Origin: Synergistaceae bacterium
GTDB taxonomy: Bacteria > Synergistota > Synergistia > Synergistales > Aminobacteriaceae
Assembly: GCA_031280275.1 (NCBI GenBank)
Contig: JAITGX010000049.1
Span: 4,168 to 68,167 of the forward strand
Length of the DNA stretch: 64,000 bases
Direction: 5' to 3'
The notes below the pieces were generated by a model. The model did not search any database. It had not been told where the DNA came from and was given only the letters and a program-made list of their open reading frames with translations. Both the position numbers and the translations under genes were made by a program. Shown one piece after another: positions 1-64,000 of the stretch (positions are counted from its first letter, which is position 1; every line of letters begins with the position of its first letter).

Positions 1-1
1 A

Positions 2-910
2 GAAATAGTTTTCAGCGACTCCGATCCGGCGGTCAACGAAAAGTACATGGCGGGTGCAGCGGTGCTTATCACCAGCACGAGGGGCATTTCACCCGACATG
101 CTCGCGAAAGCCGTAAATTGCCGTTATATACAAAAATACGGCAGCGGAACCAACAACATCGCCGTCAAGGAAGCGAGCGCCCGAAAAATCCCCGTGGGGG
201 CCGCAGTGGGGGGAAACGCCCGTTCTGTGGCGGAATACGCGCTGGCCATGGCTCTGGCCGTATACAAACACCTGATACAGAGCCATAACGCTTTAAGGCA
301 GGAAGGCCGTTGGCTTAGAACGCTGCTGTGCGACCAGAATTACGAACTCAGCGGGAAAAAAGTCGGCATCGTCGGTTTTGGCAGCATTGGAAAAACCCTG
401 CGGCGCTTGCTGCGCGGTTTCGACTGTGACGTGAGTTACAACGACGCGCAACGCCTTTCCGCGGCAGAGGAGAGCGTTCAAGAAGTCGTCTATATGGAAC
501 TCGACGACATCATGCGGAGCTGCGATTTGGTGTCCCTGCACTGCCCGCTTCTGCCGGAGACAAGGGGCATGATTGACGCGCGCCGCATCGGCCTGATGAA
601 ACCAACCAGCGTGTTGATCAACTGCGCCCGCGGCGGGGTAGTCAATGAAACGGCGCTCTATGACGCGCTGAAGGAACGCAGGATACTCGGCGCCGCTGTG
701 GACAACTACGAGACAGAACCAATAGGAAAGGATCACCCTTTTACTGGGCTCGACAACGTTCTTTTGAGCCCGCACAACGCTGGAGGCACTGTCGAAAGCA
801 TGGAGGCGATTGCGGCGCGCGCGGCCAAGAACATCAATTCCATTTTGGCCAGCGGGATAACCGCCTGCCCGGAGGATTTGGTCAACCGCGCGGATTTAGG
901 GAAGCACTGA
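2..910 (+). CDS. D-isomer-specific 2-hydroxyacid dehydrogenase family protein (5' end runs off the window)
   Basis: Frame is open from the window edge. NAD-binding GIVGFGSIGKTLRRLL (GxGxxG), plus CARGGVV and SPHNAG regions typical of the family. The last codons and the TGA stop lie inside repeat copy 1. Confidence 0.8.
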   Translation, partial: EIVFSDSDPAVNEKYMAGAAVLITSTRGISPDMLAKAVNCRYIQKYGSGTNNIAVKEASARKIPVGAAVGGNARSVAEYALAMALAVYKHLIQSHNALRQEGRWLRTLLCDQNYELSGKKVGIVGFGSIGKTLRRLLRGFDCDVSYNDAQRLSAAEESVQEVVYMELDDIMRSCDLVSLHCPLLPETRGMIDARRIGLMKPTSVLINCARGGVVNETALYDALKERRILGAAVDNYETEPIGKDHPFTGLDNVLLSPHNAGGTVESMEAIAARAAKNINSILASGITACPEDLVNRADLGKH

Positions 911-998
911 TTAATGGGGTTCTTAGGGGCCTGAGGCCCCTAAGCGGGGGGTGGGGCAGGGCCCCATAAAGGACTTGCTCAGCTTAATCCGTGTTTCC
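897..998 (+). repeat. Nested-palindrome MITE/REP-like element, copy 1 (forward, right half degenerate)
   Basis: tagggaagcactgattaatggggttcttaggggcctgaggcccctaagcgggg..gtggggcagggcccca...cttaatccgtgtttcc. Matches the family consensus. Confidence 0.85.
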
Positions 999-1024
999 GC
1001 AGCATGGTATGACGAGGTGCCATT

Positions 1025-2647
1025 ATGGAAAAAAAACTAAAGATATTCTTATCACTGATTTTAACGTTATTGTCGCTGCTCTTGATATCGGGGGCCTTAT
1101 GGCTCCAACCCGAAGCTGGGGCGCTCCTTGACAAAGACCAAGACTATCTGAGCACTCTTGCGCTAAAAATCGAAAAGATACCCCAGGAACGCAGGAAAAA
1201 GGCCATGCTGCTGCGCCTTGGGCTGGAGGGACCCCTGACGCCAGGCGGCAGCGCCTTTCACACCAAGCTGCTGAAGCTCGCGGGCGGCGTGCCGGGGGTT
1301 TTTGGCGGCGCTGACAACGGCCTCGCGCCAGTGACCTCAGAACAGTGGCGCAAGTTCGCCCCTGACTTCGTCTACACGGTTTCCTCAGAGTACAGCGCGG
1401 TGCAAAAACTTATGGAGCGGCCGGAGTGGCGCGGCGTTCCCGCCGTGAAAAACGGCCGGATCGTGCCCTTCGCCGACGAGCTGGTATCCCAGGCCTCTGA
1501 GTATGCAGGGTATTTTGCCTCCTGGCTGGCCTCGGAGATGTATCCGGACGAGTTCGCCGACGAGAAAAATTTAGTTCACCCCATGAAGATAACGGGAGAA
1601 CGTCCCCTTTCCATCGACGTTCCCTACGTGCGGCAGGCGCGAATTGTAGAGAGCGTCATCATGGACTTTACCCACAAAACGCTGCTGGTGGACTTTGAGA
1701 GGCCTCAGCGGATCATCTCCACCAACTCGGGGCAGCTGGACGGCGTCATGACCGTGGGCAACTCCTACTCGCCGCCTCAAACCTGGAGCATCTACCACAA
1801 ACTGGGCTTCGAGCGCTCCCAGTCGGATTTGCTTCAAACGCTCGGTCTCGACGAGACCGTGTCCAGCGTCATGGTTACAGGCGCAGACATGGACAATGCG
1901 GCAGTGAAGACCGCGTCTTACCGGGACATGACCGTCACGGCCGTCGTCACCGCCGGCGTGGAGTCCAACGCGCTCAGAACGTCGAAGGACACGGGCGCTT
2001 GGTATGAGCCGGGCACCATCAACATTCTGGTCATGACCAATCACCGGCTGACCGACCGGGCGCTGGCGCGGGCGATCGTCACCATAACGGAGGCCAAAAC
2101 CGCCGCCCTGTGGGACATGGATATCAGGAGCGCGCAGACCCGAGCGGAAAACCCTGCCACCGGGACGGGCACGGACACGGTCGTCGTGGTGTCTGGGGAA
2201 GGCGTCCCTCTGAATGGGTCGGGAGGTCACGCGAAAATGGGAGAGCTGATAGCCGGTGCGGTACACCAAGCCGTGCGGGAGGCGCTGCTCAAGCAGAACG
2301 GGAAAGCCCCAAGGCGCGGTGTCGCCGAAAGGCTGAGGGAACGGGGGATTTACGCTGCTCACATGCCGCCCGACTGCGCGCCGCAGATGGAAGCTTTGCT
2401 GCTGTCGCCAGACTCCACCGCGCGGGGCTTCATGGAGGCGGCCTTCAGCGTCAGCGACGCCTTTGTCATGGGGCAGGTTTCCGACCTGCGTTCCTTCAAC
2501 GCCTGGGCTTTGGCGGTGGCGTCGGAGACGGCGGGACGGCCTGTCGAAAAGCTGGAGGACCTCTTTAACGGAACCAGGGTACCGGAGGTCTTGGACACGG
2601 CACTGGACGCTCTTTTGACCGGCATAAAAAAGAGGGATAAACCATGA
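1025..2647 (+). CDS. Signal-anchored fusion protein: periplasmic-binding-protein-like segment + CbiZ (adenosylcobinamide amidohydrolase) domain
   Basis: N-terminal hydrophobic segment KIFLSLILTLLSLLLISGALWL. A BtuF/FecB-like stretch follows (FAPDFVYTVSS...WRGVPAVKNGRIVPF). CbiZ-type motifs: VVTAGVESNA, GTINILVMTN, ITEAKTAALWD, ATGTGTDTVVVV. ATGA overlap with the next gene. Confidence 0.65.
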   Translation: MEKKLKIFLSLILTLLSLLLISGALWLQPEAGALLDKDQDYLSTLALKIEKIPQERRKKAMLLRLGLEGPLTPGGSAFHTKLLKLAGGVPGVFGGADNGLAPVTSEQWRKFAPDFVYTVSSEYSAVQKLMERPEWRGVPAVKNGRIVPFADELVSQASEYAGYFASWLASEMYPDEFADEKNLVHPMKITGERPLSIDVPYVRQARIVESVIMDFTHKTLLVDFERPQRIISTNSGQLDGVMTVGNSYSPPQTWSIYHKLGFERSQSDLLQTLGLDETVSSVMVTGADMDNAAVKTASYRDMTVTAVVTAGVESNALRTSKDTGAWYEPGTINILVMTNHRLTDRALARAIVTITEAKTAALWDMDIRSAQTRAENPATGTGTDTVVVVSGEGVPLNGSGGHAKMGELIAGAVHQAVREALLKQNGKAPRRGVAERLRERGIYAAHMPPDCAPQMEALLLSPDSTARGFMEAAFSVSDAFVMGQVSDLRSFNAWALAVASETAGRPVEKLEDLFNGTRVPEVLDTALDALLTGIKKRDKP

Positions 2648-5600
2648 GACGCTCTCTCGGCTTGTTTTTTGTCTTGTTTCTTTTCTTTCTTTTCGCGGGC
2701 GCGGCCTCCGGGGGGATAAAGGGCAGCGCGGCCCTCATCGTGATTGACGCGGACAGCTACGTCGTTCAGCGCGCGGTATCGAACTTGACGTTGCCGGAGG
2801 GCTTCACCGCTCGCGCGTTCTGCATGTCCGACCTGGCGTCAGACGAGGCGGCGCGCTTTTTGAAGGACAGCTCCGTTATCGTGGTGGATGTGATGGATAA
2901 CGCGCTGTCGAGATATATCATTGACAACGGCCTGCTGGACGGCAGAAAAGTCCTGGCCCTGCGCGGCTCGCAGGACGACGTGTCCCTCAAGGCGAAGGGG
3001 TTTTTGTTCGACGAGGAAATTTCCTCATACTACACGTATCTCAGGGCGGACAACGTTCAAAACATGCTGAAACGCGCCCTCGTCCTGGCCACGGGCGCGG
3101 AGATAGCCTATGAGTCCGTGAAGACAACACCCGATGACGGGCTTTACCATCCAGAAGCCGGGGCAGACAGGGTTTTTGCCTCGGCAGAGGACTACCTGGA
3201 CTGGTACAGGAGCGCTCCGAACCGGCCTTGGCTGGGTCTCATGTTTTTCTCCACGTCCCTGGCGGACGGACAGCGGGAAGCGTTCGACGACCTTATCAGG
3301 AAACTGGAGCGGGGCGGCTTTAACGTCCTGCCGGCTTTCGGAAAGGACCAGACGATCATCGAGTCTTACTTTATAGACGGGGCCGGGAAGCGGAGGGTTG
3401 ACGCCGTGCTCTCTTTCTCGCTGAAATTTTACATGTCCCTGAACGAGGGCCTCGCTCAAGGCATCGCCAGCCTGGACGTCCCCATATTCAACGCTGTTAA
3501 CATGTATTCAGCCACCGTTGACGAGTGGCGGGAGAGCAAGGCCGGTATTCCAGCGCTGGACGTGATATGGACAATGGCTACCCCAGAAATATCCGGCGTC
3601 ATTGAGCCGACGCCGTTGATGGGCAAGATAAAAGAAAGAGGTGCAAACGGCGGAACGGTCTATCGATACGAGCTGATTCCCGGAATGATCGAGAGGCTCG
3701 TTCCCCGCATCCACAACTGGATAAAGCTCCGCAAAACGCCCAACGCGGAGAAGAAGATCGCCATACTTTACTACAACAACAGCCAGGGCAAGCAGAACAT
3801 AGGGGCAAGCTACCTGAACGTGTTTCGCAGCCTGGAAGAGATCCTGGACGGGATGAAGCGCGCCGGATACGGCGTCCCCTCTGACCTGAAGCTGGACGAG
3901 GAAGAGATAAAGGGGCTCGTGCTGAGGGGAGGCCGCAACATCGGCTCCTGGGCACCCGGCGAGCTGGACGCGCTTGTGGAATCCGCGCAGGTCGTGAAGC
4001 TGCCGCTGTCCCGTTACAGAGAATGGCTCGCGGAGCTGCCTGAGGACTTCAGGGCGCGCGTTGCCGAGCAGTACGGCGACCCTGCGGCCAGCGGTCTCAT
4101 GATAAAGGACGGAAACATCATCATCCCGATGGTGAAGGCCGGCAACGTCATCCTGCTGCCTGAACCGGCCCGCGGAGCCGCGGACGACCCGATGAAGCTC
4201 TACCATGACCCCCTGCTCTACCCCCCTCACCAGTACCTGGCCGCGTACCTCTGGCTCGAAAAGGAATTTGGCGCCGACGCCATGGTTCACCTGGGCACCC
4301 ACGCCACCTACGAGTGGATGCCAGGGAAACAAGCGGGGCTGTCCCTTTCCTGCCCGCCTGAAGTGCTGATCACGAGCATCCCCAACGTCTACCCCTACAT
4401 CGTGGACGACGTGGGGGAGGGGATTCAGGCGAAACGCAGGGGGAGGGGTGTGGTGATCGACCACCTGACCCCGGCCCTGACCGTGGCGGATGGCTACGGC
4501 GAGTACGCCGAGCTGAGCGGGTTTTGCGCCGATTACCGGCAGGCGGAGTCGATGGGCGCGGCCACGGCTGAGTTCTACCTCGAAAAAATCCGCGCCGCGG
4601 CGGCGGCGTTGGGACTGAACAAAGACCTCGGCCTCGGGGAGATCACCAGCGCGGACGTGCCGGCCATCGCGCAATACCTGGAGTACCTCGACGGCGTTTA
4701 CGTCCCCTACGGGCTTCACACCTTCGGGCGCTCCCCGGACAGCGAACAAAGGGAACTGACCGTGGGCGCGATCCTGGGGCAGAACCCGGATTTGACCTCC
4801 GAAGCCGTGGCGGACAAGCTCGAACGATCTGGGCCGGAGGAGACGAGTCGCTTCCTCCGGGCGCTGGAAGGCCGCTACGTTCCGCCCGCCGAGGGCAACG
4901 ACCCGGTGCGCAATCCCGCGGCCATTCCCACCGGGAGGAACTTTTACGGCCTGTCCCCAAACCGCCTGCCCACCCCGGAAGCGTGGATGCTGGGCCAGAA
5001 GGCGGCCAAGGAAATCGTGGAAAAGTACATCGAGGAGAAGGGCGTTTATCCTGACAAGGCAGCCGTAGTGCTCTGGGCCGTGGAGTCGCTTCGGAACGAG
5101 GGACTGAACGAGTCCGCGATACTGTCGCTGATAGGCGTGGAGCCGGTGTGGGGTCCCACGGGCATCGTGACCGGGACGCGCCCGACACCGGCGGCGCGGC
5201 TGGGGCGGCCTCGCGTGGACGTGGCAGTGGACGTGTCCGGCCTGTACCGCGACCTGTTTCCCGATAAGGTGCTGTTCATCGACGCCGCCATCCGGCAGGC
5301 CGCCGTTCAAGACGACATCGAGAACTTCATCCGCCGCAACGACCAGCGGATAAAGGAGAAACTGATTGAAGCCGGAATGAGCGAGAAGGACGCGGGACGT
5401 TTTTCCAAGGCGCGCGTCTTCTCGGAGGCGCCAGGGGCTTATGGCAACCGGGTGGAGGAACTGGTGTCGGCCTCCGGGCTGTGGGAGGACGAATCCGCCG
5501 TGGCGGAGGTGTTCCGCAGGCATACGGGCTACGCCTACAGCGGGGACTTCTGGGGCGCTCCGGCTGAGTCGGCTTTGGCCGAAAACCTGCGGGACGCGAA

Positions 5601-6516
5601 GGTGGCGTGGCATTCGGTCTCGTCGCAGTACTACGGATTGATGGACAACGACGACATGTTCATGTACCTGGGCGGGCTGTCGATGGCGATACGCGGCCTG
5701 TCCGGCGCGCCGCCCCGGACGATGATCGCCGATCAGCGGACGCTGGGCGGCGTCAAGATGGAGGAGCTGTCGAAGTTCCTGGGGGCCGAAATGCGTTCAC
5801 GCTACCTGAACCCCAAATGGATAGAGGGGATGAAGGCCGAGAACTACGCAGGAGCGCGGGAGATGTCCAACTACGTGGAGTATCTCTGGGGCTGGCAGGT
5901 GACGACGCCGAATGACGTGGATGAGTCGGCTTGGGAACAGACGTACCAGGTATACGTGGAGGATAAGTACGGGATGGACATAAAGAACTTCATGGACGAG
6001 AACAACCCCTGGGCGTATCAGTCGCTGACAGGGCGTATGCTGGAAACCGTGCGGAAAGGCTATTGGAACGCCAGCGAGGAGGTACGGAGAAAGCTGGCAG
6101 TGGAGTACGCCGTCAGCGTGGTGAACCGAGGCCTCGCCTGCTGCGATCACACCTGCAACAACCCGCAGTTTCACCAAATGGTGATGAACCTCATCTCAAT
6201 ACCCGGTCTGATGTCGCCGGAGATGGCGGCCGAGTTCAAGCTGGCAGTGGAAAAGGCCGGACAAAAGACGCTGGAGGAAATGACGCAGACGCGCGAAAAC
6301 CTGCTGAAAAACCTGGGTGAATCAAGGCCGTCGCAAACACCGCAGTCTGGCCTGGAGGCGGATTCTTCTTCCCAGAGCGTGAAGGGCTTCAAAATGGAGA
6401 ACGTTGAAAACGCGGAGACCTCGGCGCCGTCCTCTGGGGTGGAGTGGTTCGCATCGCTGTTCGTTCTGGCGTTCTTGGCGCTGTTCTGCATCGGTTTGAG
6501 GCGCGGAAAGAAATGA
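2644..6516 (+). CDS. CobN/Mg-chelatase-H family protein with N-terminal signal-like segment and C-terminal membrane anchor
   Basis: 1290 aa. CobN-type motifs recognised by eye: HLGTHATYEWMPGK, GIQAKRRGRGVVIDHLTP, NPAAIPTGRNFY. N-terminus MRRSLGLFFVLFLFFLFAGAASG. C-terminus WFASLFVLAFLALFCIGLRRGKK. Confidence 0.85.
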   Translation: MRRSLGLFFVLFLFFLFAGAASGGIKGSAALIVIDADSYVVQRAVSNLTLPEGFTARAFCMSDLASDEAARFLKDSSVIVVDVMDNALSRYIIDNGLLDGRKVLALRGSQDDVSLKAKGFLFDEEISSYYTYLRADNVQNMLKRALVLATGAEIAYESVKTTPDDGLYHPEAGADRVFASAEDYLDWYRSAPNRPWLGLMFFSTSLADGQREAFDDLIRKLERGGFNVLPAFGKDQTIIESYFIDGAGKRRVDAVLSFSLKFYMSLNEGLAQGIASLDVPIFNAVNMYSATVDEWRESKAGIPALDVIWTMATPEISGVIEPTPLMGKIKERGANGGTVYRYELIPGMIERLVPRIHNWIKLRKTPNAEKKIAILYYNNSQGKQNIGASYLNVFRSLEEILDGMKRAGYGVPSDLKLDEEEIKGLVLRGGRNIGSWAPGELDALVESAQVVKLPLSRYREWLAELPEDFRARVAEQYGDPAASGLMIKDGNIIIPMVKAGNVILLPEPARGAADDPMKLYHDPLLYPPHQYLAAYLWLEKEFGADAMVHLGTHATYEWMPGKQAGLSLSCPPEVLITSIPNVYPYIVDDVGEGIQAKRRGRGVVIDHLTPALTVADGYGEYAELSGFCADYRQAESMGAATAEFYLEKIRAAAAALGLNKDLGLGEITSADVPAIAQYLEYLDGVYVPYGLHTFGRSPDSEQRELTVGAILGQNPDLTSEAVADKLERSGPEETSRFLRALEGRYVPPAEGNDPVRNPAAIPTGRNFYGLSPNRLPTPEAWMLGQKAAKEIVEKYIEEKGVYPDKAAVVLWAVESLRNEGLNESAILSLIGVEPVWGPTGIVTGTRPTPAARLGRPRVDVAVDVSGLYRDLFPDKVLFIDAAIRQAAVQDDIENFIRRNDQRIKEKLIEAGMSEKDAGRFSKARVFSEAPGAYGNRVEELVSASGLWEDESAVAEVFRRHTGYAYSGDFWGAPAESALAENLRDAKVAWHSVSSQYYGLMDNDDMFMYLGGLSMAIRGLSGAPPRTMIADQRTLGGVKMEELSKFLGAEMRSRYLNPKWIEGMKAENYAGAREMSNYVEYLWGWQVTTPNDVDESAWEQTYQVYVEDKYGMDIKNFMDENNPWAYQSLTGRMLETVRKGYWNASEEVRRKLAVEYAVSVVNRGLACCDHTCNNPQFHQMVMNLISIPGLMSPEMAAEFKLAVEKAGQKTLEEMTQTRENLLKNLGESRPSQTPQSGLEADSSSQSVKGFKMENVENAETSAPSSGVEWFASLFVLAFLALFCIGLRRGKK

Positions 6517-7142
6517 CGACGTTTTTGGAGTACATGGACGCGGGCGGGTGGGTCATGTGGGTGATCCTGGCGCTGTCGGTTGCGTCAGCGGCTTTCGTCA
6601 TCGAGCGGGTGATTTTTTTCGCCGTGTCCAGGACGGACGCCGATGCCCTAGAACGGGCTTTCGTCCAGTCTCTGGAGAGCGGAAACATCGGGGAGGCCAA
6701 GGCGGCAACGTTTGGGCGCGGCTCCCTGAACAGACTGTATCAGTCGGCCTACGGTTGTTGGGACCTAGAGGACAAGGACATGAAGGTGATGCTTGAAGGG
6801 GAGGCGAGAGGGGAGATTTTTAAATGGGAGAGCAACCTTTCTTTCCTGGAGATCACCGCGAAGATTTCGCCTTTGCTGGGACTGCTGGGGACGGTGCTGG
6901 GCATGGTGGAGATGTTCCACACTTTGAATATAGGCGAGTCCGTGAACTCCGCCGCCGTGACGGGAGGCATTCGCAAGGCGCTCTTCACCACCGCAGCCGG
7001 GCTGACAGTGGCTATTCCGGCGATCATGGCCCATGGACTGCTGTTGCGTTGCGTGGCTCGCGCGGAGGAAACGCTGACTCGGGGGATCGACTTTATCATG
7101 AAAAAACGGTTCGAGCGGAAGGCGGCGTCGTGTTCTAAATGA
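6513..7142 (+). CDS. exbB: MotA/TolQ/ExbB family proton-channel protein
   Basis: In-frame ATG at 6513 overlaps the upstream stop (ATGA). Three hydrophobic segments. C-terminal LLGLLGTVLGMVEMF...GGIRKALFTTAAGLTVAIPA is typical of ExbB/TolQ. Confidence 0.85.
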   Translation: MTTFLEYMDAGGWVMWVILALSVASAAFVIERVIFFAVSRTDADALERAFVQSLESGNIGEAKAATFGRGSLNRLYQSAYGCWDLEDKDMKVMLEGEARGEIFKWESNLSFLEITAKISPLLGLLGTVLGMVEMFHTLNIGESVNSAAVTGGIRKALFTTAAGLTVAIPAIMAHGLLLRCVARAEETLTRGIDFIMKKRFERKAASCSK

Positions 7143-7531
7143 GACGCGCGCCCAGGCGGGGGGTTGACGTGGACATAACGCCTCTCATCGACGTCCTCTT
7201 TATGCTCATCATCTTCTTCGTCCTCACCACCGTGTTCGTCCAAGGCGCCATAACCATCGACCTGCCTCAGGGGAGCGCCTCTCCGGTATCCGAGAACAGC
7301 TCCATCGTTGTAACCGTGACAGCGGGCTCCGAAATACTGTGGGCCGGGGAAGCGGTGTCCCACGACGACCTGCCGGCGTTGGTGGCGGACGTTCTTGCCC
7401 GCAGCGGCGACATCCTGCTGGCTGGCGACAGGAAAGCACCTTACGGAGAGGTGGCCAGGGTTCTTAACAGCCTTCGCGCCTTGGGCGTCGGAAGCGTGGG
7501 TTTGGCCTTCGAGGGGGGCGGGGATAAATGA
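7139..7531 (+). CDS. exbD: ExbD/TolR family biopolymer transport protein
   Basis: 130 aa. DITPLIDVLFMLIIFFV N-terminal TM motif and a periplasmic domain. ATGA overlaps on both sides. Confidence 0.85.
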   Translation: MRRAPRRGVDVDITPLIDVLFMLIIFFVLTTVFVQGAITIDLPQGSASPVSENSSIVVTVTAGSEILWAGEAVSHDDLPALVADVLARSGDILLAGDRKAPYGEVARVLNSLRALGVGSVGLAFEGGGDK

Positions 7532-8253
7532 ACCGCGCCGCCGCTTCTCTTTTGCTCAGTGTTTTCCTGCACGCGGGACTGCTCTGGGTCTTTGCTCCGG
7601 TCTTTTCCGAAGGGAAACGAGAGGAAACAAACGCCGTCATAAGAGTGGTCTTTAATGGGAACGCCAGGGAAGCGCACAAGGCCGGCAAGGCCGAACCGGA
7701 GAAATTCGAACCGGAGAAACCCGCTGTCCCAGTTCCTGTTCCGCCTGCGGCAAAGCCGGAGCCAAAACCCAAGCCCCAACCTAAGTCAAGACCCAAAACT
7801 TCCCCTAAACCCCGTCAAAGTCCGACCAAGAAGAGTCGAGAAAACACCGTTCCAACTGCGGCGGAGAGGGAGGATGGCCCTTCTCAAGTCGGAGGCTCAC
7901 CCCACGGAGGCTTGCCTCATGGAGGCTCGCCTCACGGAGATATGCCTCGACAACTGAGTTCGACTGAAACGCGGCGGTCCACGTCGGTTATCGACGCGGA
8001 AAAGCTGAAAGTGACTCGAAGAATAAAGCCGGATTACCCGATGATAAGTCGAAAACGTAAAGAACAGGGTACCGTTGTTCTTTTGATAGACGTTATCGCC
8101 GGACAGGTGACGTCGGTGAGGCTGGAGCGCGGCAGCGGGTACCCCGCCCTCGATGAATCAGCGGCCAAGGCGGCACGTGGGTGGCGGTTCGAAACATCGG
8201 GGCACGGAGATAAAATCGTGGCACGGATTACCTTTAGGTTCGAGCTGAAGTGA
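7528..8253 (+). CDS. tonB: TonB family energy transducer
   Basis: N-terminal TM (LLLSVFLHAGLLWVFAPVF). Pro/Lys-rich linker (PEKPAVPVPVPPAAKPEPKPKPQPK). C-terminal TonB_C-like KPDYPMISRKRKEQGTVVLLIDV...GYPALDESAAKAARGWRF. Confidence 0.8.
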   Translation: MNRAAASLLLSVFLHAGLLWVFAPVFSEGKREETNAVIRVVFNGNAREAHKAGKAEPEKFEPEKPAVPVPVPPAAKPEPKPKPQPKSRPKTSPKPRQSPTKKSRENTVPTAAEREDGPSQVGGSPHGGLPHGGSPHGDMPRQLSSTETRRSTSVIDAEKLKVTRRIKPDYPMISRKRKEQGTVVLLIDVIAGQVTSVRLERGSGYPALDESAAKAARGWRFETSGHGDKIVARITFRFELK

Positions 8254-8336
8254 GAGCGTTTTTGGGAAGCGGAGCGGAAACACTAACCCTTCGGGCATGT
8301 GACAGCAATTTTACAGTCCCTCCCGTTGGCCGGGTA

Positions 8337-8431
8337 TAGAAAGCCCTGATTAATGAGCTGCTTAGGGGCCCAAGGTCCCTAAGCAGGGCGTGGAGTTCCA
8401 GCCCCACAAGGGGTTAATCAGCGTTTCCTTA
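8337..8431 (+). repeat. Nested-palindrome MITE/REP-like element, copy 2 (forward)
   Basis: tagaaagccctgattaatgagctgcttaggggcccaaggtccctaagcagggcgtggagttccagccccacaaggggttaatcagcgtttcctta. Confidence 0.9.
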
Positions 8432-8468
8432 ATAAAAAAGATAGGAGAGAAGAAAAATGACTCAACAA

Positions 8469-8518
8469 CCTGAGTGACTGATACAATTTCATTACATTAG
8501 CGAGTGAAATTATAAATA
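8469..8518 (+). repeat. 50-nt motif, copy A (inverted partner at 35320-35369)
   Basis: cctgagtgactgatacaatttcattacattagcgagtgaaattataaata. 47/50 identical to the reverse complement of 35320-35369. Confidence 0.85.
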
Positions 8519-9008
8519 AGACCTTGAAAAAGAAAAAATACGTTTCAAAAACTGATATCCTCTAGTTTAAAGGTTAGCTGCACCAAAACTGGAGGTTTCA
8601 ATCATTCAAAACGATTTCTCCGTCTTCGTAGGGATGGCTGCTGGTGTTCTCGTTTCTCAAAGCCTGCCGCTTCCCATGTGGAATTGCCGTCTTCCTTTTG
8701 GTGTCCAGGCCGCGGGCACGGAACGGCGCTTCAGTCAATGGCTTCACAACAGGCTGATAAATCCTCACAGCCTCTATGAAAAATTCTTCCGGTATGTCCT
8801 TCGAGGGCGGACACAGCATCCCTTACTGCTCGTCCTGGAACACCCGAGTTCTTCCGTCACCTTTGCCCGGTACGAAGAACTTCTGAAAACAGGCTCAACG
8901 CCTTCTCCCTCAGGACGTTACTGTTGTTTTCCCTGCCGGCAGAGGCTTTGTAAACCGTAAGCTCATGCGTACTCTTTCTTCTTTTGGCTGGGAATGGCGC
9001 ATTCGGAT

Positions 9009-9104
9009 TAAGGAAGTGCTGATTAACCCTCTCGCGGGGCTCTGCCCCACACCCCGCTTAGGGGCTTCAGGCCCCTAAGAACCCCTTTAATTAGCGTTTC
9101 CGTA
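9009..9104 (-). repeat. Nested-palindrome MITE/REP-like element, copy 3 (reverse)
   Basis: taaggaagtgctgattaaccctctcgcggggctctgccccacaccccgcttaggggcttcaggcccctaagaacccctttaattagcgtttccgta. Confidence 0.9.
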
Positions 9105-9186
9105 ATGATTTTCCCGAATACAACGCGTTGATCGTTAAGAACTGCAAAATTGACGAAATGTCAAACTTTTTCTTTTATCTCACTCA

Positions 9187-11832
9187 TTACAGCCCCCGCG
9201 TGAACTCCAAAAACTTGTCAAAATGAGTCGCGCCGTTTATTTTCAAATCTTTGTTCTCAAACACCATGTAATACCGGTACGCCGGGCCGGCTTTGTTCGC
9301 CCACACGCTGCCGACTTCCGCTTTTTTGGCGGATTCCGAGTTTTCGAGGTGGTCGCCCTTCGGCTCAATCATCAGAATATGTCCTCCCGTCGTCATGGCG
9401 ATAATGTCGGGGTAGGCGTTCACGTATCCGTTGATGTTGAAGCCTATTCTCGACATATTCCTGTGCCACCACTTGATATTCGGCATGTTGTCCAGCTCCC
9501 ACGCGACGCGCGTCTCCAGTTTATTCATTTCTTCTTCAGCTTTGTAAAGCGTCTTGGTATAAGACGACGTATATTTCGCCGGGGATATTTCGCTTTTCAA
9601 CCCGTAAGTCGGGACGCATTTGATCTTCTCATGTTCGATCCACGTCTTGAACACTTTTTCCGAGTGGACGGACATCAGCGTTTCTATTTTGCGCCTGATT
9701 TTTTCGCAGTAGCGATAAGGAGATTCTTTCAAATCCTCAAGCTGTTCCTGGTTAAGGCCGCTTAAAACACGCCCCACGTATTCGGACAGCTCCGCGTGGT
9801 CCAGCGCGTCCATTTTGTCGAGTTTCTCCAATATCATTCTTTTACAAGCCCCAATGCGTCCTTCCGGCTCAATGGACTTCAAATACTGTTTGAAAACTTC
9901 TTTCTCCTTTTCCGTAAGCCTCCATGCTTTGGGAGAATCGTCTTCATTCTTTACATCGATGACAGCAATTTCAGAATCCACCGCCGAAAAATCTATCTTC
10001 GTATCTTCGGTTCTGAGAGAAAAACCCTCCGTCAAATCAATGGGCTTGAGCAAAGCCGTCCCGGACTTCTCAAACAAATTCGGAGTGGAATCTATCACAA
10101 ATTGGGGCAGCAGCAAGACGCGCGCTGCCTCAACAAATTCGCTCTTCATCGGAAATGTTTTCATATAGCCCCTCTCTTCCGGCGCGATCGCGCTTCCCTC
10201 AGACCGCCCCGCGTCTTCCGCGCTTTTGGCGTATTCTTCGCCCCGCTTTATCGTGTTGGCTATGAATTTTTCATCGAGTTTAGCCGTTGGTTGGTCTTCG
10301 CTTCCTTCCACGCTCACGTCTGTTTTATCGTTCAGGCGTTCCCTGACAATTTTGGCGTCAGCTTCGTTTTCGTCAGGCGCTGGAGTTTCGTGGCCGTCCA
10401 GCGGCAAATTCCCCTGTCTTGGTTCCTCCGGCCTCGAATCTTCGATTTCCTCGGCGCGATAGTCCCGCTCGCTCATTCCGGCGTTGTTGAGACCCGTGAT
10501 GACACGCCGCAAGGTCTCCTGAAAAGCATTCGACGACGTGAACACATACGACATGTTGAGCATTTCGTTTGTGTTTTTCGTGACGTGCGGAAGGCGCAGA
10601 ATACGCCCTAAAATCTGTTCCACGTCCACAATCGAACTGCGGTTCGCGACAGTGGCCAATATATACGCGAAGGGGCAATCCCAACCTTCTTTCAAGGCGT
10701 TGACCGTGATGATATATCGAATCGGGCAGCGGGGGCTCAAAAGATCGACGCCTTTAAGCTCGTTTCTGTTGGAGGTTTTGACGGCGATTTGGTCTTCGGG
10801 TATGCCGATGTCAAGAAGCGTGCGTTTTGCCTTCTCAAAAGTTTCGCTGTCCTCGTTGTTTTTGGACTGGGCTTGGAAAAGGACGATAGGACGTATATAC
10901 CGCCCCGATTGTTTCTTCTCCCGCTTCGCCTCGGCTTCGAGATGACCGCGAAGTTTTATTGCGTCGGTAAAAACGTCCGTCTGAGATTTATGGTTGTAGA
11001 CGATGACCGGCAATTTGACCATATTCTCCCGTTTGAGGCGGAGGGCGCTCACAAAAGAAATGATGTTGCTTCCCATTTTAGGCGTGGCCGTCAGATTGAG
11101 AACGAAGCTCGGATTAAAGTTTTTGAGCATGTCCACGCTCAACGGCGTTACCGCGTGATGGCTCTCGTCCGCGATGACGACGGGTTCGAGGTATCGGATC
11201 GCCTGAATGAGCGCGGTTTCGTCCGCTCCTTCGAGAAGAATTTTTTCGCCGTCCCTGTCCTCGAAGGCTTTAGCAAACGGAGCGAGGCTGCCGTTTTCCT
11301 GATAGGCTTTGCGCCCTTCCTTTTTATTCGTCCGGAATGAGTCGTAAGAAAGAACGAAGATCGAGAGCTGTTCGCTTACGGCGACCGGGCCGAAATTTTG
11401 GCCGGATAGCAGCTGCCCTTTGGAATAAACTTCGACGCGGCCCGAGAAATCCGCGTCGATCCTCTGTCTGTAAGGGTGAGAAGCGTTCGACAGGTTTTTC
11501 AGCGTCTGCTCCAAAATGGAGTCCGAAGGCACAAGCCACGCGACGGCCTTGTTCTTTATGTACTTCGTTTCGCCGATGGAGTCGAATATGACTTTTATCG
11601 CGCTGGCGGCGATGAACGTTTTGCCGCCGCCCGTAGGCACTTTGAGGCAAACGTCGGGTACGTTTGGAATGGAGTGTTTGTAACTCTCCATGCCGCCGCT
11701 AACCCCAACGTTTACGCCGCGCTCTTCCCAAAAAATTCTGAACGCTTTTGAAATATCTCCCGTCTGCCGCAGAAGAGCGAGGAAACGGCTCAGACTGCCG
11801 ATAACGTCTCTCTGAAATCGCTTGAGTTCCAT
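9187..11832 (-). CDS. res: Type III restriction endonuclease, Res (helicase-nuclease) subunit
   Basis: 881 aa. SF2 helicase motifs: VPTGGGKTFIAA (motif I), ADESHH (II), LTATP (III), QILGRILR (VI). Lies downstream of a beta-class Mod methylase in an AT-richer island. Confidence 0.9.
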   Translation of the reverse strand: MELKRFQRDVIGSLSRFLALLRQTGDISKAFRIFWEERGVNVGVSGGMESYKHSIPNVPDVCLKVPTGGGKTFIAASAIKVIFDSIGETKYIKNKAVAWLVPSDSILEQTLKNLSNASHPYRQRIDADFSGRVEVYSKGQLLSGQNFGPVAVSEQLSIFVLSYDSFRTNKKEGRKAYQENGSLAPFAKAFEDRDGEKILLEGADETALIQAIRYLEPVVIADESHHAVTPLSVDMLKNFNPSFVLNLTATPKMGSNIISFVSALRLKRENMVKLPVIVYNHKSQTDVFTDAIKLRGHLEAEAKREKKQSGRYIRPIVLFQAQSKNNEDSETFEKAKRTLLDIGIPEDQIAVKTSNRNELKGVDLLSPRCPIRYIITVNALKEGWDCPFAYILATVANRSSIVDVEQILGRILRLPHVTKNTNEMLNMSYVFTSSNAFQETLRRVITGLNNAGMSERDYRAEEIEDSRPEEPRQGNLPLDGHETPAPDENEADAKIVRERLNDKTDVSVEGSEDQPTAKLDEKFIANTIKRGEEYAKSAEDAGRSEGSAIAPEERGYMKTFPMKSEFVEAARVLLLPQFVIDSTPNLFEKSGTALLKPIDLTEGFSLRTEDTKIDFSAVDSEIAVIDVKNEDDSPKAWRLTEKEKEVFKQYLKSIEPEGRIGACKRMILEKLDKMDALDHAELSEYVGRVLSGLNQEQLEDLKESPYRYCEKIRRKIETLMSVHSEKVFKTWIEHEKIKCVPTYGLKSEISPAKYTSSYTKTLYKAEEEMNKLETRVAWELDNMPNIKWWHRNMSRIGFNINGYVNAYPDIIAMTTGGHILMIEPKGDHLENSESAKKAEVGSVWANKAGPAYRYYMVFENKDLKINGATHFDKFLEFTRGL

Positions 11833-11896
11833 CGTTCGCCCCTAATAACGGAGTTCCCGCCAAAAAAATATGACAGCCTATCCGTGTCGAGAAATA

Positions 11897-12121
11897 TCAT
11901 ACCTTTTCTCTCCCCAACGTGAAACTTTCCCGTTCCGCAATGACCTGTCCAACGTTTGTTACGTCTTCGCCGTTCCATGTATTGAAATAATCGAAAATAT
12001 TCTCCTGTGGTCTCTTCACGGGATCGACGAACGTGATGACCACTTTATACTCTTCTTTCACGAGCACGGGTTCCTCCAGCCTGAAACAATTTCCGTCGTA
12101 TATTCCCTTTATCGCGTACAC
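11897..12121 (-). CDS. Small protein with an AF2212/DUF104-like antitoxin-type N-terminus
   Basis: 74 aa. MYAIKGIYDGNCFRLEEPVLVKEEYKVVITF fits the (I/V)xG(I/V)Y(D/E)xGxxxxLE...V.I.F pattern of that family. Sits between mod and res on the same strand. Confidence 0.45.
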   Translation of the reverse strand: MYAIKGIYDGNCFRLEEPVLVKEEYKVVITFVDPVKRPQENIFDYFNTWNGEDVTNVGQVIAERESFTLGREKV

Positions 12122-12148
12122 GCCGCACCTCCTTTCTTGGCGTCCCTC

Positions 12149-13732
12149 CTACAGCCGCGCGATGTCGCGCGGTATTTTCTTGAAAACGACGCGGAATTTT
12201 TCCAAATCTTCCGGAGAAATTTGGCATTTATCGGCGTATACGACGCGGCCCTCGGCCTGACGGTTCAAGGTTCCAAGAAACGCCCTGTCGAGCGTCGTTA
12301 TCCGGTCGCGCTCGTAGTAAAAATAGTAGTCCGTGTCCGCGTTCTCTCCAATATAATAGGGACTTTCCGATTTATCGGCGAGTTTCGGCAATGTCTTTCT
12401 CGTCTCCATGTAAAAGACGTACTCGCGTATGCACTCCACGGGTATATTTTCGTTGAGGCAGCCACTTTCGAGAAGAAGCGGCTCACCCAGTTCATAAAAA
12501 CTGAAGCTCCCGCCCGTCCCCTTTACGTCCCCGTACCCGTCGATGACGCGCCGGACGCGCTCGGCGGTGATGGTCTCCGCGTAGTCTTCCATCTCCACGA
12601 GGATGAATTTGCGGTTTCCCCTGTCCTGTTTGTTCAGGTTCAAAACGGCGTGGGCCGTGGTGCCCGAACCGGCGAAGGAGTCAAGAACAATCAAATTTTC
12701 CGGAGGAAATAATTGCAAAATTTTATTGATAAACTTCGTTGGTTTCGGTGTTTTAAACACCTCAGAGCTATGAAATTTTGGGAAAACTTTCAACAATTCG
12801 TATTTCGCGTTTCTGTTATGCCCTGTATCTTCGACATCCCACCAAATATTTGATGGAACAATTCCTAATTGGTCCTTTAAAAAAGTCTTTTTAATGATAC
12901 GCGCTTGATTGCCGGGAAAAATAACTGTGCCATCTGCAATCCAAGCAGACATTTTCTCTTGACTCCAACGCCATCCATTCTTAGGAGCTTTGATAACGGT
13001 TCCATCTGGTGAGATAACGTCGTATTGCAAATTGGCTCGATAATTAGGCGATTGCAGATTGCTCTGAAACCACTGCCCTCTTGGGTCATTATCTGGGTTT
13101 TTGTAGTGCTGATTGTTTTCTTCTCTTCTGGCAAAACGTAAAGGTTGCCAACCACGTGTTTTTGAGTATACAAGCGTATGATTGTAGTCACCAGAAAACT
13201 GTTTGGAATCATTGTTAGAAGAATCTGCTGAACGCCAGATCAAATCGGTCACAAAACTGTTAATCCCAAATACTTCGTCACAAATCAACTTTAAATTCGC
13301 TTGCTCATTATCATCAATACTGATAAAAATAGCCCCGTCGTCGGACAGGAGCTTTTGCAGCAGCTTCAGCCTCGGGTACATCATACAGAGCCATTTGTCG
13401 TGACGGCTCAGGTCTTCGCCCTCTTTGCCCACAACCTCGCCAAGCCATTTTTTGATTTTCGGGTCGTTCACATTGTCGTTGTAGACCCAGCCCTCGTTGC
13501 CGGTGTTGTAGGGCGGGTCGATGTAGACGCACTTGATTTTTCCCTCGTATCGCGGCAAAAGAGACTTCAGCGCCGCCAGGTTGTCACCTTTGATGATTTT
13601 GTTTCCGTCCAGCTGTTCATTGCCTGCAGCGCCGCCGTCTATATAGGTATACTTGTGCTCCAGGACGCGGTAGGGCACGTCCTGGTGGTGGTTGGTCACT
13701 TTGTCTTTGCCAATCCAAGAGAGCGTCGGCAC
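12149..13732 (-). CDS. mod: Type III R-M Mod subunit, DNA (N6-adenine or N4-cytosine) methyltransferase
   Basis: 527 aa. DPPYNTG (motif IV) precedes VLDSFAGSGTTAHAV (motif I), the beta-class order. GTG start preceded by gggagg. Confidence 0.9.
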   Translation of the reverse strand: MPTLSWIGKDKVTNHHQDVPYRVLEHKYTYIDGGAAGNEQLDGNKIIKGDNLAALKSLLPRYEGKIKCVYIDPPYNTGNEGWVYNDNVNDPKIKKWLGEVVGKEGEDLSRHDKWLCMMYPRLKLLQKLLSDDGAIFISIDDNEQANLKLICDEVFGINSFVTDLIWRSADSSNNDSKQFSGDYNHTLVYSKTRGWQPLRFARREENNQHYKNPDNDPRGQWFQSNLQSPNYRANLQYDVISPDGTVIKAPKNGWRWSQEKMSAWIADGTVIFPGNQARIIKKTFLKDQLGIVPSNIWWDVEDTGHNRNAKYELLKVFPKFHSSEVFKTPKPTKFINKILQLFPPENLIVLDSFAGSGTTAHAVLNLNKQDRGNRKFILVEMEDYAETITAERVRRVIDGYGDVKGTGGSFSFYELGEPLLLESGCLNENIPVECIREYVFYMETRKTLPKLADKSESPYYIGENADTDYYFYYERDRITTLDRAFLGTLNRQAEGRVVYADKCQISPEDLEKFRVVFKKIPRDIARL

Positions 13733-14143
13733 CTGCGCTGTTCCTCCCGCGTTCGTTTCGCTTATCGCCTAAGGCTTGTTTTAAAACTAATCACTCCAAC
13801 AAAAAACCGCCGTTTTTAGGCGCTTTTTTGAACGCATTTATAGTCACTCAACTTTCGCGGCGACTCTTTTGAACGTAAGTTATTGCAATTACATATTTCT
13901 TTGGCGATAAAAAGTTCAAAAGTAGTTAGTGATGTTTAGAGCCTTTAAATTGTGAACGCTTGCAACACTGACGTCAATATTCGCGTGACGACAAAAACAA
14001 CACCAGTGAAGTCAAGGGGTTAGACAGGTTGTTTCCCGTGTTATCCTACGGGGCAGCACCTACGCTGCTTCACACAATGCCCTATCTAGCGCACTTGCTT
14101 TTAGTATAGCGTATAGCTCACCACAAGGGATTTTAGACACGCT

Positions 14144-14173
14144 CTAAGACCCCCATTAATCAGTGCTTCCCTA
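14144..14173 (-). repeat. Half copy (one end only) of the MITE/REP-like element
   Basis: ctaagacccccattaatcagtgcttcccta. 24/30 identical to the end of copy 3 (9075-9104), in the same orientation. Confidence 0.7.
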
Positions 14174-14182
14174 AAATTTCTT

Positions 14183-15499
14183 CTATCCGTCTGCTCTTTT
14201 GAACTCCTCGTAACTCATGGCCCGGTAGGGCTCGAAGGACTTGCCCGGCACACCCAGGGCCCCGGCGGGACAGAAGCCCGCGCACCTCTGGCACGACTGA
14301 CAGAGCGCGGCGTCTATGGCGGGGTACCCCTCCGCCAGGGTGATGGCCTTCGTTGGGCAGTCCTCGGCGCAGCGTCCGCAACGGGCACACTTTCCGGGAC
14401 TGACCGCGATGGGGCAGATGAATCTATAGAAAAAATCCCACGGACGGCGCGTCCGGGCCAGGCGGTACAGGGGTCGGGAGAGCATGGGGATTCCCTCACT
14501 CCATTTCGCCCTGCCTCCCAGGAGGTCAAGGGCAAAGAAACGGGCTTCTAGCAGTGTCTGCTCAACACGTGCCGCGTTTTTTTCCAGGGAAAGGGTCTTT
14601 TTGTTGTAGTTGCCCGGCATAAGAAATATCTTCGCCCCCACGGCTCTGTAGCCTTTCTCCAGCAGGGCGGCGCGCACGGGACCCTGCATACCCATGCCCG
14701 CGCCAGCGCAGGTCGCCGCCATGAAGACCTCCCGCCCCTCGCCCGGTGGCATTGAGTCGATGAAACGCCACACCGACGGGTAGGTGGAAAAACAGGCAAC
14801 GGGGAAAGCCAGGCCCACCGCCGTCGTCTCGCTCAGTGCGGGACACGAACCCTCCATATCTCTCAGGCGGACGGTTAAGCCCTCCTGATTCAGGGTTTCC
14901 GCTATTGTCCGGGCGGCGAGGAGGGTGTTTCCCGTGCCGGAAAAGGTGAAAAAGTCCACGGAAGTGCTGCGGAGCCTTGTGTGCGGGGGTTTCGATTTCA
15001 GCGCGAACTTGTAGGGCGTGGAAAATATTCCGGCGCTTTCCTTTCTGGAACCGCATCGGACGAAACCGACTCGCTCGTAAAAGCCCGTCGCGCCGTCTGC
15101 GGCGTGGAGGGAAATGTACTTTATCGACGGGTCGGAAGCCGCGCAGCGCAGCAGGGCGCGAGCCACCAGGCGCGACCCCAGTCCCTTCCTGGTGTAGTCG
15201 GGGTGAACGCAGAGCATGGCGATCCGGCGCTCCTTCGTCTCCACCATCCCCGCCAGAACACCGGAGACCCACGCCAGCTCAAGCTCAAAGCCCATGCGGC
15301 CGCGCTGCTCAATCGCCAGGGGCTCTGTGTAGCGCTCGAAGGCCCTCTGTCCGTCAGGGGTGAAGCCGTTGAACTCCGACATGTCCACGGCCTTGCGGGC
15401 TAAAGCGCTCACCTCCGCTCCTTGGCCTGGCAGCAGCTTCGTAAACTCCAAGTTTTGAATCTCAGGCATCTTGATACCCTCCAAAAAATCCATGTTCAT
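14183..15499 (-). CDS. GNAT acetyltransferase / flavodoxin-like / 2x[4Fe-4S] ferredoxin fusion protein
   Basis: N-terminal GNAT core (RIAMLCVHPDYTRKGLGSRLV). Middle flavodoxin-like FFTFSGTGNT. C-terminal CARCGRCAEDCP and CQSCQRCAGFCP clusters. Start overlaps the rbsK stop (TAATG). Confidence 0.7.
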   Translation of the reverse strand: MNMDFLEGIKMPEIQNLEFTKLLPGQGAEVSALARKAVDMSEFNGFTPDGQRAFERYTEPLAIEQRGRMGFELELAWVSGVLAGMVETKERRIAMLCVHPDYTRKGLGSRLVARALLRCAASDPSIKYISLHAADGATGFYERVGFVRCGSRKESAGIFSTPYKFALKSKPPHTRLRSTSVDFFTFSGTGNTLLAARTIAETLNQEGLTVRLRDMEGSCPALSETTAVGLAFPVACFSTYPSVWRFIDSMPPGEGREVFMAATCAGAGMGMQGPVRAALLEKGYRAVGAKIFLMPGNYNKKTLSLEKNAARVEQTLLEARFFALDLLGGRAKWSEGIPMLSRPLYRLARTRRPWDFFYRFICPIAVSPGKCARCGRCAEDCPTKAITLAEGYPAIDAALCQSCQRCAGFCPAGALGVPGKSFEPYRAMSYEEFKRADG

Positions 15500-16431
15500 T
15501 AATTGGCTTCCAGCAGGGCCTCCACCTCATGGCGCCAGGGCAGGGAGGGGTGCGCGCCAAAACGGGTGCAGGCTAAAGCTCCAGCCGCTGAAGCGAAGCG
15601 CACGGTCTGCTCCAGCGGCATCCCTTCGGACAGAGCGACGATCATCGCGGCGCAGAAGGAATCCCCAGCGCCCGTGGAATCCACGGCGTCCACCTTGAAC
15701 GGCATGTAGGGGAACGCTTCGCGCTTTGTCACGACCAAGCCGCCCCTCGCGCCCCGCGTCACGACAACGCCCTTGCTTTTCGCGCCCCGGTTCAGCAGGG
15801 TGCGCGCGGCCTCGGTAACGGTCTGGTCCCCGTTTCCCACCGTGTCCATACCTTCCGTGTAAAAGCTCAGCTCCGTTTCGTTCAGCACGAGGTAATCGAC
15901 CATTCGCCATATCGAGGGGGGAAGTTTCTGGGCGGGAGCGGGGGTGAGCACCGTGTGGCACCCCGTCTTGCGGGCAAGGGTGAGTCCCGCCTCCACCGCG
16001 GGGAGGGGAATTTCCAGCTGAAACAGTGCCGCGTCCGCCTTTTTGAAAAGCGGGGCCACTTGCTCGATGGCCGCCGCGTCCAGCGAGGCGTTGGCCCCAG
16101 GGACCAAGACAATCGCGTTGTCTCCGCTGTCCGCTACCGTGATGACGGCCACGCCTGTCCCGGCGCCCTCAGCGGCCTCCACGTGGTCGCAGTTGACCCT
16201 CGCCGCCATCAGGGTCTCCCGCAGCCGCGCGCCGAAGTCGTCGTTCCCGACACGACCGATCATGTAGGACTCCGCGCCCAAGCGCGCACAGGCCAAAGCC
16301 TGGTTAGAGCCCTTACCCCCGCCCGTGGTTCCAAAGGAGTGTCCCATGAGGGTCTCGCCCAGAAGCGGATGACGCGGGGCGCGTATCACCAAATCCATAT
16401 TCAAAGAACCGACAACTACGATGACTGCCAT
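15499..16431 (-). CDS. rbsK: Ribokinase (PfkB family)
   Basis: GGKGSNQALACARLGA and DSTGAGDSFCAAMIVAL signatures. The ATG at 16431 has a ggagg RBS about 10 nt upstream; the track's 16440 start is an upstream GTG. Confidence 0.85.
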   Translation of the reverse strand: MAVIVVVGSLNMDLVIRAPRHPLLGETLMGHSFGTTGGGKGSNQALACARLGAESYMIGRVGNDDFGARLRETLMAARVNCDHVEAAEGAGTGVAVITVADSGDNAIVLVPGANASLDAAAIEQVAPLFKKADAALFQLEIPLPAVEAGLTLARKTGCHTVLTPAPAQKLPPSIWRMVDYLVLNETELSFYTEGMDTVGNGDQTVTEAARTLLNRGAKSKGVVVTRGARGGLVVTKREAFPYMPFKVDAVDSTGAGDSFCAAMIVALSEGMPLEQTVRFASAAGALACTRFGAHPSLPWRHEVEALLEAN

Positions 16432-16743
16432 TCCTAACACGCCTCCAAAAAGAAGCTGATAGCTGACTTACAGTGTTGTTATTTTTTTTATGATACCACA
16501 AGGCAGGGCCGCGCGCCCTCCGCCGAAAGACGGCGTGTAAAGTCAATCTCAATCAACAGATGCTTGTCCTTGCGAGTGCCAAAAATGGGCTTTTTCGCGG
16601 GGGGGTGGTCAAAGGCGTCCAAAAGGTCTATAATCGCGGGTAATTTCATGAAGTGAAACCTTTGAGAATTTTTTGCTTTCTGTAAAGACTATTATTAAAG
16701 TTTGGGATAAAGTCTCAAGCGTTTTTAAGGGGGGCGTTGAGGA

Positions 16744-17361
16744 ATGGCGAACAAAGCGGCGGCGACGCGAAGCGCCATGACCCGCATTCAGGCCGCGCTA
16801 AAACTGGCGCGGCGCGGTCACGGCCTTTTGGAACAAAAACGTAAGATCCTCATGAGCGAACTCATGGGGCGCGTGAAGGAGGTGCGCGAGGTTCAGGAGA
16901 GCATACGCTCCATCTTCGGCGAGGCCTACTTCAGCCTGCAAATGGCAAACATCACGATGGGAATCGAGAACGTGGAGAAGATCGCTCTTCTGGTGCCGGA
17001 GGAAGACCGCTTCGTCGTGCGCCTGCGGTCGGTGATGGGCATCGACATCCCGGAGGTGGACCGAGTGGAGCCCAACCGCTCGCCGGTGTACTCCATGGGC
17101 GGAGCCGCGTCGGGGTCATCATCGGTGCTGGATAACGCCTACGTCAACGCCCGTGAGGTGGTGGCGTTGATCGCCCGGCTGGCCGAGGTGGAAACCAGCG
17201 TGTACCGGCTGGCTATCCAGATACGCAAGACACTAAGGCGCGTCAACGCGCTGGAAAAGGTGTTCATCCCGAAAAGTGAAAGTCAGGTCAAGCTCATCGC
17301 GGCGGCGCTGGACGAAAACGAGCGCGAGGACTTGACGCGCATTAAACTTTCAAGCCGCTGA
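16744..17361 (+). CDS. ntpD: V-type ATP synthase subunit D
   Basis: 205 aa. N-terminal TRSAMTRIQAALKLARRGHGLLEQKRKILMSEL is typical of V/A-type D (central stalk). Confidence 0.85.
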   Translation: MANKAAATRSAMTRIQAALKLARRGHGLLEQKRKILMSELMGRVKEVREVQESIRSIFGEAYFSLQMANITMGIENVEKIALLVPEEDRFVVRLRSVMGIDIPEVDRVEPNRSPVYSMGGAASGSSSVLDNAYVNAREVVALIARLAEVETSVYRLAIQIRKTLRRVNALEKVFIPKSESQVKLIAAALDENEREDLTRIKLSSR

Positions 17362-17397
17362 AACCCCGGCGGCGAGGGGAAGGGATGGGAAAAAGGC

Positions 17398-17736
17398 ATG
17401 AAACTGTCAGAGGTTCTTGAGGTGCTTTTGAAAGCCGAGGACGAGGCTTTGGAGATGCGCGGCGCGGCGGAGCAGGAGGCGAAAACCCTGGTTCAGAAGT
17501 CGCGCGGCAAGTTCGCCGCCGACCAGGAGGCCCGCCTTTCCGCCGCGCGGGAGGAGGCGCGGGCTCAGGTGGAGTCGGCCAAGCATTCCGCGGAAATGGA
17601 GGCCCTTCACATCGCCGACTTGGCTCAAAAGGCGCGGGATACGATGGAAGCGCATTTCGAGAAGAACGTGCCCGCGCTGATCGCCCGGACAGCCGGGGAG
17701 ATGGCAGCTCGATACGCCGCCCAGAGGCGCGCCTGA
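17398..17736 (+). CDS. V-type ATPase peripheral-stalk-like small coiled-coil subunit (G/H-like)
   Basis: 112 aa, Ala/Glu/Arg-rich helical sequence. Called from its position in the V-ATPase operon. Confidence 0.5.
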   Translation: MKLSEVLEVLLKAEDEALEMRGAAEQEAKTLVQKSRGKFAADQEARLSAAREEARAQVESAKHSAEMEALHIADLAQKARDTMEAHFEKNVPALIARTAGEMAARYAAQRRA

Positions 17737-18839
17737 TGGCCGGCGGGGGAAGCGTCGCGGAGTCGGTCAAGGCCAGGATACGGCGGGGAACCCTGATCCA
17801 AAGCGAGGAATTTCGGCTCCTCCTGGAACTGGCGTCGGTGGGGGAGATCGCCGTTCACCTGGGAAAAAGCGCTTACGCCGCCATATTGAAGGACTTCAAC
17901 TTGGAAGAAATGCGGCGCTCCGAGCTGGAGTTCCTGCTGGGGGTCTCCGTCCTGGCCGAAGGCGTGACCTTCCGGCACTACGCGGACCTGAGCGACAGGA
18001 AGCTCTTAGACCTGTGGCTTGAGAGCTTCGACATAACGCTTTTCAAGAACCACTTCCGCCGCACGATGGGCACGGGTGAGTGGGGCGGCCACATGGACGC
18101 AGGTAGAATTTTGGGCCTGGTTTCCGATTTCCGCTTGACTTTGGTGGATCAAGAGAAGCTCCTTTCGGGCGGGACACTGCGGGACATCGTGGCGGCGGTG
18201 CGGAGCGAGCCCCTGCGGGCGGCCCTGTCCGAGGCCATCCCAAGCCGCGACCCATCTGAGATGTCGGGTGCGGAGTTTCAGAAAACCAGCTTCAACGCGG
18301 GTATGATTCTAGACCGCTACTACTTCGACAACCTCTACGCGGCCGCCGCAGCCCTGGGGGGCGAGGAGGGCCGTATGCTCCGGGCGCTGGTGGGGACGCG
18401 GGTGGACTTGATGAACCTCTATTGGATATACCGGGCCCGGCGCTTTTTCAACATGGCCCCTGAGGAGGCCTTGACGTTGCTGGTCAAGGCCCGCTGCCGT
18501 GCGGACTTCGAGCTTCTGACGAAGGTGGCCTTCGCGGAACCGCGGGCGCTGGCGGCGGTGCTCAGGGGAACGGCCTACGAGGAAATATTTGACGTGGAAA
18601 ACAGCAGCGACGCCCTGCGTGAAGTCGAGATAGAAAGCCGTATCAAGTGTTTCCTTTTCGCGGCGGCCCAGCGCGTGTTTCTGACGGGCTCCCTGGGCTT
18701 CCAGAACATCGCGGCCTACCTGACGCTGAAGGAGCTGGAGGTTCGCGACCTGGTCGCCGTGGTGGAGTCGGTGCGCTACGGCTTCGACAGGAGCAAGGTC
18801 GCCCTGCTTTTGGCGCGGCCTTTGGGGAAGGGGAATTGA
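17736..18839 (+). CDS. ntpC: V-type ATP synthase subunit C (d/AC39-like)
   Basis: 367 aa. Size and operon position fit. The start overlaps the upstream stop (TGATG). Confidence 0.7.
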   Translation: MAGGGSVAESVKARIRRGTLIQSEEFRLLLELASVGEIAVHLGKSAYAAILKDFNLEEMRRSELEFLLGVSVLAEGVTFRHYADLSDRKLLDLWLESFDITLFKNHFRRTMGTGEWGGHMDAGRILGLVSDFRLTLVDQEKLLSGGTLRDIVAAVRSEPLRAALSEAIPSRDPSEMSGAEFQKTSFNAGMILDRYYFDNLYAAAAALGGEEGRMLRALVGTRVDLMNLYWIYRARRFFNMAPEEALTLLVKARCRADFELLTKVAFAEPRALAAVLRGTAYEEIFDVENSSDALREVEIESRIKCFLFAAAQRVFLTGSLGFQNIAAYLTLKELEVRDLVAVVESVRYGFDRSKVALLLARPLGKGN

Positions 18840-18842
18840 GTC

Positions 18843-20759
18843 ATGGCAGTCGTTGGAATGGTGGGTATGTCCTTCGTCGGCCCCAGGGAGGAAATTGAGC
18901 GGGTGGCGCTCTCGCTTCTGGGTATGGAGAACTTCGAGCCCATGACGCCAGAGGTTATGCTGGACGGCCGCCCCTTGGGAAGCCGCTTTCAGACGTTCAG
19001 GGGAAACCGCTACGACGCACCCCTGGAGAAGCTGGACAGGCTGTGGTCTGCGGCGAAATTGCCCCCCCCGCGCCGACCTGCCTCGGCGCAGATTTCGTCT
19101 GTGCCCTTTTCGGAGGTGGAAGCAAGGGTAGACGCCCTCGTGCGAACCATGGACGGCTGGGCGGCGAAGGTGAGGGAGCTTCAGGATCAGTACGAGGTAT
19201 GGCGGGCCATTCTGGCCTTTGGCGAGGCTCTCCGGCAGGCGGGACGAGAATTCGAGGGTCTGGCCCGCTCTTTCTACGGGCGCGCGGCCCTGGGCATCTT
19301 GACGCGGGAGAATTGGCGGCGGCTGAGCGAGGCGGGGTTGGCAGCTCCTATTCTCGTCATGCCGCTGATCGACGAACCAGACGAGAAAACGATCACGGCT
19401 GCCGTCTTTTACGGCGGAGACTACCGCGAGGACATGGAGAAGATCTTTTCCTCGGTACATATGCGGTCCATCCCGCTGAAACCAGATGAATTTCGGCTTT
19501 ACGACAGCGCTGACGCGGTGCGCTACCGCATGGAGGCCGTCGAAGCGGACTTAGAGGGCTACCGGAACATGCCGGGGCGCTACGTTGTAGAGAGCCGCTT
19601 CGAGCTGGAAAAGCTGTACTTGGCGGTGTACACCATGCAGCGAGTGTACTCGCTCTGCCAGTTGCGGGGAGAGCTGTCCGGGATGACGGTCTTGGCGGGC
19701 TGGGTTCCTGAGGCCTCCCAGGCCGGCGCGGCCGCCATGGCCGCCGAGAAGGCCCCCCACGCTTTGGTGCTGACGGAAAGCGGCAGTGACCTGGAGCGGA
19801 GGGGACACGAGCTTCCGACGCTTTTGCGCAACTGGCCCCTGGTGCGCCGCTTCCAGGAAATCGTGAGGCTTTACAGCCTGCCCTCCTACAACGAACTCGA
19901 CCCTACCTTCGTGGTGGCGGCGAGCTTTTGCCTTTTCTTCGGTTTTATGTTCGGCGACGTGGGGCACGGGGCGCTCCTGGTGCTGGGCACGTGGCTTTTC
20001 GAGAAAAAGGGCCTGATGGGGCGCGAGATCGCGGCCGTGATGAAGGTGGCCGGGGCCGTTTCGGTCCTCTTTGGCTTCCTCTACGGCAGCGTGTTCGGCA
20101 AGGAAGAACTCATTCACCCCCTGTGGCTGTCTCCCCTCAAAGACGTGAACACTATCCTGCCCGTCTCCGTGGGAGTGGGAATCGCCTTCCTCTCCTTGGG
20201 GATCGCTTTCAAGGTCTACAACGCCGTGCGCAGGCGGGAATGGGGGGAGGCGCTTTTGGGTCCGGAAGGGCTGGCGGGCCTCTTGTTCTACTGGCTGGCC
20301 CTGGCTGCGGCTCTGGCGGAAAGCGGGCGGGGGGTCTTGATGACGCTGCTGGCGGTGCTTTTCGCCGCCATGATCTTCGGGAACGGCATCGCTAGGTTGC
20401 TTTTTCATGGCGAAACGGTGGACGAGGGCGGCGTGACCCATGTTTTTTCCATCTTCCACGCGGTGATGAACTTCGTCAGCAACACGGCGTCTTTCGTGCG
20501 GCTGGCGGCCTTCGCCCTGAACCACGCGGGGCTCAGCGGGGCCGTTTTCATGCTGGGGGAGATGGTGGAGAAGGCGCCGGGGGGGATATTTTACCATGCC
20601 CTCATCCTGCTGCTGGGGCACCTGGTAATCGTGGGCCTGGAGGGATTGATCGTCTTCATCCAGACCCTGCGGTTAGAATACTACGAGTTTTTTGGGAAGT
20701 TCTACAGCGGCGGCGGGCGGGAGTTCGCTCCAGTGCTCTGGCACAGGCGCGCTGATTGA
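18843..20759 (+). CDS. ntpI: V-type ATP synthase subunit I (a-type stator/proton channel)
   Basis: 638 aa. Soluble N-terminal half plus a multi-TM C-terminal half, with the conserved LRLEYYEFFGKFY-type C-terminus and SFVRLAAFALNH (essential Arg region). Confidence 0.85.
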   Translation: MAVVGMVGMSFVGPREEIERVALSLLGMENFEPMTPEVMLDGRPLGSRFQTFRGNRYDAPLEKLDRLWSAAKLPPPRRPASAQISSVPFSEVEARVDALVRTMDGWAAKVRELQDQYEVWRAILAFGEALRQAGREFEGLARSFYGRAALGILTRENWRRLSEAGLAAPILVMPLIDEPDEKTITAAVFYGGDYREDMEKIFSSVHMRSIPLKPDEFRLYDSADAVRYRMEAVEADLEGYRNMPGRYVVESRFELEKLYLAVYTMQRVYSLCQLRGELSGMTVLAGWVPEASQAGAAAMAAEKAPHALVLTESGSDLERRGHELPTLLRNWPLVRRFQEIVRLYSLPSYNELDPTFVVAASFCLFFGFMFGDVGHGALLVLGTWLFEKKGLMGREIAAVMKVAGAVSVLFGFLYGSVFGKEELIHPLWLSPLKDVNTILPVSVGVGIAFLSLGIAFKVYNAVRRREWGEALLGPEGLAGLLFYWLALAAALAESGRGVLMTLLAVLFAAMIFGNGIARLLFHGETVDEGGVTHVFSIFHAVMNFVSNTASFVRLAAFALNHAGLSGAVFMLGEMVEKAPGGIFYHALILLLGHLVIVGLEGLIVFIQTLRLEYYEFFGKFYSGGGREFAPVLWHRRAD

Positions 20760-20814
20760 AAAACCTTGAGTCAATAAAAGGGTCAACGGCCCTGTTCAGG
20801 AAGGGGAAAATCGA

Positions 20815-21225
20815 ATGTTGGGTTTAACGGTTCTTTGCGGTTCTATCGCGGCAGTGACCGGGGCGGGATTTTGGATGGTGAGGGGAGGCCATGCTCCCCA
20901 AAAGCCCAGGGCGGTGCTGCTTTTTGTCATGGCGCTCCTGTTCTTCGCGGTGGCGTTTTCCGCCGCGTCGGCTTTCGCGGCCGATGGCGAAGGGAGTGCG
21001 GCGAAGGCCGAAGGGAACGGCCTGGGCCTCATCGGGGCGGCGCTTTCCACGGGCCTGGCCTGCATCGGCGCGGGTATCGGCGTTGCCTTCGTGGGAGCGG
21101 CGGCCCTGGGAGTCGTGGGTGAGAAACCCGCGCTTTTCGGTAAAACGCTGATTTACATGGGCCTGGCGGAGGGAATTGCCATTTACGGCATCGTTATCTC
21201 GCTTTTCATCCTGGCCAAGATGTAG
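20815..21225 (+). CDS. ntpK: V-type ATP synthase proteolipid subunit K with atypical N-terminal hydrophobic extension
   Basis: The C-terminal 70 aa form a c-subunit hairpin (GLACIGAGIGVAFVG...GLAEGIAIYG with the carboxylate Glu). The RBS gaagggga supports the 20815 start, though an internal start is possible. Confidence 0.75.
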   Translation: MLGLTVLCGSIAAVTGAGFWMVRGGHAPQKPRAVLLFVMALLFFAVAFSAASAFAADGEGSAAKAEGNGLGLIGAALSTGLACIGAGIGVAFVGAAALGVVGEKPALFGKTLIYMGLAEGIAIYGIVISLFILAKM

Positions 21226-21253
21226 CGTTTTCCCTGTTCAGGGGCTTGCCGCG

Positions 21254-21565
21254 ATGAAGGGCTTTTTGATCAGCGACAACCACGATACTCTGGTGCTGCT
21301 GAAGCTGGCGGGCATCAACGGCGTCGTGGCCCACGGGTCGGCGGAAACGGCGAAGGCGCTTTCCGCCGCGCTGGCGATGAAGGACTTGGGAATCCTACTC
21401 ATGACGGAACTGGCGGCCGAGAGTATCCCGGAAAAGGTCAGGGAAATGCGGTCGAGCGGGAAACTGCCGTTGCTGGTGGAGATACCGGATCGCCACGGAA
21501 CCAGGCGCGGCGCGGACTTCCTGACGCGGTACATCCGCGAGGCGATAGGGGTGAAGCTGGAATGA
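21254..21565 (+). CDS. ntpF: V-type ATP synthase subunit F
   Basis: MKGFLISDNHDTLVLLKLAGINGV is a typical F-subunit N-terminus. In-frame ATG at 21254. ATGA overlap with subunit E. Confidence 0.75.
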   Translation: MKGFLISDNHDTLVLLKLAGINGVVAHGSAETAKALSAALAMKDLGILLMTELAAESIPEKVREMRSSGKLPLLVEIPDRHGTRRGADFLTRYIREAIGVKLE

Positions 21566-22227
21566 CGGAGAAAAAGACGGAAGCGCCGGGGAAAGCCGTG
21601 CGCGGCGGTGCCGTCGTGTACGACGAGAGGAAGAAGCTGACCGAGCTTCAGGGGATGATCCTGAGCAAGGGCGACGCGGCGCGGGAACGGGTTTTGTCGG
21701 AGGCCCGAGAAGAGGCCGCGAAGTGGGTCGAGGAGCAGACGAGGCAACTTGAAAGCATGGTGGCCTCCATCAAGGCCGACGCGGCAAAGCGCGCCAAGGA
21801 GATAACCTCGCGCCAGCTGGCCGAGGCCGAGGCCGTCAGAGATAAAAGCCGCTTGAGACTCCAAAGTGAGCTGGTGCGGAAGGCCCTGGTCATGCTTCAA
21901 AACGCTCTGTCCGCTTTCGATAAGCGCCCCGACTACGACGCGATCCTGACGGGGGTGGCCGCCGAGGCCTGCGAACGCTTTCTCGGCGGGCAGAAGGTAA
22001 AGATGCAGCTCCGTGCGGAGGACGCATCCCACGGGGAGGCCGTGGCACGGGCATTGAAGCTGCGTTTCCCGGAGCTGGACATCGCCTTCGATGTGACACC
22101 CGCGCCCATCAAGGGTGGGGTCTACCTCTACTCCGAGGAGGAGAAATGGCGCGTGGTCGCCGACTGGAAAACCAAGGTCGAGGAAATGGCGGATAGCGTG
22201 GCCAAGGCCGTGCTGGCCGAACTATAA
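21562..22227 (+). CDS. ntpE: V-type ATP synthase subunit E
   Basis: 221 aa. Long charged N-terminal helix plus a globular C-terminus, in the expected operon position before A. Confidence 0.7.
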   Translation: MTEKKTEAPGKAVRGGAVVYDERKKLTELQGMILSKGDAARERVLSEAREEAAKWVEEQTRQLESMVASIKADAAKRAKEITSRQLAEAEAVRDKSRLRLQSELVRKALVMLQNALSAFDKRPDYDAILTGVAAEACERFLGGQKVKMQLRAEDASHGEAVARALKLRFPELDIAFDVTPAPIKGGVYLYSEEEKWRVVADWKTKVEEMADSVAKAVLAEL

Positions 22228-22257
22228 GCCTATTTGCGAGGGCGAGGCTGGAAATAC

Positions 22258-24063
22258 ATGGACGAAAAAATCGGAAAAGAAGAGAAACTGGGCTCTATCC
22301 TGATGATCAACGGCCCCGTCGTGCGCGCCGCGGGCCTGTCCCGCTTCGCTATGCGCGAGCTGGTGCAGGTGGGGGAGTTGGGCCTGACGGGCGAGATTCT
22401 CCAGATGGATGGGGACGAGGGGGTCATTCAGGTGTACGAGGACACCACCGGTATCCAGCCCGGAGAGCCCGTCAAAGGCCTGGGTCGTCCCCTTTCCGTG
22501 TGCCTGGGGCCTGGCCTCATCGGGCACATTATTGATGGCATCGGGCGTCCCCTGGACCGCCTGATGGAGAAGGAAGGGGGGTTCCTTTCGCGGGGAACGC
22601 GCCTGGATCCTATCGACATGGATCGCTCCTGGGAGGTGACGCCGTCCTGTAAGGTGGGCGACGCCGTTTCTTCTGGCATGACCATCGCCTCGGTCAAGGA
22701 GACAGATCTGATAATAAACCGCGTCGTGGCACCGCTTGGCGTGGAAGGTGAGGTGGAGTACGTGGCCGCGCCGGGCTTCTGCAAGACGTCCGAGCCCGTG
22801 GCCCGCGTTCGAGGCACTGACGGCAAACTCACGTCCGTAATGATGTACCACTACTGGCCCGTGCGCACCCCGCGCCCCTACAGGGAGCGCCTCCTGCCCG
22901 ACGAGCCTCTGATAACGGGCCAGCGGGTCATCGACGGACTCTTCCCCATCTCGAAGGGGGGCGTGGCCGCCATACCTGGTGGTTTCGGCACGGGCAAGAC
23001 CGTAACCCAGCACCAGCTCGCCAAGTGGAGTGACGCTAAGGTGGTGGTCTATATCGGCTGCGGTGAGCGCGGCAATGAAATGACCCAGGTGCTGGAGGAG
23101 TTCCCCTCCCTGGAAGACCCCTACTCCAAAAAACCCCTCATGCAGCGCACGATATTGATAGCGAACACGTCCAACATGCCGGTGGCGGCCCGTGAGGCCA
23201 GCATCTACACGGGCATCACCATCGCGGAGTACTACCGGGACATGGGCTACGACGTGGCCATGATGGCCGATTCCACCAGCCGCTGGGCGGAGGCCCTGCG
23301 CGAACTTTCCGGCCGCCTGGGCGAGATTCCCGCCGAGGAGGGCTTTCCGGCCTACCTGGCCACGCGCCTGGCGGAGTTCTACGAGCGCGCGGGCAAGGTA
23401 CGCACCTTCGGGGACAAGACGGCGTCCATAAGCGTCATAGGCGCGGTGTCGCCTCCCGGCGGGGACTTTACGGAGCCCGTCACGCGCCACACCAAGCGTT
23501 TCATCCGGTGCTTTTGGGCGTTGGACGCGTCTTTGGCTCACGCGCGGCACTTCCCGGCCATTAGCTGGATGGATTCTTACAGCGAGTACGCGGAGGAGGT
23601 CAGGGACTGGTATCACAGGAACGTGGATTCGTCCTGGGCGGCGCTTCGCGATGAGGCGCGCTCTATCCTGGCCGAGGACGACGTGGTGCAGCAAACGATC
23701 CGCCTGATGGGTGAGGACGTGCTGCCCGACAGCCAAAGGCTCATCGCGCTGACGGCTTCTCTCTTGAAGAACGGGTATTTGCAGCAGAACTCCTTCAGCG
23801 ACGACTCGTTCTGCCCGCCCGTGAAGGGACTCACGATACTGAAACTGATCCTGGACTTCCACAACCAGGCCAGGAAGCTGGTCGCCGCCGGGTGCCCCCT
23901 GTCCCTTATTCGCAAGATGAAGGAGCTGATGGAGCTGACCCACGTCCGCGAACTTCCCGCCGGGGACGCCGCAGGCTTCGAGTCCCTGGGAAAACGCATC
24001 CGGGAGCGCCTCGAAAAAATAGGCGCCGAGCGGCTGGCTCACGAGGAAGAGGAGGGGAACTGA
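22258..24063 (+). CDS. ntpA: V-type ATP synthase catalytic subunit A
   Basis: P-loop GGFGTGKTV and the non-homologous-region architecture. [30 protein letters not shown] at 22258 chosen over the upstream TTG. Confidence 0.95.
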
Positions 24064-24064
24064 A

Positions 24065-25534
24065 ATGGCCCTCACGGAGTACACAGGAATCGACAAAATC
24101 AACGGCCCCATCGTCATGCTGAAAGGCACGCCAGGGGTAGGGTACGACGAGGTGGTGGAGGTGCTGGCGGCGGAGGGCGCCCGCTTGGGCCGCGCCATTA
24201 TGGTTAGCGGGGACGCCGTCATGGTGCAGGTGTTCGCGGGAACGGAAGGGCTGGTGCCCGCCACGTCCCGTGCCCGCTTTCTGGGACGTCCGCTGGAAAT
24301 AGCCCTCTCGCCCGCCATTCTGGGGCGAACTTTCGACGGCCTGGGCCGCCCTCTCGACGGCAGCGGCCCCATCTACAGCGACCTGAAGCGCAACATCAAC
24401 GGCGCGCCCATGAACCCCATGGCCCGCGTCTACCCACGAGACTTCATCAACACGGGATTCTCCTCCATCGACGTGCTCATGACCCTGATACGCGGGCAGA
24501 AACTCCCGATCTTTTCGGGCAGCGGCCTGCCCCACAACCAGTTGGCGATACAGATAGCCTCCCAGGCGCGCCTCGTTGGGGCGGAGAACTTCGCCGTGGT
24601 GTTCGCTGGCGTGGGCATCAAGCACGACGACGCGGCGGCCTTCACGTCCTCTCTGTCGCGGCGCGGGACAAACCTGGTGCTGTTCCAGAACCTGGCGGAC
24701 GACCCCGTCATCGAACGCATTGCCACGCCGCGCTACGCCCTGACCGCGGCGGAGTACCTGGCTTTCGACCTGGGGATGCACGTGCTGGTCATCATCACGG
24801 ACATTACCAGCTACTGCGAGGCCCTGCGCGAGCTTTCCGTCAGCCGGGGTGAGATTCCCAGCCGCAAGGGGTACCCGTCGTACCTCTACAGTGACCTGGC
24901 GTCGCTTTACGAGCGTGCGGGGGTACTGCGAGGCAAGGAGGGCAGCATAACGTTCCTGCCCATCTTAACCATGCCTAATGACGACATCACGAACCCCGTT
25001 CCCGACCAGACGGGCTTTATCACGGAGGGGCAGATCGTGCTCTCCCGGGAGCTGGACGCCAGGGGCGTCTACCCGCCTATCGATCCTCTGCCCAGCTTGT
25101 CGCGCCTGATGAAAGACGGCATCGGCAAGGGCTATACACGGGAAGACCATCCCAGCGTCTCCAGCCAGCTTTTCGCCTGTTACAGCCGCGTTCAGGAGGT
25201 CAAGGCCCTGGCCGAGGTGGTGGGCCGCGACGAGCTGGGCGAGGAGGACAAGGCCTACCTGTCCTTTGGCGAGGAGTTCGAAAAGACCTACGTCAACCAG
25301 GCGAAGGACGAAAACCGGGACATCGGACAGTCCCTCGACATGTCCTGGCGGCTCCTGGCCTCCCTGCCCCAGAGCGCCCTGACCCGCATCTCCATGGAGG
25401 ACATCGAGAAGTACGTCAAACCCAACCAGCGGCTCAACCCCGACGGGGTCCCCATCAGCAAGGCCGCTCCAGCGGATACCGCTTTAGTTGAAGCGCCCTT
25501 AGAGGCTGAACCCAACGTGTTTCCTCCCAAATAA
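24065..25534 (+). CDS. ntpB: V-type ATP synthase subunit B
   Basis: Strong B-subunit similarity ([49 protein letters not shown]). C-terminal Pro/Ala-rich extension of about 30 aa. Confidence 0.95.
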   Translation: MALTEYTGIDKINGPIVMLKGTPGVGYDEVVEVLAAEGARLGRAIMVSGDAVMVQVFAGTEGLVPATSRARFLGRPLEIALSPAILGRTFDGLGRPLDGSGPIYSDLKRNINGAPMNPMARVYPRDFINTGFSSIDVLMTLIRGQKLPIFSGSGLPHNQLAIQIASQARLVGAENFAVVFAGVGIKHDDAAAFTSSLSRRGTNLVLFQNLADDPVIERIATPRYALTAAEYLAFDLGMHVLVIITDITSYCEALRELSVSRGEIPSRKGYPSYLYSDLASLYERAGVLRGKEGSITFLPILTMPNDDITNPVPDQTGFITEGQIVLSRELDARGVYPPIDPLPSLSRLMKDGIGKGYTREDHPSVSSQLFACYSRVQEVKALAEVVGRDELGEEDKAYLSFGEEFEKTYVNQAKDENRDIGQSLDMSWRLLASLPQSALTRISMEDIEKYVKPNQRLNPDGVPISKAAPADTALVEAPLEAEPNVFPPK

Positions 25535-25552
25535 TCAGGAGGTGATTTTAGG

Positions 25553-25927
25553 ATGAAACGTATTGCAGCTGTTGCATTTTTGTTCGCACTTTTGACTGTT
25601 CCAGCGTTCGCTTACATGTCCTCCGGAAAAATTGACGGCGAGCCAGGTTGGAGTTTCAGGGATCTCTCCATTAACAACAACCAGGTATCGGTAGCAATTG
25701 AGAACGAAACGGACAAAGCCGCGCGGTTCTGGGGAACGCTTTTTTTCCTTGATATTCATGGAAAGCCTGTCGCGCAGACGTACGTATTCAACTCTTCCTT
25801 CGGTCCGAAAACCAGAAAGTTCTTCACTCAAAAGCTGCATTTTGGAGACACAAAGTCCGCCAAAGAGGCTTTCAAGCTGATTTGGGGAGACGTGACGATT
25901 GAGTACCAGGAAGACCGCACCTTTTAA
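25553..25927 (+). CDS. Hypothetical small secreted protein
   Basis: Strong RBS (aggagg). Signal peptide MKRIAAVAFLFALLTVPAFA. AT-richer than the flanks. The TAA stop is the first three nucleotides of repeat copy 4. Confidence 0.5.
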   Translation: MKRIAAVAFLFALLTVPAFAYMSSGKIDGEPGWSFRDLSINNNQVSVAIENETDKAARFWGTLFFLDIHGKPVAQTYVFNSSFGPKTRKFFTQKLHFGDTKSAKEAFKLIWGDVTIEYQEDRTF

Positions 25928-26065
25928 GAAAGCGCTGATTAATGAGAAAGCACTGATTAATGGGGTTCTTAGGAGTCTGAGGCCCCTTGGGGTCTGAGAC
26001 CCCTTGGGTCTGAGACCCCTAAGCGGGGTGTGGGGCAGAGCCCCACAAGGGCCAGCGTTTCCTTA
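25925..26065 (+). repeat. MITE/REP-like element, copy 4 (forward, expanded)
   Basis: Duplicated left TIR (taagaaagcgctgattaatg / agaaagcactgattaatgg). Internal tandem ccttgggtctgagacc duplication. Right TIR lacks ttaat. Confidence 0.85.
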
Positions 26066-26139
26066 GAGCCGGGTTTGTTTTTGGCGTAAATGTTGTAAAC
26101 TATCATGGCTTGTCCGTGAGACGGGCGGAAGGGTTTTCG

Positions 26140-26415
26140 ATGCGGATAGACAAATTTCTGAAAGCGGCGCGTTTGGTGAAACGCCGAACTGCGGCGCAGG
26201 AAATGATTGAGGTGGGGGCGGTGCGGCTCGACGGCCGAGCCTGCAAGCCCTCTTCCGAGGTTGCGGAGGGCCGTGAGGTGGAGATCGCCTATATGACGCG
26301 CGTCTTGAAGGTGAAGGTTTTGTGTGCCGACGAACAGCTTTTGAAGCGCCCTCAAACCGTGGCCTACGAGGTGCTGGAGGAGCGCGGGGTTCCAACGGAT
26401 CAGCGCCCGTGGTAA
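26140..26415 (+). CDS. S4-domain RNA-binding protein (Hsp15/YabO-like)
   Basis: MRIDKFLKAARLVKRRTAAQEMIEVGAVRLDGRACKPSSEV is a typical S4 alpha-L motif. Confidence 0.7.
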   Translation: MRIDKFLKAARLVKRRTAAQEMIEVGAVRLDGRACKPSSEVAEGREVEIAYMTRVLKVKVLCADEQLLKRPQTVAYEVLEERGVPTDQRPW

Positions 26416-26475
26416 GGTAAATGGTAAACGGAACGAGGGACGTTTGCGAGTAAAATGATTATGGAGGTTGCCGAT

Positions 26476-26856
26476 ATGAAAAAGGTTGTCGCTGCGGACA
26501 AGGCTCCGGCCGCCATCGGGCCCTACAGCCAGGCCGTTCAAGCTGGGGATTTTCTCTTTGTTTCTGGACAGGTTCCCTTTGACCCTCAGACGGGGCAGTT
26601 GGTGGCGGGCTCCATCGAGGCACAGGCGGAGCGATCGCTGGAGAACGTCAAGGCCATCGTCGAAAGCGCTGGGTTTACGATGCAGCAGGTTGTCAAGGCG
26701 ACGGTATTCGTAACGGATATGGGGAACTTCGCGCCCGTCAACGGCGTCTACTCCCGGTATTTCACGGAAAACCCGCCCGCGCGTTCCTTCGTCGCCGTCA
26801 AGGAACTGCCGAGGGGTGCTCAAGTCGAGATTGAGGTCATCGTTTGGAAGGGATAG
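26476..26856 (+). CDS. ridA: RidA/YjgF family reactive-intermediate deaminase
   Basis: APAAIGPYSQAV...FVSGQVP...ARSFVAVKELPRGAQVEIEVI is the canonical family pattern. Confidence 0.85.
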   Translation: MKKVVAADKAPAAIGPYSQAVQAGDFLFVSGQVPFDPQTGQLVAGSIEAQAERSLENVKAIVESAGFTMQQVVKATVFVTDMGNFAPVNGVYSRYFTENPPARSFVAVKELPRGAQVEIEVIVWKG

Positions 26857-26927
26857 GAGTATAGCCTGCTGCAAACCGCTATAATATAACGCAGCATTCG
26901 AGTTGGAAATGACGAGGGGGAAAATTT

Positions 26928-27338
26928 ATGGCAGAGCAAACGACGCCGATGGCATCACCTTGCGGAGCGCCCAGCGGCGGCGGAACGGGAACCACCGATA
27001 GCGGCACCGCGGGAGACGGAGCCGCAGAGGGCGCAGTTCAGGGAGGCGCTCAGAACTTCATGGGCACGATGGGGATGATGGCGGTATTCATCCTCATCTT
27101 CTATTTTTTCATCATCAGGCCCCAGCGCAAGCGGCAGAAGCAGCACGATACGCTGATCGGCGGTATAGCGCGGGGAGACCAGATCGTCACCATCGGGGGG
27201 TTCTTCGGGACGGTGCGCGAGGTTCGGGAGGACACTTTTCTGATTGAGATCGCGGATGGCGTGAGAGTTCGTATCCTGAAGTCCGCCGTACAGACCAAGC
27301 GCGTGGCAGCGCCCGCGCCGGAGGAAAAAAAGGACTAA
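26928..27338 (+). CDS. yajC: Preprotein translocase subunit YajC (with Gly/Ala/Thr-rich N-terminal extension)
   Basis: IFYFFIIRPQRKRQKQHDTLIGGIARGDQIVTIGGFFGTVREV is a YajC signature. Lies upstream of secDF. Confidence 0.8.
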   Translation: MAEQTTPMASPCGAPSGGGTGTTDSGTAGDGAAEGAVQGGAQNFMGTMGMMAVFILIFYFFIIRPQRKRQKQHDTLIGGIARGDQIVTIGGFFGTVREVREDTFLIEIADGVRVRILKSAVQTKRVAAPAPEEKKD

Positions 27339-27369
27339 ACGGCCCCTTGCGGCGACAGCGAATTTTTTC

Positions 27370-27412
27370 GGGATGAGCCCATTGATTGCTTTTCGGCTCA
27401 TCCCTCTTGTTT
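27370..27412 (+). terminator. Possible intrinsic terminator after yajC
   Basis: gggatgagcc(N15)ggctcatccc, a 10-bp stem followed by tcttgttt. The loop is long and the U-tract is weak. Confidence 0.4.
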
Positions 27413-27521
27413 AGGGAAGCGCTGATTAAGCCCTTGCGGGGCTCTGCCCCAGGCCCCGCTTAGGGGTCTTGGACCGAGGCCTTGGGCTCCTTAAAGAACT
27501 CCATTAATCAGTACCTCCTTA
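27412..27521 (-). repeat. MITE/REP-like element, copy 5 (reverse, divergent hairpin-1 region)
   Basis: tagggaagcgctgattaagcccttgcggggctctgcccca...cttaggggtcttggaccgaggccttgggctcc...ccattaatcagtacctcctta. Confidence 0.8.
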
Positions 27522-27570
27522 GCTGAGTTTGACGGGGAGGCTTAAAATTTCTCATAGGTAGGGATGGAAA

Positions 27571-28959
27571 ATGACACAAAAAGACCGCATGCGGTTCTGG
27601 GTCGTCCTGATCGTGGTGGCGGCGGCCTTGGCGTACACCTGGCCGGTAACGGGAAGAGTGAAACTGGGACTCGACCTGGAGGGTGGGGCCCACATCGTCC
27701 TCCAGGCCAAGGGGACGCCTGAAAACCCTATAGGCGACGACGGGTTGGATCGCCTTGTGGCTGTCTTGCGCAACCGCGTTGACCAATACGGCGTGGCTGA
27801 ACCTATCATCCAGAAAAGCGGATCCGACCGGGTTATCGTGGACTTGCCCGGCGTGCAAGACCCCGCCGCGGCCTTGGAGCTGATTGGCAGGACGGCGCTC
27901 TTAGAGTTCCGCGAGGTGCTGGACTCCAGCGAGTTTTCAGTACCTACGCCGAAGCGCGAAAACTACGACGACGACGAGCAGTTTGCCCGTGCCCAAGAAA
28001 ACTGGAAGACCTTGGCGGAGTCAGCGGAAAACGCGGGGGAACGCTTTTTGGAACGAGCCAATGAAATCGAGGGGGCCATTGTCTCCAAAGGTGAGGAAAA
28101 CGGCAGGTTTTACCTTTTGGGTAAAACGTTGGTGGCGGGAAAAAACTTGAAAAACGCCTCCCTTAACTTTGGCGACGAGGGGCCGGAGGTCTCCCTTTCC
28201 TTCAATGACGAGGGGGCGAAGGCCTTCGAAGAAGCCACGGGACAACTGGTGGACAAGCAGCTGGCCATCGTTCTGGACGGGACCACTATATCGGCCCCGG
28301 TGGTGCGGAGCCGCATCGCGGGCGGCAGCGCCAGGGTGACGGGCCGTTTCACCACCGATGAGGCCACCCGCCTGGCTATCATGCTGAGAGCGGGCGCCCT
28401 GCCCGTGGAGGTGGAGGTGGCCGAGAACCGATCCGTGGGGCCCAGTTTAGGAGCGGACTCCATCCAGCAGGGGCTCCATGCTGGGCTTGTGGGGGCGGCG
28501 ATGGTGTTCTTTTTTATGCTGATTTACTACCAGTTCAACGGACTAGCCGCCGACGTGGCTCTGGCCGTGACGCTGCTCCTGATCTTCGCGGGGTTAATTG
28601 CCTTCCGGGCGACGCTGACGCTTCCCGGTATCGCGGGCATCATTCTGACCATCGGCATGGCGGTGGACGGCAACGTCCTGATCTACGAACGCGTCAAGGA
28701 GGAGCTTCAAGCCGGGAAAACCCACATGGCCGCTTTGGACGCCGGCTTCCGTAAGGCCCTCGTGACCATCCTGGACTCCAACATCACCACGCTGATCGCG
28801 GCGGTGGTTTTGTTCCACTTCGGGACGGGTTCGGTGCGCGGGTTCGGCGTGACCCTGTCCATCGGACTGGTGGCCAGCGTGTTCGCCAACGTGGTGGTGA
28901 CGCGGACCGTGCTGCAGTTCTTCGCCAAGTGGAAGCAGCCCGCCCCGAAGCGAAGCTAG
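27571..28959 (+). CDS. secD: Protein translocase subunit SecD
   Basis: 462 aa. N-terminal TM, periplasmic domain (LGLDLEGGAHIVLQA) and a C-terminal 5-TM RND-like region. Confidence 0.9.
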   Translation: MTQKDRMRFWVVLIVVAAALAYTWPVTGRVKLGLDLEGGAHIVLQAKGTPENPIGDDGLDRLVAVLRNRVDQYGVAEPIIQKSGSDRVIVDLPGVQDPAAALELIGRTALLEFREVLDSSEFSVPTPKRENYDDDEQFARAQENWKTLAESAENAGERFLERANEIEGAIVSKGEENGRFYLLGKTLVAGKNLKNASLNFGDEGPEVSLSFNDEGAKAFEEATGQLVDKQLAIVLDGTTISAPVVRSRIAGGSARVTGRFTTDEATRLAIMLRAGALPVEVEVAENRSVGPSLGADSIQQGLHAGLVGAAMVFFFMLIYYQFNGLAADVALAVTLLLIFAGLIAFRATLTLPGIAGIILTIGMAVDGNVLIYERVKEELQAGKTHMAALDAGFRKALVTILDSNITTLIAAVVLFHFGTGSVRGFGVTLSIGLVASVFANVVVTRTVLQFFAKWKQPAPKRS

Positions 28960-28987
28960 CGCGGGCTCATTTTGGAGGGACGGTTTG

Positions 28988-29860
28988 ATGAAAATTTTCG
29001 TGAGCTTCGATTTTATGAAATGGCGCAGTCCAGCCATGCTTCTGAGCCTGGCGCTTTTCGTGGGGAGCCTGGGGCTGATGACCTTCCGAGGCCTGAACCT
29101 GGGGATCGACTTCACCGGCGGCAACGCCGTGCGCGTGGAGTTTGTCAGCCGGCCCGACGTGGGTGATGTGCGGCGGGCCGTTTCCTCCGTGGCGGCGAAG
29201 GAGGCGATGATTCAGGACTCCGGCGAAAAGGGTATCCTCATCCGTACCAACGAGGACACTGAGGAAAGCCGCAGGCAGCTTGTGGGCGCGTTGGAGGCCC
29301 GCTACCCGGACGTGAAGGTGGTGGGCTTCGAGAAGGTGGGGCCCGTGGTGGGGAGGGAGCTTCGCAATCAGGCCCTGTTGGGCCTTACGGCGGCCCTTGT
29401 GGCTATCCTGATCTACATCACGGTGCGGTTCCAATTTCGCTTCGCCGTGGTCAGCGTCATTCCCCTGGTACATGACGCCGTGCTGGCTTTGGGCTTTTTC
29501 AGCCTCACGCGGATGGAGATATCCTCGTCCTTTATCGCTGCGATCCTGACAATTGTAGGTTACTCGCTCAACAACACTATCATCATTCTCGACCGCATAC
29601 GCGAAAACTGGAAAGACCTGGGGAAACGCGGCATCGTGGGGTTGGTGAACCTCTCCATTCAGCAAACCCTGTCCCGCACGATCAACACGACCCTAACAAC
29701 TCTGTTCCCCGTGCTTGCCCTGTGCGTTTTGGGGGGGCCCGTCTTGGCCGCTTTCAGCTACGCCATGTTGGTGGGTATCGTTGTCGGAACCTACAGCTCC
29801 GTCTTCGTCGCCACGGGCCTTATCGCTGAATGGTGGATTCGGAGGCCTTTGACGCGGTAA
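28988..29860 (+). CDS. secF: Protein translocase subunit SecF
   Basis: GLNLGIDFTGGNAVRV and the following 5-TM region. ATG at 28988 lies 8-9 nt after ggaggga. Confidence 0.9.
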   Translation: MKIFVSFDFMKWRSPAMLLSLALFVGSLGLMTFRGLNLGIDFTGGNAVRVEFVSRPDVGDVRRAVSSVAAKEAMIQDSGEKGILIRTNEDTEESRRQLVGALEARYPDVKVVGFEKVGPVVGRELRNQALLGLTAALVAILIYITVRFQFRFAVVSVIPLVHDAVLALGFFSLTRMEISSSFIAAILTIVGYSLNNTIIILDRIRENWKDLGKRGIVGLVNLSIQQTLSRTINTTLTTLFPVLALCVLGGPVLAAFSYAMLVGIVVGTYSSVFVATGLIAEWWIRRPLTR

Positions 29861-31273
29861 TCGTTTCGGCGTCCAACCCTTCAACTTCAAGGACGGGGGG
29901 GCAGACGCCGGACTTATCCCTTGGTGAGGGAGCAGAGTTGGTGAGGAAGCGGAGATCGAAGAATCGAAAAAAGATTGGGCGGCGGTGACGGCGCGAGCGT
30001 GCATTTCTCGTGCTTTTTGTTTTCTATCCTTGATTTTTTGGGGCAGTGGAGGGAAAAGGCCTAAGTTCACGTTCATGGGCTGAAAGGTTTTTCCGCGGCC
30101 GGTTTCCGCGCTCTGGAGATAGTGCAGGAGCGAGCCGATGGCGGTCTCCCTTGGCCAGGAGGGCAGGGGAAGGCTCGACGATAGCGTCAGCGCGGCGCAG
30201 ATACCGGCGGCTAGGCCCATGGCCGTGCTCTCCATGTAGCCCTCAACCCCCGTGATCTGCCCCGCCAAAAACAGGTGAGGGAACTCTTTGAGTCTCAAAA
30301 AGCCGTCCAACACAGCGGGGGCGTTCACGTAAACGTTGCGGTGCATCACGCCAAAGCGCACCACTTCAGCGTTTTCCAGGCCGGGGATCATTCGGAGAAT
30401 CCTCGCCTGTTCTCCCCATTTCAGACCAGTTTGAAAGCCCACCAAGTTGTAAAGCGTCCCCTCCTGGTTGTCCTGGCGAAGCTGAACTGCCGCGTAAGGC
30501 TCCCGGCCCGTTCTGGGGTCCGGCAGCCCCACGGGCTTCATGGGACCAAACCTCAGGGTGTCCAGCCCGCGTTCGGCCAGGGCCTCCACGGGCATACACC
30601 CCTCGAAATACGTCTCGAAACCGTGGGGCGCGGCGCGTTCAGCTCCGATCAGGGCCGCATGGAAGGCCAGGTACTCGTCCCTGTTCATGGGGCAGTTGAG
30701 GTAGTCGGCGTCACGGCCGTAGCGCCCCGCCGCGTAGGTTTTTCCCATGTCCACGGACTCCAGGGTTACAATGGGAGCGACGGCGTCGAAAAAAGAAAGG
30801 TATTTTTCCCCACCGAGCCGGGCTTGCAAGTTCCCCGCCAGGGTCTTCGAGGTCAAGGGCCCCGTGGCGATCACGGCGAGCCCTTGGGGAAGCTCCACCG
30901 CCTCCTCGCGGACGAGATCGATGTTGGGGTGCGACTCTACGCGAGCGCTCACCAAAGCGGAAAAGCGCTCTCGGTCCACCGCCAGAGCCCCACCCGCCGG
31001 CACCCGGCACACGCGGGCGCACTGCAGGATCAGGGAGCCCCCTATCTCCAGCTCTGCCTTGAGGATTCCCGCCGCGCCGGTGCCGCCCTCACCGCCGAAA
31101 GAGTTGCTGCACACCACCTCCGCCAATTTCGCGGTGGTGTGGGCCGGGGTCTGGACGAGGGGCCGCATTTCCACCAGTTTCACGCGGAAACCCCGGCCCG
31201 CCAACTGCCACGCGGCCTCGCACCCGGCCAGTCCGCCCCCTATGACGGTGACGTCTGGGGAAGACTCACTCAT
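29693..31273 (-). CDS. trmFO: Methylenetetrahydrofolate-tRNA-(uracil54-C5)-methyltransferase TrmFO, with low-complexity C-terminal read-on
   Basis: VTVIGGGLAGCEAAWQLA FAD motif and family similarity throughout. Start at 31273 overlaps the topA stop. The frame has no stop until 29693, inside secF antisense. Confidence 0.85.
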   Translation of the reverse strand: MSESSPDVTVIGGGLAGCEAAWQLAGRGFRVKLVEMRPLVQTPAHTTAKLAEVVCSNSFGGEGGTGAAGILKAELEIGGSLILQCARVCRVPAGGALAVDRERFSALVSARVESHPNIDLVREEAVELPQGLAVIATGPLTSKTLAGNLQARLGGEKYLSFFDAVAPIVTLESVDMGKTYAAGRYGRDADYLNCPMNRDEYLAFHAALIGAERAAPHGFETYFEGCMPVEALAERGLDTLRFGPMKPVGLPDPRTGREPYAAVQLRQDNQEGTLYNLVGFQTGLKWGEQARILRMIPGLENAEVVRFGVMHRNVYVNAPAVLDGFLRLKEFPHLFLAGQITGVEGYMESTAMGLAAGICAALTLSSSLPLPSWPRETAIGSLLHYLQSAETGRGKTFQPMNVNLGLFPPLPQKIKDRKQKAREMHARAVTAAQSFFDSSISASSPTLLPHQGISPASAPPSLKLKGWTPKRLPRQRPPNPPFSDKARGDEDGAVGSDNDTHQHGVAESGQDGPPQNAQGKHGEQSC

Positions 31274-33533
31274 CTGTGGATTCGTCGCGAACCTTATGTC
31301 CGCACTGAGGACAAAACGCCGCCTTGCCCCTTTTCTGGAGGGCATTCCCGCACTCGGGGCATTTCTCGCCCGTGGGCTGGTTCCACGCGATATAGTCGCA
31401 GTCCGGATAGCGTGAGCAGCCGAAAAAGCTCTTACCTTTCTTGCTCTTGCGCTTGATGATGTCGCCGCCATCGGTTTCCCCGCACTTGGGGCACTTCACC
31501 CCAATGACGTTCAGGACGGCGCGGGTGTACTTACATTCGGGATAACCCGTGCAAGCGATAAACTCCCCGAAACGGCCGCGCTTTTTGACCAGGGGCTTGC
31601 CGCACTCCGGGCAGTCCTCCCCGATGGACTCCGGATCTGGCAGGGGGACTTTCTCAGCGTCTTTGGCCAGGTTCACGGTGCGGGAAAAGTCGTTCCAGAA
31701 CTCCCTCACCACGTCCAGCCACTTGCGCTTGTCCTCCTCGATCTCGTCCAGCTCTTTTTCCATCTCGGCGGTGAAACCCGTGTCCACAATGGACGCAACG
31801 CTCTCACCGTTGAAGTATTTTAGTAAAAACTCGTCCACAATCGTCCCCAGAGAGGTGGGGATCAGGCGCTTGTCCTCGTTTTTCTCCACGTAGTCCCGGC
31901 TGTAGAGGGTCTCCACGATGGTGGCATAAGTGGAAGGGCGTCCGACCCCTTCCTCCTCCAGGGCTTTTATCAGGGTCGGCTCGGAGTAGCGCGCGGGGGG
32001 GCGCGTGAAGCGCTGTTCCTTCTCGGCGGAGATGAACCGCAAACGCTCACCCTCCTGGGCAGAAGCCATGACCTCGCCTTTCAGGTCCAGCGGCCAGAGG
32101 ACGCTCCACCCCTCGAAGATCAGGCTTTCCCCAAACTGCCTCATCCCAGCGCGGCCGGCGCCCGCCAGAAGTGTGGAGTTGGCCACCACCGCGTTGGCCA
32201 TCTGCGACGCCACGAAGCGCCGCCAGATCATGTCATAGAGCTTGAACTGTTCTGGGGTTAAGGCATTCTTCACGGATTCGGGCGTCAAAGACACGTCCGT
32301 GGGGCGGATGGCCTCGTGGGCGTCCTGACTGCGGCCCGCCGCCGTGTAAATGTTGGGCTTCTCCGGCAGATAGCGGGGGGCGTAGCACGACGCGATGTGG
32401 TTCCGGCAGGCGTCGAGGGCCTCTGCCGCCAGGCGCAGGCTGTCGGTTCTCATGTAGGTGATCATGCCGATGTGACCCCGGCCTGGAATATCGATGCCCT
32501 CGTACAGGTCTTGCGCTACACGCATGGCCCGGCGGGGGGACAGTCCAAGGCGGCGAGCGGCTTCCTGCTGCATATTGCTGGTTTTGAAGGGGGGCTGGGG
32601 CTTCCGCTGGTTCTCACGCAGGCGAAACTCCGACACGATGATCTCATGAGAGCGGATTTCCGCGAGGATTGCCTCCGCGAAGTCCCCATCTTTTATCAAG
32701 AGGGGCAGGTTGTTCTTCCAAAGGGTTTTACCCTCCCAGCGGTCTACCCTCATCTCGTAGCTCCGCCCGTCCGGCGTGTCAGCCTTGACCGTGACGTTCC
32801 AGTACTCCTCGGGAACGAACTTCGCTATTTCCCGCTCCCTTTGACAGATCAGGTCGAGGGCTACGGACTGGACGCGGCCGGCGGAGAGCCCGTAGCGTAT
32901 TTTGTTCCACAGCAGGGGGGAGAGGGTGTAGCCCACCAAGCGGTCCAGGATGCGACGGGCCTGCTGGGCGTCCACCTTGTGCCGGTCAATAAGTTCAGGA
33001 TGCGCCACGGCCTCCCGGACGGCGTTGGCCGTTATCTCGTAGAAACGGACGCGGCACTTTTGTTCCAGGGAAATCTCCAGAATGTCCGCCAGATGCCAGG
33101 CGATGGCCTCACCCTCCCGGTCGGGGTCGGAGGCCAGCAAGACGCTGTTCGCGGCTTGAGACAGGGCGGTCAGCTCATTCTTGATGGCAGCCTTACCCTT
33201 AACCAGAATGTACTCCGGGGTGAAGTCGCGCTCGATGTCAATGGCCATGCGGCTGCGGGGCAAGTCGCGGATGTGTCCTACGCTTGACTTGATGACGTAG
33301 TCCGGACCTAAAATTTTGGACAGGGTCTTCGCCTTGGAGGGTGATTCCACAACCACGAGGGTCTTTCCCTCGGCCGCTTTTCCGGAAGGTAAAGTGCGCT
33401 GACGTTTTGGCGCAGCACTCTTCCTCGCCGTGTTTTTTTTCGTCTCCGCCGTTTTTTTTGTGGTTTTCGCGGCAACTTTTTTTTCGCCCTGTTTTTCGGC
33501 AGTTTCCCTTTTTGGGGACGTTGTTTTAGCCAT
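31266..33533 (-). CDS. topA: DNA topoisomerase I
   Basis: TOPRIM LVVVESPSKAKT. Active-site region ITYMRTDS. Three C-terminal CxxC...CxxC zinc ribbons. Lys-rich N-terminal extension of about 55 aa. Confidence 0.95.
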   Translation of the reverse strand: MAKTTSPKRETAEKQGEKKVAAKTTKKTAETKKNTARKSAAPKRQRTLPSGKAAEGKTLVVVESPSKAKTLSKILGPDYVIKSSVGHIRDLPRSRMAIDIERDFTPEYILVKGKAAIKNELTALSQAANSVLLASDPDREGEAIAWHLADILEISLEQKCRVRFYEITANAVREAVAHPELIDRHKVDAQQARRILDRLVGYTLSPLLWNKIRYGLSAGRVQSVALDLICQREREIAKFVPEEYWNVTVKADTPDGRSYEMRVDRWEGKTLWKNNLPLLIKDGDFAEAILAEIRSHEIIVSEFRLRENQRKPQPPFKTSNMQQEAARRLGLSPRRAMRVAQDLYEGIDIPGRGHIGMITYMRTDSLRLAAEALDACRNHIASCYAPRYLPEKPNIYTAAGRSQDAHEAIRPTDVSLTPESVKNALTPEQFKLYDMIWRRFVASQMANAVVANSTLLAGAGRAGMRQFGESLIFEGWSVLWPLDLKGEVMASAQEGERLRFISAEKEQRFTRPPARYSEPTLIKALEEEGVGRPSTYATIVETLYSRDYVEKNEDKRLIPTSLGTIVDEFLLKYFNGESVASIVDTGFTAEMEKELDEIEEDKRKWLDVVREFWNDFSRTVNLAKDAEKVPLPDPESIGEDCPECGKPLVKKRGRFGEFIACTGYPECKYTRAVLNVIGVKCPKCGETDGGDIIKRKSKKGKSFFGCSRYPDCDYIAWNQPTGEKCPECGNALQKRGKAAFCPQCGHKVRDESTDE

Positions 33534-33535
33534 AG

Positions 33536-33913
33536 TCAGCAGACCCAGGGGCTGAAAGGCGTCATGAACAGGGGGGGTGCAAAGGGAAGTCGGAATGAGG
33601 GGTCCAGCGCCGCCGCGTGGAACAGCGCCTCGAAGGTCTGGGCGTCGATGACCGCGCCGCTCAGTGCGCCGAGGGTCACGGCCTGCTGAATCGCGTTTTC
33701 CGTGACGTCCTGGGACACGGACTGGGAACCCAGGAGGCAATAGGCCATCGACTGAGCTTCTGAAGAGAGATAGCGGCACTCCTGCCGGTTGAAAATCCTC
33801 AATGCGCTCCGCTCTTGCCCCGGAAGCCGGGGACACGCGGTATCGGCGTAAATATCCAAACAAACGTCTCCTTTTCCCAAGGGGAAATGCGGTACTGGCG
33901 GCTCCCCTATCAA
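33536..33913 (-). CDS. Hypothetical protein immediately upstream of topA
   Basis: 125-aa ORF whose stop lies 2 nt before the topA start. No recognisable motifs, and the start is uncertain. Confidence 0.3.
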   Translation of the reverse strand: MIGEPPVPHFPLGKGDVCLDIYADTACPRLPGQERSALRIFNRQECRYLSSEAQSMAYCLLGSQSVSQDVTENAIQQAVTLGALSGAVIDAQTFEALFHAAALDPSFRLPFAPPLFMTPFSPWVC

Positions 33914-34035
33914 ATTTCCGTCTGCGGGCCGGCCCGCCGTTTCAACGGGAACAGTTATACCACATAGGTCACGCTAGGGCAAATTACCAGGGCAAACACA
34001 TCAATCAGCGTGCTCCACTGAGTTGAATTTTGGAT

Positions 34036-34146
34036 TAAGGAAGCGCTGATTTAAGGAAACGCTGATTAAGCCCTTGCGGGGCTCTGCCCCACGCCCTGCT
34101 TAGGGGCCTGAGGCCCCTAAGAACCCCATTAATCAGTGCTTCTTTA
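34036..34146 (-). repeat. MITE/REP-like element, copy 6 (reverse, duplicated TIR)
   Basis: taaggaagcgctgatt + taaggaaacgctgattaagcccttgcggggctctgccccacgccctgcttaggggcctgaggcccctaagaaccccattaatcagtgcttcttta. Confidence 0.9.
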
Positions 34147-34290
34147 ACTCCCCCAGCCCTATACAGAAATCCCAAGCTATGTGGCATAATATAACAAACC
34201 AACAATGGGATAGATAAAAATGCTAAATCGCCATGAGAGCAGTGACGAAAACTGGGAACGCGTCAAATCTCTTCGGCTTGCAGCAGAGCA

Positions 34291-34428
34291 ATGAAAAATA
34301 AAGAAAGAGAGCTAACGGATATGTCAGAGACTTTAAAAGCGTACTGTTCGTGCTGCGGGGAATTTTCCGAGCATAGACTGGCCGAGACGAATTATCTCAG
34401 CCGCAACGAATACCGGTGCGCGGAATGA
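34291..34428 (+). CDS. Possible 45-aa Cys-rich small protein
   Basis: MKNKERELTDMSETLKAYCSCCGEFSEHRLAETNYLSRNEYRCAE. ATGA overlaps at both ends: with a 24-aa ORF at 34220-34294 and with the hydrolase ATG at 34425. Below the ORF-track size cutoff. Confidence 0.35.
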   Translation: MKNKERELTDMSETLKAYCSCCGEFSEHRLAETNYLSRNEYRCAE

Positions 34429-35240
34429 TCAAAAAACTCCGCGATGGGCGCGGTCCGGCGATTCTTTTCATAAATGGCTTCCTCAATGGAAACAATGTGG
34501 ATTTCGACGATTGGGAGCGCGGAGTCAAGAAAAAATTTCCGAATAACCCTTTATATGGCGTAACGTGGGAATCCCAAACCCTGATAGGGCTTAGCATAAG
34601 GATCGCAGGACTCGCGGCACTTCCAAAATTTTCTTTAATTTCAAATCTTTTTTTTGACGATCCATGGCATGACGCCGTCAACAAATCTTTACAGACCGGA
34701 GTTCTCCTGGCTGACCTGTTCAGCAGAAAGGAGAAACCAAAAAATTTTCTCATTGGATTAATTAAATTGATTAGATTGATTAGCAGATTTGGTAAAAGGG
34801 ATGAATTCATTCTGATGGGCCATTCCCTGGGTGCCGGAGTTATCTACAATACTTTAAAAGCGCTTTTGACCAAAAAAGAAAAATATATCCGTGATGTCTA
34901 CCTTTTCGGCGGAGCTGTTGGAAACGACGCCGAGAATTGGGAAAACGTTCAGCGGGCCGTAACCGGGAAAATTTATAATTTTTATTCTGCGAACGACTCT
35001 GTGTTGAGCTGGTTCTATAAGCCAGTAAACCTGTTTATGAGCAGTCCTATCGGTTTAGGTAAAATTTGCCTTGAGAAAAAATCGAAAAAGTTAGTCAATG
35101 TTAACGTCACAGAAAAAGTCGGCGGGCACAACGAGTACAAGGCGAAGCTAGAAGCGTGTCTAGACTCTCTTGCACAGCTCAAATCAAAGCGCTTACAGGC
35201 GCGGAGGCGTTTACAGTCGCTTATTAGGCGCGGAGGGTAG
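34425..35240 (+). CDS. DUF726-like alpha/beta-fold serine hydrolase
   Basis: GHSLGAGV nucleophile elbow (GxSxG), ILFINGFLNG and HNEY near the C-terminus. AT-rich. An alternative GTG start lies at 34416. Confidence 0.65.
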   Translation: MIKKLRDGRGPAILFINGFLNGNNVDFDDWERGVKKKFPNNPLYGVTWESQTLIGLSIRIAGLAALPKFSLISNLFFDDPWHDAVNKSLQTGVLLADLFSRKEKPKNFLIGLIKLIRLISRFGKRDEFILMGHSLGAGVIYNTLKALLTKKEKYIRDVYLFGGAVGNDAENWENVQRAVTGKIYNFYSANDSVLSWFYKPVNLFMSSPIGLGKICLEKKSKKLVNVNVTEKVGGHNEYKAKLEACLDSLAQLKSKRLQARRRLQSLIRRGG

Positions 35241-35247
35241 AAATCGC

Positions 35248-35319
35248 TAAAGGAAGCGCTGATTAATGGGGTTCTTAGGGGCTCTTGAACCCCTAAGCGG
35301 GGCGTGGGGCGGAGCCCCA
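35248..35319 (+). repeat. MITE/REP-like element, copy 7 (forward, right TIR missing)
   Basis: taaaggaagcgctgattaatggggttcttaggggctcttgaacccctaagcggggcgtggggcggagcccca, then abuts the 50-nt motif. Confidence 0.85.
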
Positions 35320-35369
35320 TATTTATAATTTCACTTGCTAGTGTAATGAAATTGTGTCAGTCACTCAGG
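35320..35369 (-). repeat. 50-nt motif, copy B (inverted partner of 8469-8518)
   Basis: tatttataatttcacttgctagtgtaatgaaattgtgtcagtcactcagg. There are 3 transition differences from the reverse complement of copy A. Confidence 0.85.
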
Positions 35370-35520
35370 GCCGATCCTTTGGTTAAACGCCTTGTAACAG
35401 CGCCGCGTAAAAAGCGCTGGCACAGCTCGCCTCCCTGAGTGGGGTATAATGTCGCCGTTACGGGACGCGCTTCGGCGCCTTTATGTGCAGCGCGCTTTCC
35501 CGAGCTAAGGAGGGATACCG

Positions 35521-37488
35521 GTGACACGTCACGTTGAGCAGCAGGACTTTTTGAAATTTCATTTTCCATCCAATCCAAGTTTCTCACCGGGCGGCGGGCA
35601 CATTGCCTTCCGAGTCTCGCGCCCGGACATGGAGAAGAACGGCTACGCCTCCGACCTTTGGGTGCACGACCTGAAAAGCGGGACAAACCGGCAGATGACC
35701 TTCTCCGGCGCGGAAAAATTTTTCTGCTGGAGCGCCGATGGGGCTTCCTTGATCTTCGCCTCGGAAAGGAGCGGGAAAAAAGACGGAAAGGGGACTTCCT
35801 TCTACTCGATGGCCCTGGAAGGCGGGGAGGCAGCCCCTCTTTTCCGCATCCCCCTCGCCGCGGCGTCCATCCGTGCCCTGGATGAGCGCCGCTGTCTTAT
35901 CACCGCCGCCTGGGAGTGCGAAATCCCCGAAAACCCCGACGTACTGGTCTTCGACCAGGTACCCTTCATGAGCAACGGCAAGGGCTACACGGGCCGCCGC
36001 CGGGTGGGCCTCGCGGTCTGCGACATGCTCACAGGGGGAGTGAGACTCTTGACTCCGCCCGGCATGGAGGTTTCCCGCTGCGTCCTGAACCGGGAAAAGT
36101 CAAAGGCCCTGGTGGTTGCCGTGGAGTACGCGGACGTCAAACCTCTGAACAACGCCGTCCACGAGATGGACTTATTCACGGGCGCCATGAAGCTTCTAAG
36201 CGGAGGACTGGCCTTCACCTTCGTCCACGCCGCCTGGCTGGGGGACGCAGTTCTCGTCACCGGAACGGACCATAAAAAAACAGGGGTCAACGAAAACCTG
36301 AAATTCTACTTTTTGGAAGACGGCCGACTGGAGTGTTTGACGCCCGACATGGACAGCAGCTTGACCAACGCCGTCACGGCGGACGGTCATTATGGCTGCT
36401 CCGCAGACTTGGCCGGGGCGTTTTTCCCCTATCGGAGCGGCCTAGGTGCTGGCGCGGCTTTCAAGGGGCCGATTTTCTGCTCCACAGATGTGATGAAAAG
36501 CCGCCTCTGCGAGTTGAACGGAGACGAACGCCCGCTTCAGCTCACCTTCCGTACCTCCGCTGTTGTGGACTACTGCGTCGAGGAGAAGAGCGGCCGTGCC
36601 GCCTTCGTCGCCTACGAGGGCCTTTACCCCACCGAACTCTATCTGCTGGAGCCAGGCGGGGAAAAACGCCTGACGAGTTTCAATCGCCCGCTGTTCGAAG
36701 AGCTTCGCCTGTCGCAGCCCATTCACGTGACCGTGGATAACGGTCAGGGGTGGAAGTTGGACGGCTGGTACATGAAGCCGACGGACTTTCGCGAGAGGAA
36801 AAAGTACCCGGCCGTCCTGCACATTCACGGGGGCCCCAAGGCGGCTTTCGGGGACCTGTACCACCACGAGATGCAGTGCTGGGCGGCCAAGGGCTACGCG
36901 GTGCTCTACTGCAACCCGCGGGGCGGGGACGGGCGGGGGAGCGCCTTCGAGGACATCCGGGGCCGCTACGGGGATATCGACTATCACGACCTGACGGCGT
37001 TCACGGACTGGTGCGTCAGAAACCTGAGCTTCGTGGACAGCGCGCGCCTGGGCGTCACGGGCGGCTCCTACGGCGGCTACATGACCAACTGGATCGTCAC
37101 GCGGACACACCGCTTCAAGGCGGCGGTCTCCCAGCGGGGCATCAGCAACTGGGTCTCGAAGTTCGGCTGCTGTGACATCGGGTACTACTATGTGGAGGAC
37201 CAGCATCTGGGTACACCCTGGAAGGACGCGGAAAAACCCTGGGCTGAGTCTCCTCTGAAGTACGCCGACAGGGTGAAAACACCCATTCTTTTCATCCACT
37301 CCGAGGACGACTTCCGCTGCGAGCTGGGTCAGGCTTTTCAGATGTTCACTGCGCTGAAAGTTCTGGGCGTGGAGAGCCGCCTGTGCGTGTTCAAGGGGGA
37401 AAATCACGAACTCAGCCGCTCTGGGAGGCCCCGCAGCCGCTTGGCCCGTCTTCGCGAGATTCAAAGCTGGTTCGACACGCATCTATAA
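35521..37488 (+). CDS. S9 family serine peptidase (prolyl oligopeptidase / acylaminoacyl-peptidase type)
   Basis: N-terminal beta-propeller-like region. C-terminal hydrolase with GVTGGSYGGYM (GxSxGG) and GENHELSR. GTG start after aaggaggg. Confidence 0.85.
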   Translation: MTRHVEQQDFLKFHFPSNPSFSPGGGHIAFRVSRPDMEKNGYASDLWVHDLKSGTNRQMTFSGAEKFFCWSADGASLIFASERSGKKDGKGTSFYSMALEGGEAAPLFRIPLAAASIRALDERRCLITAAWECEIPENPDVLVFDQVPFMSNGKGYTGRRRVGLAVCDMLTGGVRLLTPPGMEVSRCVLNREKSKALVVAVEYADVKPLNNAVHEMDLFTGAMKLLSGGLAFTFVHAAWLGDAVLVTGTDHKKTGVNENLKFYFLEDGRLECLTPDMDSSLTNAVTADGHYGCSADLAGAFFPYRSGLGAGAAFKGPIFCSTDVMKSRLCELNGDERPLQLTFRTSAVVDYCVEEKSGRAAFVAYEGLYPTELYLLEPGGEKRLTSFNRPLFEELRLSQPIHVTVDNGQGWKLDGWYMKPTDFRERKKYPAVLHIHGGPKAAFGDLYHHEMQCWAAKGYAVLYCNPRGGDGRGSAFEDIRGRYGDIDYHDLTAFTDWCVRNLSFVDSARLGVTGGSYGGYMTNWIVTRTHRFKAAVSQRGISNWVSKFGCCDIGYYYVEDQHLGTPWKDAEKPWAESPLKYADRVKTPILFIHSEDDFRCELGQAFQMFTALKVLGVESRLCVFKGENHELSRSGRPRSRLARLREIQSWFDTHL

Positions 37489-37528
37489 ATTGAGGAAAAA
37501 TCCGCAAATTAAGGAGAAATCCGCGCCC

Positions 37529-39028
37529 ATGAACGAGATCGGGGCCGTGACCCTGCGGGGAATGGAGGCCCTTCCCGTAGAGGTGGAAGTAGAGATCACG
37601 GGGGGCCTTTTCTTCATCTCCATCGTGGGGCTGCCCGACGCCGCCGTGAAAGAATCCAGGGAACGGGTCCGCGCCGCTCTGCGCTCTGTCGGGCTTCCGC
37701 TCAAGGGGCGCGTGGCGGTCAACCTGGCCCCGGCGGACCTGCCCAAAGAGGGAGCGCTCCTGGACTTACCCATCGCCCTGGCCATGATGCGGGGCACGGG
37801 CATGTTGAAGCCCGTCAGACCCGCTTTCTACATGGGTGAGCTGGCCCTGGACGGACGCCTGCGCCGGGTGCGGGGCGCGGTGCCTGCCGCGTATTTGGCG
37901 CGGGCCAGAGGGCTTCCCCTTTACATTCCCCGCGAGAACGCGGAGGAGGTTGGGCTGGTGAAGGGCGTGGAGGCTTACGCCGTTGGGAGTTTGACGGAAC
38001 TGGCCGCCGTGCTGCGGGGTGAGACCGAGGCGTCTCCGGTGACGGTGTCCAGCGCACCAGACGCCCCCATTGAGGCGGACCCGGACTTCAGCGACATTAA
38101 GGGTCAGGCGGCCGCCCGCCGTGCCGCCGAGATAGCCGCGGCGGGACACCACAACATCCTGCTGGTGGGCTCACCGGGCAGCGGCAAGACCCTCATCGCC
38201 AAGGCCATGAACGGCATCCTTCCTCCGTTGAGCGACGAGGAACTGCTAGAGACCCTGCTGGTGCGCAGCACTCTGGGGCTCCCGGCGGAGCCAGGCCGGC
38301 GGCGGCCCTTTCGCACGGTGCATTTCACCGCCAGCTCCGTTTCCATCTGCGGAGGGGGGAACTCCCTCCGCCCTGGCGAGGTTTCCTTGGCTCACCGCGG
38401 GGTTCTGTTTCTGGACGAATTCACGGAGTTTCGCAGAGACCTGACCGAAAGTTTACGAGCCCCATTAGAGGACGGACAGGTGGTGATCAGCCGGGCGGCT
38501 GGTACCGTGACGTACCCCTCGCGGGTGCTCTTGATACTGGCGGCGAATCCCTGTGCCTGCGGGCACCTGGGCGATCCAGCCGAAAAATGCATCTGTTCGG
38601 GCGTGGAGTTGGAGCGTTACAGGCGTAAGCTCTCAGGCCCCATTTTGGACCGCGTCGACCTTCAAATCGCCGTGCCGCGCCTTTTGACGGAGGAGCTGCT
38701 TTCGTTCTCCGGCAGCGCGGAGAGCAGCGCGGCCATACGGGAGCGGGTCTGCCGGGCGCGGCGGGTACAGCAAAAACGCTGGGCGCCTTGCGGTTTTTCC
38801 TGCAACGCGGAGCTGCCCGAAAAAATCGTCCGCCGGTACTTGGTGCTCTCGCAAGAGACGCTTGATTTCTTGGCCGGAATGGCGGGCAGACTGCGCCTGT
38901 CGGGGCGAGGCATCAGCCGCGTGCTGAAAGTGGCGCGCACCATCGCCGACCTGGCGGGTGAACCGGATATTCAAAAGCCGCACCTGGCGGAGTCGTTGAT
39001 GTACCGCCGCCAAGGCACAACCACTTAA
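37529..39028 (+). CDS. comM: YifB/ComM family Mg-chelatase-like AAA+ ATPase
   Basis: Lon-protease-like N-domain, Walker A LLVGSPGSGKT, Walker B VLFLDEF. The TAA stop is the first three nucleotides of repeat copy 8. Confidence 0.9.
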   Translation: MNEIGAVTLRGMEALPVEVEVEITGGLFFISIVGLPDAAVKESRERVRAALRSVGLPLKGRVAVNLAPADLPKEGALLDLPIALAMMRGTGMLKPVRPAFYMGELALDGRLRRVRGAVPAAYLARARGLPLYIPRENAEEVGLVKGVEAYAVGSLTELAAVLRGETEASPVTVSSAPDAPIEADPDFSDIKGQAAARRAAEIAAAGHHNILLVGSPGSGKTLIAKAMNGILPPLSDEELLETLLVRSTLGLPAEPGRRRPFRTVHFTASSVSICGGGNSLRPGEVSLAHRGVLFLDEFTEFRRDLTESLRAPLEDGQVVISRAAGTVTYPSRVLLILAANPCACGHLGDPAEKCICSGVELERYRRKLSGPILDRVDLQIAVPRLLTEELLSFSGSAESSAAIRERVCRARRVQQKRWAPCGFSCNAELPEKIVRRYLVLSQETLDFLAGMAGRLRLSGRGISRVLKVARTIADLAGEPDIQKPHLAESLMYRRQGTTT

Positions 39029-39140
39029 GGAAGCGCTGATTAATGGGGTTCTTAGGAGTCTGAGCCCCCTTGGGGTCAATACCCCGCCTAATGCCCCTAA
39101 GCGGGGCGTGGAGCGGAGCCCCACAAGGGCTTAATCAGCT
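39026..39140 (+). repeat. MITE/REP-like element, copy 8 (forward, expanded hairpin-1 region)
   Basis: taaggaagcgctgattaatggggttcttaggagtctgagcccccttggggtcaataccccgcctaatgcccctaagcggggcgtggagcggagccccacaagggcttaatcag. Confidence 0.85.
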
Positions 39141-39177
39141 AAGGGGCTCTTTCGGCGAAGGGCATCGGTTTTTTGGC

Positions 39178-39253
39178 TGGCGAGCTTGGGCGGACTCGAA
39201 CCGCCGACCTACGGCTTAGGAGGCCGTCGCTCTATCCACTGAGCTACAAGCCC
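39178..39253 (-). tRNA. tRNA-Arg (anticodon CCT), CCA encoded
   Basis: The reverse complement folds as a cloverleaf: acceptor GGGCTTG/CAAGCTC, D stem GCTC/GAGC, anticodon stem ACGGC/GCCGT with loop CTCCTAA, T stem GGCGG/CCGCC with TTCGAGT. 76 nt. Confidence 0.9.
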
Positions 39254-39349
39254 TCACGCATAAGAAATATATCACAAAAAGGCTTCCTGTCAAATTCTGA
39301 GGAGATCGGACCGCTTCACCCGGCGTCCCTGCCGGAAACGTCCCCTTAC

Positions 39350-39358
39350 GTGTTATAA
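39350..39358 (+). promoter_or_regulatory. Possible extended -10 promoter element for the pilin-like operon
   Basis: tgtTATAAT (TGnTATAAT) lies 33 nt upstream of the 39391 ATG. No convincing -35. Confidence 0.35.
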
Positions 39359-39390
39359 TTTCCTTAATTTTTAGGTGGTGCATAACAGCG

Positions 39391-39885
39391 ATGAAAAAAT
39401 TTTCCGCCATGGCAAATACCCAGGAGGTGCGTGTTACTTTGTTGAAACACAACAGGCGCGAGGGCATCGGCATTATTGAAACCCTTATTCTTTTGGTCGT
39501 TTTGGGGGTCACGCTGAGCGCGATATTCACCACCATGGCCTGGACTTCCCGATCCTACATCTTCGGCAGGAAGGGCCGGGAAAGCCGGGAACTGCTCTTT
39601 AACTTCGTCCAGGCATTCGAGTCCGTCTGGAGTCCGGGGTTCGTGGCCGCCGGTGCGGTGCCCCCGGAGGCGGAGGAGGTGGCCAGAATATTGGGCGGGA
39701 CATGGGACAGCAGTAAAAAGCAGGCGGCCGTCAACGGGTTTATCCTCAAGGCCGCTTCCCGGGGCAGCACTGGAGGCAGCATGGTTCTGCGGATAACCAT
39801 ATCCACGGAGGGGAAAAACATCGTGGAGCTGGATAGGGCTTACAACATCTACTCCAACGAAACGACCTCCGACGACAAAGTCTAA
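39391..39885 (+). CDS. Pilin/pseudopilin-like protein with long leader
   Basis: REG|IGIIETLILLVVLGVTLSAIF: Gly at -1, Glu at +5 and a hydrophobic helix, as in class III (prepilin) signals. The leader is about 25 aa from the first ATG. Confidence 0.5.
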   Translation: MKKFSAMANTQEVRVTLLKHNRREGIGIIETLILLVVLGVTLSAIFTTMAWTSRSYIFGRKGRESRELLFNFVQAFESVWSPGFVAAGAVPPEAEEVARILGGTWDSSKKQAAVNGFILKAASRGSTGGSMVLRITISTEGKNIVELDRAYNIYSNETTSDDKV

Positions 39886-39903
39886 AGGGGGAATATCGAA
39901 AAA

Positions 39904-41058
39904 ATGCGCCGCAAAAACGCCTTCACTTTTGTGGAGCTGCTCATCGCCATGGTGATCGTCGCTATCGTCGGGGGCGTCGCCGTTACTGCCCTGTGGCTCA
40001 TCTTCAACACCCATTCCCAAATGGACGACTACACCTCGGCAGACTCAGAGATGGAGTCCGTCTTCCAGCGCCTCAGCCGCGACTTCGGGCTCGTCGGCTT
40101 GGGGATGCCGAATAACAGGAAAGGCAAGCACTCTTTCGCCGCGTCTTTCCGTTCCATTGAGGGGCCCTCCCACTGGCCTATCATGGCCCTGCTCAGCTCC
40201 GATACCGACCCCCACAGCGCCGTCAACCCGGATTGTTACTGCTGGGGCGGGCCCGTCACCGTAGCCGCCGCCAACCCCACCAACGTTTATGACGCCTCGC
40301 ACATAACCTGGAACGGCCTTTGGCGCACCGGCGCGGAGTTCGGACCCGGCGGGGGCGCGTATGTCGGACCGGAACTCTACTACTTTTTCGCCGTCCCAAC
40401 GGGGCTCAAGGCTCGATTCGTGAACGCCGCGGACGCCGGTAACACCACGGCCATCAATGAAACTGCCCTGACGCTCCATCCCCTTTACTCTCCTCCTCCT
40501 CCGGCTAACGCCAACGGCGGGGTGCATCTCCGGGATTTCCGCTATGACCAGCGGCACGTAGGACTCCAAGCCGTGGACACCGCTCCCCGCGGCAGGGACA
40601 TGGCCACATGGCTGCTGTTTCCCACTCTGCGGCTCCCCATGCTGCTGATGGGCTGGAACACCGACAGGCTAGAGGTAAAGGTCGCCCCGGAAAACGAGCT
40701 TCCCGTGACGGGCACCGTCATGGGGCTCGACGAGGTTCACCTGGTTCAAGGGGCGCGGCTTTACCGAAACGCCGACAACGAGCTGGTGCGGGTCATTTTC
40801 GGCACGGACTATAACACCGCGGGCGGCGTTGTCACCGAGGTGCTGGCCCGCAACGTGGTGGGTTTGCAGTTCACCTACAACCCCATTTCGCGCCTGCTGA
40901 CGCTTTATATCGCCGTCCGCGGAAACGAGATGTCGCCCGCCGGGTATAACAACCCAAACCAGCCCAACGGCTGGGCCCCTTGGCTGCCGCCCATCGCTCC
41001 CAACGACCTGCGTTACCGCATCCTCGCTAAGTCGCTAACCTGGAGAATCAGAAACTAG
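39904..41058 (+). CDS. Prepilin-type N-terminal cleavage/methylation domain protein (PilW-like minor pilin)
   Basis: MRRKNA|FTFVELLIAMVIVAIVGGVAV is a canonical N-methyl motif except for Ala at -1. 384 aa. Confidence 0.7.
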   Translation: MRRKNAFTFVELLIAMVIVAIVGGVAVTALWLIFNTHSQMDDYTSADSEMESVFQRLSRDFGLVGLGMPNNRKGKHSFAASFRSIEGPSHWPIMALLSSDTDPHSAVNPDCYCWGGPVTVAAANPTNVYDASHITWNGLWRTGAEFGPGGGAYVGPELYYFFAVPTGLKARFVNAADAGNTTAINETALTLHPLYSPPPPANANGGVHLRDFRYDQRHVGLQAVDTAPRGRDMATWLLFPTLRLPMLLMGWNTDRLEVKVAPENELPVTGTVMGLDEVHLVQGARLYRNADNELVRVIFGTDYNTAGGVVTEVLARNVVGLQFTYNPISRLLTLYIAVRGNEMSPAGYNNPNQPNGWAPWLPPIAPNDLRYRILAKSLTWRIRN

Positions 41059-41076
41059 CCAGAGGAGGCAATAAGC

Positions 41077-41766
41077 ATGAAAAAATTTCTTTCTAACTCA
41101 CGCAGGGGCGTTGCGCTCATTATGGCGCTTGTGGTGGTGCTCGTGGGCGGCGCGCTCATCGCCGTCACCTTCAGCCTCGTCCTCAACTACGTGAGTTTTT
41201 CCGCGGAGCAGCGGGGAACCTACGTGGACCACACCACGGTACTTCACCTTATCCAGTCCACCAAGGCTTATATTGTCTCGTCCAACGACGTCCGCTCCTT
41301 CGACCTGGGGGTGATGCACGCGCCAGGCTTCGACTACGGCGACGAGAACAGCGTCGTCGACCACATCGACAAACTCCGTTTTCCCGCGGCCTTCGACCCC
41401 AACTTGGACATGGATATCTCTATCAACAGCGGATCGGGCCGCCAAAGGGCCATAGTTCAGGTCTACGACATGTTTTACGAGGCGGACCGGGTAAAGGAGC
41501 CTCTCCTGAGCAACCGTGCCCAGATGCAGGAGCTTCCCTCCGTCTACAAGCTGAAGGGCGTCAGCTCGAACTCCTTTGAGAACGAAAACGGCGAAAACCA
41601 GGGAGACGCCAACAGCGGCTCCAACGACAACTTTGGGGAAGGCGAGCTGGACCCCATGAGGTACGGTGCTTACCTGATACGGGTGCAGCTCTACGACAGC
41701 AAGAACAAGCTGCTCCGCGCCGCCGAGGAAGCCTTTGTGCAGATTCTTCCCAAGCCGGAAGAATAG
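41077..41766 (+). CDS. PilX/GspK-like minor pseudopilin
   Basis: N-terminus SRRGVALIMALVVVLVGGALIAV resembles the PilX_N/GspK pattern (RGxALI..L.vv). Operon position fits. Confidence 0.5.
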   Translation: MKKFLSNSRRGVALIMALVVVLVGGALIAVTFSLVLNYVSFSAEQRGTYVDHTTVLHLIQSTKAYIVSSNDVRSFDLGVMHAPGFDYGDENSVVDHIDKLRFPAAFDPNLDMDISINSGSGRQRAIVQVYDMFYEADRVKEPLLSNRAQMQELPSVYKLKGVSSNSFENENGENQGDANSGSNDNFGEGELDPMRYGAYLIRVQLYDSKNKLLRAAEEAFVQILPKPEE

Positions 41767-41813
41767 AAGAATAATGGTCAGTGGTCAGAAAATTATTGTT
41801 CGAGGTGATTGAT

Positions 41814-44800
41814 ATGCGAAACATGGAAAAGGGTTCATCCCTCTCTTTTGCCAGACGGGTGAGGACTTCTGCGGCGCTCGCCCTGCTGGCGGCATTGGGG
41901 GTGGGTTTCACCCTCGCTGGCGCGCAGGCCGCACCCCCTGACCCCACGGCGCACCCCCTCAAAACCTACTACAAGGCCGTCAGTTACCCCATGGAGGACG
42001 CCATCCTCAGGGGCATTGAGCCCAACGTCCTCATTTACATGGACACCATGTCAGGCATGGTGGTGTCTATGAAGGGACAGATTCCCATTTTTAAAAACGA
42101 CGACGTCTGGATGAAGGCCAACTACCCCGCCATGCGCGACGCGGGCTTCCGGGCGAATCTGCTGCTGCAGAACACCTTCGGCATCGGCAGCCGCCCTGTC
42201 AGCCACGGAACCATGCCAGACCAGGCGGTGCGGCTTTCCAACAACAACCTGACGCTCCCTTATGTCTCCCTTTTCCCCGGAATGGAGAGCACAAACAAAT
42301 CGTACAACTACATGGGCAAGGACGTGGACGACACCAACAACATTATCGGAAACCAAGACTGCTACTACAGCTCCGATCCTAATAAGCCCTATTTCCTCAC
42401 GTTCCAAGACAGTGGGTGGGCGAACTGGAACGGGCAGGGCTCCCCTCCCAGCTCCATGCCCAGCGAGCTTCGGACGTACCTGCCCGGAGGACCTAACTAC
42501 GGACAGCCCGTACCGCACGCCTTGGCGGAGCAGTACCTGATCCCAAACGACAGCAAGATGTACAAGGTCAAGCTGGTGTTATGGCGGCTTCTGTCTCCGA
42601 GTGACTCCAGCAAGCAGATGCTCTCCCGGATGCGCCTGGGGCTCGCCACAACCTTCTCCGACCGGGAGTATCCCACCGGCAGCGGCAGGTCAGCCACCAT
42701 ATCCTACGCCCCCTTCCGCTACGACAGTTCATCGAAAGTCAGCAATCTCTACGGAGGTCCAGGGGCAGGAGGGACGGTCGCCGACGGGGACCGGGATCTG
42801 TTCATGGCGTATCATGGCAGCGCCGACGGCAGCGGAACTATGACTCAGCAATGGACTCACTTCCCCGGCGGTGTGGCGGTGGAGACCAACACCACCGGCG
42901 CCGGGGTGCTGGCCAACAGCAGCTACACACTGTTCGCTTCCGCGACGCTCTATGGCGGGACGAGTTCCATCTATAACAGCTTGACCAACGGGCCGCGCCA
43001 CGCCAGCCGCTCGATACTGCGCGTTCCCTTCGATTTCATGTACAGCCAAGACGGAAACGGGGATTACCACCCCACAGCCAGCGCCATCACCTTCCGGGAG
43101 TACATCGACGGCGTCATGCAGGTGGACCAGAACGGCGGCGTAACCCTGCTCAACCGCTTCGTCAACGACGAACTGTACACCACGAACACCATAGCGCCTG
43201 TGGAACAGCAAATTTATGGGGGCAGCAGGTTTATCAGCGGGGGAAACAACCAAAACGTTCTCAACGGCCAGGGCGCGCTTACCTACGCCGCCGGCACGGA
43301 GGGCTCACGAACGCTGCATCAGGGATATACCGGCACCGCGGGGGTACCGCTGAGGCGCGTCCGCAACTCCGAGGGGCTGATGACCGGCACGGCGCTGGGG
43401 GACGCGCTGAGCTTTTTCTCTCCCCCCGCCGGCGTGTTGAGCTACGCGGCTGGCGGTCTGAACGGCGCTGGGGACACGCGGGGATATTTCCCCGTGACGG
43501 GCTCCTGCCAGCCCAACTGGATCATCTACTTCACGACGGGCAGCGAAGCTCAGCCCGGTTGGAGCTGCACCGAAGCGAACTCAATGATGAAGGCGCTGCA
43601 CGACATATACATGAACTCCAGGCAGATGCGGGGCCGTCAGTGGGACGGGGCGAACTGGGTGGAGCGAACCTTCGAAATGGACAACCCCATCAGGACGATC
43701 GTGGTGGGCCTGATCACCACGCAGGGAATGGCGGGCGACGGAGACCCCTATGCGCCCGACTCTCCGGCGGACACGCCGGCGAAACGGGTACGCAAAGCCG
43801 TGCGGCGCATGGCCCACGCAGGTCAGCCTTACGCGGACGGCACGCCGAACACCAGTATTGAACCCATCTTTGCCGACAACGTGCCCGACCTGATCCGCAA
43901 CCTGCACGAGACCCTGGTAAACATCCAGACGGAGCGCATCACCGGCGGCGCGCCCTCCTTGCAGCCCATGCAGGAAGAAGACCCCGAGGGCGACCGGGTG
44001 CTTTTCGGCGCGTCCTATGTGGTGAACATGAAGCGCCAGTGGCAGGGCGGCTTTGCCAGGTACAAGATACCCAAGGGGCAGGTGGATTCCGTGCTGGTCT
44101 GGGATGCCAGGGCAACCACCGCGGCGCAGGCGCAGAACAACACGCGCAATGTCTATACTGCCGCGGCGCCGATGAACCAAACCACGTCCCTGCCGATAAC
44201 CCCGGTGCGCCTGGGAGACCTGACGGACGCCCAGTTTAAAAACCTGCTGGGCCTGCCCGACGCCTACATCAGCCCGGATGATTCGGACCCGGCGGCCAGG
44301 CTGGCCGAATGGCAGGCGCACTTGGCGGATTTCAAGAACTGGCTGGTGAAGTACCCCGGCGAGAACGGCATCTTAGGCGACATGGAGCACAGCAACTACG
44401 TGAACGTGGGCGACGGCAAGTTCCGGAGCTTTAAAACCAACCAGGAGATTACCGTTCCGCGCCAAAAGGTGATCTACCTCCAGACTAACCGGGGTTTCCT
44501 GCACTGCTTGGACTACGAGACGGGGCGGGAACTGTGGGCCTTCATCCCGCCCCATATCCTGCGGCGTGTATGGCAGCAGAGATTCCTGAAAGAGCCGGAG
44601 GGCGGTTCGACGCCCATTACCGGCGACGGGTCCAGCACCATGTCCTCCCGGCCGCTGGTGCTGCTGGACGGCCCCCTGGTGGCCATGGATCAGGTCAACG
44701 ACGCCGACGTCCCCAGCGTCTTCGACCTGAAGACCTATCTGGTGGGAATGTCCGGCTGGGGCGGCGCGGGAATTTACGTGATGGACGTCACAAACCCCAG

Positions 44801-46253
44801 CGCGCCGAATTTCCAGTGGGCTGTGGACAACGCCCGTTACAACGGCAGTGAACCCGACGGCGCCGGGACGTCCTGGAACAACCCCGACCCCACCGTCCAC
44901 TACTGGGGGAATGCGGCGCACAGTGACCTCCGGTTCGCCGGCAGGCTGGGCTTGACCCTCCGCGCCCCTATCCCCTGGAACGGAGCGCGGTACATCAACG
45001 GCGACGGGGTTAACCCGGCAGGGACCCGCCGTCACCACAGCGGTTTTCTTCTGCCCGGCGGTCTGGGGCTCTGGGGGCGCAGCGACAAAAACCACGGCAA
45101 GGCGCTCCTCGTGAACGACAGCTACGAGGCCAGGTCCTCGCTGTTCAACTTCAGGGGCAATGCCGCCTCCAACACGCACATCTACGGCCCGCCCAACATC
45201 AAGATTCCCGTCGATAATGGAGACTATAAGCTGGGCATGTTCGTCTCGCCGGTGTTTGTGGTGGACTCGGACAAGGACGGCTTGGAGGAGGAGTACTTCG
45301 CGACCGACAGCGACGGTAACATCATGGTCGGGAACCTGCTGCAAGGGGATCAAAGCGACGCTGCTCACCCGAACGTGCGCTTTTACCTGAAAAACTTCTT
45401 CCAGCTGCGGACCATCTTGGACCCGTTGACGCCGGGCGTGGCGGCGGGGCAGCCCATCATGGTTCCCAACGGCTTCGCTCTGGGCAAAAAGGGAATTGGG
45501 GCCACTGCTGCGCGTTGGCTGTTCGGCGGCAGCGCAGACCTGATTGGGCCGGACGGCGTCGAGGTGAACAACGCTCAACAGTACATCTTCGGTTTGAAAC
45601 TGAGCAATTTAGACTTGAGGCCCTTTACCGACCCCTACAACGGCTCCGCGGGGGAGTTCCAGGCGAACGCCACGACGGGGGCCCTGACGCGCCTGAAGTA
45701 CATAAAGACGACCCCCCAAGTTCAGCCAGCCTGGGGGGGTGAGGAGACGGGCGACCAGAATGGGGTGCCGACGGGGGCTAAGGGATGGCGGCTGATGCTG
45801 CGGCCCAAGGTGGTGCACCCGTCCATTCCCACGGATGCGGAGTACGTGACGGCGGCGCCCTTCCTGTACAGGCGCGTACTGTACGTGTCAACGTTTATCC
45901 CGCGGACGTGGCAGCCTGGAGACCAGGAGCGGTGCCGGGACGTCGGCGACACGAAACTGTACGCGCTGGATCCCGAGACAGGAAAGTCGAAGTGGAAGGG
46001 CGGCCAGGCGTATGTGCTCAGCAACATCAAGATTATGGGAATTTCGGGTTCGAGAGGACACTTGTTCCTTGGGATCAAGGCGCTGAAGCCGGGCGCTCTG
46101 TCGAGTTTCCAGCAGTATGAGGAATTGAAAGACTACGTGACCCACATCGATGGCTCCGTGGTGGAAGTTCCTACGCCGCCGTCCAATGACGACCAGCTTG
46201 ACCTGGAGCCCATCGTCCCGCACCTGCAGTATTGGAGGGAGATTATTCGATAA
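41814..46253 (+). CDS. PilY1/PilC-like large pilus-associated adhesin
   Basis: Signal peptide (AALALLAALGVGFTLAGAQA). Beta-propeller hallmark YLQTNRGFLHCLDYETGRELWAFIPPH. EF-hand-like Ca loop VVDSDKDGLEEEYF. N-terminal vWA-like LIYMDTMSGM. ATG at 41814 follows gaggtg. Confidence 0.7.
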   Translation: MRNMEKGSSLSFARRVRTSAALALLAALGVGFTLAGAQAAPPDPTAHPLKTYYKAVSYPMEDAILRGIEPNVLIYMDTMSGMVVSMKGQIPIFKNDDVWMKANYPAMRDAGFRANLLLQNTFGIGSRPVSHGTMPDQAVRLSNNNLTLPYVSLFPGMESTNKSYNYMGKDVDDTNNIIGNQDCYYSSDPNKPYFLTFQDSGWANWNGQGSPPSSMPSELRTYLPGGPNYGQPVPHALAEQYLIPNDSKMYKVKLVLWRLLSPSDSSKQMLSRMRLGLATTFSDREYPTGSGRSATISYAPFRYDSSSKVSNLYGGPGAGGTVADGDRDLFMAYHGSADGSGTMTQQWTHFPGGVAVETNTTGAGVLANSSYTLFASATLYGGTSSIYNSLTNGPRHASRSILRVPFDFMYSQDGNGDYHPTASAITFREYIDGVMQVDQNGGVTLLNRFVNDELYTTNTIAPVEQQIYGGSRFISGGNNQNVLNGQGALTYAAGTEGSRTLHQGYTGTAGVPLRRVRNSEGLMTGTALGDALSFFSPPAGVLSYAAGGLNGAGDTRGYFPVTGSCQPNWIIYFTTGSEAQPGWSCTEANSMMKALHDIYMNSRQMRGRQWDGANWVERTFEMDNPIRTIVVGLITTQGMAGDGDPYAPDSPADTPAKRVRKAVRRMAHAGQPYADGTPNTSIEPIFADNVPDLIRNLHETLVNIQTERITGGAPSLQPMQEEDPEGDRVLFGASYVVNMKRQWQGGFARYKIPKGQVDSVLVWDARATTAAQAQNNTRNVYTAAAPMNQTTSLPITPVRLGDLTDAQFKNLLGLPDAYISPDDSDPAARLAEWQAHLADFKNWLVKYPGENGILGDMEHSNYVNVGDGKFRSFKTNQEITVPRQKVIYLQTNRGFLHCLDYETGRELWAFIPPHILRRVWQQRFLKEPEGGSTPITGDGSSTMSSRPLVLLDGPLVAMDQVNDADVPSVFDLKTYLVGMSGWGGAGIYVMDVTNPSAPNFQWAVDNARYNGSEPDGAGTSWNNPDPTVHYWGNAAHSDLRFAGRLGLTLRAPIPWNGARYINGDGVNPAGTRRHHSGFLLPGGLGLWGRSDKNHGKALLVNDSYEARSSLFNFRGNAASNTHIYGPPNIKIPVDNGDYKLGMFVSPVFVVDSDKDGLEEEYFATDSDGNIMVGNLLQGDQSDAAHPNVRFYLKNFFQLRTILDPLTPGVAAGQPIMVPNGFALGKKGIGATAARWLFGGSADLIGPDGVEVNNAQQYIFGLKLSNLDLRPFTDPYNGSAGEFQANATTGALTRLKYIKTTPQVQPAWGGEETGDQNGVPTGAKGWRLMLRPKVVHPSIPTDAEYVTAAPFLYRRVLYVSTFIPRTWQPGDQERCRDVGDTKLYALDPETGKSKWKGGQAYVLSNIKIMGISGSRGHLFLGIKALKPGALSSFQQYEELKDYVTHIDGSVVEVPTPPSNDDQLDLEPIVPHLQYWREIIR

Positions 46254-46615
46254 TGAGAAACAAGCCTCTGAGGGGATTTCTGTGTTTGTTCTTGCTTTTG
46301 GTTTTGTTGGTTTTGTGTGCGGATACGCCCTGCGGCGCGGCGGCGCGGGAGGTCTACACGCTGGACGCGGTTTTGCTGGACGGGGTGAACGGCAGTGCAC
46401 GAGAGCTGCTTTTGTTCCTGAACGACGGGGGCAAGGGGCAGGAGGCCGCGGTGGGACTGTCGGAGGACTGCCGGTTCACCGATGAGGGGAACTCGACGGA
46501 TTTTCTCAGTTTTATCGCGCGTTATAAGGGCAAGATCATCGCGGTGGACTTCGTGGAGAGGAACGGTAAATACTCCATCGTGGAGTGCGTCGGCCGCACC
46601 CTCACGGCCAATTGA
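46253..46615 (+). CDS. Small secreted protein at the end of the pilin-like operon
   Basis: TAATG overlap with the upstream stop. Signal peptide LRGFLCLFLLLVLLVLCADTPCGAAA. No prepilin motif. Confidence 0.45.
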   Translation: MRNKPLRGFLCLFLLLVLLVLCADTPCGAAAREVYTLDAVLLDGVNGSARELLLFLNDGGKGQEAAVGLSEDCRFTDEGNSTDFLSFIARYKGKIIAVDFVERNGKYSIVECVGRTLTAN

Positions 46616-46648
46616 CTAAAGGGGGGGAGGGCCTGCCCTCCCTCCTGG

Positions 46649-47521
46649 TTATTCTATCATCTCACGAACACGATTGACGAAAAGAGCCGCGACTTCCGGG
46701 TACTCACCTAGGCCGACCAGATCTGCCTCCACTTTGTAGCCACTCTTTTTCAGAAGCGAGAGCCACGAGTCCGGCTCGTCCCCCGCCAAGTCGTTGCGAG
46801 CGTGATCGCCGGCGACCACCATAAACGGCGATAGGACGACGGCTTTAGAGCGTGTCTTTTTCAGCGCCGCCAGGACGTCCTCAAGGTTGGGCGCGGCTTC
46901 TACAGTGCCCAAAAAAAACCGCCCCTTGAGCCGCGAAAGCGCCTTTTGCATTTCGCCGTACATGGCGTTGGCCTTGTGGGGGGAACCGTGCCCCATGAGC
47001 ACCACGGCTTTACCTGACGGCAGGTCCGCGAACCGCCGGGACAGAATCCCGGCCATGAGATCGCAGTCTGAGGACTCCGACAAGAACGGCCGACCTAGGG
47101 CGACGTGTTCGAAGCCGTACTTGCCTTTGACGGAAGCGAATGCCTCAACGACGTTTTTCAAGTCGTCATACTCCTCACCGGGGATGACGTGCATCGGCTG
47201 GACGTAGATGTGAGTGAAGCCCTCGTCTTTCATGCGCGCCAGGACCTCGGGCGGCGAGGGGAGGTCCACCCCCCGTTCCCTTTTCAACTTGCGGCGGATG
47301 ATGTTGGATGTGTAGGCCAGCCGTACCTCCACATTGGGGAAGGCCCGCCTCGTCTCCTCAACGAGGTTCGAGATACCCCTCTCCGCCTCGGACATGGAGG
47401 TGCCGAACGCCGCCAACAGAATACCCCTCTTAAACTCGGCGGGCCCGCCGTCTTCGGCCGCTCCAGCCTGAGACGCAAAAAACACAACGAGCATTACGGT
47501 GACAAAATAATTTTTGAACAT
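46649..47521 (-). CDS. cbiK: Sirohydrochlorin cobaltochelatase CbiK with N-terminal signal peptide (periplasmic CbiK type)
   Basis: GILLAAFGTS, VVLMGHGSPH and LSPFMVVAGDHARNDLAGDEPDSWL match CbiK. N-terminus MFKNYFVTVMLVVFFASQAGAAE is signal-like. Confidence 0.9.
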   Translation of the reverse strand: MFKNYFVTVMLVVFFASQAGAAEDGGPAEFKRGILLAAFGTSMSEAERGISNLVEETRRAFPNVEVRLAYTSNIIRRKLKRERGVDLPSPPEVLARMKDEGFTHIYVQPMHVIPGEEYDDLKNVVEAFASVKGKYGFEHVALGRPFLSESSDCDLMAGILSRRFADLPSGKAVVLMGHGSPHKANAMYGEMQKALSRLKGRFFLGTVEAAPNLEDVLAALKKTRSKAVVLSPFMVVAGDHARNDLAGDEPDSWLSLLKKSGYKVEADLVGLGEYPEVAALFVNRVREMIE

Positions 47522-47538
47522 CGCACAAACCTCCCGGC

Positions 47539-47571
47539 AACAAAAACAGGGGACGCGTGTCCCGCGTCCCC
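47539..47571 (-). terminator. Intrinsic terminator (riboswitch expression platform) in the cbiK leader
   Basis: Minus strand reads ggggacgcgggacacgcgtcccc followed by tgtttttgtt. It lies between the B12 box and the cbiK RBS (gggagg). Confidence 0.65.
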
Positions 47572-47599
47572 TTCACTCGACAGCCCTTGAGCGCCATAC

Positions 47600-47795
47600 G
47601 TGAAGACGTCCGCCCGCGCAGACAACCACCTCCATGTCCCCTGGGCCGGTCTCCTGGCTTCCGTTCTTCCTCCTTCGCGCCTTCCCGAACTTGTGTCCAG
47701 TGGCCAGACCCAAAGGGCCCCCGCGAATTCGTCACGGTTACAGTGGCGGGGCCGCACGGGAATTTCACCCGTTTCCCATCGCCTCAAGGGGTTTC
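47600..47795 (-). promoter_or_regulatory. Cobalamin (B12) riboswitch aptamer
   Basis: Minus strand reads gggaaacgggtgaaattcccgtgcggccccgccactgtaaccg ... ggccactgg ... gggaaggcg ... B12 box agccaggagaccggcc (47644-47659). Element order matches Rfam RF00174 conserved elements. Confidence 0.8.
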
Positions 47796-47900
47796 ATATT
47801 TTTTTATGATCTTATCTAACACCGAAAAAAACGTTCTGTCAAGACGGGCAAGTGTGTTTTCGCGCTTCCCAAGATTCCTGTCCACATTGTAAGAACCTCA

Positions 47901-47918
47901 TTCATCAGGGTTTCCTTA
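47901..47918. repeat. Solo terminal-inverted-repeat fragment of the MITE/REP-like element
   Basis: ttcatcagggtttcctta versus the consensus right TIR ttaatcagcgtttcctta (16/18). It lies 5 nt before copy 9. Confidence 0.5.
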
Positions 47919-47923
47919 AAAGT

Positions 47924-48011
47924 TATGGAAGCATTGATTAATGGGGTTCTTAGGGGTCCGAGACCCCTGAGCGGGGCGTGGGGCAGAGCCCCACAAGGAG
48001 GTTAATCAGCG
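47924..48011 (+). repeat. MITE/REP-like element, copy 9 (forward)
   Basis: tatggaagcattgattaatggggttcttaggggtccgagacccctgagcggggcgtggggcagagccccacaaggaggttaatcagcg. Confidence 0.9.
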
Positions 48012-48148
48012 GAAAGAAAGCGTTGAGCGTCGAAAAAATTTTGCGTTCAAAAAGTTTTGTGTGTGATATTCTAGTTATGATACGGGCCTTCTGGGTTATT
48101 ACCCTGAAAAGTTACTGCGAAAGTTGAGTTTTTTAGGAGGAGTCAAAA

Positions 48149-49216
48149 ATGGAAAACGACAGGCAGGCGGAGGGCGGGGAGATACTTGACGTTCTCTCGC
48201 TGTCTTACGAGGAATGGGAGAAACTGGCCCTGGAGACCTGGAAGGAGCCCAAGTTCCGTGCCGCTCAGGTTTGCCAATGGATATACGCGAAAAAGGTCTT
48301 CGACAGCCGCGATATGACGAACCTCTCCAAGGCCCTGCGGGAGCGGCTGGCCTGTGAAGCGCCGTTGAAACTCCCCATTCAGGCAGGGGAGCGGAAGTCT
48401 AAGGACGGGACGCGCAAGTTCTTGTGGCAGTTCGAGGACGGCGCACGGGTGGAGTCCGTCCTGCTGGACCATGGAACTCACACCACGGCCTGCGTGTCCA
48501 GCCAGGTGGGGTGTCCCTTGGCCTGCGCCTTCTGCGCCACGGGGCAGATGGGCTACACGCGCGACCTTACGGCGGGAGAGATAACGGGGCAGTTCCTGCT
48601 CATGGAAAAGCGTCTGGGGCGGGACGTGAACAACATCGTTTACATGGGCATGGGAGAGCCCTTGCTCAACCGGGCGGGCGTTTTCGCCAGCGTGCGGGCG
48701 CTCAGCCACCCAAAAATGCGCGGGCTTGGGGCGCGGCACATCACCATCTCCACGTCGGGCGTCGCGCCGGGCATAAAAGACCTGGCGGACTTCGAGGTTC
48801 CGGTACGCCTGTCCGTTTCGCTCCACGCGCCCAACGACGCCATCCGGAACAAGCTGATGCCCGTCAACAGGCGTTACCCCCTGTCGGCGCTGGTGGATGC
48901 CCTGCGTTATTACAAAAAACGGACGGAGGAACGCATCACTATCGAGTACGTCCTCATCGACGGCGTGAACGACGACCCGCAGCTCGCCTTCGAGATGGCC
49001 GCGCTGCTGGACGGCTTGGGGATCTACGTCAACGTCATCCCCTGCAACCCCGCCGGCGGTGCGGAAACTCTGAGACGCTCTCCCGACGCGAGGGTACGGG
49101 CGTTCTGCGCCGCGCTTTCGGAACTGTCCATCGAATTCGAAATCCGCCGCGAGAAAGGCGCGGACATTTTCGCCGCCTGCGGCCAGTTGGCGGCAAAAAG
49201 GGGGGCGTCACTTTGA
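48149..49216 (+). CDS. rlmN: 23S rRNA/tRNA (adenine-C2)-methyltransferase RlmN (radical SAM)
   Basis: FRAAQVCQWIY N-domain, CVSSQVGCPLACAFCATGQMG radical-SAM cluster, and a C-terminal GADIFAACGQL Cys. Confidence 0.9.
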   Translation: MENDRQAEGGEILDVLSLSYEEWEKLALETWKEPKFRAAQVCQWIYAKKVFDSRDMTNLSKALRERLACEAPLKLPIQAGERKSKDGTRKFLWQFEDGARVESVLLDHGTHTTACVSSQVGCPLACAFCATGQMGYTRDLTAGEITGQFLLMEKRLGRDVNNIVYMGMGEPLLNRAGVFASVRALSHPKMRGLGARHITISTSGVAPGIKDLADFEVPVRLSVSLHAPNDAIRNKLMPVNRRYPLSALVDALRYYKKRTEERITIEYVLIDGVNDDPQLAFEMAALLDGLGIYVNVIPCNPAGGAETLRRSPDARVRAFCAALSELSIEFEIRREKGADIFAACGQLAAKRGASL

Positions 49217-51252
49217 TACAAAAAAACTTTGTTCTGCACTCCGATTGGCCGCCGGCGGGCGACCAGCCGGAGGCCATAGAGTCCCTGACCAAGGGACTCA
49301 GCGAGGGGAAGCGTTTCCAAACCCTTATGGGCGTCACGGGCAGCGGCAAGACCTTTACGATGGCCAACGTGGTTGCCAACGTGAACCGTCCCACCCTGGT
49401 GCTGGCCCACAACAAAACCCTGGCGGCTCAGCTCTACAGCGAGTTCAAGATGTTTTTCCCCGAAAACGCCGTCCACTACTTCGTAAGCTACTACGACTAC
49501 TACCAGCCCGAAGCCTACATTCCTTCCAGCGACACCTACATCGAGAAAGACGCCTCCGTCAACGATCGCATCGAGCGCCTGCGCCTGGCCGCCACCAAGG
49601 CGCTGGTGGAGCGGCGCGACGTGCTGGTGGTGGCCAGCGTGTCCTGCGTCTACAGCCTGGGCAAGCGCGAGAACTACGAGTCGGCGATCTTCCCCTTCGC
49701 CAAGGGAGACCGGTGGGAGTACCGGGCTTTCATGCAGCACCTGATGGAAAACTACTACGATCGCAACGACCAGGTGCTGGAGGCTGGAAAATTCCGCGTT
49801 CGGGGTGACACGATAGAGATTTTTCCCGCCTACGACGAGAACTGCATTCGCGTGACGTTCTTCGACGACGAGATCGAGCACATCGACCTGTTCGAGCCTA
49901 TGACGGGCAAAATCGTGGAACGCCTCCCTGAAGCCTCTATTTTCCCCGCGCAGCACTACGTCACCCAGACCGACGCCATCGTCCGCGCGAAGCCCCTCGT
50001 TGAGACCGAGCTGGAGCGGGTGGCCGAGCGTTTCACGCGGGAGGGCAAATTTCTGGAGGCTCAGAGGATCACCATGCGCACGCGCTACGACCTGGAGATG
50101 ATGACGGAGGTGGGGTACTGCTCCGGCATCGAAAACTACTCCCGTTACTTGGAGGGACGTGAGGAGGGCGCTCCGCCTGGAACGCTGATCGACTTTTTTC
50201 CCGACGATTTTCTGATGATCGTGGACGAGTCGCACATCACCCTGCCCCAGGTGAGGGGCATGTTCAACGGCGACCGGGCACGGAAGGGCGTGCTGGTGGA
50301 CAACGGATTCCGCCTGCCCTCCTGCCTGGACAACAGACCGCTGGAGTGGCGCGAATTCGAGAAAAAGATGCGCACGGCGGTGTTCGTCTCCGCCACACCG
50401 GGGGACTACGAGATGGAAAACTCCGATCACGTGGTGGAGCAAGTGATCCGCCCCACGGGAGTGGCGGACCCAGAGGTGGAGATGCTGCCCGCCGCGGGTC
50501 AAGTGGACGACCTGGCGGAGCGCCTGCGGGCCGTGACGGGCCTTCCCGGCGAGCCCAAAGAGGGCCGGGCGTTGGTGCTGACCCTGACGAAAAAGTCCTC
50601 GGAGGACCTGGCCGAGTACCTTCGGGAGCTGAAGTTTAAGGTTAAATACATCCACTCGGAGCTGAACACCTTCGAGCGGGCGGAGCTGATCCGCGACCTG
50701 CGCAAAGGGGACATTCAGGTGCTGGTGGGGATCAACCTGCTGCGGGAGGGCATGGACCTGCCTGAGGTGTCGCTTGTGGCGATTTTGGACGCGGACCGGG
50801 AGGGCTACCTGCGCTCCTACCGGTCATTGATCCAGATCATGGGGCGGGCGGCGCGCAACATCGGCAGCAAGGTCTATCTCTACGCAGACAGCGAGACCGA
50901 GAGCATCCGCAAGGCCGTGGTTGAAACGAGCCGAAGGCGCCAAAAGCAGCTCGACTTCAACGAAAAGCACGGCATCGTTCCCCGCAGCGTGGAGAAGGAC
51001 GTGACCAGCCTGCTGCCGGAGGAGCTGCTGGCGGCCTACTCCCCCGACGGAGCCTCAGGCGCGCCGGCAGAAGAGGGACCCGAACTCTCCGTCAAGGAGC
51101 TGGAGCGCGCCATGTGGGAGGCCGTGGAAAAGCTGGACTTTGAGCGGGCGGCTATGCTCCGTGACCTGATCGCTGGGAACAGCGCCGCGCCCAAAGCCCC
51201 CCCAAGCGTTAAAAGAGCTCCCCGCCGCAAAATACCGCGTTTAGAACAGTAG
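49213..51252 (+). CDS. uvrB: Excinuclease ABC subunit B
   Basis: GDQPEAIESL, GVTGSGKTFTMANV (Walker A), DESH, and a C-terminal UVR domain (ELERAMWEAVEKLDFERAAMLRD). TTG start overlaps the rlmN stop (TTGA). The longer track ORF is an out-of-context upstream extension. Confidence 0.95.
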   Translation: MIQKNFVLHSDWPPAGDQPEAIESLTKGLSEGKRFQTLMGVTGSGKTFTMANVVANVNRPTLVLAHNKTLAAQLYSEFKMFFPENAVHYFVSYYDYYQPEAYIPSSDTYIEKDASVNDRIERLRLAATKALVERRDVLVVASVSCVYSLGKRENYESAIFPFAKGDRWEYRAFMQHLMENYYDRNDQVLEAGKFRVRGDTIEIFPAYDENCIRVTFFDDEIEHIDLFEPMTGKIVERLPEASIFPAQHYVTQTDAIVRAKPLVETELERVAERFTREGKFLEAQRITMRTRYDLEMMTEVGYCSGIENYSRYLEGREEGAPPGTLIDFFPDDFLMIVDESHITLPQVRGMFNGDRARKGVLVDNGFRLPSCLDNRPLEWREFEKKMRTAVFVSATPGDYEMENSDHVVEQVIRPTGVADPEVEMLPAAGQVDDLAERLRAVTGLPGEPKEGRALVLTLTKKSSEDLAEYLRELKFKVKYIHSELNTFERAELIRDLRKGDIQVLVGINLLREGMDLPEVSLVAILDADREGYLRSYRSLIQIMGRAARNIGSKVYLYADSETESIRKAVVETSRRRQKQLDFNEKHGIVPRSVEKDVTSLLPEELLAAYSPDGASGAPAEEGPELSVKELERAMWEAVEKLDFERAAMLRDLIAGNSAAPKAPPSVKRAPRRKIPRLEQ

Positions 51253-51354
51253 ATGCACGGAATACCAAGTTCAGCATTGAAAAAAGTGAGAAGTTATTGT
51301 ATTATACTTTGAAAAGTTTTAAATTCAGGGCAATTGAAAATACAAGGATGTTAA

Positions 51355-53899
<2,545 letters not shown>

Positions 53900-53910
<11 letters not shown>

Positions 53911-55069
53911 GCCCGGACTGCATGAGCCCGGACTGAAGGACGGCCAGCCCCCTGCCGGGTGCGGGATCAAGGCCGCAGGCGGCGCAGGCGCGCTCGACGG
54001 CGGCCACGGTTCCCACCAGCACGTGCTTGTCGATGTTGCCCATGTGTCCCAGGCGGAAGCCCTTGCCCGCAAAGTCACCCAGGCACCCGGCGGACTGCAG
54101 GCCCTCCTCCGCCAGCTTCGCGCGGAACGTCCCGTCGTCGAGACCCGCGCCGTCGGGGTAGAGGAAAACTGACAAGGTAGGGGCGCGATGCTCCGGGGCC
54201 GCTGCGGTCTTGAAGCCCAGGGCCTCCATTGCGGCGGCGAAAATCTTCGCCTGACGGATGTGGCGGGCGTAACGCTCTTCCAGTCCCTCTTCTTTGATGA
54301 TGCGCAAACCCTCTTTCAGCGCCCATATCATGTTAACGGCGGGAGTACCCCAGTATTTCGACGGGTCGCGCATGACGGGAAGCCACCGCTCGAAGTCGAA
54401 GTAGGACTCGGGAATCGTTCCAAGGCTTTTGCGCTTTTCCAGGGCCCGAGCGCTGGCCCAGAGCATGGCCAGGCCTGGCGCGACGCCGAAGGCCTTTTGG
54501 CTGCATGTGAAAAGCGCGTCGATCCCCCAGTCCGACCAGGCCTCCACGCCGCCTGCGGCCGCGACGCCGTCCACGATCAGCAGCACGTCGGGGTGTCTTG
54601 TTTTCAGCATGTCACAGACTCCCTTCAGCGGGGCTAGAACGCCCGTGGAGGTATCCACGTGAGTTACGGTGACAGCGGCGTACTTCTTTTTGGAAAGTTC
54701 GGCGTTTACCTGTTCCGGCGTGTAAGCCGTTCCCCAGGAAGCCCTCAGCACGTCCACGCCGAGCCCCTTGCGGGTGCACATCTCAATGAAGCGGTCCCCG
54801 AAAAACCCGTGGGAACATACTAAAATGTTCTCGCCTCTCTGGGTGAGGTTCGCGACGGCCATCTCCATCGCCAGAGTACCCGTGCCCGCCACAACGAAAG
54901 CCTCGCCGCCGCAGCGCCACATGGACTTCAGGTCGGCCACGAGACCTTTGAAGTCGGCGATGAAGTCCATGTCCCCAAAGGCCACGGTCTCGCGCGCCAT
55001 TTGGTCCAAAATGGAACGAGCAACGGGCGTGGGGCCGGGGATCATCAGCAGTTTAGGCGTTTTTATCAT
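53900..55069 (-). CDS. Class V pyridoxal-phosphate aminotransferase (serine-pyruvate / alanine-glyoxylate type)
   Basis: LMIPGPTP N-terminus, VTHVDTSTGV, and the SQKAFGVAPGL PLP-lysine motif. Confidence 0.85.
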
Positions 55070-55464
55070 AGTATTTTCCTCCTTATTCAGTTCACGTCAT
55101 GAAGCGTTTACAGGAGCAGTTTATCACAAATTATTCTGTACACGATGCTGAATAATAAGGAAGGACGGCCGGTGCTTCGGCCTTTGGAGTCCGTCACCCC
55201 AAAAGAGCTGAATATCATGTATTTTACGGATGACGCCGCTAATTTAAGCTGGTATAATTACAATGTTACATTAGTTTTGCTTTTCCTTTTTTAGAACCCA
55301 ACTCAGTTCCGTTTTTCAGATTTTCTTTCCCTTTTAAAACCAGTCCCGTTTTTGTGAACACCAGAGACCCGCCAAGGCAGCCGCGTTTTGACTTCGCGGC
55401 CGCTTCTGACGTCTTTTAATCAAAAATTTTGACTCAAAAACATATTTTGGAAGGGTGGTTTGTT

Positions 55465-55699
55465 ATGAAAAAGAGAAACTGGCTTTTGCGGGTATTTGCG
55501 GCGGCGCTGTCACTTGCCCTCGCCTTTGCGGCCGAAGCCGAAGCCATTGAGTGGCAGAAATGCCTGGGCGGTTCTGGCGATGACCATCGACCCCGCGGGC
55601 GGCGGCGGTGGTGACAGCGGCGGCTGCGACAGCGGATTTTTCAGTGCCGCTTCAGCTCTGCTGGCATTGTTCTCACTGCTGGTCGTACGGAAGAGGTAG
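55465..55699 (+). pseudogene. Frameshifted remnant of a surface protein: signal peptide + start of a beta-propeller-like repeat, then (other frame) a Cys-containing C-terminal sorting tail
   Basis: Frame 1: MKKRNWLLRVFAAALSLALAFAAEAEAIEWQKCLGGSGDD, with a stop at 55614. The overlapping frame ends ...GGGGGDSGGCDSGFFSAASALLALFSLLVVRKR at 55699. Confidence 0.5.
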
Positions 55700-55709
55700 C
55701 AAGAAATCG

Positions 55710-55731
55710 GGGGGCGGAAGCCCCCTTTTTT
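55710..55731 (+). terminator. Intrinsic terminator
   Basis: gggggc-ggaa-gccccc followed by tttttt. Confidence 0.55.
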
Positions 55732-55759
55732 CACGCTTAGGTTCCGTCCCCCGCCCCGC

Positions 55760-57583
55760 CTAGGGGTCGCGGCGCCTCTTGCGCAGTAATACCCCGCCCG
55801 CCAGGAGCAGGGCGGACATACCAAAGCCCACGTTGCTCCCGCAGTTGCCGTTGGGTGAACCGCCGTTTCCCGGCTGCACGCTGGACACCACGACCACCTT
55901 GACCTCGCCCTTTATGCTTGAGCTGCTCAGTGACGCCGCCGTAAGGGTCGTTTCCCCGCTGGCCCGCGTTGTAACCGTCCCATACTCGTCCACCGTGGCT
56001 GCCGCCGAGTTGGAACTCGTCCAGATCACTCTCTTGTCGGTAGCCTCCTCCGGCGCCACCACGGCCGCAAAGGTCTTTGTCTCGTTCAGGGGTACGTTCA
56101 CCGACCCACCTGGTTTTATCGTGACCGCGCTGACGGACACGTCCCGCGTCTCGGTGCTAACCGCCCGGCCTATGTCCAGCAGGCCGTACAGCGACATGTT
56201 ATCCGGGTTTACAGCTCTCGCTGACGTTGAAAGCAGGTGACTCTTGAGCTGCGCGGCGGTCAAATTTCCGTTGCCGCTTTTCGACGCCACCAGCGCCGCG
56301 GCCCCCGTCACGTACGGGGCTGCCATGGAGGTTCCCGGCATAGTCCCATAGCTGGTATCGCTGTCATTGTACGTGCTCCAAATATCCCTATTGTCGGCTC
56401 CAGCGGGGGAGTCGTTCCCGGCGCCGCCTGGCGCGATCAGGTGAACATAGGCGTTGCTGTAGTTGGAAAAGCCGCTCTTTCTTGTTTCTCCTGCGTCGCT
56501 CCAGACGCTGCCGACCACGATCATGTTGTTCAGTCCGATGAAAGACGCTGGATAGACGTAACTTCCCGCCGGTACCTGTTTTCCTCCGACATAAATGGGG
56601 GACGGCGTGGGCTTTCCCACCGCGACGTTCTCGTTACCCGCCGCGACGACGATTACCGTCTTGTTCAGGCTGTCGAATTGTTTGAAGGCACGATACAGCG
56701 CGGAGCTTGCCATATCTTCTGGGGACGCTGCGGCATATCCGCCCAGCGACAGGTTCACCGCCGGGATTTTATCGCCCGCGGTCAATCTTTCGGTGAGATA
56801 GGCGAAACCCTTCACTATTCGATTCAGGTCCCCGGCGCCGGTTCGATCAAAAATCCTCAGTATCATGAGACTCACCTTCCAGTTGATCCCCGTCACGCCC
56901 CGGCCGTTGTTTCCCGCCGCGCCGATGATGCCGCTGACGTGGGTGCCGTGACCGAAGTCGTCGGTAATGTAGTCGGAGGGTCTTTCGCTCTCAATAAGGT
57001 TGATTCCTGTGATCCTGCCCGGGTTGCCGCCAACTCCCGGAAAGTCCTCGTGAGTTTTCCTTATTCCGCTGTCGATGACCGCGGCGTAAAGGTTCTCGCT
57101 GCCTTGGGTTATGTCCCAAGCGGCGGGGGCGTTGATCAGGGCCATGCCCCAAAGGGATTTGTTGGCGTAATCGTTGGGGATTGCCATGGTGTGCACGATG
57201 TAGTTGGGCGAGACGCAGATAACGCCAGGATGTTTTTTGAGTTCCGCCATCAGCTGCTCCGTGCTTTTGGTGTGGGATTTCAGCAAAGCGAACACGCCGG
57301 CCTCATGGGACGAGAGAGCCGCGTGGGTCTCTGCTGGATAGGCTCCCACCTCCGAGGCCACCCGGGCGGTAAGTACCTCCGCCGCCGCGCGAGCCGCGGC
57401 GCTTTGGGCCTTAGTGCGCGTCAGAAGCCCTGTGGACAAAGGAAAGGCCGCTGCCCCTTCCGCCCGGAGCACCACCATCACTTCTCCCTCCACGTAGTTC
57501 CCGGCCCACGCTCCGGCGGCCAGACCTATCAGAGACATCAGTGCCGCCAGCAGAGCCATTCCCGCTTTTTTTGTTATTCTCAT
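55760..57583 (-). CDS. S8 (subtilisin-like) serine peptidase with Big_2-like domain and Cys-containing C-terminal sorting tail
   Basis: Signal peptide. Triad motifs AVIDSGI, HGTHVSGIIGA and GTSMAAPYVTGAAAL. Ig-like VTIKPGG...KTFAAVVAPEEATDKRVIWTSSN. Tail NGNCGSNVGFGMSALLLAGGVLLRKRRRDP. Confidence 0.9.
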   Translation of the reverse strand: MRITKKAGMALLAALMSLIGLAAGAWAGNYVEGEVMVVLRAEGAAAFPLSTGLLTRTKAQSAAARAAAEVLTARVASEVGAYPAETHAALSSHEAGVFALLKSHTKSTEQLMAELKKHPGVICVSPNYIVHTMAIPNDYANKSLWGMALINAPAAWDITQGSENLYAAVIDSGIRKTHEDFPGVGGNPGRITGINLIESERPSDYITDDFGHGTHVSGIIGAAGNNGRGVTGINWKVSLMILRIFDRTGAGDLNRIVKGFAYLTERLTAGDKIPAVNLSLGGYAAASPEDMASSALYRAFKQFDSLNKTVIVVAAGNENVAVGKPTPSPIYVGGKQVPAGSYVYPASFIGLNNMIVVGSVWSDAGETRKSGFSNYSNAYVHLIAPGGAGNDSPAGADNRDIWSTYNDSDTSYGTMPGTSMAAPYVTGAAALVASKSGNGNLTAAQLKSHLLSTSARAVNPDNMSLYGLLDIGRAVSTETRDVSVSAVTIKPGGSVNVPLNETKTFAAVVAPEEATDKRVIWTSSNSAAATVDEYGTVTTRASGETTLTAASLSSSSIKGEVKVVVVSSVQPGNGGSPNGNCGSNVGFGMSALLLAGGVLLRKRRRDP

Positions 57584-57613
57584 CTCTCATTCTCCCCTTT
57601 CATTACTTTATAT

Positions 57614-57708
57614 CAAAGAAACGCTGATTAAGTCCTTGTGGGGCTCTGCCCCACGCCCTGCTTAGGGGTCTCGGACCCCTAAGAACCCCATCAATCAGTG
57701 CTTCTTTA
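57614..57708 (-). repeat. MITE/REP-like element, copy 10 (reverse)
   Basis: caaagaaacgctgattaagtccttgtggggctctgccccacgccctgcttaggggtctcggacccctaagaaccccatcaatcagtgcttcttta. Confidence 0.9.
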
Positions 57709-58057
57709 ATACTCTTTTTATTAATATGCTCCTAAAGTGACATTGTACTGCCACTTTCGTTTAAATAAGAAAGTAAAATGGCGGACAGGGTGAAGGGGAA
57801 TCGAAAACAATCATCGCGGCGAAAGGCAACGGCTCGATGGAATTATGTTTACTCTCGTTATGTTTGTCCTCTGTTGCTTGACTTACCGAAAAGTATGGTA
57901 TAATACAGAGCAGTTCGTTTTGGTGGATTGGCCACATGTGTTCCTGGAGCTCCAAAGGGCGCGGGTTTTGTCCAAAGAAACGCCCAAGTGGGTGAGTCGC
58001 GATGAACATCTTTGCAAATTCGGCCTTTGGCTGGATTTCAGTGCAGGAGTGATGTAG

Positions 58058-59584
58058 TTGAAGACGTCCAGACGCCGAAGCGTGTCATCATCTTCAGAAA
58101 TTCGATGGGGTTTTGGTCTCCTGATAGTGTTGATGTTTGGGTTGTCCGTCTTTCTGATTGTGTCTGCGGGGAGCCGTTTTTCGGGCATTGCGTGGGGCGG
58201 CCTTGTGGATCAAGACAAGGACGCCTCGGATTTTTTAGTGATGGATTTAAGTGACGCCGCTTACGCGGAACAGCCTTCCGAGGCGCGGTACGCGTCGGCG
58301 AACTCGGTTGGAGCAGGGGAAAGCCGTTTAAAGCCCCCCCAGGAGTTGGATGCTTTCGTGGCCTTTCCCGATGCCGAGAAAATGGACCTTCCCTTTGCCT
58401 CCGCCATGGCGTCCCTGCGGCTTCCTGAGACCATCGACGAACCGACGGGGCCGCTGGGTTTTCTGCCCACCAGCCTCTCGGATTTCGAGTCCATCGTCCT
58501 CAACGTCACGGAGGATGGGCTGCGTCTGCCGGACGACCTGGAGGACATTCCCGGCATGGAACTCCTGAGCGATGATATCATCTTCACGGAGGTCGGGATC
58601 AACTGGAAAGAGCACGTGGTCAAGTCCGGTGAAACCCTTTCCGATATCGCTATGCGCTATGGCGGACTCACAATTCAGGACATTCTTCGTGTCAACGACC
58701 TGAAAGACCCCAACCGTCTGGCGGAAAAACAGCTCCTTCTTATCCCCAATGGGCCTCAATATGTGGACGACACGATGGAGGAAGTACGGACGCGGAAGGC
58801 TCGCGTGGCCGCCCTGCGGGAACAGGTGCGCCCCCTCAAGGTTACTTCTTACACGGTCGTAGCGGGTGACAGCCTTTGGTCCATAGCCAACACCCAGAAT
58901 CTGGAGGTGGACACGCTGGTGGGGAGCAACGCTTTCAAGGACTCCTCTTTGCTGCACCCGGGCAGTATCTTGAGGATACCCAACCAAGACGGGATTTTCT
59001 ACCAGATTAAGAAGGGGGATACCGTCGAAAAGGTCGCCAGACGGTACCAGGTGGCTCTCGACAGGATTCGCAAGGTCAACCCCACCGTAGACCTGGTCTC
59101 GCTGAAGGCAGGCGTCGAGGTATTTCTGCCCGGCGCGCGTCCCGAGGCGATAGTGGACGCTCAGCCCAAAAAGCCGAGCCCTTCGAATCAAAAGGCCTCG
59201 CGCACCTATCGTTGGCCTCTGATGGGCAGGATCAGCAGCGGCTACGGCTGGCGGCGTCACCCCATCACACGGCGGAGGGACTTCCACACGGGGCTCGACA
59301 TCAAGGCCAACACGGGAGTGGTTATCCGCAGCTCTCGCGAGGGGCAGGTGATTTACGCCGGCTGGATGGGCGGCTACGGTAAGGTGGTGGTGGTAGAGCA
59401 CGGCAGCGGGCAGAAGACCCTCTACGCTCATTGCAGCTCAATTTTGGTAAGGGAGGGCTCCCGCGTTTCCGTTGGGCAAAACATCGCCCGCGTCGGATCT
59501 ACAGGAAGAACCACGGGGCCGCACCTTCACTTCGAGGTTCGTAACGGCAACAACCATATAAATCCGCTGAGATATTTGAAATAG
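58058..59584 (+). CDS. Membrane-anchored LysM-domain M23 family metallopeptidase
   Basis: N-terminal TM. Three LysM repeats (HVVKSGETLSDIAMRYG, YTVVAGDSLWSIA, YQIKKGDTVEKVARRY). M23 motifs HTGLDI and GPHLHFEV. The TTG start is uncertain. Confidence 0.85.
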   Translation: MKTSRRRSVSSSSEIRWGFGLLIVLMFGLSVFLIVSAGSRFSGIAWGGLVDQDKDASDFLVMDLSDAAYAEQPSEARYASANSVGAGESRLKPPQELDAFVAFPDAEKMDLPFASAMASLRLPETIDEPTGPLGFLPTSLSDFESIVLNVTEDGLRLPDDLEDIPGMELLSDDIIFTEVGINWKEHVVKSGETLSDIAMRYGGLTIQDILRVNDLKDPNRLAEKQLLLIPNGPQYVDDTMEEVRTRKARVAALREQVRPLKVTSYTVVAGDSLWSIANTQNLEVDTLVGSNAFKDSSLLHPGSILRIPNQDGIFYQIKKGDTVEKVARRYQVALDRIRKVNPTVDLVSLKAGVEVFLPGARPEAIVDAQPKKPSPSNQKASRTYRWPLMGRISSGYGWRRHPITRRRDFHTGLDIKANTGVVIRSSREGQVIYAGWMGGYGKVVVVEHGSGQKTLYAHCSSILVREGSRVSVGQNIARVGSTGRTTGPHLHFEVRNGNNHINPLRYLK

Positions 59585-59610
59585 GCGTAAAAAGGACGGG
59601 GAACGAAAGG

Positions 59611-59656
59611 GCTGGACCAGAAAGTTTTTTTTTTCTGGTCCAGCTTTTTTGTTTTT
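59611..59656 (+). terminator. Intrinsic terminator after the M23 peptidase gene
   Basis: gctggaccagaaa(N8)tttctggtccagc perfect stem followed by ttttttgttttt. Confidence 0.75.
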
Positions 59657-59673
59657 CGGGAGGGGGTAAGTAA

Positions 59674-61275
<1,602 letters not shown>

Positions 61276-61286
61276 CCCCAGGACAA

Positions 61287-61303
61287 AATGGGGTTCTTAG
61301 GAG
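61287..61303 (+). repeat. Short internal fragment of the MITE/REP-like element
   Basis: aatggggttcttaggag matches the consensus just inside the left TIR. Lies between pyrG and waaA. Confidence 0.4.
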
Positions 61304-61306
61304 CCG

Positions 61307-62608
61307 ATGAACAGACAATTGGAGGCCGAGATGGACCGGGATGAATCGGAGACGTTGGCGGCCCTTGAGGCGTGGCCTTACCGGTTGGGGATGGGAGTTT
61401 ACCGGATGAGCATCTCCGCGTTTTTCGCGTGGGGAGGGCTTTCCCAACTCAAGAAAAAATACAAGGTGGGACTGAACGAGCGCATGGGGGAGTTCGGACC
61501 CGGTGCGCCGCGGGGGGCCTTGTGGGTTCACGCGGTGTCGGTGGGGGAGGTGCAATCGGCGCTTTCCCTCCTTATGGCGGCGAAGGGATTGCCCCACGTC
61601 CTTTCCACCGTGACGGCGACGGGCCGAGAGATGGCGGAAAAACTGGCTTTGTCCTGCGCCGACGCGATGATCTACAGCCCGTGGGACCTTCCGCGCTTCG
61701 TGAATCAAGCCCTGGACGCGCTCCAGCCCAAGGCCTACGTGGCGATGGAGACGGAGCGCTGGCCCAACATGCTGGCCGCGCTGAGGGAGAGGAAGATTCC
61801 CGCATTTCTGGTCAATGGCCGGCTCTCCGCGGAGAGCGCCCGGAAGCTCCAGAGGATGCGGCGCTTCTGGCGCGGCGTGCTGTGCTGTTTCGAGCGCCTG
61901 CTGGTTCGGTATGACTCCGACAAAGAGGCGTTTTTGAACCTGGGCGTCCCGGAAGGGAAGATCATCGTGACGGGCGACTGCAAGGTAGACGCGATGCTCG
62001 CGCGTAAAGACGCGGTGGACGCCGGAAAATGGACGCGGCTGCGGCGATGCAGGGCCCCCCTGTTCCTAGCGGGCAGCACCCACGAAGGGGAGGACGAGGC
62101 CGTTTTCGACGCCTTTGGGAGGGTACAGAAGACGTTCCCGGCGGCGCGCCTTGTCGTCGTCCCGCGCCACCCCCAGCGAGCGCCCAGGGTGGCCGCCGCC
62201 GCTCAGGCTTATGGAAAGACGGCCCTCCTGTCAGCAGAGACGCCGGATTGGGACGTTTTGGTGGTGGACAAAATCGGTGTACTGTTTGAGCTTTACTCCG
62301 CCGTGGACGCGGCCTTTGTCGGCGGCAGCCTGGTTCCAAAGGGCGGGCAGAACCTGATGGAACCCGCGCTGTTCGGGGTGCAGGCAGCTCACGGCCCGTA
62401 TATGGAAGACTTCCCGGACACCGCTCGGATGGACCGGCTTGGGGCGTCGCGCACCGTGATGAACGCGGAGGACCTCGCGGATGCCTGGCTGAGGGCGATA
62501 AATCCCGAGGAAAGGGAATGGGCGCGGCGGGCCTGTCAGAAGTACTTAGGTTCCGTAGGCGGCGCCGCCCAACGCTGCTGGGATATCCTATGCTCACGGA
62601 TCTCATAG
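61307..62608 (+). CDS. waaA: 3-deoxy-D-manno-octulosonic acid (Kdo) transferase
   Basis: LWVHAVSVGEVQSALSLL is the hallmark N-terminal motif, and the C-terminal GGSLVPKGGQNLMEPA fits. Implies an LPS-bearing diderm. Confidence 0.85.
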   Translation: MNRQLEAEMDRDESETLAALEAWPYRLGMGVYRMSISAFFAWGGLSQLKKKYKVGLNERMGEFGPGAPRGALWVHAVSVGEVQSALSLLMAAKGLPHVLSTVTATGREMAEKLALSCADAMIYSPWDLPRFVNQALDALQPKAYVAMETERWPNMLAALRERKIPAFLVNGRLSAESARKLQRMRRFWRGVLCCFERLLVRYDSDKEAFLNLGVPEGKIIVTGDCKVDAMLARKDAVDAGKWTRLRRCRAPLFLAGSTHEGEDEAVFDAFGRVQKTFPAARLVVVPRHPQRAPRVAAAAQAYGKTALLSAETPDWDVLVVDKIGVLFELYSAVDAAFVGGSLVPKGGQNLMEPALFGVQAAHGPYMEDFPDTARMDRLGASRTVMNAEDLADAWLRAINPEEREWARRACQKYLGSVGGAAQRCWDILCSRIS

Positions 62609-63351
62609 CGGCGGCGGCCGCCGCGCTTTCGTTTTTAACGGTGCTCCCCGCGCCGCGTACCGAGTGGACACCCGCGCGGCTTCGGTACTTTCCCGTTGTG
62701 CTGCCCTTGGCGGGGCTGGTCGTAGGAGGATTGGGGGCGCTCCTCTTCGCGGGATTCTCTTGCTGGGGGGCCTCCGCGACGCTTCGCTCCGTGCTGATGG
62801 CGCTTTTTTACCTTTTCATCACGGGAGGACTCCACATGGACGGGCTTATGGACACGTGCGACGCGGTGTTTTCCAGACAAGGACGGGAAGAGCGCCTCAG
62901 AATTCTCTCGGATGCCTCCGCCGGGGCCTTTGCCGTTATGGGCTGCGTCACCGTCCTCCTGCTGAAAATTGGAGCGTTTTCCGAACTGCTCGGCGTTGAG
63001 AGAATAAACGTTTCCGCTGCGCTGACGTTTCTGCCCGTTTATTCGCGCTTGGGGGTGGGGGTGCTTTTTTACCTGCCCTTCGCGCGGGAGGATGGGTTAG
63101 CCTTGACGCTGGGAAAGGCGCGGCTTCCGGCGGGACGCCTTCTCCTCCTGGCGGGGGGCGCGGCGCTGACGGCCGCCGCGATATCGTTTCTGGGTCCGCG
63201 GTGGCTTGTGGTTCCCCTCACCGGAGGGGTGTTTCTTCACTTTTATAAGCGCTGGTGCGTCAGGGTTTTCGGCGGGATCACAGGTGATCTGCTGGGCGCG
63301 TTTGTGGAACTCTCAGAAACACTAATGCTTCTGGCGCTCGTTTTCGCGTGA
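62590..63351 (+). CDS. cobS: Adenosylcobinamide-GDP ribazoletransferase (cobalamin synthase)
   Basis: FLTVLPAP, GGLHMDGLMDTCD and GGITGDLLGA motifs in a polytopic membrane protein. ATG at 62590 overlaps the waaA end by 19 nt. Confidence 0.85.
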   Translation: MLTDLIAAAAAALSFLTVLPAPRTEWTPARLRYFPVVLPLAGLVVGGLGALLFAGFSCWGASATLRSVLMALFYLFITGGLHMDGLMDTCDAVFSRQGREERLRILSDASAGAFAVMGCVTVLLLKIGAFSELLGVERINVSAALTFLPVYSRLGVGVLFYLPFAREDGLALTLGKARLPAGRLLLLAGGAALTAAAISFLGPRWLVVPLTGGVFLHFYKRWCVRVFGGITGDLLGAFVELSETLMLLALVFA

Positions 63352-63367
63352 AAGAGAGAGCAAGGTC

Positions 63368-63763
63368 ATGCACCTGATCATCGGCGGCAAGTACATGGGA
63401 AAGCTGGACTACGCGCGGAGGCTCTACGGCGAGGACGTTTCCATCTGTGACCTGGCTGCCGCGGAGCCGGAGGAAGTTTTCGCGGCGGCGGCGCGGGTCT
63501 TCGTGAACCTCCAGGACGGCGTAAGGCGGATGCTGGAACGGGGGGAATCCCCACTGAATTTCTTTGAAAGGAACCTGGGTCGCCTGGCGGACAAGGTTTT
63601 GATCGGCGACGAAGTGGGATCGGGAGTCGTGCCCGCCGATCCTTTCGAGAGGCTTTGGCGCGACGAGACAGGCCGTCTTTACCAGCTCTTAGCGGCCCAA
63701 GCAGAGCTGGTAGACCGGGTATGGGCGGGCCTGCCCTCTAGATTAAAGGGTATTCTGGTATGA
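63368..63763 (+). CDS. Short CobU-like protein (adenosylcobinamide kinase/guanylyltransferase family, truncated/degenerate)
   Basis: N-terminus LIIGGKYMGKL (GxxxxGK but Leu instead of Ser/Thr). C-terminus LIGDEVGSGVVPADPFERLWRDETGRLYQLLAAQAELVDRVWAGLP resembles the CobU C-terminus. 131 aa, against roughly 180 typical. Confidence 0.5.
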   Translation: MHLIIGGKYMGKLDYARRLYGEDVSICDLAAAEPEEVFAAAARVFVNLQDGVRRMLERGESPLNFFERNLGRLADKVLIGDEVGSGVVPADPFERLWRDETGRLYQLLAAQAELVDRVWAGLPSRLKGILV

Positions 63764-63835
63764 TGGTGTGACGGTTGCCTCGCGGGTGGAGCAGGACTTC
63801 GACACTCAATATTGAGGGCTGCGGCGGAGGTTTGT

Positions 63836-64000
63836 ATGAACACTATGAACATATTGAAACGCGCGCAAGAGGTGGAGCCGAGGGTGCGGGAGTGGCGCCG
63901 CCATATTCACGCGCATCCGGAGCTGGGGATGGAAACGGAGGTCACGGCGTCTTTCGTGGAGAAGATTCTGGGAGAGATCGGCATAAAGGACGTCCGGCGC
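63836..64000 (+). CDS. M20D-family amidohydrolase (3' end runs off the window)
   Basis: EWRRHIHAHPELGMETEVTASFVEKILGEIG is the typical N-terminal pattern of the family. Confidence 0.6.
   Translation, partial: MNTMNILKRAQEVEPRVREWRRHIHAHPELGMETEVTASFVEKILGEIGIKDVRR

Follow-up and report, generated by a model that had tools for sequence, protein, structure and literature searches.

The region 1025-8253 of the window (the whole stretch of 64,000 nucleotides analysed here) contains five open reading frames on the plus strand, chained by four ATGA stop/start overlaps located exactly at 2644, 6513, 7139 and 7528, with a Shine-Dalgarno-like GAGG or GGAGG 5' of each. Four such overlaps are typical for tight operons. 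The features considered were as follows:

1..910, plus strand: 3' part of a D-2-hydroxyacid dehydrogenase gene (Pfam 2-Hacid_dh_C, 8e-56).
896..983, no strand: REP/MITE-like intergenic repeat with hairpins (repeat families D1-D4 and D6).
1025..2647, plus strand: exported BtuF-like/CbiZ fusion (Pfam CbiZ and partial Peripla_BP_2).
2644..6516, plus strand: CobN-like ("BtuS"-type) protein of 1290 aa (Pfam CobN-Mg_chel, E = 0).
6513..7142, plus strand: ExbB/TolQ-family proton channel (Pfam MotA_ExbB, 1e-26).
7139..7531, plus strand: ExbD/TolR-family protein (Pfam ExbD, 9e-23).
7528..8253, plus strand: TonB (Pfam TonB_C, 5e-14; TIGR01352, 3e-15).
8335..8422, no strand: second copy of the REP/MITE-like repeat (minimum free energy -44.4 kcal/mol, z = -4.9).
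37490-39028: Mg-chelatase-family AAA+ gene (ChlI + Mg_chelatase + Mg_chelatase_C architecture).
46649-47521, minus strand: signal-bearing CbiK (Pfam CbiK, 2.5e-71; N-terminus MFKNYFVTVMLVVFFASQAGAAED).
47627-47841, minus strand: cobalamin riboswitch (Rfam RF00174, 85.6 bits).

Gene identities were assigned by profile-HMM search, and all five families expected from the sequence-only reading (CobN, MotA_ExbB, ExbD, TonB_C and CbiZ) were matched in Pfam. That reading had also described a translationally coupled five-gene operon; the overlaps were found at all four positions, but they are not kept in relatives, for example not in a Synergistaceae locus of 67% identity (L004), where approximately 150 nt separate the CobN-like gene from exbB. 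The dehydrogenase gene, truncated at the window edge and with an internal ATG at 47, is a passenger inside the locus. The REP/MITE-like repeat occurs at least 10 times across the window and is not locus-specific; the strong hairpin of the copy at 8335..8422 lies 3' of tonB, likely at the end of the transcription unit. Further downstream, the riboswitch-controlled, exported cbiK pointed out earlier at 46.6 kb was recovered with both its signal peptide and RF00174 upstream, and the unit 46649..47841 is context only, outside the locus. CobS and CbiK are also encoded in the window, a cobalt/B12 context, as is KdtA, which implies a diderm envelope. The gene at 37490-39028 was considered as a ChlI/ChlD pair and rejected, its architecture being that of ComM/YifB.

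Genes for a TonB-dependent receptor, DUF2162 or DUF2149 were absent from the 64 kb when all stop-to-stop ORFs were searched with iterated profiles. A second Synergistaceae contig (L002) is colinear with window positions 2-6573 at 91% nucleotide identity, the dehydrogenase gene serving as synteny anchor (window 2-902 aligned to L002 4130-5028, 90% identity). Upstream of this gene, L002 encodes a receptor (452-2503), DUF2162 (2512-3231), MotA (3307-3666) and DUF2149 (3702-4004), the dehydrogenase gene beginning 42 nt past DUF2149, and all four fall in the 3.7 kb equivalent to the region before window position 1. The earlier statement that no TonB-dependent receptor is present is thus a window-edge artefact, and, judging from the 91%-identical contig, the source genome probably carries the receptor and the MotA/DUF2149 pair. 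Within the 430 nt available 5' of the L002 receptor no riboswitch was found, and the Rfam search gave no cobalamin riboswitch for this locus inside the window; like the lack of a receptor gene in the window, these are points against the explanation preferred below. In L004 the whole gene set is contiguous, and a riboswitch (2918-3123) lies immediately 5' of DUF2162.

The neighbourhood survey comprised 77 species-level loci, upstream counts being taken from the 52 with at least 6 kb of upstream flank and the downstream ExbB-ExbD count from the 38 with at least 4 kb of downstream flank. The triad DUF2162-MotA-DUF2149 was present in 46 of the 52 loci, a TonB-dependent receptor in 39, a cobalamin riboswitch in 32, an adjacent BtuF-CbiZ gene in 25 and ExbB-ExbD in 10. 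The full order in relatives is BtuB-like receptor, DUF2162, MotA/ExbB, DUF2149, (passenger dehydrogenase), BtuF-CbiZ, CobN-like, ExbB, ExbD, TonB, and the locus type occurs in hundreds of anaerobes. As judged with Rfam, such loci are under cobalamin riboswitch control in relatives, 12 of the 17 related loci tested being headed by a confirmed riboswitch, and tandem copies preceding the receptor on plasmid pSZ77. The top NCBIfam match of the receptors was the vitamin B12 receptor family, well under its cut-off. Genes resembling btuCD and cobW, as well as cbi genes, were also found near the CobN-like gene in relatives, with a cytoplasmic CbiK-like gene 3' of it in approximately 23 loci; HmuY was absent from the window and from 79 loci. 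The corrinoid flavour attributed to the locus was borne out by the riboswitches and by BtuF-CbiZ, which adjoins the CobN-like gene in 36 of the 77 loci, and a corrinoid is strongly suggested as candidate substrate of the CobN-like protein.

The ExbB-ExbD-TonB trio has the features of a complete, canonical TonB system. ExbB contains three TM segments (residues 10-39, 114-132 and 160-178), and its start at ATG 6513, rather than GTG 6444, agrees with the N-termini of homologues; ExbD contains one TM segment with the conserved Asp (PLIDVLF; D18 invariant in the alignment), and TonB an N-terminal TM segment with the SxxxH motif, a Pro/Lys-rich spacer and the TonB_C domain. ExbB and ExbD scored below the NCBIfam equivalog cut-offs, with TolQ/TolR models ranking top. 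Because of these canonical features and the co-occurrence with receptors, the trio most likely powers the outer-membrane receptor just outside the window. The sequence-only reading had assigned the ExbBD motor to the chelatase, so that ExbB-ExbD(-TonB) would act on it via the C-terminal helix and the proton-motive force would replace the ChlI/ChlD or CobS/CobT motor. Consistent with this are the ATGA coupling of the CobN-like gene to exbB, the absence of an AAA+ partner from every locus, and a C-terminal TM helix whose invariant W1268 and G1284 exceed the needs of a passive anchor. The linkage asked for in the survey stood in part: exbB immediately 3' of the CobN-like gene recurs in L004, L041, L046 and pSZ77, but ExbB-ExbD was found in only 12 of the 38 loci, always with TonB, and each such locus with enough flank also had the receptor and the triad. 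The second, MotA-type motor is far more conserved, and soluble HmuS without TM helices was active in vitro with NADH (PMC12583661), so the nearest homologue to have been characterised has no intrinsic need of a motor. Service of ExbB-ExbD to the chelatase is therefore the less likely reading, to which we give roughly one chance in eight. As far as neighbourhood tells, the partner conserved with the CobN-like protein is the HmuU/HmuV-like MotA/DUF2149 pair; this near-universal neighbour, which lies outside the window, makes a better candidate than ExbB-ExbD for a motor coupled to the chelatase.

Directly upstream of the CobN-like gene, where a CbiZ fusion had been predicted, gene 1 (1025-2647) indeed encodes a full-length CbiZ domain of the adenosylcobinamide amidohydrolase family (PF01955, 4.7e-50; residues 224-417, profile positions 2-191 of 191). 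Its BtuF-like part matches profile positions 126-229 of 235 only (Peripla_BP_2, 1.3e-6) and represents the C-lobe; the N-lobe (approximately 125 residues, present in L004 and L023) is missing, and corrinoid binding by this protein may be impaired. The signal-like N-terminus comprises residues 3-29, a similar segment being present in 32 of 37 BtuF-CbiZ family members, and the NCBIfam CbiS equivalog threshold was not reached (73.6 vs 250). In some homologues BtuF, CbiZ and CobN domains are fused into one polypeptide; one such triple fusion (P0010, BtuF-CbiZ-CobN, 1948 aa) has hydrophobic segments at both ends only, so that CbiZ would share its side of the membrane with the CobN body.

The CobN-like protein belongs to the class I chelatase superfamily (CobN/ChlH/HmuS; PF02514, E = 0, 1041 bits). 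Its only two hydrophobic segments are residues 1-27, which resemble a signal or signal-anchor, and 1263-1288, followed by RRGKK; the C-terminal anchor has the consensus SSSGVEWFASLFVL..LF..G.RR and passes a strict hydropathy cut in 94 of 116 homologues. On the basis of hydropathy rules, the positive-inside tail, homology and the fusion protein, the body is predicted to lie outside the cytoplasm, tethered to the membrane by the C-terminal TM anchor with its basic tail, in line with the topology proposed at the outset. The public annotation, 'cobaltochelatase subunit CobN', would instead suggest a conventional cytoplasmic large subunit of the late-insertion pathway with unlinked AAA+ partners, its terminal segments being irrelevant, and conserved cobalt-site residues and the AAA+ gene at 37.5 kb could be cited for it. 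However, every NCBIfam CobN/BchH equivalog cut-off was missed (NF004645, the best, 915.6 vs 1619; NF004644, 818 vs 1248; TIGR02257, 611 vs 822), both terminal segments are kept family-wide, CbiK, the early-insertion chelatase, is present in the organism, and canonical cobN loci differ in order (cobW-cobN-AAA-VWA). ORFs for CobS/CobT-like or ChlI-like partners were found neither in the window nor in 80 related loci; the earlier claim that an AAA+ partner is lacking thus stood for these, with the qualification that a Mg-chelatase-family AAA+ gene of ComM/YifB architecture does exist. We regard the conventional subunit as highly improbable.

Residues H553, E592 and D1003 align gap-free with the Co2+-binding residues H554, E593 and D1100 of CobN (PDB 9uk9 numbering; bioRxiv 10.64898/2026.07.21.739949) and are invariant in the family alignment, as are the HxGTH and DNDD motifs; the superfamily-wide HFG(T/A)HG motif with its catalytic His is present as HLGTHA, with H549 and H553 invariant. 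The best PDB match was HmuS (2e-142; 479 bits vs 435 for CobN), and a true HmuS orthologue would be a periplasmic heme dechelatase harvesting iron, with corrinoid neighbours incidental. Common to both are export, a C-terminal extension with anchor beyond the canonical CobN end, the MotA/DUF2149 neighbourhood and M84, the equivalent of HmuS Met-79 (conserved in 13 of 13 family members), and B. fragilis BtuS proteins influence heme-iron use (PMC6460266). Of the site-1 heme ligands of HmuS, which are Met-79, His-254 (HGR motif) and Gln-299 (PMC12583661), however, the place of His-254 is taken by Tyr-263 (Y, W or A within the family), with Y-[MS]-[SA] standing in for HGR and Trp-309 for Gln-299. 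The domain V motif LSLDHxxEFMGG is replaced by MDNDDMFMYLGG, in which D1003 corresponds to Asp-1208, Asp-1004 to His-1209 and Met to Glu-1212. The Met-rich insertion of domain IV, which in the HmuS family averages 82 residues with a minimum of 22 (PMC12583661), is absent: HmuS residues ~736-930 were unmatched in the pairwise alignment, no Met-rich stretch occurs in that region of the window protein, and the lengths are 1290 vs 1469 aa. The family forms a separate clade with 24-27% identity to HmuS (N-terminal 690 columns), its loci lack HmuY and bear cobalamin riboswitches rather than an iron-regulated context, and riboswitch-linked Hmu-like operons have been argued to be probably non-heme (Mesle et al. 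2023, PMC10100974). The chance of a true HmuS orthologue was put at about one in ten. By alignment, the active-site motif MDNDDMFMYLGG is chelatase-like and not HmuS-like, so the reaction direction could be either; the protein is a little-studied cousin of HmuS and stands in a sister family to that heme dechelatase.

A non-catalytic role was also weighed, in which the anchored protein would receive corrinoids or act as periplasmic chaperone between receptor, CbiZ and an inner-membrane transporter, BtuCD or DUF2162, leaving metalation unchanged. The head/neck of class I chelatases resembles periplasmic binding proteins and in HmuS binds a non-substrate tetrapyrrole (PMC12583661); the corresponding site is remodelled yet strictly conserved in the family (M84, K261, F262, Y263, W309), btuCD-like genes occur in several loci, and a BtuF-like domain is fused in some proteins. 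On the other side, invariance of H553, E592, D1003, HxGTH and DNDD is unexpected for a mere carrier, and 1300 residues are costly for binding already offered by the adjacent BtuF-like domain. This role was rated unlikely, at somewhat under one chance in six.

The explanation preferred, with a confidence modestly above even, is that 1025-8253 forms the distal half of a corrinoid/cobalt acquisition locus of TonB-dependent type in a Synergistaceae bacterium, with MotA/DUF2149 as favoured motor candidate and cobalt release as the proposed reaction. Its first three steps are based on prediction and on what relatives show. The receptor would import corrinoids to the periplasm, energised by the locus's own ExbB-ExbD-TonB; the exported BtuF-CbiZ would bind them and cleave the aminopropanol/nucleotide-loop amide there; and the CobN-like protein, with its CobN-type cobalt-site residues, would be held at the inner membrane, on its periplasmic side, by the C-terminal helix. 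It could then bind the trimmed corrin and alter its metalation state, the likeliest reaction by analogy with HmuS being release of cobalt, which would be imported for de novo B12 synthesis. Any proton-driven motor on it would, from conservation, be the upstream MotA/DUF2149 and not the window's ExbB-ExbD. Against cobalt release, we know of no enzyme that removes cobalt from a corrin. Further points against the preferred explanation are the lost N-lobe of the BtuF-like domain, the chelatase-like active-site motif and a topology predicted from hydropathy rules and homology. In addition, B. fragilis BtuS1/BtuS2 mutants were affected in heme iron use, not in B12 (PMC6460266).

A locus of this kind is already known from HmuS, "BtuS", the pSZ77 gene order and riboswitch-linked Hmu-like operons, and the architecture is not new. 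Canonical CobN of the aerobic cobaltochelatase CobNST (PDB 9uk9, 7c6o) and ChlH/BchH share superfamily and domain order with the window protein, CobN (28-29% identity) also the DxDD-x-F/Y-x-Y-x-GG motif. Canonical CobN is cytoplasmic, has neither terminal hydrophobic segments nor the C-terminal extension, and relies on AAA+/VWA partners encoded nearby. HmuS of B. thetaiotaomicron (PDB 9d26; Nath et al., EMBO J 2025, PMC12583661) is a Bacteroidota heme dechelatase bound to the membrane by a TM helix at either end and encoded in an operon with HmuU (MotA/ExbB) and HmuV (DUF2149) (PMC12583661, PMC10434189), so the parallel drawn in the sequence-only reading was correct. Shared with it are the class I chelatase fold, N-terminal TM/signal segment, C-terminal extension and anchor, periplasmic body, lack of an AAA+ partner, equivalents of HxG(T/A)H, Glu-577, Asp-1208 and Met-79, and, here in relatives, an operon with a TonB-dependent receptor and HmuU- and HmuV-type genes. 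The HmuS family is defined by the complete six-gene operon hmuYRSTUV together with an identity of 50% or more to the B. theta protein (PMC12583661); by sequence comparison the CobN-like protein is not HmuS, differing in clade, in His-254, HGR, Gln-299, His-1209, Glu-1212 and the Met-rich insertion, and its loci have DUF2162 in HmuT's place, with no detectable homology, and add the cobalamin riboswitch, periplasmic BtuF-CbiZ and classical ExbB-ExbD-TonB.

BtuS CobN-like proteins are attributed to Rodionov et al. 2003, as cited in PMC6460266, and B. fragilis BtuS1/BtuS2 were studied by Rocha et al. 2019 (PMC6460266). HmuS and BtuS were published as periplasmic and membrane-anchored (PMC12583661, PMC6460266), and the window protein is predicted, from hydropathy and the fusion argument, to be a CobN homologue of this type. 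BtuS/Hmu-like operons contain receptors, some with a cobalamin riboswitch, and lack HmuY, metalloporphyrin or cobalamin salvage being the proposed roles (PMC6460266, PMC10100974); among relatives of the present locus a receptor is seen in L002, and receptor and riboswitch in L004, neither lying within the window. These descriptions concern Bacteroidota, the likeness to BtuS1 is by description, and the BtuS/Hmu-like literature searched makes no mention of BtuF-CbiZ coupling, a DUF2162 gene or a spread to Synergistota, Desulfobacterota and Planctomycetota. The same cobN-exbB-exbD-tonB cluster was described on pSZ77 of Trichlorobacter (Geobacter) lovleyi SZ by Wagner et al. 2012, who noted CobS/CobT as missing and the role as unknown (PMC3403914). 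It sits between cobalamin biosynthesis clusters in the order tandem riboswitches, receptor, DUF2162, MotA, DUF2149, CobN-like, ExbB, ExbD, TonB, receptor, and differs in the absence of a BtuF-CbiZ gene; its CobN-like protein, which branches basal to the clade of the window protein and shares 35-39% identity with it, has the same signal-like N-terminus, C-terminal anchor and DNDD motif.

The five plus-strand genes that the sequence-only reading had described as one chain were recovered as open reading frames, with ATGA overlaps exactly at 2644, 6513, 7139 and 7528:

Five-gene block, with window coordinates, strand and Pfam assignment
1025-2647, plus strand, BtuF-CbiZ gene (CbiZ, 4.7e-50, and a partial Peripla_BP_2)
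2644-6516, plus strand, CobN-like gene (CobN-Mg_chel, E=0)
6513-7142, plus strand, ExbB gene (MotA_ExbB, 1e-26)
7139-7531, plus strand, ExbD gene (ExbD, 9e-23)
7528-8253, plus strand, TonB gene (TonB_C, 5e-14)

A Shine-Dalgarno-like motif stands ahead of every overlapping start. Promoter-like sites were no more numerous than in shuffled controls, and the 16 terminator-like sites found (9.2 expected) lie inside genes, none marking operon borders. Hydropathy analysis gave three hydrophobic stretches for ExbB and one each for ExbD and TonB, the latter (7528-8253) also showing a Pro/Lys-rich spacer and the motif S-x3-H. In the fusion protein, the BtuF-like domain (1025-1640) is without its N-terminal lobe, a loss of about 125 aa compared with the related loci L004 and L023; this short form retains a signal-like N-terminus and is shared by the Synergistaceae locus L002.

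The proposed export of the chelatase body was supported by topology prediction. By hydropathy, the 1290-aa CobN-like protein has two hydrophobic stretches only, residues 1-27 and 1263-1288, the second directly followed by RRGKK, and the C-terminal anchor with its basic tail is kept across the family. Three database proteins join BtuF-like, CbiZ and CobN-like parts in one chain of about 1950 aa; since the triple fusion P0010 is hydrophobic only at an N-terminal signal (4-27) and a C-terminal anchor (1921-1945), the compartment of CbiZ must also be that of the chelatase body, and it is predicted to be extracytoplasmic. A signal-like segment likewise opens the products of 32 of the 37 BtuF-CbiZ genes. 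Characterised CbiZ enzymes are cytoplasmic salvage enzymes, and a periplasmic CbiZ would therefore be unusual. Inside the C-terminal extension of the CobN-like protein, an invariant CCDHxCNNP motif (residues 1166-1174, nt about 6139-6165; SCSGFVCDN in HmuS, the heme dechelatase of the hmuYRSTUV operon) may bind metal or form a disulfide in the periplasm.

The CobN-like protein falls far below the cut-off of every curated NCBIfam CobN/BchH equivalog (best score 916 bits against a cut-off of 1619), and among solved structures it matched HmuS best (479 bits), followed by two CobN structures (435 and 430 bits) and ChlH (385 bits). A protein search with an HmuS fragment yielded HmuS entries that were all truncated or frameshifted, and comparisons with HmuS were accordingly made on N-terminal halves and on PDB alignments. 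Both proteins have terminal hydrophobic segments and the C-terminal extension, which is absent from canonical CobN. An identification as HmuS was nevertheless rejected: His-254 of HmuS is replaced by Tyr-263, HGR by Y-[MS]-[SA] and Gln-299 by Trp-309, the family motif LSLDHxxEFMGG reads MDNDDMFMYLGG, the Met-rich insertion is missing, and Met-79 alone of the HmuS-defining features is kept (M84). The Co2+ ligands of canonical CobN, H554, E593 and D1100 (bioRxiv 10.64898/2026.07.21.739949), align with H553, E592 and D1003, all three invariant across the CobN-like family alignment. Because the HmuS-defining features fail and the cobalt ligands align, the protein was filed as BtuS-type (the name used for exported CobN-like proteins), neither HmuS nor canonical CobN; as judged from these residues and the predicted topology, it is an exported member of the superfamily of class I chelatases. 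Identity over the N-terminal 690 columns was 24-27% to HmuS and 28-29% to canonical CobN. In a midpoint-rooted NJ tree the protein groups with the CobN-like proteins of Runella and of the Trichlorobacter lovleyi plasmid pSZ77, but this tree is too crude to place the clade nearer HmuS or canonical CobN, and the clade assignment rests on the motif and architecture comparisons instead.

On plasmid p4 of the alphaproteobacterium Azospirillum brasilense Sp7 (L084, 4809-9540), the product of a gene annotated as cobN likewise begins with a signal-like stretch and has a hydrophobic segment at its C-terminal side; MotA, DUF2149 and an iron-type ABC transporter come next, and no receptor adjoins the gene. 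Many public annotations as cobaltochelatase subunit CobN are probably exported paralogues of this kind.

The window had been read as lacking a receptor, and indeed the entire 64 kb contain no gene for a TonB-dependent receptor, for DUF2162 or for DUF2149. The Synergistaceae locus L002, however, shares about 91% nucleotide identity with the window, is colinear with it (window 2-902 corresponds to L002 4130-5028, and 1015-6573 to 5211-10743) and carries the following genes upstream of the shared dehydrogenase gene, just beyond the corresponding edge:

Genes of L002 upstream of the shared dehydrogenase gene
452-2503, TonB-dependent receptor
2512-3231, DUF2162
3307-3666, MotA/ExbB
3702-4004, DUF2149

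Going by this colinearity, DUF2149 would end about 125 nt ahead of window position 1, and the absence of a receptor is an edge effect. L004, a Synergistaceae locus at 67% identity, has the order receptor, cobalamin riboswitch (2918-3123), DUF2162, MotA, DUF2149, BtuF-CbiZ, CobN-like, ExbB, ExbD, TonB. Only in the window lineage does an NAD-dependent D-2-hydroxyacid dehydrogenase gene (window 1-910; L002 4046-5030) stand between DUF2149 and BtuF-CbiZ; the paralogous locus L008 also has a homologue nearby. The activity of HmuS depends on NADH (PMC12583661), a link that may be coincidental, the dehydrogenase being predicted to be cytoplasmic.

For the neighbourhood survey, one genome per species was scanned; 529 loci encoded a relative of the CobN-like protein, and the best 79, from Synergistota, Desulfobacterota, Planctomycetota and other phyla, were retained. 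Every stop-to-stop ORF of the loci was translated and labelled by means of iterated profiles whose seeds came from the window and a Pfam-annotated contig; riboswitches were called with a profile built on Rfam-validated matches, Rfam itself confirming the riboswitch in 12 of 17 loci tested.

Features at the 52 loci with at least 6 kb of upstream sequence
DUF2162-MotA-DUF2149 triad, 46/52
TonB-dependent receptor, 39/52
Cobalamin riboswitch on the plus strand, 32/52
Adjacent BtuF-CbiZ gene, 25/52
ExbB-ExbD, 10/52

The riboswitch and BtuF-CbiZ counts agree with the corrinoid context suggested earlier. Neither ChlI-like nor CobS/CobT-like ORFs occur in the window or any related locus, as had been stated for AAA+ partners, and the sole Mg-chelatase-family AAA+ gene of the window (37490-39028) has the ComM/YifB architecture. 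The proposal that ExbB-ExbD serves as the motor of the chelatase is probably wrong: among loci with at least 4 kb downstream, ExbB-ExbD was present in 12 of 38 (TonB in 13), the triad and a receptor accompany it at every locus with enough flank, and L004, L041 and L046 alone have ExbB directly 3' of the CobN-like gene. Since the triad is so much more frequent than ExbB-ExbD, the conserved partner of the CobN-like protein is MotA/DUF2149 with DUF2162, and the classical TonB trio is, on this distribution, an optional, receptor-associated accessory.

Eight loci (L017, L021, L025, L027, L053, L033, L062 and L080) carry two or three tandem paralogous CobN-like genes, and in Pc512_bin126, the metagenome-assembled genome nearest the window, a further CobN-like locus (L008) is headed by a riboswitch but lacks the MotA triad. 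At L001, L006, L013, L023, L062 and L063 a recurrent set stands just before or after the CobN-like gene, encoding a membrane polyferredoxin (Fer4_5), an activase of BcrAD/BadFG type, a member of the HGD-D family and a 290-aa protein that matches nothing in Pfam; the set could supply low-potential electrons, which recalls the reductant requirement of HmuS.

Profile-profile comparison detected no homology between DUF2149 and ExbD (probability 1.8%), nor between DUF2162 and either Bacteroides HmuT (2.9%) or the Runella NicO-like permease (0.3%), so that the parallels drawn for DUF2162 and DUF2149 are positional. No relative of DUF2162 was found among solved structures, and the AlphaFold2 model of DUF2149 (mean pLDDT 61.8, the TM helix alone confident) was too poor for a fold search. 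In DUF2162, a membrane protein, a PCPxC motif is invariant and a His is conserved. On Runella slithyformis pRUNSL01 (L083, 3584-11618) a receptor, a NicO-like permease, MotA, DUF2149 and an exported CobN-like gene lie together inside a hypABFCDE [NiFe]-hydrogenase maturation cluster and thus in a nickel context; the permease, with an H-x4-D-H motif, takes the DUF2162 position, which hints that this slot may hold a metal permease.

The nearest proteins to those of the window (91-93% identity) come from Synergistaceae metagenome-assembled genomes. The window encodes a Kdo transferase, which indicates an LPS-bearing outer membrane, as well as CobS and, downstream of a cobalamin riboswitch, a CbiK that carries a signal; a V-type ATPase operon, SecDF, TopA and UvrB are also present. 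Directly after the five-gene block lies a low-GC island (8300-14000; GC 47-52%, elsewhere about 60%), probably acquired horizontally, with a restriction-modification pair of type III (ResIII helicase, 9187-11832, and N6/N4 DNA methylase, 12149-13732, both minus strand). A plus-strand group at 39904-46253 opens with a pilin-like gene (39904-41058) whose product has the prokaryotic N-terminal methylation motif; behind it stand one ORF of 229 aa and another of 1490 aa (41781-46253), both without Pfam match. The giant ORF, rejected as a second chelatase as it has no CobN similarity, may encode an uncharacterised pilus- or secretion-associated protein. A REP/MITE-like element of about 90 nt, with inverted CTGATTAAT/ATTAATCAG sequences at its termini and a pair of GC-rich hairpins, occurs in at least 10 copies:

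896-983, 8335-8422, 9011-9105, 14144-14196, 25945-26050, 27413-27507, 34053-34147, 35248-35335, 39028-39128, 47923-48010 and 57615-57709, both orientations, intergenic, REP/MITE-like copies

Copy 8335-8430 folds much better than shuffled controls (z = -4.9). The copies at 896-983 and 8335-8422 flank the BtuF-CbiZ to TonB block, and their reading as borders of a mobile cassette was ruled out by the intergenic spread of the element across the window.

Gene identities, the predicted topology, the linkage to receptor, MotA/DUF2149 and riboswitch, and the metal site were obtained by prediction and by comparison with relatives. On this basis, corrinoids would enter via a BtuB-like receptor powered by the ExbB-ExbD-TonB of the locus (the receptors of related loci match the NCBIfam B12 receptor family best, well below cut-off), CbiZ would trim the nucleotide loop within the periplasm, the CobN-like enzyme would act on the corrin metal centre, most plausibly by cobalt removal in analogy to HmuS, and the released cobalt would feed de novo synthesis. 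A cytoplasmic CbiK-like gene lies 3' of the CobN-like gene in about 23 loci, with cobW-like and cbi genes nearby. A wider and, in our estimate, unlikely generalisation would make the exported CobN-like protein with a MotA/DUF2149 proton motor a general periplasmic metal-stripping machine for imported tetrapyrroles or other metal chelates, with versions for heme iron (Hmu), nickel (Runella, with its NicO-like permease) and cobalt; at the present locus, periplasmic CbiZ would first take the nucleotide loop off scavenged cobamides, after which cobalt would be extracted from the corrin by the CobN-like enzyme, imported via DUF2162 with its invariant PCPxC and handed to CbiK. If true, the enzyme would be the first known corrin dechelatase, and anaerobes would mine unusable B12 analogues for cobalt. 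The loci offer three handles: a periplasmic BtuF-CbiZ partner, at times fused to the CobN-like protein, an exported enzyme retaining the CobN-type cobalt site, and one operon with two separate proton-motor sets. Candidate roles for this B12-riboswitch-linked exported clade are the mining of B12 analogues for cobalt and the remodelling of cobamides in the periplasm, and either would matter for the cobalt and B12 economics of anoxic communities, for example in termite guts, sediments or dechlorinating consortia; a demonstration of corrin demetalation or of proton-motor coupling would make the importance high.

Among known systems, the parallel drawn with HmuS held: HmuS of B. thetaiotaomicron, the only characterised relative, is a membrane-bound heme dechelatase with a single TM helix at each end, encoded in hmuYRSTUV, whose activity was demonstrated in 2025 (PMC12583661), and a Bacteroides hmu locus encodes HmuY, a receptor, HmuS, a membrane protein of 233 aa, MotA_ExbB and DUF2149. 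HmuV of P. gingivalis is annotated as DUF2149 (PMC10434189); the top matches of the DUF2149 profile search were Desulfobacterota-like only. Haloferax CobN pairs with ChlID. BtuS1/BtuS2 of B. fragilis are periplasmic and membrane-anchored by prediction (PMC6460266), and Hmu-like operons that lack HmuY and carry a cobalamin riboswitch were described by Mesle et al. (2023; PMC10100974), who suggested a cobalamin role for them. Wagner et al. (2012) reported cobN-exbB-exbD-tonB on T. lovleyi pSZ77, lacking CobS/CobT (PMC3403914); in RefSeq the order is that of L004, namely receptor, DUF2162, MotA, DUF2149, CobN, ExbB, ExbD, TonB and receptor, with tandem riboswitches ahead of the first receptor. 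Relative to the sequence-only reading, the main value of this analysis is corrective, as the receptor is not missing and the architecture is already known as a kind, biochemically uncharacterised, of which the window is another member.
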